Assembly (NCBI GenBank): GCA_051985095.1
Contig: JBPYEE010000054.1
Coordinates: 1-35,101, forward strand
Origin: Vicinamibacterales bacterium
GTDB taxonomy: Bacteria > Acidobacteriota > Vicinamibacteria > Vicinamibacterales > CAVVIG01
Direction of reading: 5' to 3'
DNA length: 35,101 nucleotides
Shown piece after piece: positions 1-35,101 of this stretch. Numbering within the stretch: the stretch's first letter is position 1; each line of letters starts with the position of its first letter. Under the pieces are notes generated by a model. The model saw nothing but the letters and a program-made list of their open reading frames with translations. It searched no databases and was not told the DNA's origin. The position numbers were made by a program, and so were the translations under genes.

Positions 1-976
1 CGGCGATCGGCAGAAGAATCTTCCAGCCGAAGGCCATCAGCTGGTCGTATCGATACCGCGGCAGTGTCCATCGCATCCACACGTAGAAGAACAGGATGGC
101 GGCGACTTTGATCAGGAACCAGATCCAGCCGAGCGATTCGGGCAGCAGCGGGCCGTGCCAGCCGCCGAGAAAGAGGTCGGTCGCGACGGCCGAGACGGTC
201 ACCATGTTGATGTACTCAGCCAGAAAGAACATCGCGAAGCTCATGCTGCTGTACTCGGTGTGGTAGCCCGCCACGAGCTCCTGCTCCGCCTCCGGAAAAT
301 CGAAGGGGGCGCGGTTGGTCTCCGCAATCCCGGCCGTCATGTAGACGAGAAAGCCGACCGGCTGCAGGAAGACGAACCAGCGCGGCACGACGTGCCACCA
401 GGTTCCCGCCTGGCGGTTGACGACGGCGGTCAGCGACAGCGAGTTCCCGAGGAGCAGCACACTTGCCAGCGCGAGCCCGTACGCCAGCTCGTAGCTGACC
501 ATCTGCGCCGACGAGCGCAGGGCGCCGAGCAGCGAATACTTGCTGTTGGAGCTCCAGCCGGCGAGGACGATCCCGTAGACGCTCATCGACGCGATCGCGA
601 ATACGACGAGGATGCCCACGTCGACGTCGGCGACCTCGAGCTTGAGCGGCGCCGGCAGCAACCCGAACAGCCGCGTCTCCGGTCCGAACGGGATGACGGC
701 GAACGCGGCGAACGCGCAGGTCGCCGAGATGATCGGCGCCAGCGCGAACAGGAACGCATCGGCCGCCCGCGGCCGCAGCTCCTCCTTGAACATCAGTTTG
801 ACGACGTCGGCCATCGGCTGGAGCAGACCCTTGGGGCCGACCAGGTACGGACCGAGGCGCTGCTGCAGAAACCCCGCCAGCTTGCGCTCGACGTAGACCA
901 TGATCGCTGCCGAATTGAGCAGCATGAAGAAGACGAAGAGCGTCAGCACGATCTGCGCGACCAGCAGCGGCGTCAA
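1..976 (-). CDS. nuoH: NADH-quinone oxidoreductase subunit H (partial; C-terminus lies beyond the left window edge)
   Basis: Not in the supplied ORF track. My translation of the minus strand from TTG 976..974 stays open to position 2. It reads ...MVYVERKLAGFLQQRLGPYLVGPKGLLQPMADVVKLMFKEE...GIAETNRAPFDFPEAEQELVAGYHTEYSSMSFAMFFLAEYINMV...RWTLPRYRYDQLMAFGWKILLPIA, which carries NuoH/ND1 signature motifs. The TTG start overlaps the nuoF stop (TTGA). Confidence 0.9.
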   Translation of the reverse strand, partial: MTPLLVAQIVLTLFVFFMLLNSAAIMVYVERKLAGFLQQRLGPYLVGPKGLLQPMADVVKLMFKEELRPRAADAFLFALAPIISATCAFAAFAVIPFGPETRLFGLLPAPLKLEVADVDVGILVVFAIASMSVYGIVLAGWSSNSKYSLLGALRSSAQMVSYELAYGLALASVLLLGNSLSLTAVVNRQAGTWWHVVPRWFVFLQPVGFLVYMTAGIAETNRAPFDFPEAEQELVAGYHTEYSSMSFAMFFLAEYINMVTVSAVATDLFLGGWHGPLLPESLGWIWFLIKVAAILFFYVWMRWTLPRYRYDQLMAFGWKILLPIA

Positions 977-2265
977 TGCGCCCCCACCGGCTGGCCCGCG
1001 CGCCACTCGGCTGGCAGCGTGCAGCGCCCTTCTTTGACGTGCGCCTCGTATTCGTGGCGGAAGTGCTTCAACGTGGTGAGCACGGGCGTCACGGCGGCAT
1101 CGCCGAACGCACAGAGCGTCTTGCCGGCGACATTGGCCGATATGCTCGCCAGCAGGTCGAGATCCCGCATCTGCCCGTCGCCGCGTTCGATCTTCTGCAG
1201 GATCTTGTACAGCCAGTCGGTCCCCTCGCGGCACGGCGTGCACTTGCCGCACGACTCGTGCCGGTAGAAGTGCAACAGGTTCTGCGCCAGCCAGACCATG
1301 CAGGTCGTGTCGTCGAGCACGATAATCGCCGCCGACCCCAGCAGCGATCCCGCTTTCGCAATCGCGTCGAAGCTGGCCGCCGTGTCGAGTTGATCGGGCA
1401 GGAGAAGCGGGACCGAGGATCCCCCGGGGATCACGGCTTTGAGCGTGCGGCCATCCCGGACGCCCCCTGCGTGGCCGTCGATCAATTCGCGCAGCGTGAT
1501 GTTCATCGACGCTTCGAACACGCCGGGCTTCTTGACATGCCCGCTGACGCAGTACAGCTTCGGCCCGCCATTCTTCTCGGGGCCGAGCGCCGCATACCAC
1601 TCGGGCCCGTTGGCGACGATGAGCGGGACATTGCAGAGCGTTTCGACGTTGTTGACCGCCGTCGGCTTCCCGTAGAGACCGACGACCGCCGGAAATGGCG
1701 GTTTGTTGCGGGGCTGCGCCCGCTTTCCTTCGAGCGATTCGAGCAGCGCCGTCTCCTCGCCGGCCTCATAGGCCCCGGCGCCGCGATGCAGGTACACGTC
1801 GCAATCGAACCCGGATCCGAGGATGTTCCTGCCGAGCAGCCCCTTCGCGTAGGCGTCCTCGATCGCGCGCTCGAGGATCTGCTGCACGTGGAAGAACTCG
1901 CCGCGGATGTAGATATAGGCGACCTTCGCGCCGATCGCGTAGCAGCCGATCGCGCATCCTTCGAGCAGCAGATGCGGGTTGCGCTCCATCAACAGGTGGT
2001 CTTTGAAGGTCCCCGGCTCGCTCTCATCGGCGTTGCAGGCGATGTAGCGCGGCTCGATCTTCCGGTCGACGAACTGCCATTTCAGGCCGGTGGGAAATCC
2101 GGCGCCGCCGCGGCCGCGCAGGCCCGACGCCTTCACCATGTCGATGATGCGGTCGGGCGCCAGGGTGAGCGCTTTCTTCAGCGCGTCGTAGCCGCCATGG
2201 GCGAGGTAGAACTCGAGCGTAAAAGCGTTCGGTTCGCGCACGTGCTTGATCAGGATCGGGTCCAT
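973..2265 (-). CDS. nuoF: NADH-quinone oxidoreductase subunit F (FMN/NADH-binding, 4Fe-4S)
   Basis: 430-aa ORF with ...SGLRGRGGAGFPTGLKWQF..., ...NADESEPGTFKD..., ...ESCGKCTPCREG..., the typical NuoF motifs. Sits in nuo gene order. Confidence 0.97.
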   Translation of the reverse strand: MDPILIKHVREPNAFTLEFYLAHGGYDALKKALTLAPDRIIDMVKASGLRGRGGAGFPTGLKWQFVDRKIEPRYIACNADESEPGTFKDHLLMERNPHLLLEGCAIGCYAIGAKVAYIYIRGEFFHVQQILERAIEDAYAKGLLGRNILGSGFDCDVYLHRGAGAYEAGEETALLESLEGKRAQPRNKPPFPAVVGLYGKPTAVNNVETLCNVPLIVANGPEWYAALGPEKNGGPKLYCVSGHVKKPGVFEASMNITLRELIDGHAGGVRDGRTLKAVIPGGSSVPLLLPDQLDTAASFDAIAKAGSLLGSAAIIVLDDTTCMVWLAQNLLHFYRHESCGKCTPCREGTDWLYKILQKIERGDGQMRDLDLLASISANVAGKTLCAFGDAAVTPVLTTLKHFRHEYEAHVKEGRCTLPAEWRAGQPVGAH

Positions 2266-2867
2266 GGCTTCTGTTCGACGTGGTGATGGCAGCCGCTCAA
2301 AGCGGGTTCGCCCCGCACGCGCAGGTCATCGACCAGTTGCGACACCGCGCCAGGCTGCAGGCATTCGTGCCAGGCGTCGTTCACCAGAACGACCGGCGCC
2401 CGATCGCACGCGCCGAGACACTCGACTTCCAGCAGCGTAAACGTACCGGTCGCATCGGTCTGTCCTGGCAGGATGCCGAGCTTCGCCGAGAGCGCTTCGG
2501 TCACCCGCTCGGCGCCGTTGAGGGCGCACGACAACGTCCGGCAGACATTCAGCACGAACTTCCCGACCGGCTTCGTGTAGAACATGCTGTAGTACGACAC
2601 GACATCCTCGACGTCGGCGCGGGTCATGCCGAGCAGCTCCGCCACATATCGAATCGCGTTGGCCGTGATATAGCCGTGCTGCGACTGGACGAGATACAAG
2701 GCCGGCAGGACGGCCGATCGGCGTTGCTCGGGCGGATACCGTTTGACGATTTCCTCGAACCGGGCGCGGTTCGCCGCGGTGTAGGTAAACGGCGGTCCCT
2801 CGTCCTCGAGGGCGCGGGCCGACTTGTGAAAGGTGGCGTCGTACGCCATCGTCGGATGAAAGCTCAC
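2250..2867 (-). CDS. nuoE: NADH-quinone oxidoreductase subunit E (2Fe-2S)
   Basis: 205-aa ORF with the NuoE pattern ...VLPALYLVQSQHGYI...NVCRTLSCALNG...LLEVECLGACDRAPVVLVND. The GTG start overlaps the nuoD stop (GTGA), and the 3' end overlaps the nuoF start by 16 nt. Confidence 0.95.
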   Translation of the reverse strand: MSFHPTMAYDATFHKSARALEDEGPPFTYTAANRARFEEIVKRYPPEQRRSAVLPALYLVQSQHGYITANAIRYVAELLGMTRADVEDVVSYYSMFYTKPVGKFVLNVCRTLSCALNGAERVTEALSAKLGILPGQTDATGTFTLLEVECLGACDRAPVVLVNDAWHECLQPGAVSQLVDDLRVRGEPALSGCHHHVEQKPWTRS

Positions 2868-4045
2868 CGGTCCACGTCTCCCATCACCACGTCAATCGAT
2901 CCAATGACGGCGATCACATCGGCGATCAGGCCGCCGACAATCAGCTGTTCGAGCGCCTGGCACGCCAGCAGCGACGGGGCGCGCGCCTTGACGCGCCACG
3001 GGCGGTTCGTCCCGTCCGACACGACATAGAATCCGTGCTCGCCGCGCGGGCCCTCGACCGGCACGTAAGCCTCCCCGGCCGGCACGGTAAACCCCTGCGA
3101 ATAAATCAGGAAGTGCTGGATCAGCGCTTCCATTTCCGTGTACACGCGATCCTTCGGCGGAGGCGTGATCCGCGGATCGCTGACCGCGTAGGCCCCGGTC
3201 GGCGCGATCCGGTCGAGCGCCTGCCGGCAGATCCGAACGCTCTCGCGCATCTCGGCGACGCGCACCTGATACCGGGCGTAGGCGTCGCCCGCCGTCCGGG
3301 TCGGCACGGTGAACTCGTAGGTGTCGTAGCCGGTATAGGGGAAGACCTTCCGGACGTCGTAGTCGAGACCCGCGGCGCGGCCAATCGGCCCGACCAGACC
3401 ATACGCGAGCGCCGCGTCGCGGCCAATCACGCCGACGCCGCGCGTGCGCTTCAGATAAATCTCGTTCTGTGTCAGCAGGTCTTCGTACTCGTTCAGCTTT
3501 GGTCCGAACCGGTCGAGAAAGGCGCGCACCGTCTCGTGGAACTGCCGCGGCAGATCCTCCCGCAAGCCGCCGATGCGCAGGTAGCTCGGAAACATGCGGA
3601 ACCCGGCGAGCAGCTCGTTGATGTTCAGCAGCAGCTCCCGTTCCCGGAAGCAGTACATCATCACCGACACGGCGCCAACTTCCATGCCGTGCGTCCCGAG
3701 CCACACCAGATGACTGTTGATCCGTTGCAGCTCGGCGATGAGCACCCGGATATCGCGCACGCGCGCGGGCACCTCGATCCCGAGCAGCTGCTCCACCGCC
3801 AGACAGAACCCCAGCGAGTTGGACTGCGCGCTCAGGTAATCCATCCGCTCCACGAGCGGGATCACCTGCTGCCATTTCTTCTGCTCCGCGGTTTTCTCGA
3901 TGCCGGTGTGGAGGTATCCGATTGTCGGAGAGGCCGACCGGATCGTTTCGCCGTCGAGCTGGAGGACGAGCCTGAGCACACCGTGGGTGCTCGGATGCTG
4001 CGGCCCCATGTTGACGGTCATCGTTTCGGTCCTGATCTCAGCCAT
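2864..4045 (-). CDS. nuoD: NADH-quinone oxidoreductase subunit D
   Basis: Track ORF 2864..4312 trimmed to the ATG at 4045..4043. From there MAEIRTETMTVNMGPQHPSTHGVLRLVLQLDGE... matches the canonical NuoD N-terminus. The upstream 89 codons are Arg/Ser-rich and overlap the SIS gene. Confidence 0.95.
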   Translation of the reverse strand: MAEIRTETMTVNMGPQHPSTHGVLRLVLQLDGETIRSASPTIGYLHTGIEKTAEQKKWQQVIPLVERMDYLSAQSNSLGFCLAVEQLLGIEVPARVRDIRVLIAELQRINSHLVWLGTHGMEVGAVSVMMYCFRERELLLNINELLAGFRMFPSYLRIGGLREDLPRQFHETVRAFLDRFGPKLNEYEDLLTQNEIYLKRTRGVGVIGRDAALAYGLVGPIGRAAGLDYDVRKVFPYTGYDTYEFTVPTRTAGDAYARYQVRVAEMRESVRICRQALDRIAPTGAYAVSDPRITPPPKDRVYTEMEALIQHFLIYSQGFTVPAGEAYVPVEGPRGEHGFYVVSDGTNRPWRVKARAPSLLACQALEQLIVGGLIADVIAVIGSIDVVMGDVDR

Positions 4046-4076
4046 CAGAACGTTCCCCGCCCCGTTCCACCCCCGG

Positions 4077-4643
4077 TCACCCGATGGTCCTCTCGACGAG
4101 GTCGCAGAGGACGTGCAACAACGTGCGATGCACTTCCTGCACGCGCGGCGTCGACGCCGACGGCACGTTGATGTGGACGCCGGCCGCACGGCCGACCGCG
4201 CCGCCGTCCCCCCCGGTGAGCGCGATCGTGTGGAGCTGGCGTCTCGCGGCCGCCTCGAGCGCGGCGACGACATTCGCCGAGCGCCCGCTGGTGCTGATCC
4301 CGAACGCGACATCGCCCGCCTGCCCGATTGCCACGATCTGGTGGGCGAACACCTGCTCGTAGCCGTAATCGTTGCCGATGGCCGTCACCACGCTGGAATC
4401 CGTCGTCAGCGCGAGCGCGGCGAAGGGCCGCCGGTCGCGCTGAAATCGTCCCACGAGCTCCGCGGCGACGTGTTGCGCATCCGAGGCGCTGCCGCCGTTG
4501 CCGAAGAGCAACAGTTTTCGTCCGCTCCGCAGCGCCTCGGCGATCACGGCCGCCGCCGTCAGCAGCGGCGTCGGATCGGCTTCCATGACCTGCGCATGGA
4601 GCGCGATCGTGTCGGCGATCGCCGTGCGCACGGGATCGCTCAC
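4077..4643 (-). CDS. SIS-domain protein of the GmhA/DiaA (phosphoheptose isomerase-like) family, embedded in the nuo operon
   Basis: Track ORF 4077..4994 trimmed to GTG 4643..4641, which overlaps the nuoC TGA (GTGA). The 188-aa product contains ...RKLLLFGNGGSASDAQHVAAELVGRF...AIGNDYGYEQVF...GDVAFGISTSGRSANVV...TIALTGGDGG...RVQEVHRTLLHVLCDLVE. This is co-linear with E. coli GmhA motifs (CGNGGS..DA.HFAEEL.GR, GISTSGNS.NV, LTG.DGG, IQE.H). Confidence 0.85.
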   Translation of the reverse strand: MSDPVRTAIADTIALHAQVMEADPTPLLTAAAVIAEALRSGRKLLLFGNGGSASDAQHVAAELVGRFQRDRRPFAALALTTDSSVVTAIGNDYGYEQVFAHQIVAIGQAGDVAFGISTSGRSANVVAALEAAARRQLHTIALTGGDGGAVGRAAGVHINVPSASTPRVQEVHRTLLHVLCDLVERTIG

Positions 4644-5184
4644 GGGCGGATCAGACGGTCGCGGTCGAGGTTGCGCCGGAATTCCTCCTCCGTCAGCTGC
4701 AGCGGCTCGGCGACATCGGTGCCCTTGCGAATCTGCACCGGGTAGTCCTTGCGCAGCGGAAACCCCTCCCAGTCGTCCGGCATCAGCAGCCGCCGCGGAT
4801 CGGGATGCCGGGTGAACACAATCCCGAACATGTCCCACACTTCGCGTTCGAGCCAGTTCGCCGCGGGCCATACGTCGCTGACCGTCGTCACCTGCGCGTC
4901 GGCGGCGTACAACCGCACCTTCATCCGCATCCGGCGGCGGTGCGCGATCGAGACCAGCGCATACACCAGCTCGAAGCGGGGATCGCGCGGCCAATAATCG
5001 GTCGCCGTCAACTCCGCGAGAAAGGCGAACGCGAGGTCGGGGTGGTCGCGAAGGGCGCGCGCCACCCCCGGGACGTCGTCCCGGGCCACGAACACGGTCG
5101 TGTGGAGATCGACCGAAGGCACCGATTCGAATTGCACGTCGGGAATCGCCTGGTGCAGCGAAGCGAGGAACGCGTCGTGGTCCA

Positions 5185-5185
<1 letters not shown>
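4640..5185 (-). CDS. nuoC: NADH-quinone oxidoreductase subunit C
   Basis: Track ORF 4640..5593 trimmed to ATG 5185..5183, which overlaps the nuoB stop as TGATG. The 181-aa product has the NuoC core ...ELTATDYWPRDPRFELVYAL...VWPAANWLEREVWDMFGIVFTRHPDPRRLLMPDDWEGFPLRKDYP. Confidence 0.93.
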
Positions 5186-5632
<447 letters not shown>

Positions 5633-5649
<17 letters not shown>

Positions 5650-6004
5650 CGTGTCCCCAGTCGAGGGCCCCTTTGCGCCAGACGTAGATGTAACCGGTCA
5701 CCAGGAGCGCCATGAAGAGCAGCAGCTCCACAAAGCCATTCCATCCCAGCTGGCGCAGCGCCATCGCCCAGGGATACAGGAACGCCACTTCGATGTCGAA
5801 CAGCAGGAAAATCATCGCCACGAGGTAGAACTTGACCGACTGGCGCTCGCGTGCATCGCCGACGGGGGGCATCCCGCACTCGTACGGCGCTTCCTTTTCA
5901 GGCGTCGGTTTACGCGGCCCCAGGACGCTCGACAGCAGGATCGAGACCAGCGCGAAGCCGGCGCCGAGCGCGATCATGATCAGGATTGAGAGCCACCCTT
6001 GCAT
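5633..6004 (-). CDS. nuoA: NADH-quinone oxidoreductase subunit A
   Basis: 123-aa membrane protein with ...[41 protein letters not shown]..., the NuoA/ND3 signature. First gene of the operon, upstream of nuoB. Confidence 0.93.
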
Positions 6005-6121
6005 CGTCGTCGTGGGCAGGTCTAGGCTTGTGAACGATTTCGCAAGCTAAAGCCTCATGCTAACACACAGTCCTCGGTCGCCACGCGGCGGCCGGCCGTC
6101 GGTTGCGACGCTGAGCTAGGC

Positions 6122-7375
6122 GTGACGGGCCGGCTCGCCTGGTTTTCGCCGCTGCCGCCGACCCGTTCAGGGATTGCGGCGTACAGCGCCGACCTGCTGC
6201 CGTACCTCGGGCGCCGATACACCATCGAGACATTCGAGGAAGGGCGCGCGCACGACTTCGTCTGGCAGCATCGCCGCGACCCGTACGAGCTGGTCGTGTA
6301 CCACATCGGCAATGCGCCGTGTCACGACTACATGTGGGCGTACCTGATCGTGTATCCCGGTCTCGTCGTGCTGCACGCCGCACGACTCCACCACGCGCGC
6401 GCGCGGCAACTGCTGGCCGCGAACCGGATCGACGGCTACCGCGACGAGTTCTGGTACGACCATCCCGACGCGCCGCGCCACGTCGTCGACTACACCATCG
6501 CCGGGCTGGGCGGACCGATCGCCTACTTCTGGCCGATGCGCCGCCTGATCCTGCAGACGGCGCGTCTCGTGGCCGTGCACAGCGAGCGGGTGGCCGGCGA
6601 CCTTCGCGACGAACATCCCCGGGCGCCGATCGACGTGATCCGGATGGGCGTGCCGGCGTCCGGCGCGACGAGCGAGGCGCGCGCGGCGACCCGACGGGCG
6701 CTGTCGATCCCGGATTCGGCCGTCGCGTTCGCCGTGTTCGGCAAGATGACCGGCGAGAAACGTCTCGCCCCCATCGTGCGCGCGCTCGCCGCGCTCGCCG
6801 GCTCCGGCCTCGACGTCCACCTGCTGCTCGTGGGCGACGCGACCGAGTTGCACGCCCTGCCGGCGGCGCTGCCGCACGTCGCGCGTCGCGTGCACGCTGT
6901 GGGCTACGTCACCGACGCGGCCGTCGCCGGGTATCTCGCCGCCGCCGACGTCTGCCTCTGCCTGCGCTGGCCGACGGCGCTCGAGACCTCCGCGTCATGG
7001 CTACGATGCCTCGCGGCGGGACGCGCGACGGTGGTCACCGACCTGGCCCACACCGCCGACGTGCCGGCGGAGGTGGCGCTGCGCGTCGATCTGCTGGACG
7101 AAGAGGCCTCGCTGAGTGGCGCCATGCGTGCGCTCGCGACCGACGAGGCGCTCCGCCGGCGCGTGGCGCGGGCGGGGCACGAGTGGTGGCTCGCCCATCA
7201 CACGGTGGAGATGATGGCCGACGATTACCGGCGCGTGCTGGAGCGGGCGGCGGCGCTGCCGGCGCCCGCCGCGCCGGATCTCCCGCGGCATGCGCGCGAG
7301 GATTACGCCGAAGCGGCGCGGGCGCGGGCGCGCCCTTTCGACATCGCCCTCGACGACTACTGGCGCGGTCGTTGA
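6122..7375 (+). CDS. Glycosyltransferase (GT-B fold, GT4/GT1-like)
   Basis: 417-aa ORF with a GTG start. N-terminus ...RLAWFSPLPPTRSGIAAYS... and a C-terminal ...LCLRWPTALETSASWLRCLAAGRATVV... resemble the E-x7-E region of retaining GT-B glycosyltransferases. Family call made by eye only. Confidence 0.7.
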   Translation: MTGRLAWFSPLPPTRSGIAAYSADLLPYLGRRYTIETFEEGRAHDFVWQHRRDPYELVVYHIGNAPCHDYMWAYLIVYPGLVVLHAARLHHARARQLLAANRIDGYRDEFWYDHPDAPRHVVDYTIAGLGGPIAYFWPMRRLILQTARLVAVHSERVAGDLRDEHPRAPIDVIRMGVPASGATSEARAATRRALSIPDSAVAFAVFGKMTGEKRLAPIVRALAALAGSGLDVHLLLVGDATELHALPAALPHVARRVHAVGYVTDAAVAGYLAAADVCLCLRWPTALETSASWLRCLAAGRATVVTDLAHTADVPAEVALRVDLLDEEASLSGAMRALATDEALRRRVARAGHEWWLAHHTVEMMADDYRRVLERAAALPAPAAPDLPRHAREDYAEAARARARPFDIALDDYWRGR

Positions 7376-7394
7376 CCGGGGGGCGCCGACGCCG

Positions 7395-7664
7395 TTACGC
7401 CCCGAGGGCCGCGGTGGCATCGGCGATGCGGCGTTCGACTTCCGCAATCGCCTGTCGGAGTTGCGTCTTGCGGCGATCGTTTGTGGTGGCGGCGAGCTGG
7501 GCGTCGAGCTCTTTGCGCGCCAGTCTCAACGATTCGAGCGCGCGAACCTTTTCAGGGTCGCGCACTGTTCTGGTCTGTGTCCGGGCCCGCTCGCGCTCGA
7601 GCTCCTCCATGCGTTCCTGAATGCGGGAATCCTGGTCGATGAGTCCTTCGCCGGCATCACCCAT
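7395..7664 (-). CDS. Small charged coiled-coil protein, function unknown
   Basis: Track ORF 7395..7709 trimmed to ATG 7664..7662, which avoids overlapping the lhr start. The sequence is heptad-like and Glu/Arg-rich (MGDAGEGLIDQDSRIQERMEELERERART...QAIAEVERRIADATAALGA). A perfect TATAAT lies 9 nt upstream on this strand. No family recognised. Confidence 0.5.
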   Translation of the reverse strand: MGDAGEGLIDQDSRIQERMEELERERARTQTRTVRDPEKVRALESLRLARKELDAQLAATTNDRRKTQLRQAIAEVERRIADATAALGA

Positions 7665-7673
7665 AATCCGCAC

Positions 7674-7681
7674 ATTATAAG
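7674..7681. promoter_or_regulatory. Shared AT-rich -10-like box in a 25-bp divergent intergenic region
   Basis: The minus strand reads TATAAT 9 nt upstream of ATG 7664. The plus strand reads TATAAG 8 nt upstream of the lhr GTG at 7690. This is the only AT-rich element between the two start codons. Confidence 0.3.
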
Positions 7682-7689
7682 ATGGCGAC

Positions 7690-10600
7690 GTGGCGCGCTC
7701 GTCGAGCAATTCGCTCGCGCTTTTTCATCCCGCGGTCTCCGACTGGTTCTCCGCGTCATTCGACGCCCCGACGCGGCCGCAGGAGCTCGGCTGGCCGGCA
7801 ATTGCGCGGCGCGAGTCGACGCTCATCCTCGCGCCGACGGGCAGCGGCAAGACGCTGGCGGCGTTCCTCTGGTGTCTCGATCGGTTGATGTTTGCGCCGG
7901 CGCCGCCCCGGAGCGGCCGCTGTCGCGCGCTCTACGTGTCGCCGCTCAAGGCGCTGGCCGTGGACGTGGAACGGAACCTCCGCGCGCCGCTGGCCGGCAT
8001 CGCGCAGGTCGCCGCGCGGCGGGGTGAGGCGGTCACGCCGCTGGCGATCGCGATTCGCACGGGCGACACGCCGCAGAGCGATCGCGCCCGGTTTCAGCGC
8101 GAACCCGCCGACATCCTGATCACGACGCCGGAATCGCTGTATCTCCTGCTGACATCGAACGCGCGCGACGCGCTGCGGTCAATCGACACGCTCATCATCG
8201 ACGAGATCCACGCGCTGGTGCCGACCAAGCGGGGCGCGCATCTCGCGCTGTCGCTCGAACGCCTCGAGGACCTCTGCGTCGCGTCGCCTCAGCGAATCGG
8301 CCTGTCGGCAACCCAGCGTCCGCTCGACGAGGTGGCGCGGTTCCTCGGCGGGGCGCGGCCGCCCGATCGCGGCGCGACGCGGGGCAGGCGGCCGACGCCG
8401 GCGCATGCCCGCGCCACCGACAGCGCCGCCTCGGCCGAGGCCGACCTCGAACGCGAATTCGCGTCCCATCGCGGGACCGTCCACTATCGACCGGTCACGA
8501 TCGTCGACGCCGGCGAAAAGAAGGCGTTGGCGCTGACGATCGAAGTACCGGTTGAGGACATGGCGAAGCTCACGACGGCCGACGACATCCCGAGCGGTCC
8601 CGCCTCGGTCGGCGACACGCGACCGTCGATCTGGTCGGCGATCCATCCGCGTCTGCTCGAGCTGATCCGCGCGCATCGATCGACGCTGATCTTCGTGAAC
8701 AGCCGGCGCCTCGCCGAACGGCTCGCTGGCGCGCTCAACGAGCTCGCCGGCGAGACGCTCGTCCGCTCGCATCACGGGTCGATCGCCCGGACCCAGCGCG
8801 TCGAGGTCGAGGACCTGCTCAAGGCGGGGCTCCTGCGGGCGCTCGTCGCGACCTCGTCGCTCGAGCTCGGGATCGATATGGGCGCCATCGACCTCGTGGT
8901 TCAGATTGAGGCGCCGCCGTCGGTCGCGAGCGGACTGCAACGGATCGGCCGTGGCGGTCATACGGCGCACGCGATCAGTGAAGGCGTCATCTTCCCGAAG
9001 TTCCGCGGCGACCTGGTGGCCTGCGCGGCGGTCGCGAAGGCCATGCATGAGGGGGCGGTCGAAGCGACGCGCTATCCACGCAATCCCCTCGATATCGTCG
9101 CGCAGCACGTGGTGGCGATGACGTCGATGGATCCCTGGGACGTGGACGCTTTGTTTGCCCTCGTCCGCCGCGCCGCGCCGTTTGCGGAGCTGTCGCGCAC
9201 CGTGTTCGACGGCGTGCTCGACATGCTGTCGGGCCGGTATCCGTCCGATGAGTTCGCGGAACTCCGGCCGCGCGTCACCTGGGATCGCGTGGGCGGCACA
9301 TTGGCGGCGCGGGAGGGTGCCAAGCGCGTGGCGATCGCAAACGGCGGGACGATCCCCGATCGCGGCCTGTACGGGGTCTTTCTGCTCGGCGCGGGACCGG
9401 GCGCCGCGCGCGTCGGGGAACTCGACGAAGAAATGGTCTTCGAAAGCCGCGTCGGCGAAACCTTCGTCCTCGGCGCCTCATCGTGGCGCATCGAGGAGAT
9501 CACGCATGACCGGGTGATTGTGTCGCCGGCCCCCGGCGAGCCGGGCAAAATGCCCTTCTGGAAAGGCGACCGTGCCGGACGGCCGCTCGAGCTCGGACTC
9601 GCGATCGGCCACCTGACGCACGACCTGCTGCGGCTGCCGGCGGCCGCCGCCGTCGATCGTCTGACCCGCGAGCACGACCTCGACGCGCGCGCCGCCGAGA
9701 ACCTGCTGCAGTACCTGCGCGATCAGCTCGCCGCGGCCCGCGCGGTCCCCGACGCCTCGACGGTCGTCGTCGAGCGCGTGCGCGACGAGCTCGGCGACTG
9801 GCGGGTCTGCGTGCTCTCCCCGCGCGGGGGACGAATCCACGCGCCATGGGCGATGGCGGTCGCCGCGAAGGTTCGCGAAGAGACGGGAGCTGACGTCGAG
9901 ACGCTCTGGGGCGACGATGGTTTTGTCGTGCGGTTTCCGGACGTCGACCAGCCGCCGGACCCGCGGCTGCTCACTCCGGATCCGGACGAGGCCGCCTCGC
10001 TGGTCGTGCGGCAGCTCGGCGCGACGGCGCTCTTCGCCGGAAAGTTTCGGGAAAACGCAGCGCGCTCGCTGCTGCTGCCCAAACACCGGCCCGGCACGCG
10101 GGCGCCCCTGTGGCAACAGCGCAAGCGCGCGGCTGACCTGCTCGCGGTCGCCTCGCGCTACGGCTCGTTTCCGGTGCTGCTCGAGACCTACCGCGAGTGT
10201 CTGCGTGATTTCTTCGACATGCCCGCGCTGGTGTCGACGCTCGCCGACCTGCGCAGCCGCCGGATTCGTCTGGTGACCGTCGACTCGGAGACTCCGTCGC
10301 CCTTTGCGGCGTCGCTGCTCTTCACCTACGTCGCGAGCTTCATCTACGATGGCGATGCGCCCCTGGCCGAGCGGCGCGCCCAGGCCCTCGCCGTCGACCA
10401 GTCACAGCTGCGCGAGCTGCTCGGCGACGCCGAGCTTCGCGATTTGCTCGACGCCGATGCGATCGACGCACTCGAGTACCACCTGCAACGGCTCGACCTG
10501 GCACACCAGGCGAAAAGCGCTGACGCGGTCCACGATCTTTTGCTGGGCCTCGGCGATTTGACGCGTGAGGAGCTGGCGGCGCGGTGCGCCACGATTGACG

Positions 10601-12426
10601 CGGCGGCCACCCTCGACGATCTCGTGCGGGCACGCCGGGCGCTCGAAATCCGGGTGGGCGGCGATCCCCGTTTTATCGCGATCGAGGACGCCGCGCGGTT
10701 CCGCGACGCGATCGGCGTTCCGCTGCCTCCCGGAGTGCCCGAATCGCTGCTGTCGCCGGTTCGGGACCCCGCCGGCGATCTCGCGCTGCGGTACGCGCGC
10801 ACGCACGCGCCGTTCATCGCAACCGATTTCGCGGCGCGCTACGGCCTCGGCGTGCACGCGGCGGAAGCCATCCTGACGCGCCTGACGGCGGAAGGCCGAC
10901 TCGTCGAGGGTGAGTTCCGGCCAGGCGGCACCAAACGCGAGTGGACCGACGCCGCGGTGCTTCGCATGATTCGCCGCCGCTCGCTCGCGAAGCTCCGACA
11001 GGAAGTGGAGCCGGTCGACCAGTCGGTGCTCGGCCGCTTCACGGCCACGTGGCAGGGAATCGTCAAGCGGCGATCGGGCGCCGATGCGCTCCTCGACGCA
11101 ATCGAGCAGGTGCAGGGAGCACCCCTTCCGGCTTCGATTCTGGAGACGGAGATTCTGCCGGCGCGTGTCGACCTGTACGATCCGGCCGATCTCGACGCGG
11201 TGACGGCTGCGGGCGAGGTCGTGTGGGTCGGGATCGAGCCGCTCGGAGAGCGCGACGGCCGGGTCGCGCTCTATCTCGCCGATCACCTGCCGCGCCTCAT
11301 CGCCCCGGCCAGCCGCCCGTCACGGCCCGACGGCGAGCGGGAACGTGCGATTCTCGAGTACCTCCGCGCGAACGGCGCGTCGTTTTTCGGTCCGCTGCAC
11401 GAAGCCGTTGGTGGCGGCTATCCCAATACGACCGTCGACGCGCTGTGGGAGCTCGTGTGGCGGGGCGATATCACCAATGACACGTTCCATGCCCTGCGGG
11501 CGTTTACGAGGGCGCACGCAGCACGCCGCAAAATGCGCCGGCTCGAACCGGCGGCGTTCCGGTCGCGCCGACTCGCGCCGCCGTCGGCGGAAGGGCGCTG
11601 GACGCTCGTCCGTCGGGGCGCGAAGCAGGATGCGACGAAGTGGGCCGCTGCCCTCACCGAGCAACTGCTGGCGCGCCACGGCGTGGTGACGCGCGAAGCC
11701 GTCGCCGCCGAAGCCATTCCCGGCGGATTCGGCCTCGTCTATACGGTGCTGAAAGGACTGGAGGAAAACGGACGGATCCGGCGCGGGTACTTCGTCGCCG
11801 GGCTCGGCGCGACGCAGTTTGCGCTGCCAGGCGCGCTCGATCTGTTGCGATCGCTCAGGGACGCGCCCGACGATGCGGAAATCGTCACGCTTGCGGCCAC
11901 CGACCCGGCCAATCCGTACGGCGCGACCCTGAAATATCCCCGGCCGGGCGAGACGGGCGCGACGGGCTCGGCACGGGCCGGCCGCGGCCCCGTGCGAACG
12001 GTCGGCGCAACGGCGATCCTCGTCAACGGGGCGTTGGCGGCGTACCTGGCACGCGGCGATCGACAGCTGCTGACGTTTCTGCCCGACGGCGAACCGATCC
12101 GAACGAAAACGGCGCGCGGGATCGCGCGGACGCTGATCGACCGCGCTCGCACCGGTACCGTGCAGGCCGACGCACCTCGGGGCATGCTGATCGAGGAAAT
12201 CGACGGCGTCTCGCCGTCCCTCCATCCGATGGCGCCGTTTCTGGCTGAAGCGGGATTCGTCGCCGGGGCGTTGGGGATGCAGGCGACGCTGGGGCGTCCA
12301 TCCCCGCCCCCCGCCCATCAGGCCGCGACCGGCCGGCCGTTCATCGCGAACCGCCGGCCGGCCAGGTCAACGATTTCGAGTCCTTTCGCGCGCCGTTACT
12401 TCGACGAAGGCGAGGACGACGCGTGA
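7690..12426 (+). CDS. lhr: Lhr-family ATP-dependent DNA helicase (large helicase-related protein, long form)
   Basis: 1578-aa ORF with a GTG start. N-terminus FHPAVSDWFSASF...PTRPQ..GWPAI, Walker A LILAPTGSGKTLAAF, DEIH box LIIDEIHAL, then GLSATQRP, SHHGSIAR and LQRIGRGGH. Its length matches long Lhr proteins (E. coli and mycobacterial Lhr are about 1500 aa). Confidence 0.93.
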   Translation: MARSSSNSLALFHPAVSDWFSASFDAPTRPQELGWPAIARRESTLILAPTGSGKTLAAFLWCLDRLMFAPAPPRSGRCRALYVSPLKALAVDVERNLRAPLAGIAQVAARRGEAVTPLAIAIRTGDTPQSDRARFQREPADILITTPESLYLLLTSNARDALRSIDTLIIDEIHALVPTKRGAHLALSLERLEDLCVASPQRIGLSATQRPLDEVARFLGGARPPDRGATRGRRPTPAHARATDSAASAEADLEREFASHRGTVHYRPVTIVDAGEKKALALTIEVPVEDMAKLTTADDIPSGPASVGDTRPSIWSAIHPRLLELIRAHRSTLIFVNSRRLAERLAGALNELAGETLVRSHHGSIARTQRVEVEDLLKAGLLRALVATSSLELGIDMGAIDLVVQIEAPPSVASGLQRIGRGGHTAHAISEGVIFPKFRGDLVACAAVAKAMHEGAVEATRYPRNPLDIVAQHVVAMTSMDPWDVDALFALVRRAAPFAELSRTVFDGVLDMLSGRYPSDEFAELRPRVTWDRVGGTLAAREGAKRVAIANGGTIPDRGLYGVFLLGAGPGAARVGELDEEMVFESRVGETFVLGASSWRIEEITHDRVIVSPAPGEPGKMPFWKGDRAGRPLELGLAIGHLTHDLLRLPAAAAVDRLTREHDLDARAAENLLQYLRDQLAAARAVPDASTVVVERVRDELGDWRVCVLSPRGGRIHAPWAMAVAAKVREETGADVETLWGDDGFVVRFPDVDQPPDPRLLTPDPDEAASLVVRQLGATALFAGKFRENAARSLLLPKHRPGTRAPLWQQRKRAADLLAVASRYGSFPVLLETYRECLRDFFDMPALVSTLADLRSRRIRLVTVDSETPSPFAASLLFTYVASFIYDGDAPLAERRAQALAVDQSQLRELLGDAELRDLLDADAIDALEYHLQRLDLAHQAKSADAVHDLLLGLGDLTREELAARCATIDAAATLDDLVRARRALEIRVGGDPRFIAIEDAARFRDAIGVPLPPGVPESLLSPVRDPAGDLALRYARTHAPFIATDFAARYGLGVHAAEAILTRLTAEGRLVEGEFRPGGTKREWTDAAVLRMIRRRSLAKLRQEVEPVDQSVLGRFTATWQGIVKRRSGADALLDAIEQVQGAPLPASILETEILPARVDLYDPADLDAVTAAGEVVWVGIEPLGERDGRVALYLADHLPRLIAPASRPSRPDGERERAILEYLRANGASFFGPLHEAVGGGYPNTTVDALWELVWRGDITNDTFHALRAFTRAHAARRKMRRLEPAAFRSRRLAPPSAEGRWTLVRRGAKQDATKWAAALTEQLLARHGVVTREAVAAEAIPGGFGLVYTVLKGLEENGRIRRGYFVAGLGATQFALPGALDLLRSLRDAPDDAEIVTLAATDPANPYGATLKYPRPGETGATGSARAGRGPVRTVGATAILVNGALAAYLARGDRQLLTFLPDGEPIRTKTARGIARTLIDRARTGTVQADAPRGMLIEEIDGVSPSLHPMAPFLAEAGFVAGALGMQATLGRPSPPPAHQAATGRPFIANRRPARSTISSPFARRYFDEGEDDA

Positions 12427-13055
12427 GGCTTCGTCACGCGGATTTCGGAGGCGTGCAACATGTCGGCATCGCCTTTGTGGAACCAGACGCCGACCGTGTC
12501 GCCGACCGCCACGGCGTCGGTGATCGTGATGCGTCCACCGTTCGTGGCGGCCATCGTGCCGAGGCCCTTGCCGATCACCTTCGTGCGTGGATCGATTGTG
12601 AACGTCTGCGTAAAGGACGCGTTTCCCATCGTCCCTTTGATTGCCAGCGACGTCGCCGACACGGCCGTCACGCGCCCTGCCGAATGCTCGTCGCCCTCGC
12701 CCTCGGTCAACCGGGCGATTGCGCGGATGCGGGCCGCACGGAACTGACCCGATTGATCCGCGTAGGTAATCTCCACGGACTGGCCCATGCGCAGGAGCTC
12801 CCCGACTTGCGGGCCGGGACGGCCCGCGTTTTGGGCGGCGCGCGTCTTGGTGCCGGCGCCGACCGCCTCGACCACCGTGTGAGTGTCGACGGCGAAGACC
12901 ATGTCGCGGGCGCCGGCCCGCATGGTGATCGAGTCGGTTCCGATCGAGGTAATCGTTCCGCGCGTCATGTGTGTGTTCTGAGCGACGGCCGTCGCCACGT
13001 CCCAGCCAAACAGCGCGACGACGATGACTGACCAAGCGACGATCCTGCGAGTCAT
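12396..13055 (-). CDS. Secreted protein with two internally repeated beta-rich modules (DUF5666-like by eye)
   Basis: 219 aa. Strong SD AAGGAGG (13068..13062) lies 6 nt upstream of ATG 13055. Signal-peptide-like N-terminus MTRRIVAWSVIVVALFGWDVATAVAQ. Two similar modules: RGTITSIGTDSITMRAG...FAVDTHTVV and GRVTAVSATSLAIKGT...FTIDPRTKVIG. Confidence 0.7.
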   Translation of the reverse strand: MTRRIVAWSVIVVALFGWDVATAVAQNTHMTRGTITSIGTDSITMRAGARDMVFAVDTHTVVEAVGAGTKTRAAQNAGRPGPQVGELLRMGQSVEITYADQSGQFRAARIRAIARLTEGEGDEHSAGRVTAVSATSLAIKGTMGNASFTQTFTIDPRTKVIGKGLGTMAATNGGRITITDAVAVGDTVGVWFHKGDADMLHASEIRVTKPHASSSPSSK

Positions 13056-13078
13056 AGCGGCCCTCCTTCTAAGGCGCT

Positions 13079-13882
13079 GTGCCTGAAGGCGATACCATCC
13101 TGCTTACCGCGCGGACCCTCCACCGCGCCCTGGCCGGGTCGCGTGTGGTGCGATTCGAATCGGTCTTCCCGCTGATCACGCGCGCTTCCGGCGAAGATCG
13201 GATCATCGGGCGGGTCGTCGAATCGGTGTCGGCGCGGGGCAAGCACCTGCTCATCGCCTTTTCCGGTGATCTCGTCCTGCGCACGCACATGCGGATGAAC
13301 GGCAGCTGGCACATCTATCCGCCGGGCGCGCGCTGGCGGCGCCCGGCGCACCAGGCGCGCCTACTCGTCGCCACCGAACGAGCGGTGGCAGTCGGCTTCA
13401 ACGTGCCTGTCGCAGAGCTGCTGCCGGCTCGCCAGCTCGCGCGGCACGACGAGCTGCGATCGCTCGGACCCGATCTCCTTGCCGAGCCGTTCGACGCGGG
13501 CGAGGCCATGAAACGCGTCAGAAGCCACCCGCGCGAGCCCATCGGCGAGGTTCTCCTCGACCAGCGCGTGGTGGCCGGCCTCGGCAACGTGTTCAAGTCA
13601 GAAATCCTGTTTCTGGCCGGAATCGACCCGTTCGCGGCCACGTCGCAGCTCACCGATGCGCAGCTCGATCACATGCTCACGCTTGCGCGGAAACTGATGA
13701 AGGTCAGCGTCGCGATCGGACGCCGTGTGACGCGGAGCAGTCTCGACCCCTCACGCCGCCTGTGGGTCTACGGGCAGGGCGGCCAGCCCTGTTACCGGTG
13801 TCGCACGACAGTCCAGGCGAAGAAGACGGGCCCTCATGCGCGAATCACGTACTGGTGTCCACGCTGCCAGTCCGGGGCATGA
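13079..13882 (+). CDS. nei: Fpg/Nei-family DNA glycosylase / AP lyase (endonuclease VIII-like)
   Basis: 267 aa. N-terminal MPEGDT (catalytic Pro2/Glu3), H2TH region ...LLDQRVVAGLGNVFKSEILFLAGIDPF..., and a C-terminal zinc finger CYRC-x16-CPRC. Confidence 0.9.
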   Translation: MPEGDTILLTARTLHRALAGSRVVRFESVFPLITRASGEDRIIGRVVESVSARGKHLLIAFSGDLVLRTHMRMNGSWHIYPPGARWRRPAHQARLLVATERAVAVGFNVPVAELLPARQLARHDELRSLGPDLLAEPFDAGEAMKRVRSHPREPIGEVLLDQRVVAGLGNVFKSEILFLAGIDPFAATSQLTDAQLDHMLTLARKLMKVSVAIGRRVTRSSLDPSRRLWVYGQGGQPCYRCRTTVQAKKTGPHARITYWCPRCQSGA

Positions 13883-13928
13883 GCGGACGTGCGGCGTGAC
13901 GAAGGGGCCACCGCGGGTCCGCGGGCGC

Positions 13929-14732
13929 TCAACGAATCCGATCGGGACAGGCGTAAATGTTGAAGCTGTCGCCGCGCGCAAAACCCACCAGGGTGATGCC
14001 GGCCGCGACCGCCAGATCGATCGCCAGGCTTGATGGCGCCGAGACGGCCGCCAGAATGGGGATGCCGGCCACGGCGGCTTTCTGCACGATCTCGAACGAC
14101 GTGCGGCCACTCACGCAGAGGGCGTACGCCGACAGCGGCAGGTCGTCTCGCATCACGCGTCGGCCGATCACCTTGTCAACTGCGTTGTGGCGCCCGACAT
14201 CTTCAGCCACATCGACCAGCATGCCGTCGGCGGCAAATAGTCCGGCGGCGTGCAACCCGCCCGTCTCGTCAAACGCCGGCTGCGCCGCTCGCAAGCGGGT
14301 TGGGAGCGACGCGACGACGGCCCAGGGCATCGTGGTGGTCGAGGCAACGGCCGGCAGGTCTTCCGTCAGCGAGTCGATTGTCTGCCGGCCGCAGACTCCG
14401 CACGCGGAGGCCGCCGCGAGGTCGCGCCGGTGGCCGAGGGCCTGCGCGACCATGCGCTCATCGGCAAACGTCACATTGACCACGTTGTCGTTGCCGGCGT
14501 CGGCGCAGTGCTCGATCAAGGCCAGGTCGTCGCTCGTCCGGATCAGCCGCTCAGCCAGCAGAAACCCGGCCGCAAGCTCGCGATCACTGCCGGGCGTGCG
14601 CATGATCGTGGCAAACGGCTCGCCGTGCACCCGGATCGTGAGCGGTTCCTCGGCTGCCGCGCGATCCGTCGCCGCCATCCGCCCGCCGCCGTGGACGCGG
14701 ACGATCTCGACCGCCTGCGTCAAGCGCGTCAC
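13929..14732 (-). CDS. fdhD: Formate dehydrogenase accessory sulfurtransferase FdhD
   Basis: 267 aa with ...EEPLTIRV.G..FATIMRTPG.DRELAAGFLLAE..., the catalytic loop ...SACGVCG..., ...GGLHAAGLF..., ...EDVGRHNAVDKVIG... and ...VSGRTSFEIVQKAAVAGIPILAAVSAPSSLAI.... Confidence 0.9.
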   Translation of the reverse strand: MTRLTQAVEIVRVHGGGRMAATDRAAAEEPLTIRVHGEPFATIMRTPGSDRELAAGFLLAERLIRTSDDLALIEHCADAGNDNVVNVTFADERMVAQALGHRRDLAAASACGVCGRQTIDSLTEDLPAVASTTTMPWAVVASLPTRLRAAQPAFDETGGLHAAGLFAADGMLVDVAEDVGRHNAVDKVIGRRVMRDDLPLSAYALCVSGRTSFEIVQKAAVAGIPILAAVSAPSSLAIDLAVAAGITLVGFARGDSFNIYACPDRIR

Positions 14733-14741
14733 ACCAGGATC

Positions 14742-14769
14742 TTAGACGACGGCAGGCCTAAACTAAAAT
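14742..14769 (+). promoter_or_regulatory. Putative sigma70-like promoter (TTAGAC-N16-TAAAAT) directly abutting the yajQ start
   Basis: TTAGAC at 14742..14747 and TAAAAT at 14764..14769, with the ATG at 14776 and no SD. This would give a leaderless or near-leaderless mRNA. Confidence 0.3.
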
Positions 14770-14775
14770 GCCCGG

Positions 14776-15276
14776 ATGGCCGCGAACGTCTCGTTCGACA
14801 TTACCTCCACGATCGACTTCGCCGAAGTCGACAACGCGCTGAATCAAGCCCGGAAGGAAGTGGGCCAGCGGTACGACTTCAAGGGCGTGACCGCCGAGAT
14901 CGACTTGAGCGAAAAGGACAAGACGCTGACGCTCGTCACCGACGACGACTTCAAAATGAATGCGCTGTGGGAGATCGTCCAGACGCGCCTGGTGCGGCGG
15001 GGGGTGCCGATCAAGAACTTCCAGGTGCCCGCCAGCGAGCCGGCGGCCGGCGGCAAGGTCCGCCGCGCGATTCAGATTCAGCAGGGCATCCCGATCGAGG
15101 CGGCACGCGCCATCGTGAAGTTCATCAAGGACAAGAAACTCAAGAAGGTGCAGGCCGCGATTCAGGCGGATCAGGTCCGCGTGTCGTCGCCGTCAAAGGA
15201 CGAGCTGCAGGAGGCGATTCACGCGCTGCGTGAGCACGACTTCGGGGTTGCGCTGCAGTTCGGCAACTACCGGTAG
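14776..15276 (+). CDS. yajQ: YajQ-family nucleotide-binding protein (UPF0234)
   Basis: 166 aa. ...SFDITSTIDFAEVDNALNQARKEVGQRYDFKG... through ...DELQEAIHALREHDFGVALQFGNYR is the characteristic YajQ sequence pattern. Confidence 0.92.
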   Translation: MAANVSFDITSTIDFAEVDNALNQARKEVGQRYDFKGVTAEIDLSEKDKTLTLVTDDDFKMNALWEIVQTRLVRRGVPIKNFQVPASEPAAGGKVRRAIQIQQGIPIEAARAIVKFIKDKKLKKVQAAIQADQVRVSSPSKDELQEAIHALREHDFGVALQFGNYR

Positions 15277-15478
15277 GCGCGGGGTCGGGTCTCGCGCTGC
15301 TTCCTCTTCTCCTTCTTTTTCTCTCCCCGACCCGTCGTCGGTCCGATTGAGCAGCCGCTGCGACGGGTGGTCGGTCATCTGCTGGGCCGGATAGCGGACG
15401 TCGCAACAGGATTTCTTCGCGCGAGACCGTGCGCAGCTCGTCGGCCGTCTAGCGATCGAGCGGCATCGATCCGGGGCT

Positions 15479-15793
15479 TCAGGCGGCCGGATCCCTGGCC
15501 ACGATCAGCGCAAACGCCGGCGTCGCTTGCAGTTCGAACGACCCGACCACGCGGAGAACGGCCAGGACGAACATCGTGGTGAACGCGGCCGGCATCCAGA
15601 CGCGAAGGCCGGATGCCAGCCCACTGGCGAGCGTCAACCGCATGACGCCGGCATCCTTCTCTTCCTCGGTCTTCGACCGACTGGGCACGAGCCTGGCGGT
15701 ACCGTCGAAGCGCCAAACGCGCGCGCGCGGCTTGCTCCGACGAGGAGCATCCGGCGCGGTCGCCAGCCCCGGCGACACCGTGGCCATCAGCAT
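15479..15793 (-). CDS. Hypothetical small protein with a C-terminal hydrophobic segment (weak call)
   Basis: 104-aa ORF in an otherwise unassigned 600-bp gap. Third-codon positions are mostly G/C, as in the real genes here, and there is a hydrophobic stretch MPAAFTTMFVLAVLRVVG. No recognisable family and no convincing SD. Confidence 0.3.
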   Translation of the reverse strand: MLMATVSPGLATAPDAPRRSKPRARVWRFDGTARLVPSRSKTEEEKDAGVMRLTLASGLASGLRVWMPAAFTTMFVLAVLRVVGSFELQATPAFALIVARDPAA

Positions 15794-15873
15794 CGGCAGA
15801 CGCGATCAGCAGCCTCCACCTGCCTCCGCATGGCTGAGCTGGGCAAGAACACGCCTACGGTCGAGCTGCTCGC

Positions 15874-18768
15874 GTGGCGTTCAGCTTGCACCTTTTTGAG
15901 AAGGTGCTGGCCACACGACGCCCGCTGTCGACATACCGGCTGCAGCTGAACCGCGATTTCACCTTTGCTAAGGCCACTTGCATAGTCGGATACCTGGCCG
16001 ACCTTGGCGTCGGGGATGTCTACGCCTCGTCTTATCTCGCTGCAGTTCCGGGAAGCCCACACGGCTACGACGTCAGCGATCCGACACGGCTCAATCCCGA
16101 CCTCGGCACCGACACCGAGTACTGGGTCTGGATTCGGGCGATGCAGGCCCACGGGATGGGGCACCTGATCGACGTCGTGCCGAACCACATGGGGATCGCG
16201 GCATCAGCGAATCCGTGGTGGCTCGATGTGCTCGAGAACGGGCCCAGCTCGCGGTACGCGCGGTTCTTCGACATCGAATGGCATCCGATCAAGGCCGAGT
16301 TGGCCGACAAGGTTCTCATCCCGGTGCTCGGCGATCAGTACGGCGAAGTCCTCGAGCGCCGGGAGTTGCAGCTGGCGTTTCAGGACGGCGGCTTTCGCGT
16401 CCAGTACTACGACGAGGTGCTGCCGATCGCGCCAGACACGTATCCGCAGGTACTCGCCGACGAACTGCCCGACTGGCTCGCGATGCACCGCGGCGACGAC
16501 GCCGACGAGATGCAGAGCATCATGACGGCGGCCTCGAATCTGCCGTCGCGCAGCGCGCGGGATCCCGACGCGATCGCGACGCGCGCGCGCGAGAAGGAAA
16601 TCGTCAAGCGCCGGCTCGCCGATCTCGCATCGCGCAGCGTGCCGGTCGGCGCGCTGATCGGCCGCGCGGTGACCCGTCTCAATGGGATCGCGGGGCAGCC
16701 GCACAGCTTTGATGCGCTCGATCGTCTGCTGAGCGCGCAGTCGTACCGCGTGGCGCACTGGCGGGTGGCGTCCGAAGAGATCAACTACCGGCGCTTTTTC
16801 GACGTCAACCAGCTGGCGGCGCTCCGCATGGAAGACCCGGCGGTGTTCGACGAGGTCCATCGCCTGATCTTCCAACTCGTCGAACGTGGCGCCGCCACCG
16901 GCCTGCGCCTCGATCATGTCGACGGCCTCTTCGCGCCCGGCGACTATCTCCGCCGCCTGCAGTCGCGCCTTCAGCATCCGTTCTACATCGTCGTCGAAAA
17001 GATCCTCGCGACGGGTGAACAGCTGCCGCACGAGTGGCCGATCGCCGGCACCACCGGATACGAGTTCGGGGCGGTCGTCAACAATCTATTCGTCGATGGA
17101 CGCAACGAGCGCGCGCTCGAGGACATCTATTGGCGGTTCATCCGCGAACGGCGCGAGCGGCAGACCTTCGAGGATCTGGCCTACCGGAGCAAGAAACAGA
17201 TTCTGCACGAAACGATGTCGGGCGATATCAACTCACTCGGCCATCAGCTGAACTGTTTCTCCGAGCGCAACCGCCACTTTCGCGATTTCACGCTCTACAA
17301 CCTGATCTCGACGATCAAGGAGATCATCGCCAGCTTCCCGGTGTACCGGACATACGTCAACGAACAGGATCCCATCAGCGAGCACGATCGCCGGTACATC
17401 GGCGAGGCGGTGCGAAGCGCGAAGCGGCGGGCCGGCGGCATGACGTCGCTGGCCTTCGATTTCATCGAACGGCTGCTCCTGAAGCGGACGCCCGTGGCGA
17501 CCCCGGAGGAGAGCGCCGAGCGCGCCCGGATCATCGGGAAATTCCAGCAGATTACGAGCCCGATCGCCGCCAAAGGCATCGAAGACACCGCGCTGTATCT
17601 GTACAACCGGCTCGTCTCTCTCAACGAAGTCGGCAGCGATCCGACCGTGTTCGGCCTCTCTCCGGCGCAGGTGCATCGGTGGATGGCCGAGCGGCAGCGG
17701 TGCTGGCCGGCGGCGCTGTCGACAACCTCCACGCACGATACCAAGCGCGGCGAGGACGTCCGCGCACGCCTCAACGTCCTCTCGGAAATCCCGGGCGCGT
17801 GGAGAGCGGCGGTGTAGAAATGGCGGGCACTCAACCGCCGCCACAAGACCGACCTCGCCGAAGGCGTGCCGGACCGCAATGAGGAGTACTTCATCTATCA
17901 GACGCTGGTCGGTGCCTGGCCGAGCGATCCGACGGGCCACGAGGCCGATAGCCGCTTTTGCCGGCGGATCGTCGACTACATCCGCAAGGCGCTCCGGGAG
18001 TCGAAGGTTCACACCAGTTGGATCAGTCCGAACGAAGAGTATGAACGAGCGGTCACCCGATTCATCACCGCCATCCTGCAGCGCCGGCGGTCGAATCCGT
18101 TTCTCCGCGCGTTCGTGCCATTTCAGCGACGCGTCGCCGAACTGGGGATCTACAACAGCCTTGCGCAACTCGTCCTGAAGATTACGGCGCCCGGCGTCCC
18201 CGACTTCTACCAGGGGACCGAGTGGTGGGACCTCAATCTGGTCGATCCCGACAACCGTCGCCCGGTCGACTACGAGCGGCGGCGGAACACGCTGGCCGCG
18301 TTGCAGAGCTGTCCGGGACCGGCCGGCGACTGTGCGAGCGACCTGCTGGACCATCGTGCCGACGGGCGCGTCAAGATGTTCGTGATGGCGCGCGCACTCC
18401 AGGCGCGCCGGGAGTTTCAGCCCGTGTACGAGGAGGGCGACTACGTGCCCCTCGAGGTGTCCGGCGAGCGGCACGACTGCGTGTTCGCGTTTGCGCGCGC
18501 CGCCGCCGCCGGGGTGGCCCTTACGATTGTCCCGCGCCTGATCGCGTCCCTGATCCCCGACGTGGCGGCCCCGCCGCTCGGGCGCGCGGTGTGGGGCGAC
18601 ACGCGGATCGACGTCGGCCCGGCGCTGCACGGGTCGTCCGGTCGGTGGCGCAATGTGTTCACGACGGCGCTCATCGACACCCCCGGCGGATCGGGCGATC
18701 GCTCGCTCGACGTCGCTGCGCTGCTCGAGCGCTTTCCGGTTGCCGTGCTCGTCCCGTGCTCCGCGTGA
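15874..18768 (+). pseudogene. treY: Malto-oligosyltrehalose synthase (TreY) interrupted by a single in-frame TAG at 17815..17817
   Basis: Track ORFs 15874..17817 and 17866..18768 are in the same frame (the difference is 1992 nt, which is 664 codons). The bridging codons KWRALNRRHKTDLAEGV are open. N-terminus ...STYRLQLNRDFTF...YASSYL...SPHGYDV.DP..LNP.LG......DVVPNHMG, and the downstream part ...DRNEEYFIYQTLVGAWP... are typical of one contiguous TreY of about 960 aa. Confidence 0.85.
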
Positions 18769-18868
18769 CGGCGCGGTCGCCCGATTGACGCGCGATTCGC
18801 GGCCCTTCGCCGCACGCCGGCTCCACCCCGCCGTTCCACGCAATCCCGCCTTGATGTAACGTCGCCCT

Positions 18869-21781
18869 ATGGATCTCGAATCTGACCTTCGCCGCGGCGT
18901 CCGCGGCGAAGTGCGGTTTGACCGCGGCAGCCGCGCGCTGTACGCGACCGACGGCTCCAACTACCGCCAGGTGCCGCTCGGCGTCGTCCTCCCGCAGTCG
19001 AAGGACGACGTCCTGGCGACCATTGACATCTGCCGTGCGCATGGTGCGCCGATTCTGTCGCGGGGAGGCGGCACGAGCCTCGCCGGTCAGTGCTGCAACG
19101 TCGCCGTCGTCATGGACATGTCGAAGTACTTCAACTGCGTGCTCGACATCGACCGTGATCAGCGATTCGCGCGTGTCGAGCCGGGATGCATCCTCGACAC
19201 CTTGCGCGACGCGGCGGCGCCCTACGGGCTCACCTTCGGCCCCGATCCGGCGACGCACAATCGCTGCACCATCGGCGGCATGCTGGGCAACGACTCGTGC
19301 GGCGTGCATTCGGTGATGTCGCAGTTCTACGGACCGGGACCGCGCACGACCGACAACACGCGACGCCTCGAGATCGTCACCTACGACGGCCTTCGGCTGT
19401 GGGTCGGCGCGACGAGCGAGGACGAGCTGCAACGCGTGATCGAGGGCGGCGGCCGCCGGGGCCAGATTTACGCCGCGCTGCGGCAGCTGCGCGATCGCTA
19501 TGGTGAGCTGATTCGCGCCCGGTATCCGAAGATTCCTCGCCGCGTCTCGGGCTACAACCTCGACGAGCTGCTGCCCGAACGCGGATTCAATGTCGCGCGC
19601 GCGCTCGTCGGAACCGAATCGACGTGCGTGACGATCCTCGAAGCCGAACTGCTGCTCGTCCCCAATCCGCCGGCGCGTTCGCTGCTCGTACTGGGGTACC
19701 CCGATGTGTACAGCGCCGGCGATCACGTTCCGGAGCTGCTCGAACTGCGACCGATCGGACTCGAAGGGATGGATGACGTTCTCATCGACGATATGAAGAA
19801 GGCGCGCCTCCACCCTGAGCGCATCACTCTGCTGCCCGAGGGCAAGGGTTGGCTGCTCGTCGAATTCGGCGGCGACTCGCGCGAGGAGAGCGACGCGAAG
19901 GTCCGGGCGGCGATGGCGGCGCTGCGGGCGAAGCCGAATCCGCCGTCGATGAGAACGTTCGATGACCCGCGGCAGGAGGCGTCGATCTGGAAGGTGCGCG
20001 AGTCGGGCCTCGGGGCCACCGCGCATGTCCCCGGCGAAGCGCTGACCTGGGAGGGATGGGAAGACTCCGCCGTCCCTCCGCATCGGGTTGGCGATTACCT
20101 GCGGGACCTGCGGAGGCTGTTCCAGAAATTCGGATACAGCGGCACGCTATACGGCCATTTCGGCCAGGGCTGCATCCACACCCGAATCGATTTCGACCTC
20201 GAGAGCGCCGCCGGCATCGAAAAATACCGGCGATTCATCGACGAGGCGTCGACCCTCGTGGTGGCGTACGGGGGATCGCTCTCCGGCGAGCATGGCGACG
20301 GGCAATCGAGGGCGGAGTTTCTGCCGAAGATGTTCGGGCCGGAACTGGTCGAGGCGTTCCGCGCGTTCAAGACCACCTGGGATCCCGAGGGCCGCATGAA
20401 CCCGGGCAAAATCGTCAACCCGTACCGGATCGACCAGAACCTGCGCCTCGGCGCCGACTACCGGCCGCCCCGTCCGGCAACCCACTTCCGCTTCCCGGAC
20501 GATCGAAACAGCTTTGCGTTCGCGACGCTGCGCTGCGTTGGCGTCGGGGAATGCCGGCGCGAACGCGGCGGCACGATGTGCCCGAGCTATCGCGTGACGC
20601 GAGACGAAATGCATTCGACACGCGGGCGCGCGCGACTGTTGTTCGAGATGCTCGAGGCCGACCCGCTGCGCGGCGGCTGGCGTGACGAGCACGTGAAAGA
20701 GGCGCTCGATCTGTGCCTCGCGTGCAAGGGCTGCAAGAGCGACTGCCCCGTGAAGGTCGACATGGCGACCTACAAGGCAGAGTTCCTCTCGCACTATTAC
20801 GCCGGACGCGTGCGGCCGGTGTCCGCGTATGCGATGGGCTGGATCCACATCTGGGCACGGCTGGCTGCACGGGCGCCGCGGCTCGTCAACACGCTGACGC
20901 ACCTGCCAGGCCTCTCGTCGCTCATCAAGCAGTCGGGCGGCATTGCGCCCGAGCGCACGGTGCCGCGCTTCGCGGATCGCACATTCACCGACTGGTTTCG
21001 ATCGCGGGACGGGGCCGCCCGCCGCGGCTTGACCGATGAGCGGGCGTCCGTGATCCTCTGGCCGGACACCTTCACCAATCATTTCCACCCGGAGACGGCG
21101 ATCGCGGCGACCGAGGTGCTCGAACGCGCCGGCTGCCGCGTACTCGTGCCTGTCGAGTCGATGTGCTGCGGCCGTCCCCTCTACGATTACGGATTCCTGC
21201 GCTACGCGAAGCGTCTGTTGCGGCACGTGATGGACACGCTGCGCCCGCACCTCGACGCCGGCACGCCAATCGTCGTGCTCGAGCCGAGTTGCCTGGCCGT
21301 TTTTCGCGACGAGCTCCTCGGCCTGTTTCCCGGAAACCCGGACGCGACGCGGCTGTCCCGGCAGGCGTTCCTGCTGAGCGAATTCCTGCGCCATCAGGTC
21401 GACGGTTACACACCGCCCCGCCTGAGCGGTTCGCTGATGCTGCACGGCCACTGTCATCACAAAGCCATTGCGACGCTCGACGACGAAGAGGCGCTCCTGC
21501 GAGCGACGGGGATCCAGCTGGAATCGCTTGACTCCGGCTGTTGCGGGATGGCCGGCAGCTTCGGTTTCGAAGCGGCGCACTATCAAACGTCAATGGCAGT
21601 CGGCGAGCTGGTCCTGCTGCCGGCTGTCCGGCACGCCGCCGCCGATACGCTCATCGTCGCCGATGGATTCAGCTGCCGGGAGCAAATCGCGCAGGGCGCC
21701 CACCGGCGCGCGTGGCATCTTGCTGAGGTGCTGAACCGCGCGCACCTCGCACCAGCCACGCCCGTCACGAACCGGCCTTGA
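18869..21781 (+). CDS. FAD-binding oxidase fused to a Fe-S / CCG-domain module (GlcD-GlcF fusion, E. coli YdiJ-type architecture)
   Basis: 970 aa. N-terminal FAD-binding PCMH-type region ...PLGVVLPQSKDDVLATIDICRAHGAPILSRGGGTSLAGQ.... Cys clusters CVGVGEC...CPSY and CLACKGCKSDCP. Two CCG motifs (SMCCGRPL, SGCCGMAGSFG). Confidence 0.85.
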   Translation: MDLESDLRRGVRGEVRFDRGSRALYATDGSNYRQVPLGVVLPQSKDDVLATIDICRAHGAPILSRGGGTSLAGQCCNVAVVMDMSKYFNCVLDIDRDQRFARVEPGCILDTLRDAAAPYGLTFGPDPATHNRCTIGGMLGNDSCGVHSVMSQFYGPGPRTTDNTRRLEIVTYDGLRLWVGATSEDELQRVIEGGGRRGQIYAALRQLRDRYGELIRARYPKIPRRVSGYNLDELLPERGFNVARALVGTESTCVTILEAELLLVPNPPARSLLVLGYPDVYSAGDHVPELLELRPIGLEGMDDVLIDDMKKARLHPERITLLPEGKGWLLVEFGGDSREESDAKVRAAMAALRAKPNPPSMRTFDDPRQEASIWKVRESGLGATAHVPGEALTWEGWEDSAVPPHRVGDYLRDLRRLFQKFGYSGTLYGHFGQGCIHTRIDFDLESAAGIEKYRRFIDEASTLVVAYGGSLSGEHGDGQSRAEFLPKMFGPELVEAFRAFKTTWDPEGRMNPGKIVNPYRIDQNLRLGADYRPPRPATHFRFPDDRNSFAFATLRCVGVGECRRERGGTMCPSYRVTRDEMHSTRGRARLLFEMLEADPLRGGWRDEHVKEALDLCLACKGCKSDCPVKVDMATYKAEFLSHYYAGRVRPVSAYAMGWIHIWARLAARAPRLVNTLTHLPGLSSLIKQSGGIAPERTVPRFADRTFTDWFRSRDGAARRGLTDERASVILWPDTFTNHFHPETAIAATEVLERAGCRVLVPVESMCCGRPLYDYGFLRYAKRLLRHVMDTLRPHLDAGTPIVVLEPSCLAVFRDELLGLFPGNPDATRLSRQAFLLSEFLRHQVDGYTPPRLSGSLMLHGHCHHKAIATLDDEEALLRATGIQLESLDSGCCGMAGSFGFEAAHYQTSMAVGELVLLPAVRHAAADTLIVADGFSCREQIAQGAHRRAWHLAEVLNRAHLAPATPVTNRP

Positions 21782-22562
21782 TGGCGCGCGTCCAGAGCGC
21801 GATCTGCGAGGGGGTCATCAGCCCGAACGGCTCTTCGCGACCGTCGCGGTATTTCCAGTATTCGACGTCGTGCAAGTATTGCTCGCGCGAGATCAACGTT
21901 CCGTAACAGATGTCGTTCTGGAGGTTCGGCCGGCTGCGCGTCAGGCGACGGACCAATTCCTCGAGCACCCAGCTCGGAACGTTCTGACGTTTGTCGGGAT
22001 ACACGAATCCAAACATGATCAGGTGGCTCAGCAGGACCCGCCAGTGGTCGCCGAACCGCATCAGCAGTCGCGGCCAGTCGAGCGCGGCTCCGGTCTCGCG
22101 CAGCAGGTGCATCACATCGGCGCCGTCGAAGCGCTCCCGCTCCTGGATGAACGCTTTCGACCAGATGATCTCTTCGCATGGCGCGATGCGGACGATCAAC
22201 CCGAGCACGTTCGTTTTTGATGCATGGTCGAACCAGAGCTCATCGACACGGGCGACCCCGTTGCCCGAATTGAAGATCACATCCATGAAGTGCCCGCCGG
22301 CGTGAATCTTTCCGAGCCAGTGCGGGAACGACAGCTCGGTCTCGTAGCCGAGGCGGTCGAACGCCTCGAGGACGCGCGGACGATCCTCCGGTTTCACAAA
22401 CACGTCGAGATCTTTGGTCTCGCGCGGCACCCGGGAGTGATAAGAGAACGCGAACGCGCCGCCGAGCAGAAACGGGATGCGCCTGTCCTCGAGCGTCCGA
22501 ATTGCCTCGATGTAGAACTCAGCCGCCGGATCCTGCCCGGCGCGTGCCGTCCATGTCTCCAT
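21765..22562 (-). CDS. Nucleotidyltransferase-fold protein (pol-beta superfamily), function unknown
   Basis: 265 aa. IPFLLGGAFAFSYHSRVPRETKDLDVFV fits the G[GS]-x(9-13)-D-x-D minimal NTase motif. A GAGGGA SD-like element sits between the upstream MPE stop (22571) and this ATG (22562). The 3' end overlaps the convergent FAD/Fe-S gene by 17 nt. Confidence 0.65.
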   Translation of the reverse strand: METWTARAGQDPAAEFYIEAIRTLEDRRIPFLLGGAFAFSYHSRVPRETKDLDVFVKPEDRPRVLEAFDRLGYETELSFPHWLGKIHAGGHFMDVIFNSGNGVARVDELWFDHASKTNVLGLIVRIAPCEEIIWSKAFIQERERFDGADVMHLLRETGAALDWPRLLMRFGDHWRVLLSHLIMFGFVYPDKRQNVPSWVLEELVRRLTRSRPNLQNDICYGTLISREQYLHDVEYWKYRDGREEPFGLMTPSQIALWTRAIKAGS

Positions 22563-22570
22563 GCAATCCC

Positions 22571-23353
22571 TCAGGACGCGATCACGTCGGTGGCGCGGCG
22601 CCGCGGCTGAGCGGCCAGACGATCCTCGACGGGCAGGTCGAAGACCCGGAACGGCGGACGATCGACGGCCGTGCGGGTCAGAAGCGGCATCGACACGTTA
22701 TAGACGGGCACGCCGTTTTTCGTCTTCGCCTGCAGTTGCCCGCGGTGGGCATGGCCGTGGAGGACGAGCGACACCGGGTAGCGGCCGATCGGTTCTTCGA
22801 GGCGGCTCGATCCGAGAAACGGATAGATCTCGAGCGGCTCGCCTTCGACGGTTCCGACAATGGGCGCGTAGTGCAGGAGGACGACGAGCGGAGCGCTGCG
22901 CAACCGCGCCAGGGCGGCCTCGAGCTTCAGCGCTTCGTCGACCGCCTCGCGCACGAACTGCTTGATGGTCGGCTCGCCCCAGGGTCCGAGCGCACGCTGG
23001 CCGAATCCGCCGCCGAAGCCTTTCACACCCGCAACGCCAACGCCCTTCACCTCGCAGGCGTCGCCATCGAGGATCGTCACGCCGGCCTCCGACAGAATCG
23101 CGGTGATCTCGCCCGCCCTGCCCGACTCGACGTCGTGGTTTCCGAGCACGGCGCAGACCGGAATGCGAAGCGACGGCAGCTCGCGCGCCAGGGTTTTGGC
23201 TTCGTCCGGGAGGCCGGAATCCGTGAGGTCGCCGGCAATCAGAGCGAGGTCAGCCGCCTCGGCGATTTGGGCGAAGAGTGGTTGAAAAGCGCCCTGGGAG
23301 GACTTCGTGCAGTGCAAATCCGCCAGCGCGGCGAGGCGCACGGTCCCAGCCAT
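22571..23353 (-). CDS. Metallophosphoesterase (calcineurin-like)
   Basis: Track ORF 22571..23401, with the start more likely at ATG 23353..23351. Motifs: ...LADLHC... (D-x-H), ...IAGDLTD... (GD), ...VLGNHD... (GNH[DE]), ...LLHYAP..., ...LHGHAHRG... (GH-x-H). Confidence 0.85.
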   Translation of the reverse strand: MAGTVRLAALADLHCTKSSQGAFQPLFAQIAEAADLALIAGDLTDSGLPDEAKTLARELPSLRIPVCAVLGNHDVESGRAGEITAILSEAGVTILDGDACEVKGVGVAGVKGFGGGFGQRALGPWGEPTIKQFVREAVDEALKLEAALARLRSAPLVVLLHYAPIVGTVEGEPLEIYPFLGSSRLEEPIGRYPVSLVLHGHAHRGQLQAKTKNGVPVYNVSMPLLTRTAVDRPPFRVFDLPVEDRLAAQPRRRATDVIAS

Positions 23354-23449
23354 AAAGGCCGAAACCGTTTCAAGAGTTACGCCAGACCCACCTCGATGCA
23401 AACTGATGAGCTTGCCGCCGAATCGGCGACACCCCTAGTATCCCGGTTC

Positions 23450-23827
23450 ATGGCAGCTGGTCCGCTCGTGTTGATCGTCGAAGACGATCCTGAGACGAGG
23501 CATTTCTATACCGCCGCGTTCGAGCGCGGCGGCTTCGAAACCGAGCAGGCCCACAATGGTCATCAGGCGCTTGCAAAGGCGTTGTCGAGTCCGCAGCCCG
23601 ATCTGATTCTCACCGACATTGCGGTGCCCGGCCTCGACGGGATCGAGCTGTGCCGACGCCTGCGCGCCGACGAACGGACTCGCGGCATTCCGGTCCTCGC
23701 GATCACCGGCTATGACGATCGCCATTATCCCGACCGCGTCAGGATCGCCGGCGCCAACCACGTCCTGCTGAAGCCCTGCGACAGCGAGCTCCTCGTGAAC
23801 GAGGCGCGCCGTTTGCTCTCGAAGTAG
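23450..23827 (+). CDS. Stand-alone response-regulator receiver protein (CheY-like)
   Basis: C-terminal 125 aa of track ORF 22502..23827, taken from ATG 23450. LVLIVEDD..., phospho-acceptor context DLILTDIAVPGLDG, ...PVLAITGY..., ...LLKP.... The upstream part of the track ORF is antisense to the MPE gene. Confidence 0.85.
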   Translation: MAAGPLVLIVEDDPETRHFYTAAFERGGFETEQAHNGHQALAKALSSPQPDLILTDIAVPGLDGIELCRRLRADERTRGIPVLAITGYDDRHYPDRVRIAGANHVLLKPCDSELLVNEARRLLSK

Positions 23828-24081
23828 GGGCGGCACGCCGTCGTGGTATTTGCTGCCGGCGATCGCGGTCGCGATCGCTGACTCTAGTGGTGCGGACGTG
23901 GCCGTACGTGGCAGGCTCCGGATTCGGGCATGTAGCCGATCGGCGGGCTCGGCATTTCGCTGCTGATGCGCGCGGCCATCCTGCTGACCCGGCCGCGCCG
24001 CGTCGTCTGACCTGACGAGCCGGGCGGTCTCTGCGTCGGTGGCGCCGCCCATCCCGCGTAATAGAATGTCACGCCACGGGT

Positions 24082-25368
24082 ATGTCCACTGCGAAAGAGT
24101 CGGCCTTTGAAATGGCCGCGTCGAATGTGCGGTTCGGCGCCGGCGTCACACGCGAGGTCGGCATGGATCTCGCGGAACTCGGCGCACGACGCGTGTTGGT
24201 GCTGACCGACCCAATCGTCGGGCGCCTGCCGCCGGCGCTCGCCGTCATGGAATCGCTCGAGGCGAACGGCATTGCCGCCGCCATGTTCGATCGGGTCCGC
24301 GTCGAACCGACCGATGAGTCGTTCCGCGAGGCAATCGCCTTTGCCGCGGCTGATCACTTCGATGCTTTCGTCGCGGTTGGCGGCGGGTCGACCATCGACA
24401 CCGCCAAGGCCACAAACCTGTACACAACGTACCCGCCGGAAGACTTTCTCGATTACGTGAATCCGCCAATCGGCAGAGGCCTGCCGGTCCCTGGTCCGCT
24501 GAAGCCGCTGATGGCCGTTCCGACAACGGCCGGCACCGGCAGCGAAACCACCGGCGTGAGCATTTTCGATTTGACGAGCCTGCATGCGAAAACCGGGATC
24601 GCCAGCCGACGGCTGAAGCCGACGCTCGGTTACCTCGACCCGAACAACACGCGCACGATGCCACCGCAGGTCGCGGCCTCGAGCGGCCTCGACATCCTCA
24701 GCCACGCGGTGGAGTCGTACACGGCGATGCCCTTCACCGACCGGCCGAAACCGGATCGGCCGGCCCTGCGGCCCGCATATCAGGGATCGAATCCGATCAG
24801 TGATATCTGGTCGATCGCGGCGCTGCAGATCGTCGCGAACTACCTGGTCCGCGCCGTCGAGGATCCGTCCGACGATGAGGCGCGAGCGCAGATGATTCTC
24901 GCGGCGTCATACGCCGGCGTCGGATTTGGCAACGCGGGGGTCCATCTGCCGCATGGCATGTCGTATCCGGTGTCGGGCCATGTGAAAACGTACCGGGCAC
25001 CCGGCTACGACGTCGACCATCCCATCGTGCCGCACGGCTTCTCGGTCATCCTGAACGCCCCGGCAGTTTTTCGCTTCACCGCCCCGGCCCATCCCGATCG
25101 TCATCTGACTGCAGCCGCGGCGCTTGGAAGCGACGTGTCGCGCGTCCGAAGCGCGGACGCCGGACCGGTCCTGGCCGATCGGATCACGTGGTTCATGCAG
25201 CGCCTGGGGACGCCGAACGGCCTGCGCGCCGTCGGCTACTCGGCGAGCGACATCCCGGCGCTCGTCGAGGGCACGCTGCCGCAACATCGCGTGACGAAGC
25301 TCTCACCGCGGCCGGCGGGCCCCGAGGAGCTGGCACGGCTGTTCGAGCACGCGATGACCGCCTGGTGA
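24082..25368 (+). CDS. Iron-containing alcohol dehydrogenase family, hydroxyacid-oxoacid transhydrogenase (ADHFE1/HOT)-like
   Basis: 428 aa. ...FAVGGGSTIDTAKA..., ...MAVPTTAGTGSETT..., ...DILSHAVESY..., ...GVHLPHGMSYPVSG.... The overall length and N-terminus (AASNVRFGAGVTREVG) resemble HOT-type members. The subfamily call is tentative. Confidence 0.85.
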   Translation: MSTAKESAFEMAASNVRFGAGVTREVGMDLAELGARRVLVLTDPIVGRLPPALAVMESLEANGIAAAMFDRVRVEPTDESFREAIAFAAADHFDAFVAVGGGSTIDTAKATNLYTTYPPEDFLDYVNPPIGRGLPVPGPLKPLMAVPTTAGTGSETTGVSIFDLTSLHAKTGIASRRLKPTLGYLDPNNTRTMPPQVAASSGLDILSHAVESYTAMPFTDRPKPDRPALRPAYQGSNPISDIWSIAALQIVANYLVRAVEDPSDDEARAQMILAASYAGVGFGNAGVHLPHGMSYPVSGHVKTYRAPGYDVDHPIVPHGFSVILNAPAVFRFTAPAHPDRHLTAAAALGSDVSRVRSADAGPVLADRITWFMQRLGTPNGLRAVGYSASDIPALVEGTLPQHRVTKLSPRPAGPEELARLFEHAMTAW

Positions 25369-25384
25369 GCCGCGGGCGGCTGCC

Positions 25385-26551
25385 TCAGCCTGTCCGGCCG
25401 ACGCGGGTCGCCAGGATCTCGTCGACCGCCGCAATCGCGGCATCGAGCTCTTCATCGGTGGTGTAGAAGTGCGGCGACATCCGCACACCCGCATGCGGCC
25501 GCCAGTCGACGAGGACGTCCCGCTTCAGCAGCTCGCGGCAGACGTCGGGTGCGTCGGGCATGTCGATTGAGACGGTGCCGCCGCGCACGGATCGATCGCG
25601 GGGCGTGTGGACGCGCCACCCGCGCGCGTCGGCCAGCTCGATGAGCCGTGCAGTCTGACGCTCCGATTTCTGACGGATCCGATCAACGCCGGCTTCGCCG
25701 ATGATCCGCAATCCGGGTCGCGCGGCTTCGAGCCCCGGAATGTTCGAGGTGCCGTTCATGAACCGGTACGGCGGATTGGTGTAACGAATCGGGCCGGTCT
25801 CGAACGCGAAGGGATCTTCGTGCGCGAACCAGCCGGTCAGCGTGGGGCGCAAGTCCAGCGCGAGATCGGGGCGAACATAGAGATACGAGGTCCCCGGTCC
25901 GCCACAGAGCCACTTGAGCACCCCACCACACGCGAAATCGACGTTCAGGGCTCGGACGTCGACCGGCACCGTGCCGAGCGACTGAAAGGTGTCGAGCAGC
26001 ACATGCGCCCCCACCCGATGGGCCTTGTCGACGATCGCCTGTGCATCGTTGATGAACGCGCTCCGAAAGAGGACGTGCGACTCCGGCACGAGGACCGTCT
26101 CCTCGTCGATCGCCTCGAGCAGCCGTTCGGTCGGAACGGTGATTCCGTCCTCGGTCCTGACCATCTGGACGCGGGCACCGCGCGCGCGCTGCGCCTCCCA
26201 GAAATACATCACCGATGGGAAGTTCAGGTCCGTATAAACGATCTTGTTGCGCCTGCCGGAGAAGTCAAAGCACGACGCGACCACCGCCTGGCAGGTCGTC
26301 ACATTGCCGTAGGTGGCCACCGAGCCGGGAGCGGCGTTCATCAGCCGGCCGATCTCGCCGCCAACCTCTGCGGCCAGCGTCCACCACCGTTCTTCCCACG
26401 CGCGGACGCCACGGGTGGCCCACGTGTCGGCATAGTCGCGCATCGCATCGACCACGCCGCGGGGCATGGCGCCGAGCGAGTTGCTGATCAAATAGGTCGA
26501 GCGGCCGAGGATCGGAAACTCCGGCCGGAAGCGCAGCAGATCGTCACTCAT
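25385..26551 (-). CDS. Kynureninase-family PLP-dependent hydrolase
   Basis: Track ORF 25385..27598 trimmed to ATG 26551..26549 (MSDDLLRFRPEFP...). 388 aa, co-linear with kynureninases: ...YLISNSLGAMP..., ...DLNFPSVMY..., PLP-lysine context DFACGGVLKWLCGGPGTSYLYV, ...LTGWFAH..., ...VRMSPHFYTT.EE.D. The ATG overlaps the permease stop (ATGA). Confidence 0.85.
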   Translation of the reverse strand: MSDDLLRFRPEFPILGRSTYLISNSLGAMPRGVVDAMRDYADTWATRGVRAWEERWWTLAAEVGGEIGRLMNAAPGSVATYGNVTTCQAVVASCFDFSGRRNKIVYTDLNFPSVMYFWEAQRARGARVQMVRTEDGITVPTERLLEAIDEETVLVPESHVLFRSAFINDAQAIVDKAHRVGAHVLLDTFQSLGTVPVDVRALNVDFACGGVLKWLCGGPGTSYLYVRPDLALDLRPTLTGWFAHEDPFAFETGPIRYTNPPYRFMNGTSNIPGLEAARPGLRIIGEAGVDRIRQKSERQTARLIELADARGWRVHTPRDRSVRGGTVSIDMPDAPDVCRELLKRDVLVDWRPHAGVRMSPHFYTTDEELDAAIAAVDEILATRVGRTG

Positions 26552-27867
26552 CCGGCGATTGTACGTTTGCGGTACGCGTTCTTCAGCGCCAGGTAGGCGA
26601 GGTTGAGCACGAGCAGATACGCCACGCCGCTCGACACCGCGAGCGGCGAATCGAACCAGGTTTTCCCGATGCACAGCACGATCAAGGCGAAACCAGTCAG
26701 CGAGGCGCGCGCGGCGGCGACGCCGCCGCGACTCCGGATGTGCGCGGCCAGCGTCACCAGCCAGGACAACAACAGCCCGAAAAGCGCGGCGTTGAGGATC
26801 GACACGAACGCGGCGCCCGGCGCCCAGCGTTCGAGGGCCAACGCCAGGCCGATCGGCACTGACGACACGAGAACGGCATAGGTCGGCGAGCCGGCGCGAT
26901 TCAAGGCGCCGACGCGCGCCGGCGCCCATCCGCTTCGTGCGAGCGAGAAGAGGGTTCGCGAGGCCGAGTAGAGCGCCGCGTTGGCGCCGGACAGCGCCGC
27001 CGTGAGCACCGCGAAGTTCATCAGGTGACCTGCCGCAGGAATGTTCACCCGGCGGAAGACGGTGACGAAGGGCGATTCGGTGACGCCCGTGCGATCCCAC
27101 GGGATCACGCCGGTGAGCACGACGATTGCGCCCAGATAGATCACGGTGAGCGTGCCGAAGGTCAGGCGCGTCGCACGCGCCACATCGGCCGCGGATCGCG
27201 ATTCCCCGCTGGTGACGGCGACGAACTCGACGCCGGCAAAGGTGTACAGCGCAAAGGGCAGCGCGAGCAGCGGCGCCAGCGCGCCACGTGGAAAGAAGCC
27301 CCCGCGCGCGGTGTACTGCGGAGCGGTGCGGCCGGTGAGCATCAGTGCCGCGCCGAGCACAACGAAGGCGAGGATCACCATCACCTTGATCATCGCGAAC
27401 CAGTATTCGAAGCGGCCGTACTCGCGCACGCCGAGGAGGTTGACGGCCAGCAGCAGCCCGGATGCGAGGACGACCCACGCGAGTGGCGGCACGCGCGGAA
27501 ACCAGAACGCCATGTAGGTGGCCGACGCGACCATTTCCGCGCCGATGGAGATGGCGATGGCCGCCCAGTAGCCGGCACCCGCGAGGAATCCGGCCCACTG
27601 GTTCAGGTACAGATCCCCATACAGGCGAAAGGATCCGGCGGCCGGGTGCCGGCTCGCGAGATCGCCCAGCGCGCAGGTGACGGTCCAGGTGATGAACGCC
27701 GCGAGCAGGAACGTCAGGATCACGGACGGACCGGCGACGCCGATCGCGGCAGCCGATCCCAACAGCAAACCGGTCCCGATCGATCCGCCGACCGCGACCA
27801 TCGTCATCTGGCCAGCGGTCAGCTGGCGGCGGAGCCCGTGCTCGGGCGAGGGGACGGCTTCGATCAA
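26548..27867 (-). CDS. APC-superfamily amino acid permease
   Basis: 439-aa polytopic membrane protein. ...LRRQLTAGQMTMVAVGGSIGTGLLLGSAAAI... is the APC signature near TM1. The TTG start overlaps the upstream stop (TTGA). Confidence 0.9.
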   Translation of the reverse strand: MIEAVPSPEHGLRRQLTAGQMTMVAVGGSIGTGLLLGSAAAIGVAGPSVILTFLLAAFITWTVTCALGDLASRHPAAGSFRLYGDLYLNQWAGFLAGAGYWAAIAISIGAEMVASATYMAFWFPRVPPLAWVVLASGLLLAVNLLGVREYGRFEYWFAMIKVMVILAFVVLGAALMLTGRTAPQYTARGGFFPRGALAPLLALPFALYTFAGVEFVAVTSGESRSAADVARATRLTFGTLTVIYLGAIVVLTGVIPWDRTGVTESPFVTVFRRVNIPAAGHLMNFAVLTAALSGANAALYSASRTLFSLARSGWAPARVGALNRAGSPTYAVLVSSVPIGLALALERWAPGAAFVSILNAALFGLLLSWLVTLAAHIRSRGGVAAARASLTGFALIVLCIGKTWFDSPLAVSSGVAYLLVLNLAYLALKNAYRKRTIAG

Positions 27868-28847
27868 CGCGAGACGGTGACGGTTACGTTTTCGTAGGTA
27901 AACAGCGACCCGTCGCTCGCGACAGCGCGCAGCGTGTACTCGCCCGGTTCATCGAAGCTCACCTCGGTCACCCACTTTCCATCCGGCGGCGGCACCGGAA
28001 CCGTGTAGGGCGGCGACCACGGGGAGTTCGCGTACGCGCGCGTGTCGGTCCACGTCTTCATCTGATCCGGGCGGAACGTGACGCTCGACGCCCTGCCGCG
28101 GTACACCATCCACGACATCCGCAGGCCGGGCCCGCTCGACGGCACGATCGCGGACGGTGGCCGGTAGATCTGGTTTGCGAGCGATGCGGGCGTCGGGACC
28201 GCGCGCGGCGCGGCGGCGGGCGCCGGCGGGTCGGCCGACATCATCCGGCCGCTGGCATCGCGGGGCTGCGGTTTGCCGTCGCGGCGCGCCGGCAGATTAT
28301 CGGGATCACCGGCGAAGGCGGTCAGGACCAGTATTTCACCGGTTTTGATCGTGCGCCGCGGCGCGCCCTCGATGCGCAGCTCGGGCGGCACGTTCGTCCT
28401 CAGCTCGTCGCGCAGACTGCCGAAGTCGCCGCCGACTTCGGTCGAGATCACTTGATTGTCGATCTGGTAGTCCGATTTGAGCGACGCGTAAGCCTTCTCC
28501 GTCCGGCCGTTGGTGGTCAGCGTCCAGATCAACTCGCGGCTGGCCATGTCCTTCGGCACCTTCACTGTGAACAGAAACGGACTCCGCCGCGGATAGAAAT
28601 GCGTCGGCTGGCCCTGGTCCGGACCGCCCGGCTCGATGGTGTTGTCGGGTCCGATCGGCACATCGAACTGCTGCAGCCAGTTCGAGTTCATGTACCCGAA
28701 GTACATCGTCACCGTGCCGTCCGGCGCGTACATCCACCCTTCGTAGGCCGGCGAGACGCTCTGGCCGCTCGAGTAGGTGAAACGCGTCTGGGCGGTCACC
28801 ACCGCGAGCGACGACGCGGCGACGAGGGCCGCCAGGATCGTGCGCAT
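27864..28847 (-). CDS. Secreted protein of unknown function (two modules joined by a Pro/Ala-rich linker)
   Basis: Track ORF 27864..29240 trimmed to ATG 28847..28845, which overlaps the upstream stop (TGATG). Signal peptide MRTILAALVAASSLAVVTAQ, an internal linker ...SADPPAPAAAPRAVPTPAS..., and a beta-rich C-terminus ...GEYTLRAVASDGSLFTYENVTVTVSR. No family recognised. Confidence 0.65.
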   Translation of the reverse strand: MRTILAALVAASSLAVVTAQTRFTYSSGQSVSPAYEGWMYAPDGTVTMYFGYMNSNWLQQFDVPIGPDNTIEPGGPDQGQPTHFYPRRSPFLFTVKVPKDMASRELIWTLTTNGRTEKAYASLKSDYQIDNQVISTEVGGDFGSLRDELRTNVPPELRIEGAPRRTIKTGEILVLTAFAGDPDNLPARRDGKPQPRDASGRMMSADPPAPAAAPRAVPTPASLANQIYRPPSAIVPSSGPGLRMSWMVYRGRASSVTFRPDQMKTWTDTRAYANSPWSPPYTVPVPPPDGKWVTEVSFDEPGEYTLRAVASDGSLFTYENVTVTVSR

Positions 28848-30247
28848 CAGCGGGCGGACTGGCCGGTGGTCGGCATGGTCGTCACTGCCGGCGGCGCCCA
28901 GCACAGCGGGCAGCCGATGTCGTAATCGTTGCGGTTCTTCATCCTGGCGCGCCGCTTCGCCATCTCCGCCTGAAACTGCTCTTCGGTGAGCGAGACGGAG
29001 TAGCCGAGATCGATGAACATGTTCGCGATCGATCGCCGGCCGCCGCCGGCCCAGTTCCGCGGGTCTGCGGGATTCTTGTTCGCGGCCGTCGTGTCGAGGA
29101 ACCCGATCAGGTGGACGATCGTGCCCTTGGGCAGAAGCGGCGCGGCATCGTCCTCGTAGACATACTGCTTCACCCAGTTGTGGTCGTACCCGACGCAGTT
29201 GAGCGTCTGGATGTTGTGGCCCCAGATCGCTTCCAGGCACATGCGAACGCCCGGCGCGTGCAGGTGCGGCTCGAACGCGATGATCTTCGTGTGCTCCTGA
29301 AGCGTGGCGTACGCGTGCAGCTCCTGGTTCGCCTGGTTGGGCTTGACGTCGATGTCGATGCCGTTGCCGAGCCGCAGGGTGGAGCGTTTGTAAATGGGCT
29401 TGTACCCCGCGGGAAACAACTTGAACGCGAACTCGAGGTGGGCCTTCGTCTCGCGTCCGTTCGGATGAATGTGGCCGGCGTCGAGCGACAGCGCTGAATT
29501 GGCCTGCAGCAGGCGGCCTGCTTCCGGCGGGAAAATGTCGGCGTTGCGTCCAACCTCGTGGATGGGCCAGCTGCTGGCGAGCTCGTCGCCATTGCCCCGC
29601 TCGCCCATCTTCACGCTCGTGTACGTCATGTGATGAAACACGTACCGGCCGCCGACCGTCTTCGTCGCCCCCCCGCGCGGGATGTCGTTGATCTCGCGGA
29701 CCTCGACCGCCGACACGTAGCGATCTTCGGTGAGCCCCGTCGGAATCAGCCCGACGTCACCCCACCAATCCGGCCCGCTGGCGGGCACGAGGACTTCCTT
29801 CGATTTCAGCACCAGGTCGGGCTCGCCGATCGTCCACGTGTCGGAATCATCAAACCGCCGGGGCGGCGGCATGTCGGCGGGGTTCCCGCGGGGCGCCCCG
29901 CTGTCGGCCCAGGTGGCAATCTTCGCGATCTCCTCGTCGGAGAGCGACGGATCGTGCTTGAACTTCTGGATGCCGATGTTCTTCTCGACGAAAAACGGCG
30001 GCATCGCGCCGCGCTGGCTGCGCAGCGCCGTCCGCGTCTTGATCGAGCGCGCCCACGGCCGCACATCTTCATAGGTGACGAGGGGCATCGGCGCCACGCC
30101 ATCGACGTGGTGACATTCCTGGCAGCTGCGCTGCAGGATGGGCGCGATGTCCCGAGTGAAGGTGACGTCGGTCGATTGTGCCCGCGGGGCCGCCCAGCCG
30201 AGCAGGCCGACACCGGCGGCGGTGAGAAGAGCGGCGCGAACCGTCAT
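28847..30247 (-). CDS. Secreted haem-c (CxxCH) protein with a PHM/DBH-like copper monooxygenase ligand pattern
   Basis: Track ORF 28847..30268. I prefer ATG 30247..30245 because AAGGAG (30260..30255) lies 7 nt upstream. Signal peptide MTVRAALLTAAGVGLLGWAAPRAQS. Haem motif CQECH at 30124..30110 in the context FTRDIAPILQRSCQECHH...MPPF. Candidate Cu ligands (numbered from ATG 30247): H205-H206 (VFHHM), H259/H261 (GHIH), H328-x-H330 (PHLHAPG) and M410 (IANMF). Their spacing is similar to PHM CuH/CuM sites. Confidence 0.7.
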   Translation of the reverse strand: MTVRAALLTAAGVGLLGWAAPRAQSTDVTFTRDIAPILQRSCQECHHVDGVAPMPLVTYEDVRPWARSIKTRTALRSQRGAMPPFFVEKNIGIQKFKHDPSLSDEEIAKIATWADSGAPRGNPADMPPPRRFDDSDTWTIGEPDLVLKSKEVLVPASGPDWWGDVGLIPTGLTEDRYVSAVEVREINDIPRGGATKTVGGRYVFHHMTYTSVKMGERGNGDELASSWPIHEVGRNADIFPPEAGRLLQANSALSLDAGHIHPNGRETKAHLEFAFKLFPAGYKPIYKRSTLRLGNGIDIDVKPNQANQELHAYATLQEHTKIIAFEPHLHAPGVRMCLEAIWGHNIQTLNCVGYDHNWVKQYVYEDDAAPLLPKGTIVHLIGFLDTTAANKNPADPRNWAGGGRRSIANMFIDLGYSVSLTEEQFQAEMAKRRARMKNRNDYDIGCPLCWAPPAVTTMPTTGQSAR

Positions 30248-30273
30248 AGGCACACTCCTTCGCGGCAACTATC

Positions 30274-32307
30274 TCATGCTGAGGGGACCGACGGCAATGC
30301 AAACGACAGCAGCGTCGTGCCCGCGGCGATCACGATGTGCTGACGGCCGTCGAGGATGAAGGTCATCGGTGCGGCGCCCCAAATCGGCGTCCCGGTTGAA
30401 TAGCGCCACAGATGGGCGCCGTTTTGCGAATCAAACGCCATGAAATTGCCTTCGTTATCGCCCGCAAAGACAAGCCCCGACGCCGTGCTCATCACGCCGG
30501 CCATGGTCGGCGAGGTGAACCTGAATTCCCATCGCCGCTCGCCCGTCGTCGGGTCGATCGCGCGCAGCGCGCCGTACGCCTTCTCGCGATCGACGCGCAC
30601 GACACCGCCGAAATTCTGCTTCCCCGGCGTATTGGCGGGCGCCTGCGGCACGAAGACCGCGCAGGTTTCCCGCGCGTTCACGAAGAACAGGCGGCGCGCC
30701 GCATCGAATGACGGCGGATTGAAATTCGTGCCGCCCCACTGGTCTGGCACGCACCGGGTCGTGCCATCGTTCAGGACGAGCGGCCGGCCATCGCGGCCGA
30801 TTTCGCGGGCCCACGTCGTATCGGTGAACGGCTTACCGACCAGCAGCGTGCCGTCGCGCCGATCGAGCACGTAAAAGAATCCGTTCCGATTCGCAAGCAT
30901 GACGACCTTGCGTGTCACGCCGCCGATGGCCAGATCGGCGAGCACCGGGACCTGGTTGGCGTCCCAATCGTGCGTGTCGTGCGGCGTGAACTGGTAATGC
31001 CACCTGAGCGTGCCGGTGCGCGCGTCGATGGCGACAACCGAGTTCGTGTACAGGTTGTCGCCTTCCCGCCCGTGGCCCCAATAATCGGGATTCGGATTGC
31101 CCGTGCCCCAATAGAGCAGGTTCAAATCCGGGTCGTAGCTGCCGGTCATCCAGGTCGCGCCGCCGCCGCGCGCCAGCGTCTCGGCCGAGGCCGGCCACGT
31201 GTCGCTGCCCGGCTCACCCGGCGCCGGCACCGTGTAGAAGCGCCAGAGGCGGGCACCGGTCGACGGTTCGTATGCGTCGAGGAATCCGCGCGTCGGATAT
31301 TCGCCGCCCGAGATGCCGACGATCACTTTGTTGTCGATCACGAGCGGCGCGAGCGTTGCCGAGTAGCCGATCTTGTAGTCGGCCAGGACGACATCCCATT
31401 CAATCCGCCCGGTGCGGCGGTCGAACGCGAGCAGGTGCGCATCGAGCGTCACCATGAACAGACGGTCGCCGAGCATGCCGAAGCCCCGATTGACGGGCGC
31501 CTGGGCGCCATAGGTGAGGTCGGCCGGCAGCTCGCGGCGATATTGCCAGAAGGGACGGCCCGTTCGCGCGTCGATCGCCCACGCGAAATCGTTCGACCCG
31601 GTGACGTAGAGCACACCGTCGAACAGGAGCGGCGTCGCCTCGAACCCGCGCCCCCGCGTCAGCGTACCGGTTTGAAAGGTCCATTCGGCCGTCAGGCGAC
31701 CGACGTTGGCCGGCGTGATTTGCGTCAGCGGGCTGTGCCGCTGGGCCGTGAAGTCGCCGTGGAAGGAGAGCCACCTGGAGGGATCCTTCAACCCGTCGAG
31801 CAAATCGCGGTAGGTGATGCCGGGTGGCGACGTCGGCTTTGGGGGGGTCGGATGGAACGCCCCCGCCGCGTCGCCGCGCCGCACGTCGCGGAGATCGCGT
31901 TTCAGAAAACCCTGCAGCCGTCCGGTCGCGTCCGCAATTTGGATTGAAAAGGCGTCCTCGTTCTTGCGCTCGCCGTGAATCTCCCCGCCGTCGCGCGTGA
32001 CGAGGGTGACGATCTGGCGCACATCGGGTGCGAGCGTTTTCAGATGCGAGACGATGCTGCGGATTTCCTCGTCGGTCGCCGCGCTGCGCGGCATGGCGGT
32101 CCCGGGCACGCCGCTCCGAATGGTCTGAAACAGCCGCTCGTCACTCACGCCTCGGGCCGCGAGCGTCGTCAGGTCTGGGCCATTCAGCCCTTTCGCGTCA
32201 GCGCCGTGACAGGCGGCACACGTCTGCGCATAGAGCGCGGCGCCCGATCCGACCGCCGGCACCTGCGGCATCGGCGCCAGCAGGGCCGCGATGAGCAGGT
32301 CCAGCAT
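30274..32307 (-). CDS. PQQ-dependent dehydrogenase (8-bladed propeller, alcohol dehydrogenase family) with an N-terminal cytochrome c domain
   Basis: 677 aa. Haem motif CAACH at 32220..32206, followed by ...TAMP.... Propeller repeats with the recurring A.D..TG...W pattern (AIDARTGRPFWQY, AFDRRTGRIEWDV, AIDARTGTLRWHYQFTPHDTHDWD, AIDPTTGERRWEF, AFDSQNGAHLWRY). Confidence 0.88.
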   Translation of the reverse strand: MLDLLIAALLAPMPQVPAVGSGAALYAQTCAACHGADAKGLNGPDLTTLAARGVSDERLFQTIRSGVPGTAMPRSAATDEEIRSIVSHLKTLAPDVRQIVTLVTRDGGEIHGERKNEDAFSIQIADATGRLQGFLKRDLRDVRRGDAAGAFHPTPPKPTSPPGITYRDLLDGLKDPSRWLSFHGDFTAQRHSPLTQITPANVGRLTAEWTFQTGTLTRGRGFEATPLLFDGVLYVTGSNDFAWAIDARTGRPFWQYRRELPADLTYGAQAPVNRGFGMLGDRLFMVTLDAHLLAFDRRTGRIEWDVVLADYKIGYSATLAPLVIDNKVIVGISGGEYPTRGFLDAYEPSTGARLWRFYTVPAPGEPGSDTWPASAETLARGGGATWMTGSYDPDLNLLYWGTGNPNPDYWGHGREGDNLYTNSVVAIDARTGTLRWHYQFTPHDTHDWDANQVPVLADLAIGGVTRKVVMLANRNGFFYVLDRRDGTLLVGKPFTDTTWAREIGRDGRPLVLNDGTTRCVPDQWGGTNFNPPSFDAARRLFFVNARETCAVFVPQAPANTPGKQNFGGVVRVDREKAYGALRAIDPTTGERRWEFRFTSPTMAGVMSTASGLVFAGDNEGNFMAFDSQNGAHLWRYSTGTPIWGAAPMTFILDGRQHIVIAAGTTLLSFALPSVPSA

Positions 32308-32319
32308 GAGACCCGCAGA

Positions 32320-32325
32320 AGTATA
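32320..32325 (-). promoter_or_regulatory. -10-like hexamer TATACT 12 nt upstream of the PQQ dehydrogenase ATG
   Basis: The minus strand reads gaagagTATACTtctgcgggtctcATG. No SD lies between the hexamer and the start. Confidence 0.25.
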
Positions 32326-32675
32326 CTCTTCCGGCCTCTGGGCTCTGGCACGGCACTTGACCGTGGCGCCTGCATGTCGTCGAAGGAACCGCGCCGGCCG
32401 GGATCGACGCCCATCATTCGAGTCAGTGGCACTTCAATTACGTACCACCTGTGGATCACTCGTGTTTCTGGCCGGAGTGACATGCTCGTGCTGCGGTGCG
32501 ATGGCCACGGCAACCTCCTCGCGTCGATTCGAAGCGATATCGAGCGATGTAACCGTGAACCGGGTGCGTAGCCAATCTGGACAACTGAGCAAAAGCCGAG
32601 GGCCGGCGATCGCACGCAGCGCCGGCGTGGTCGGGCTGACTGGCGAGGCGTGAACGGGGCCACGCTCCGGGGCGC

Positions 32676-33329
32676 TCAGTGCACCCGCTCGCTCTTGATC
32701 GGGGGCTTGGACGACTCGCGCCAGTCGTCGTCGAGAATTGTCCAGAGCGCCTGATCCTGGTACTCGCCGTAGCGATAGAACGCCCTCCGAAGGACGCCTT
32801 CCTGCACGGCGCCCAGCTTGCGGAGCGCGCCATTGCCGCGCCCGTTGCAAATGGACGCCCGTGCCTCCATCCGGTGGACACCAATCGCGTCAAACGCGAA
32901 CCGCAGGACCAGCTCCGCACCTTCCTTGAAGATCCCGGTGCCCCAGAACTCAGATCCAATCGCGAATCCCCATTCGGCGGTCGCGAACCCGGGCTCGATC
33001 TGACGCACCTGGAAAATGCCGATCGCGATGCCGTCGACCGTCACCGCGAAGCACGCATAGGCGCCGGCCGCTCGCTGCCGCAGGGTCCAGGCGATAAAGC
33101 GCTCGAACCCCTCGACCGTGCCTGGCGGCGGCGAGATGAACCGCGACACTTCAGCGGTCGTCAGCATCGCGAAGAGCGAGGCCGCATCCGACGGACGCAG
33201 CTCGCGGAGCACCACCCGCGGGCCGCGCAGCACAGGCAGTCCGTCGCGCCAGTCGCTGGTGGTCGCGACGCCGGGCCTCGGCTGCACCGTGGCCACGTCG
33301 AGTTCCTCGCGGTACGGCATCTTCTCCAC
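32676..33329 (-). CDS. GNAT-family N-acetyltransferase (RimJ/RimL-like)
   Basis: 217 aa. ...VVLRELRPSDAASLFAML...FISPPP.T...F..F..W......G....FAV...G..IG.....QIEP....AEWGFAIGSEFWGTGIF.EGA.LVL.FAF...GVHR.EARA...N.RGNGALRKLGA..EG.LR. The GTG start lies 2 nt after the S8 stop. Confidence 0.88.
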   Translation of the reverse strand: MEKMPYREELDVATVQPRPGVATTSDWRDGLPVLRGPRVVLRELRPSDAASLFAMLTTAEVSRFISPPPGTVEGFERFIAWTLRQRAAGAYACFAVTVDGIAIGIFQVRQIEPGFATAEWGFAIGSEFWGTGIFKEGAELVLRFAFDAIGVHRMEARASICNGRGNGALRKLGAVQEGVLRRAFYRYGEYQDQALWTILDDDWRESSKPPIKSERVH

Positions 33330-33331
33330 GG

Positions 33332-35101
33332 CTAGATGCCCCCCACCACTCCCGACAGCCTCGTCGTCGGCGCCGGCACGAGCGGAACGACGTCGCCGAA
33401 CTCCACGTCGACGCTCGGCAGCGGCTCCGTGCTGTCGTCAGGATAGAGCGGCGCGTCGGCGGTGTCGGCCGTGCCCCACGTGACGTCCACGTCGATGCTC
33501 GTGCCCCACACGATGTTGTCGAAGGTATCGGCGTCGGTGCCCCACGCGATGTTGTCCAGCGGGTCGGCCGTCCCCCACACGATATTGTCCAGACTGTCGG
33601 CGCTGCCCCAGATGACGTTGGGGCAGTCCGCGCCGCCGCAATCGGTGCCCCACACGATGTTGCCGAGATCGTCGGTGCCCCAGACGATGTTGCCCAGGTC
33701 GTCGATCGATGTGCCCCACACGATGTTCAGCGCCGACAACACGCTTCCGGTGGTGTCGGCGGTCCCCCACACGATGTTGTCGCAGTTGTCGGCGCCGCAG
33801 TCGGTCCCCCAGACGATGTTCTGTCCGGAAACGCCCTGCGTGAGCGCGGTGCCCCAGACCACGTTAGTCGCCCAGGCGTTGCCGTGCGGGTTGAGGTACC
33901 CGCCGCCGATGACGTGGTTGCCCCAGATGATGTGGCGGCTCCAGATGGTCTGCGCCGGCATGACCGACCCGGGGCGGTTCGCGGCGTAGAATCGCGCCAG
34001 CATCACCGCGCCGAGGCTGTTCAGGAAGCCGGCCCCCTCGCGCAGCGCGCTGTAGCCCGGATAGATCTGCGCGGTGTATTGCAAAATGGCCTTGATCAAG
34101 TTGGGCGTCAGCGTCGGATTCGCCTGCAGCATCAATGCGACCGTGCCTGACACGACCGGCGCGGCCATGCTCGTGCCGGTCAGGGCCAGATACGGCTGAT
34201 AGCCGAGCGGGATCGATCCGCTGACCAGATACGCGGATTTCGTCGCGTAAAAGGTGCTTCCCGGCACCGCGAGCGAGATGGTGCCGGTTCCCGGCGCGAC
34301 CAGGTCAGGCTTCGCCGCGAAGTCGATGTAGGTTGGCCCCGAGGAACTGTAGTCGGCCATCGTGTCGTCGCTGCGCGTCAGCGTGCCCATCGTGCTCGAT
34401 GCCCCGACGGTAAGGACCCACGGCGCGTTGCCCGGCGCCGTGATGCCGCCCCACTGGAGCTGGCCCGCTGCGTTCTTTCCCAGATTGCCTGCCGCGGCCA
34501 CAACGGTGATGCCGAGGTCGGTCACCCGCTTGACGGCGATCGTCAACGGATCGGTCCAGTACGATTCATAAATCCCGGCGCCGACCGACACGTTCACGAC
34601 GCGGATGTTGTAGGCCTGGTAGTTCTGGGCGATCCAGGTCAGCGCCGCGATGATGTTGCTGATCGTGCCCCGGCCGTTGGCGTCGAGCACCTTGAGCGAG
34701 ATCAACGACGCGCCTGGCGCAATGCCTGCCTTCTGCCCGCTCGAGTCATATCCGTTGCCGAGGATGATGCCCGCCACATGGCTGCCGTGTCCGTTGTCGT
34801 CGTAGGGCTGCGTCTGACCGTTCACGAAATCGACGAACTGCGCGACGCGCTGGTTGCCGTACGGATAGACCGTTGCCGCCGTGTTCGTCAGGTCGTCGTG
34901 CCACGCCGCCACGCCCGAGTCGAGGGTCGCGATGGCGACGCCGGCGCCGGTGAGCCCGAAGTACTGCTGGACGAAGCGGGCGCCCACGGTCACCGCGGTC
35001 CGGTAATTTTGCGGCGCCAGCGGCCGGTTCTCGTGAACACGGAACACGTCGGGATGCGCGCTGAGCCTGGCAATCAGGGCGTCCGGGAGATCAAGCGTCA
35101 C
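33332..35101 (-). CDS. Subtilisin-like (S8) serine protease with a C-terminal N-I-V-W-G-T repeat region (partial; N-terminus lies beyond the right window edge)
   Basis: Catalytic triad contexts VAIATLDSGV (Asp), HGSHVAGII (His) and LTGTSMAAPVVSGTVALML (Ser), with oxyanion Asn in VNVSVG. The ORF is open to the window edge, and the first residues look like propeptide, so the 5' end is missing. Confidence 0.92.
   Translation of the reverse strand: MTLDLPDALIARLSAHPDVFRVHENRPLAPQNYRTAVTVGARFVQQYFGLTGAGVAIATLDSGVAAWHDDLTNTAATVYPYGNQRVAQFVDFVNGQTQPYDDNGHGSHVAGIILGNGYDSSGQKAGIAPGASLISLKVLDANGRGTISNIIAALTWIAQNYQAYNIRVVNVSVGAGIYESYWTDPLTIAVKRVTDLGITVVAAAGNLGKNAAGQLQWGGITAPGNAPWVLTVGASSTMGTLTRSDDTMADYSSSGPTYIDFAAKPDLVAPGTGTISLAVPGSTFYATKSAYLVSGSIPLGYQPYLALTGTSMAAPVVSGTVALMLQANPTLTPNLIKAILQYTAQIYPGYSALREGAGFLNSLGAVMLARFYAANRPGSVMPAQTIWSRHIIWGNHVIGGGYLNPHGNAWATNVVWGTALTQGVSGQNIVWGTDCGADNCDNIVWGTADTTGSVLSALNIVWGTSIDDLGNIVWGTDDLGNIVWGTDCGGADCPNVIWGSADSLDNIVWGTADPLDNIAWGTDADTFDNIVWGTSIDVDVTWGTADTADAPLYPDDSTEPLPSVDVEFGDVVPLVPAPTTRLSGVVGGI
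33468..33952 (-). repeat. In-frame array of about 13 N-I-V-W-G-T motifs with 4-11 residue spacers (coding repeat inside the S8 gene)
   Basis: On the plus strand, the 17-mer gtgccccacacgatgtt and close variants start at 33471, 33501, 33537, 33570, 33603, 33645, 33675, 33711, 33762, 33804 and 33849, with two degenerate copies near 33919 and 33941. The intervals are 30, 36, 33, 33, 42, 30, 36, 51, 42 and 45 nt, all multiples of 3. Confidence 0.9.

Follow-up and report, generated by a model that had tools for sequence, protein, structure and literature searches.

Peptidylglycine alpha-hydroxylating monooxygenase (PHM), dopamine beta-hydroxylase (DBH) and tyramine beta-monooxygenase (TBM) are type II ascorbate-dependent copper monooxygenases (PF01082 + PF03712), in which two Cu atoms about 11 A apart are held by two beta-sandwich domains, and the substrates of DBH and TBM family enzymes are aromatic amines. 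Copper monooxygenases driven by a PQQ/haem dehydrogenase have been reported, as in the pairing of fungal CDH or PQQ-pyranose dehydrogenase (CcPDH) with LPMO (PMC5960967); bacterial LPMOs are reported to be reduced by a c-type cytochrome (PMC8981238). A different kind of pairing, an amino-acid permease gene beside kynU together with kynB and kynR, is found in the Kyn clusters of Pseudomonas aeruginosa and Acinetobacter baumannii (PMC9162365).

In the window, that is the whole stretch of 35,101 nt from a Vicinamibacterales bacterium that was analysed, five minus-strand genes, named G1 to G5, are tightly packed between positions 25385 and 32307. Direct reading of the sequence revealed at the G1/G2 junction the stop codon TGA (30276..30274), 26 nt containing AAGGAG and then ATG 30247, followed by a TGATG overlap for G2/G3 (28849..28845), a TTGA overlap for G3/G4 (27867..27864) and an ATGA overlap for G4/G5 (26551..26548), with spacings of 26, -1, -4 and -4 nt; the gene calls and all four junctions of an earlier sequence-only reading are thus confirmed. 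The Shine-Dalgarno sequence AAGGAG of G2 (30255..30260, minus strand) lies 7 nt before ATG 30247, which favours this ATG as the start over a possible TTG at 30268. No Shine-Dalgarno sequence is present for G3, G4 and G5, consistent with translational coupling. For G4, TTG is the sole possible start, with no other in-frame start codon upstream, and NCBIfam permease models begin to align at residue 7-13; since this TTG overlaps the G3 stop and is not preceded by a Shine-Dalgarno sequence, translation of G4 is probably dependent on G3. Consensus scans inside the unit gave promoter-like sites (1 vs 0.7 expected) and terminator-like sites (6 vs 4.7 expected) at chance level, and the five genes, which form one compact string, are probably co-transcribed, as the sequence-only reading had proposed. 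The promoter of the unit probably lies in the 368-nt non-coding region 5' of G1 (32308..32675, minus strand), which also contains, at 32607-32595, a hairpin resembling a terminator of the upstream GNAT gene; the RNA folding of a 381-nt stretch spanning this region (32300-32680) is not unusual (z = 0.69), and an Rfam search of the whole window found no family. In the same genome, nuo genes at 973-4312 have overlaps of 16 and 4 nt; such overlaps are common here, so the packing signals an operon and nothing more unusual.

The comparison of 82 loci with G2 orthologues, of 55 G2-G3 loci with full flanks and of 80 loci with G5 orthologues indicates that the five genes are two unrelated conserved modules, G1-G2-G3 and G4-G5, joined in this one genome. 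G4 and G5 are found in 0/82 of the G2-orthologue loci, among them those whose G2 is 89-91% identical, and G1, G2 and G3 in 0/80 of the G5-orthologue loci; each half is conserved separately with other neighbours, G2-G3 with PQQ dehydrogenases on one side and G4-G5 on the other. The sequence-only reading had assigned all five genes to one pathway and had made this depend on a neighbourhood conserved in other genomes; for the link between the halves, which never adjoin elsewhere, this was not borne out. Of the 55 full-flank G2-G3 loci, 27 have a cytochrome-c PQQ dehydrogenase, either of the G1-like clade A or of clade B, no more than 10 kb away, mostly adjacent and on the same strand, and lenient cut-offs reveal additional, more divergent ones, while none was found in the control loci around G5 (0/80). 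About half of the G2-G3 loci contain no PQQ dehydrogenase in this 10-kb range, so that G1 cannot be regarded as an obligatory partner. Near G2-G3, a gene for a small secreted cupin is another frequent neighbour, and the gene after G3 at other loci most often codes for a cupin or for a PQQ dehydrogenase; beyond these two and cytochrome c, recurrent neighbours are only sporadic (MacB-type transporters, dienelactone hydrolase, amidohydrolases).

G1 (30274..32307, minus strand, 677 aa) codes for a quinohaemoprotein dehydrogenase. As noticed earlier from the sequence, it combines an N-terminal CxxCH domain, assigned by Pfam to class-I cytochrome c (residues 19-92; PF13442, 49 bits; haem motif CAACH at residues 30-34, nt 32206-32220), with a PQQ propeller, which is 8-bladed (residues ~165-665; PF01011, 292 bits). 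The score is above the cut-off of TIGR03075, the PQQ-dependent methanol/ethanol dehydrogenase family (503 vs 480 bits), and below that of TIGR04528, Acido-empty-quinoprotein group A (529 vs 650 bits). Comparison with the type II quinohaemoprotein ADHs (ADH-IIB 1kv9, ADH-IIG 1yiq, qhEDH 1kb0) and with PedH (6zcw) gives E values of 1e-81 to 1e-92; for PedH (E 2.6e-92) the GGE, GNP and HDTHDWD motifs are aligned. G1 and the type II enzymes share the 8-bladed propeller, the conserved metal/PQQ residues and a covalently fused cytochrome c domain. However, the latter is C-terminal in type II enzymes, of which it is a hallmark, and N-terminal to the propeller in G1, while at some G1-orthologue loci it is found on a separate gene; indeed, G1-like genes without a haem domain are preceded by a separate dihaem cytochrome c gene. 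Differently from the type II enzymes, G1 also lacks the vicinal Cys-Cys (TYGAQAP where PedH has RPCCD), CC being absent from the PQQ domain of all clade A orthologues, and it is genomically coupled to a putative copper monooxygenase. The metal/catalytic residues (Glu, Asn, Asp) are present together with the extra Asp (DxD) of lanthanide enzymes, and the D-W-D motif, kept in orthologues as DTHDWD, suggests lanthanide and not calcium; judged by this motif, G1 is probably a lanthanide-type PQQ dehydrogenase. Its orthologues with 60-84% identity adjoin G2 in 19 loci. The G1 N-terminus, MLDLLIAALLAPMPQVPAVGS, is hydrophobic and contains no basic residue, unlike the orthologues, which start with MVRV..., so its export signal is atypical; signal peptides had been proposed for the first three products, and those of G2 and G3 are clear.

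G2 (28847..30247, minus strand, 466 aa) is the proposed catalytic subunit, with a haem-c domain and a PHM/DBH-like copper domain. Its signal peptide (MTVRAALLTAAGVGLLGWAAPRAQ) is followed by the haem-c motif C42xxC45H46 (nt 30110-30124), with M82 as axial ligand. The proposed ligands are H205, H206 and H259 for CuH and H328, H330 and M410 for CuM, the six spanning nt 29018-29635. The His-His pair with a third His about 55-65 residues on aligns to PHM H107/H108/H172, and the His-x-His with a Met about 70-80 residues on aligns to PHM H242/H244/M314; thus, G2 and PHM/DBH/TBM have collinear HH...H (CuH) and HxH...M (CuM) patterns with similar spacing. Among 26 relatives with 27-53% identity to G2, the CxxCH and Met of haem c, H205, H206, H259 and H328 are invariant, and conservation is at least 90% for H330 and M410; a C-terminal CPLC motif (C446-C449) is kept among close orthologues. 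In a PDB search with the family profile, PHM (E 0.013) and then DBH (E 0.034) were the best solved-structure matches, with HH and HxH aligned, and hhalign of the family against PHM sequences gave a probability of 69% (E 4.4e-5, 234 columns) with the six Cu ligands in register, as compared with 0.15% for G3, the negative control. These results support the PHM/DBH-like His/Met pattern that had been recognised by eye in this CxxCH protein. Pfam matches among the relatives (Cu2_monoox_C in 7/26, Cu2_monooxygen in 5/26) are collinear but stay below the gathering thresholds of PF01082 + PF03712, reaching 20.4 bits where 23 are required and 17 bits where 30 are required, and G2 itself has no match to these domains at E <= 0.01. 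The AlphaFold2 model of G2, from a shallow alignment (30 sequences, 78-86% identity), has a pLDDT of 33.

The enzymes on both sides of this comparison are extracytoplasmic. Conversely, G2 differs from PHM/DBH in its bacterial host, in a sequence too divergent for the Pfam thresholds and in the presence of an N-terminal c-type haem domain, where PHM/DBH rely on ascorbate or cytochrome b561 for electron supply; it also has an obligatory second subunit, G3, and genes for PQQ dehydrogenases and a cupin often surround its own. Homologue searches retrieved over 7900 close homologues and 10,837 representative clusters; identity is 70-91% across classes, even into Gemmatimonadota, and fusions to AhpC/TSA, thioredoxin-like or EF-hand domains occur in distant relatives. 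In the literature searched, neither the G2/G3 family nor a fusion of cytochrome c and PHM in bacteria was found to be described, and the lanthanide/PQQ papers on Acidobacteria-rich soils that were consulted do not mention the G2/G3 neighbour.

G3 (27864..28847, minus strand, 327 aa) is the secreted partner subunit of G2. After a clear signal peptide (MRTILAALVAASSLAVVTAQ), it has a conserved N-terminal domain of ~110 aa, without assignment to any known family, which a Pro/Ala-rich linker joins to an Ig-like C-terminal domain; a metal-ligand set is not conserved in it. It had been described as a secreted protein without recognisable family, and indeed Pfam and NCBIfam returned nothing and the PDB search with its profile only a chance antibody match (E 0.14); the AlphaFold2 model, from a shallow alignment, has a pLDDT of 46. 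The assignment as a subunit follows from its position directly downstream of G2 in 55/55 full-flank loci (Acidobacteriota, Gemmatimonadota) and from its fusion to G2-like proteins in some lineages (P0263, P0275, P0276 and P0271), in three domain orders and without an internal signal peptide. That the fused representatives are merged gene calls was considered and rejected, given the linkers at the junctions in addition to these two features.

G4 (26548..27867, minus strand, 439 aa) is an APC-family amino-acid permease, as had been supposed (PF00324, 269 bits vs a cut-off of 24.6); no specific NCBIfam equivalog is reached, and the best models, GABA/ThrP/AroP-type permeases, all remain far below their cut-offs. 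G5 (25385..26551, minus strand, 388 aa) codes for a cytoplasmic PLP-dependent kynureninase-like hydrolase. It belongs to the broad kynureninase family by its class-V fold (PF00266, 115 bits), its KYNU_C domain (50.8 bits vs a cut-off of 27), its PLP lysine (the K of KYLNGGPG) and its closest solved relative, Pseudomonas fluorescens kynureninase (1qz9), to which it aligns over the full length with the lysine conserved (E 1.2e-42); the next-best solved relatives are cysteine desulfurases (1e-18). The family placement made from sequence therefore stands in this broad sense, but not at the level of the kynureninase equivalog TIGR01814 (142.9 bits vs a cut-off of 246.4). A G4-type permease lies directly upstream of G5 orthologues in 54/80 loci. 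The precedent that had been named for the pairing of permease and kynureninase is real, and G4-G5 resembles the proteobacterial kynurenine clusters in that a kynureninase-family gene has a permease gene beside it; differently from those clusters, the permease comes first, G5 is under the equivalog threshold and has Leu in place of Tyr before the PLP lysine, and none of kynB, kynA and kynR is found nearby. The pairing is of a known kind, G2/G3 being the notable part of the string.

The best explanation overall, to which we give a slight preference, is the fusion of two independently conserved modules, G1-G2-G3 for periplasmic redox chemistry and G4-G5 for uptake and cleavage. G2 and G3 would be the two subunits of a PHM/DBH-type copper monooxygenase, in which the fused c-type haem domain of G2 takes the place of the electron-entry site, served in animals by ascorbate, and G3 is the non-catalytic partner. 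G1 would oxidise an alcohol, aldehyde or sugar, and electrons would pass from PQQ to the haem c of G1, then to the haem c of G2, to CuH and to CuM, where O2 would be activated and a C-H bond of a periplasmic substrate hydroxylated; the hydroxylated product may itself be a substrate of G1, resulting in a self-feeding pair. By analogy with the proteobacterial Kyn clusters, G4-G5 would take up and cleave an amino acid resembling kynurenine, and would have been placed in this genome directly at the G3 stop codon. The LPMO systems mentioned above are functional analogies for G1-G2: in the fungal case a haem-bearing dehydrogenase reportedly serves an extracytoplasmic copper monooxygenase (PMC5960967), and in the bacterial one a c-type cytochrome is the reported electron donor (PMC8981238). 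However, G2 and LPMO are not homologous, the predicted site of G2 being binuclear and PHM-like and that of LPMO a mono-copper histidine brace; the haem is of type c in both G1 and G2, unlike the LPMO donor pairs, and a polysaccharide link for G2 is hypothetical. A more specific proposal, rather unlikely as a whole, is that the PHM/DBH class has in G2/G3 its first bacterial member that does without ascorbate, an enzyme that is soluble, periplasmic and haem-c-fed, with two uncoupled copper sites and C-H hydroxylating activity, and that the lanthanide/PQQ enzyme G1 oxidises its alcohol product and returns two electrons in a self-feeding cycle.

Other explanations can be envisaged. It is quite improbable that all five genes serve one pathway, in which G1, G2 and G3 oxidise or hydroxylate an aromatic amino-acid-like compound in the periplasm, G4 imports and G5 cleaves: the three start/stop overlaps and the one 26-nt gap, the probable dependence of G4 translation on G3, the internal promoter/terminator signal not above chance and the use of aromatic amines by DBH/TBM family enzymes would fit such a pathway, but the absence of each half from the loci of the other, even where G2 is 89-91% identical, and the other neighbours with which each is conserved, including the cupin or PQQ dehydrogenase that usually follows G3 elsewhere, argue against it. 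Tight translational coupling alone does not define a pathway; the G3-G4 coupling, with G4-G5 expression tied to the upstream genes, still allows for a functional link at this locus.

The likeness of G2 to PHM/DBH could itself be convergent or spurious, G2 then combining a cytochrome c with a beta-rich domain that is unrelated and carries another metal or none. This we consider very unlikely, because the PDB profile, the Pfam matches of relatives and hhalign are three independent comparisons that give the same collinear alignment, and the six aligned ligands belong to the small set of family residues that are invariant or conserved to at least 90%, despite the lack of a Pfam match for G2 itself, the sub-threshold scores of all family matches, the only moderate hhalign probability and the low pLDDT of the model. 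Alternatively, G2/G3 could be a periplasmic electron sink or oxidase, passing electrons from cytochrome-c-linked dehydrogenases to O2 or another acceptor, or a copper/redox-handling protein, with no substrate hydroxylation. Several features agree with such a role, namely the haem c of G2, its frequent position beside dehydrogenases needing an acceptor, the domains fused to its distant relatives, the conserved CPLC motif and the lack of a nameable substrate. We nevertheless regard it as unlikely, since the full PHM ligand set is conserved, CuM methionine included, and PHM-type ligands are reported to serve tightly coupled hydroxylation in the characterised family (PMC9064607); moreover, an identity of 70-91% across classes and a dedicated partner subunit point to a specific catalytic pocket.

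Acidobacteriota rank among the most abundant bacteria of soil, and functions are known, to our knowledge, for only a minority of their periplasmic redox enzymes. With thousands of metagenomic homologues, and G2 matching no curated family, G2/G3 appears to be a copper monooxygenase that is widespread in soil bacteria and undescribed, in which a haem is built in and a partner subunit is present, and near which a PQQ dehydrogenase is often encoded, and the family offers a concrete candidate role for cytochrome-linked PQQ/lanthanide dehydrogenases. If G2/G3 is a haem-fed PHM-type monooxygenase, this class, linked to neuroendocrine chemistry in animals, would gain a place in the periplasmic metabolism of bacteria, and another electron supply route for PHM-type enzymes would be revealed. 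The self-feeding cycle, if true, would be widespread in soil Acidobacteriota and Gemmatimonadota, may give a role to many "orphan" acidobacterial PQQ dehydrogenases and would represent a new aerobic C-H activation route for small organic molecules.

The five genes occupy positions 25385-32307 of the minus strand as long open reading frames with high third-position GC, in a window of 65-70% G+C; they encode a quinohaemoprotein (PQQ dehydrogenase, G1, 30274..32307), a haem-c protein (G2, 28847..30247), its secreted partner (G3, 27864..28847), a permease (G4, 26548..27867) and a kynureninase-like enzyme (G5, 25385..26551). The four junctions claimed by the sequence-only reading proved exact: on the minus strand, the G1 stop codon TGA (30276..30274) and ATG 30247 of G2 are 26 nt apart, a gap that includes AAGGAG (30260..30255), and the other contacts are TGATG between G2 and G3 (28849..28845), TTGA between G3 and G4 (27867..27864) and ATGA between G4 and G5 (26551..26548). 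TTG is the sole possible start of G4, with no further in-frame start codon upstream of it and with permease models aligning from residue 7-13. Among G2-G5, a Shine-Dalgarno sequence is found in front of G2 only; its absence from G3, G4 and G5 is consistent with translational coupling. Consensus scans for promoters and terminators within the unit gave no more than chance, and upstream of it a terminator-like hairpin lies directly past the GNAT gene, followed by a 368-nt non-coding stretch that matches no Rfam family and shows no unusual fold. From the junctions and the chance-level scans, the single transcript proposed earlier is thus probable. Overlaps of this kind are commonplace in the genome and also occur among the nuo genes.

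The same reading had also placed all five products in one pathway, and this is not borne out by comparison. The permease, kynureninase-like, iron-type alcohol dehydrogenase and GNAT genes of the window are found in none of 82 loci with G2 orthologues, including those where G2 is 89-91% identical; conversely, a metagenome scan with G5 yielded 80 loci (74-81% identity), none of them with G1, G2 or G3. Since G4 and G5 are missing from the former and G1-G3 from the latter, the string is, on gene-neighbourhood evidence, two modules, G1-G2-G3 and G4-G5, joined in this genome. G3 itself is intact, with a C-terminus of the same form as in its orthologues, and its stop codon carries the start of G4. 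A local functional link between the modules is conceivable and has no comparative support.

The permease and kynureninase-family pair had been recognized correctly from the sequence. G4 belongs to the APC amino-acid permeases (269 bits), and G5 to the class-V PLP enzymes, with a C-terminal domain of the kynureninase type. Of the solved structures, Pseudomonas fluorescens kynureninase is by a wide margin the closest to G5 (E 1e-42; cysteine desulfurases 1e-18), and the PLP lysine is aligned, though G5 does not reach the kynureninase equivalog cut-off (143 vs 246 bits). Its substrate or reaction may differ from that of kynureninase. The segment with the PLP lysine reads Val-Leu-Lys in G5 and Thr-Tyr-Lys in the P. 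fluorescens enzyme; the Tyr beside this lysine is important for catalysis. The permease gene lies directly upstream of G5 in 54 of the 80 loci, upstream DNA being missing from most others, and the remaining neighbours of G5 orthologues bear no relation to tryptophan catabolism. The precedent invoked for this pairing is real: in Acinetobacter and Pseudomonas, a permease gene is known to adjoin kynU (PMC9162365).

The flanks of the unit include a convergent iron-type alcohol dehydrogenase gene (24082-25368, plus strand), whose end is separated from the G5 stop by 16 nt; it fits best, though far under the cut-off (191 vs 550 bits), the NCBIfam model of an ErcA regulator-like alcohol dehydrogenase, and is not conserved beside either module. 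An S8 subtilase gene (33332-35101, minus strand; PF00082, 172 bits) runs past the window end, and in the C-terminal half of its product a short motif resembling 'NIVWGT(A/S)D' is repeated about ten times. NADH dehydrogenase subunit genes (51-kDa, 49-kDa and others; 973-6004, minus strand) and an Lhr-type helicase of 1578 aa (7690-12426, plus strand) represent ordinary chromosomal context.

G2 (466 aa) has a clear signal peptide and a CxxCH motif, beyond which Pfam and NCBIfam gave no match; judged by score cut-offs, it falls outside the Pfam PHM/DBH families. The protein is widespread: its close metagenomic homologues exceed 7900 (79-90% identity in the best 120), and representative clusters number 10,837 (E <= 1e-3). 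In an alignment of 26 relatives (27-53% identity) the haem-c residues C42, C45 and H46 and the likely axial M82 are invariant, as are H205, H206, H259 and H328, with H330 and M410 conserved to 90% or more; judged from this alignment, the layout is that of PHM, with HH...H for CuH and HxH...M for CuM. The best solved structures for the family profile are PHM (E 0.013) and DBH (E 0.034), and Cu2_monoox_C and Cu2_monooxygen match 7 and 5 of the 26 relatives, respectively, collinearly and always under the Pfam cut-offs. Comparison by hhalign with a small alignment of PHM sequences (probability 69%, E 4.4e-5, 234 columns; 0.15% for G3 as control) pairs H205/H206 with H107/H108, H259 with H172, H328/H330 with H242/H244 and M410 with M314, in agreement with the His/Met pattern noticed at the outset. 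The AlphaFold2 model of G2 had a pLDDT of 33. The mode of action of G2 is probably that of a PHM/DBH enzyme into which electrons enter through the haem. Near the C-terminus of G2, a Cys-Pro-Leu-Cys (GCPLCWAPP; residues 446-449, window 28901-28912, minus strand) is invariant in close orthologues and not in the wider family, and may be a CxxC that is active in redox chemistry or binds Cu(I). In two distant, long relatives (P0359 and P0360) the cytochrome c-PHM-like core is fused to AhpC/TSA and thioredoxin-like domains, or to EF-hands, which points to other redox or Ca-linked variants.

G3 (327 aa), earlier described as unrecognisable, has a clear signal peptide and indeed no match in Pfam, NCBIfam or a PDB profile search. 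About 110 residues at its N-terminus form a conserved domain, which a Pro/Ala-rich linker joins to an Ig-like C-terminal one; G3 lacks a conserved metal-ligand set. A survey of one genome per GTDB species found G2 relatives in 514 species. Vicinamibacterales, Bryobacteraceae, Solibacteraceae, other Terriglobia and Gemmatimonadales supply the best 80 loci, at 70-91% identity; in each of the 55 loci with full flanks, the gene immediately after G2 is G3. Moreover, natural fusions occur among representative relatives, as G2-G3 (P0263, P0275), in the reverse order (P0276), and with G2 between the N- and C-domains of G3 (P0271), all with linkers and without an internal signal peptide. From its genomic association, G3 is taken to be a subunit of G2. 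Paralogous G2'-G3' pairs (about 40%; 35-43% identical) often lie a few kb or less from the main pair, in either gene order (loci L005, L011, L016, L031, L036, L041, L046, L050, L052, L058, L059, L061, L063, L064 and L070), suggesting a multigene enzyme family inside single genomes.

In G1 (677 aa), a PQQ propeller follows a cytochrome c domain (CAACH, residues 30-34) at the N-terminus; the protein scores above the cut-off of TIGR03075 (503 vs 480 bits) and under that of the acidobacterial 'empty quinoprotein' model (529 vs 650 bits). Among solved structures, G1 comes closest to PedH, a lanthanide enzyme, and to type II quinohaemoprotein alcohol dehydrogenases (E 1e-81 to 1e-92); alignment shows that the Glu, Asn and Asp metal/catalytic residues are retained, with D-W-D at the DxD position of lanthanide enzymes; the vicinal Cys-Cys is absent from G1 and all its orthologues. 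The N-terminus (residues 1-21, window 32245-32307, minus strand) has Asp at position 3 and no basic residue, which makes its export signal atypical, and no alternative in-frame ATG, GTG or TTG start exists upstream; its orthologues, unlike G1, begin MVRV... and have normal signal peptides.

Orthologues of G1 (60-84% identical, DTHDWD kept, no Cys-Cys) lie upstream of or near G2 in 19 loci, and a second, cytochrome-c type clade of PQQ dehydrogenases, about 22% identical to G1 and with Cys-Cys, lies just downstream of G3 in 16. One or the other is present in 27 of the 55 full-flank loci, and additional PQQ dehydrogenases of greater divergence emerge when the cut-offs are relaxed; 80 control loci (around G5, in comparable soil bacteria) contained no PQQ dehydrogenase. 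Loci whose G1-like gene has no haem domain carry, immediately before it, a separate gene for a dihaem cytochrome c (L066 7426-8187; L069 3639-4820; L060 12362-13165; L012 4334-5002), an arrangement that, by domain content, is a split form of the fused quinohaemoprotein unit. A small secreted Cupin_2 protein (about 135 aa, HSH...EHWH), absent from the window, is encoded in 30 of 82 G2 loci, either behind G3 or in divergent orientation to the G1-like gene (L001 12449-12856; L056 7373-7777, minus strand). No recurrent neighbours of G2-G3 other than PQQ dehydrogenase, cytochrome c and cupin were found.

Beside these observations of domain content, ligand conservation, obligate G2-G3 pairing with fusions, and enrichment of cytochrome-c-linked PQQ dehydrogenases, we infer a scheme in which G1, with PQQ and probably a lanthanide as its metal, would oxidize an alcohol, an aldehyde or a sugar, and electrons would pass from its haem c to that of G2, then to CuH and CuM. 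CuM would activate O2 and hydroxylate a C-H bond of a periplasmic substrate, G3 shaping or stabilising the active complex, and the hydroxylated product might be used by the dehydrogenase, closing the electron cycle. In module 2, a kynurenine-like amino acid would be imported and cleaved in the cytoplasm. Fungal pairs in which CDH or a PQQ dehydrogenase donates electrons to an LPMO (PMC5960967) and bacterial LPMOs driven by cytochrome c (PMC8981238) resemble the proposed G1-G2 route in working mode, without homology. Neither the G2/G3 family nor its link to PQQ dehydrogenases was found described in the literature, that on acidobacterial lanthanide/PQQ enzymes included, coverage being incomplete and this being absence of evidence only. 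Module 1 is probably a copper monooxygenase of the PHM/DBH type, of which the bacterial, haem-fed, two-subunit form would be new.

Follow-up and report, generated by a model that had tools for sequence, protein, structure and literature searches.

The locus described here raises the question of whether a bacterium can possess a relative of peptidylglycine alpha-hydroxylating monooxygenase (PHM) and dopamine beta-monooxygenase (DBH) that draws its electrons from a haem of its own. PHM, DBH and tyramine beta-monooxygenase are regarded as eukaryotic, ascorbate-dependent enzymes. Within its clan, PHM constitutes the eukaryotic branch (PMC8812541). The gene of interest, hereafter the target gene, is located at 28847..30247 on the minus strand of a 35,101-nucleotide stretch of DNA from a Vicinamibacterales bacterium, the whole of which we refer to as the window. 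All features given with coordinates below lie on this same strand, and the coordinates are those of the window.

As read from its open reading frame, the target gene (GC3 of 0.87) is predicted to encode a secreted haem c and PHM-like two-copper protein of 466 residues. The placement of an AAGGAG Shine-Dalgarno sequence (30255..30260), at a spacing of 7 nt from the ATG at 30247, led us to take this ATG as the start codon rather than the upstream TTG at 30268. Promoter and terminator scans returned no more sites than were found in shuffled sequence. The first 24 residues (MTVRAALLTAAGVGLLGWAAPRAQ; 30176..30247) were recognized by eye as a Sec-type signal peptide and have pLDDT values below 50 in the AF2 model of the protein (pLDDT 82.3, pTM 0.79); attachment of a c-type haem requires export. 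The signal peptide is followed by a haem domain with one CxxCH motif and then by two beta-sandwiches. At the C-terminus is a subfamily-specific CxxC motif, CPLC (C446 and C449; 28901..28912), of which both cysteines are present in 85 of 115 aligned homologues and both are missing from the remainder. These cysteines sit in a tail of declining model confidence, with means over blocks of 10 residues of 79 at 441-450 and 57 at 451-460 and values below 50 only from residue 457.

The predicted c-type cytochrome domain spans residues ~28-118 (29894..30166). Its assignment is based on its helical character (helices at 30-41, 59-79 and 104-115 in the AF2 model) and on a match to Pfam Cytochrome_CBB3 (E 2.4e-4) that, at 21.8 bits, falls under the cut-off of 27. 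Sub-threshold matches to the same model were likewise obtained for 23 of 24 relatives, and no curated cytochrome c model was reached above threshold by the target. The haem attachment motif CQECH (C42, C45, H46; 30110..30124) occupies residues 42-46 of the translation, and a CxxCH is present in 114 of the 115 homologues. M82, which lies within an invariant MPP motif (30002..30004) and is present in 115/115, is the likely sixth haem ligand. The N-terminal motif of the domain, F-x-x-D-I-x-P-I-L-x-x-x-C-x-x-C-H, matches hydrazine synthase alpha (5c2v) and the cytochrome c 4rlr.

The two sandwiches carry the relationship to PHM and DBH. The first (29363..29830; strands between residues 145 and 290) pairs with PHM residues ~71-190 in the hhalign profile alignment and would correspond to the PHM N-subdomain, which houses the CuH or electron-transfer site; the second (28988..29362; strands between residues 300 and 420) would correspond to the C-subdomain with the CuM or O2 site. 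When the AF2 model was compared with the PDB by Foldseek, the best matches were human DBH (4zel, E 1.8e-10) and rat PHM, together spanning E 1.8e-10 to 1e-6, and the top 28 matches were DBH or PHM throughout (E 1.8e-10 to 2.8e-5, probability 1.00), with approximately 30 PHM entries found among the matches at E values of 7e-8 to 6e-5 (probability 1.00). The next family, PNGase, belongs to the same Pfam clan. The best superposition was obtained with 6ala_C, a closed form of PHM (PMC6123673), at a TM score of 0.60 and an rmsd of 5.0, which is no more than suggestive of the PHM arrangement of two mononuclear coppers about 11 A apart on either side of a solvent cleft.

Profile comparisons gave a graded picture of this relationship. 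The PHM/DBH family is represented in Pfam by Cu2_monooxygen and Cu2_monoox_C (clan CL0612). The target produced nothing at E<=1 against either model and no match in an NCBIfam scan, but among 24 diverse family members Cu2_monoox_C was matched by five and Cu2_monooxygen by four, one of them (P0175, with 23.6 bits against Cu2_monoox_C) exceeding the gathering score of 23 while the others remained sub-threshold. Searches of PDB sequences by phmmer and hmmsearch, using the target and two family profiles, returned matches to the haem motif only and did not reach PHM or DBH. With hhalign, a divergent subfamily aligned to rat PHM (represented by a sequence that matches PDB 4e4z_A exactly) at E 1.8e-6 (89.7%) over 239 columns, with all six copper ligands in register, and two profiles containing the target itself gave E values of 1.3e-3 and 7e-3 with the register unchanged. 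Because the curated Cu2 models were mostly missed and the hhalign E values are of this order, the relation of the target to PHM and DBH is, in terms of sequence profiles, one of remote homology and not of ordinary family membership.

The ligand identities of PHM are established (PMC6123673), and the hhalign register places a putative counterpart of each in the target. H205-H206 (29630..29635) align with the CuH ligands H107-H108; H259, in the triplet H259-I-H261 (29465..29473), aligns with H172, the third CuH ligand; H328-L-H330 (29258..29266) align with H242-x-H244 of CuM; and M410 (29018..29020) aligns with M314, also of CuM. Around M410 the family has the motif R-S/T-x-D-E/N-M, the PHM counterpart of which is S-S-D-E-M, so that an S-x-D-E-M pattern around the methionine is common to PHM and the target. 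In the 115 homologues, which range from 25 to 82% identity, the six ligands are retained together in 111; singly, the HH pair, H259 and H328 are each found in 112/115 and H330 and M410 in 111/115. Three paralogues have none of the six and have kept the haem motif. H261, a family-specific extra histidine, is retained in 104/115, the substitutes being R, L, Q, F, S and Y. As it is less conserved and stands at a position that is not a ligand in PHM, we assign the third CuH-type histidine to H259 alone. At the level of residues and their alignment, the ligand pattern is not a product of chance.

Much of this had been anticipated in a preliminary description of the same DNA, made from the letters alone. 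The single CQECH that it placed at 30124..30110, the PHM-like double beta-sandwich whose absence it would have counted against its reading, and the positions of H205/H206, H328/H330 and M410 with their parallel to PHM all agree with the present results, including the conservation among homologues that it had proposed as a check. Its search of the Cu2 models, proposed in the same manner, gave the divided outcome described above, in which the target itself was unmatched but some of its relatives were recognized. H259-x-H261 was rejected as a pair of ligands, with only its first histidine being retained as the PHM equivalent.

Outside the metal sites, the target diverges from PHM. R240, N316 and Y318 of PHM, which hold the glycine carboxylate of the substrate, align with E326, I412 and L414 of the target; the family consensus has Q at the first of these positions, no conserved residue at the second and W at the third. 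As the PHM substrate-binding residues are not retained, the chemistry could differ from that of PHM.

The genomic context points to a dedicated partner. Immediately downstream, at 27864..28847, lies a gene absent from the preliminary description, the ATG of which overlaps the TGA of the target gene (TGATG). It encodes a secreted protein of 327 residues predicted to comprise two Ig-like beta-sandwich domains, as judged from an AF2 model (pLDDT 61.9, with the N-domain at low confidence; Foldseek matches generic Ig-like). In approximately 70 of 80 genomic loci the partner gene comes directly after the target gene and in the same orientation, and it is also found fused to target homologues, N-terminally in P0156, C-terminally in P0143 and P0155, and split across both ends in P0151. 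Its family has more than 6,000 homologues, with zero Pfam or NCBIfam matches among them. Many aromatic and charged positions of the partner alignment are invariant, including W38, W57, W108, W266, W277 and Y304, but no Cys or His is.

On the other side, the gene for a PQQ-dependent dehydrogenase that carries a cytochrome c domain at its N-terminus (30274..32307; Pfam PQQ at E 1e-86 plus Cytochrome_CBB3; 503 bits against TIGR03075, cut-off 480) ends 26 nt before the target ATG. The preliminary description had presented this quinohaemoprotein as part of a built-in electron supply. It does adjoin the target in the window, but a PQQ dehydrogenase is directly upstream of a target homologue in only 2 of the 80 loci (L002 and L070), and in L001, the locus of an 85%-identical orthologue, the upstream slot is held by a Rieske oxygenase. 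The quinohaemoprotein may be a local electron donor, but it does not belong to the conserved system. All-against-all clustering of the open reading frames of the 80 loci yielded the target and the partner as the only conserved families, after which came an uncharacterized secreted protein, present in 13 loci, and PQQ dehydrogenases, present in 10. Downstream in the window are amino acid permease and kynureninase-like genes that are not recurrent across these loci. Genes for a PAL-like lyase or a peptide precursor were likewise not recurrent near target homologues, and beyond the partner the 80 neighbourhoods contained no clue to the substrate.

The family itself is large. The target has more than 7,900 homologues, and more than 10,000 sequences were collected at E<=1e-3 from a 50%-clustered library, mostly from Vicinamibacterales and Gemmatimonadota, in which several paralogous target-partner pairs are often found in one genome. 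A search of sequencing runs returned soil metagenome DNA only. Public annotation of the family is limited to 'mono/diheme cytochrome c family protein' or 'hypothetical'. Two relatives of unusual architecture, P0239 (AhpC/redoxin, cytochrome c, thioredoxin-like and Cu2_monoox_C) and P0240 (cytochrome c, core and EF-hands), share with the target a homologous cytochrome c and PHM-like core (28-32% identity, E ~1e-53) and, with the target family, a weak Pfam Cu2_monoox_C signal, but are much longer and carry extra redox or Ca-binding domains; the additional redox domains of P0239 fit a core that requires an electron supply. The searches made returned no characterized protein among relatives of this type, and a characterized bacterial haem-fused PHM-like enzyme was not found in the literature searched, an absence that is not proof.

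We consider it likely that the target acts in the periplasm as a two-copper monooxygenase of the non-coupled, PHM/DBH type, the reductant of which is the fused c-type cytochrome domain and not ascorbate; the fusion itself suggests a reductant other than ascorbate. After Sec export, haem would be attached at C42-x-x-C45-H46, with M82 the likely sixth ligand, and would accept single electrons from periplasmic carriers, a plausible donor in the present genome being the quinohaemoprotein dehydrogenase whose gene lies 26 nt upstream. Electrons would pass from the haem to a CuH-type site formed by H205, H206 and H259, and O2 would be bound at a CuM-type site formed by H328, H330 and M410, where a C-H bond would be hydroxylated in a substrate other than a glycine-extended peptide. 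The enzyme would be complexed with the protein encoded by the downstream gene, to which it is translationally coupled, and this Ig-like partner would probably bind or present the substrate, or else anchor the enzyme.

Comparison with known systems clarifies what is shared and what would be new. PHM (1PHM, 1SDW, 4E4Z) has the same two-sandwich core with the CuH and CuM sets in the same order and register, but it is a eukaryotic enzyme of the secretory pathway, reduced by ascorbate and devoid of a haem domain, and its sequence identity to the target, which has none of R240, N316 and Y318, is 10-20%. In the group of DBH, tyramine beta-monooxygenase and MOXD1, DBH (4ZEL) resembles the target in having an extra N-terminal domain before the catalytic core. 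In DBH this is a DOMON beta-sandwich and not a CxxCH cytochrome c, and it is not known to carry haem there; DBH is also ascorbate-dependent and has a C-terminal dimerization domain, whereas the target has a separate Ig-like partner. Delivery of electrons from a haem to a copper site is familiar from LPMO with the cytochrome domain of cellobiose dehydrogenase and from the proposed coupling of pMMO with methanol dehydrogenase and cytochrome cL. These resemble the target in logic, with a one-electron haem carrier serving an O2-activating copper site, but the comparison is a functional one only, as their folds and copper sites (the histidine brace and the membrane CuMMO) are unrelated.

Several other readings of the same data deserve consideration. 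A protein of the same fold and metals could serve as an electron sink or oxidoreductase, in which electrons from cytochrome c would go to O2, H2O2 or nitrite at the His2Met copper and no organic substrate would be involved. Periplasmic terminal reductases typically carry a fused cytochrome c, nitrite, azide and CO have been bound at the CuM of PHM in crystals (3mib, 3mlk, 3mlj), the substrate-binding residues of PHM are all missing, and P0239 is fused to a peroxiredoxin-type domain. We nevertheless hold this reading to be unlikely: the presence of several target-partner paralogues per genome is better explained by a diversity of substrates than by a single respiratory role, a simple reductase would not be expected to have a conserved non-redox partner, and to our knowledge the characterized proteins with the PHM/DBH fold and ligand set are all monooxygenases. 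Somewhat less likely again, and resting on analogy with haem enzymes of the periplasm by which a tryptophan of a partner protein is modified, is the reading in which the partner would be the substrate, the target hydroxylating or oxidizing a residue of the Ig-like protein for its maturation. The strict one-to-one pairing, translational coupling and fusions would suit it, as would the many invariant aromatic and charged residues of the partner, but it would be unusual for an enzyme to be fused to its own substrate, and the low confidence of the N-domain model means that no site can be proposed.

The remaining two readings are far less probable. That the target is a true bacterial peptidylglycine alpha-hydroxylating, i.e. 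amidating, enzyme might be thought from the presence of PHM among its best structural and sequence matches; the DBH match is at least equal to it, however, and both the loss of the glycine-carboxylate residues and the lack of a recurring lyase or precursor gene in the neighbourhoods make this very improbable. Least probable of all is a cytochrome c joined to a non-catalytic beta-sandwich, for example PNGase F-like or a carbohydrate-binding jelly roll, in which the His and Met residues would have no part in metal binding. Public names go no further than a cytochrome c or 'hypothetical', and PNGase and viral jelly-roll capsid proteins do appear lower in the Foldseek list, but six residues in the exact PHM register are retained over 25-82% identity and jointly lost in three paralogues, and it is very improbable that they would be so retained without a function.

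The monooxygenase reading, to which we return, may be extended to a bacterial clade of PHM/DBH-type hydroxylases running directly on the periplasmic cytochrome c network, with no need of ascorbate or NAD(P)H and with a dedicated Ig-like subunit, to which genomes such as the present one would add a quinohaemoprotein redox loop, although we judge this whole picture to be improbable. If it were true, the hydroxylase would yield an alcohol that the neighbouring PQQ enzyme oxidizes, returning electrons through the c-haems, and the loop would be a soluble parallel to the coupling proposed between pMMO and methanol dehydrogenase; the clade would be very large, with the target as its founding example, and the Ig-like subunits would form a new family.

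How electrons arrive at CuH and cross to CuM is debated. In a bacterial version with a covalent, spectroscopically visible c-haem, electron delivery could be triggered and followed directly, and it should be possible to express the target protein by means of a bacterial system for cytochrome c maturation. The partner family is, for its part, wholly without annotation. Vicinamibacterales and Gemmatimonadota are dominant and poorly understood groups of soil bacteria, and as the target family is very abundant in them, the oxidation that it would carry out is likely to matter to the turnover of carbon or nitrogen in soil.

The target, a predicted haem c protein with a PHM-like two-copper core, is a 466-residue open reading frame on the minus strand (ATG 30247 to 28847), with a Shine-Dalgarno sequence (AAGGAG, 30260..30255, same strand) 7 nt before the ATG; its GC3 of 0.87 is that of a coding frame, and its N-terminus, judged by eye, resembles a Sec signal peptide. 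When the sequence was re-read, every residue listed in the preliminary description was found in its place: the haem motif CQECH (residues 42-46, 30124..30110, minus strand), H205-H206, H259-x-H261, H328-x-H330 and M410.

An AlphaFold2 model was built on A1, an alignment of 24 diverse full-length family members (33-53% identity). The model (mean pLDDT 82.3, pTM 0.79) comprises a helical domain (residues 30-115), two beta-sandwiches (~145-290 and ~300-420) and a helix at the end. Foldseek ranked human dopamine beta-hydroxylase (DBH; 4zel, E 1.8e-10) first in the PDB, followed by about 30 entries of rat peptidylglycine alpha-hydroxylating monooxygenase (PHM; E 7e-8 to 6e-5, probability 1.00) and then by a PNGase, from a sister family within the same Pfam clan. 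The predicted structure thus agrees with the double beta-sandwich originally proposed. The best superposition was with 6ala_C (TM 0.60, rmsd 5.0 A), an H108A-citrate form of PHM in which the two subdomains are closed (PMC6123673).

Profile searches gave a divided answer: the target itself matched neither Cu2_monooxygen nor Cu2_monoox_C in Pfam, nor any model in NCBIfam, whereas among the 24 diverse family members five matched Cu2_monoox_C and four Cu2_monooxygen, with the homologue P0175 above the curated Cu2_monoox_C cut-off (23.6 vs 23 bits). Because domain databases detect the relationship in some members, kinship to PHM/DBH is evidently not unprecedented at the annotation level.

The CuM site of PHM is formed by H242, H244 and M314. 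Using hhalign, we aligned the rat PHM catalytic core (PAM residues 45-356, identical to PDB chain 4e4z_A) with A1 (E 1.3e-3), with a core-only profile of 115 sequences (E 7e-3, 257 columns) and with A4, a set of nine divergent cores (E 1.8e-6, probability 89.7%, 239 columns). Where they overlap, the three runs give an identical register, placing the HH pair on H107/H108, H259 on H172 and H328/H330 on H242/H244; the A1 alignment ends before the methionine, and the placement of M410 on M314, where the family's R-S/T-x-D-E-M meets S-S-D-E-M of PHM, rests on the other two. H107, H108 and H172 are the CuH ligands of PHM (PMC6123673), and the proposed parallel with both copper sites would, by this register, extend to six ligands.

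Conservation follows the same residues. C42, C45, H46, M82, H205, H206, H259 and H328 are among the positions invariant in A1 (n=24), where conservation of H330 and M410 is 90% or higher. Across 115 family sequences (25-82% identity), 103 carry the complete C-C-H-M / HH / HxH / HxH / M pattern and 111 keep all six PHM-equivalent ligands, as expected if the listed His and Met residues matter to the family. The H259-x-H261 pair stood in part, its first histidine being the counterpart of H172 and its second less well kept (104 of 115; elsewhere R, L, Q, F, S or Y). A likely disulfide would link C337 and C351, neither of which is found without the other (both in 98/115). In the C-terminal tail, where model confidence falls, C446-P-L-C449 (28901-28912, minus strand) marks the subfamily of the target, both cysteines being present in 85 of 115 homologues and both missing in the remainder; this CxxC might serve in Cu(I) handling or thiol redox chemistry.

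The haem domain matches Pfam Cytochrome_CBB3 below threshold (21.8 vs 27 bits), a sub-threshold match that recurs in 23 of 24 relatives. Among PDB matches, its motif F-T-x-D-I-A-P-I-L-x-x-x-C-x-x-C-H is similar to those in the hydrazine synthase alpha haem domain and in a monohaem cytochrome c. AlphaFold2 assigns high confidence to the linker between haem domain and core (pLDDT 78-96), which suggests that the two are fixed relative to each other, not tethered.

The next gene (27864..28847, minus strand), a side of the locus on which the preliminary description was silent, encodes a partner of 327 residues with its own signal peptide, its ATG overlapping the target stop codon (TGATG). By tblastn it comes immediately after the target, in the same orientation, in about 70 of the 80 best loci, several of which hold two tandem pairs. 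Four A1 homologues contain the partner within the target polypeptide (blastp E 1e-38 to 1e-46): N-terminally in P0156, C-terminally in P0143 and P0155, and split between both ends in P0151; the P0155 and P0156 fusions are each one open reading frame on their own contig. We conclude that the partner is a physical subunit. More than 6,000 proteins belong to its family, none informatively named, and the partner matched nothing in Pfam or NCBIfam; many Trp, Asp, Asn and Arg residues are invariant, and no invariant Cys or His was found in the family alignment. In its model (pLDDT 61.9) two Ig-like sandwiches can be seen, and the structural matches are generic only.

More than 7,900 target relatives occur in a 90%-clustered collection; the best 120 (79-90% identical) all derive from metagenomes of soil or sediment and bear the names 'hypothetical' or 'mono/diheme cytochrome c family protein'. 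Exhaustive HMMER over 1.84 billion 50%-cluster representatives returned 10,837 proteins at E<=1e-3, of which 579 reach E<=1e-30; when one genome per species was scanned, at least 582 loci turned up. The best 80 of these are almost all from Vicinamibacterales and other Acidobacteriota (including Bryobacteraceae) or Gemmatimonadota (Longimicrobiales, Gemmatimonadales), with several genomes holding more than one copy; the closest is a Vicinamibacterales MAG (83-85% identity), with which the window's G+C of 65-70% is compatible. Among distant relatives, P0239 (1251 aa) joins cytochrome c and PHM-like core to AhpC/redoxin and thioredoxin-like domains, and P0240 (1064 aa) to EF-hands, which points to a broader bacterial superfamily whose modules for electron supply or regulation vary.

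Upstream, a PQQ dehydrogenase of the methanol/ethanol family (30274..32307, minus strand; Pfam and NCBIfam) ends 26 nt before the target, so the two are likely co-transcribed in this genome. It scores 503 bits on TIGR03075 (cut-off 480) and 529 bits on TIGR04528, 'acido-empty-quinoprotein group A', under the cut-off of 650. Its cytochrome c domain is N-terminal (residues 19-92), whereas that of known type II quinohaemoprotein alcohol dehydrogenases is C-terminal. Only two of the 80 loci (L002, L070) have such a gene directly upstream, and about ten have one within 8 kb; the closest orthologue locus (85% identity) has a Rieske [2Fe-2S] oxygenase alpha-subunit-like gene (CRHRG...CPYH; L001:6732-7832) there instead. 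Of the electron supply first envisaged, we therefore retain the fused haem as built-in entry point, with the quinohaemoprotein at most a local donor.

Downstream of the partner lie an amino acid permease (26548..27867), whose TTG start overlaps the partner stop (CGTTGA), and a kynureninase-like class V aminotransferase (together 25385-27867, minus strand). They may share the pair's transcript here; neither was found as a conserved neighbour across the 80 loci. An uncharacterised secreted family of about 330-360 aa (motifs G-D-P-D-L-Q-G-I-W and Y-E-Y-A-C-H-E-G-N-Y) is encoded no more than 8 kb from the pair in 13 of 80 loci, among them L007:10441-11403, L011:10388-11410, L014:10460-11449 and L026:10367-11167; in four loci it comes immediately after the partner. 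Elsewhere in the window (973-5697, minus; 7681-12426, plus; 13073-15276) the genes are of an ordinary chromosomal kind: NADH dehydrogenase subunits (NuoF, E, D, B-like), a glycosyltransferase, an Lhr-type large helicase (~1,580 aa), an Fpg/Nei glycosylase, FdhD and DUF520. A 316-aa frame (17818..18768, plus strand) had no Pfam match.

We infer the following scheme for the copper content, the path of the electrons, the oxygenase chemistry and the substrate. Periplasmic carriers would pass electrons to haem c, and from there to the predicted CuH (H205/H206/H259) and on to the predicted CuM (H328/H330/M410), which would activate O2 and hydroxylate a substrate that the Ig-like subunit may help to bind or present. 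Less likely rival readings would make the target a substrate-free reductase, an enzyme that modifies its own partner, a true amidating enzyme, or a protein whose beta-sandwich part is a non-catalytic module. Amidation in the strict sense is highly unlikely, since PHM R240, N316 and Y318 are not retained in the family. On the non-catalytic module bear three of the 115 sequences (L027:10592-11752, L033:10524-11702 and L035:5779-6981), each encoded right behind a normal target-partner pair as a third gene, which retain CxxCH and M82 and have lost every copper-type residue (HH to RY, H259 to A/G, H328 to D/E, H330 to G, Met deleted). Such all-or-none loss is the behaviour that a functional metal centre predicts; these paralogues may be haem-only electron shuttles or pseudo-enzyme subunits.

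PMC8812541 describes PHM as its clan's eukaryotic branch. In the literature searched we found neither a characterised bacterial PHM-like member, in line with what had been supposed, nor a description of the haem-fused architecture. Judged from sequence, what appears new in the target is the combination of a remote bacterial branch of the PHM/DBH superfamily with a covalent c-haem that would replace ascorbate and a putatively obligate subunit of a new family.
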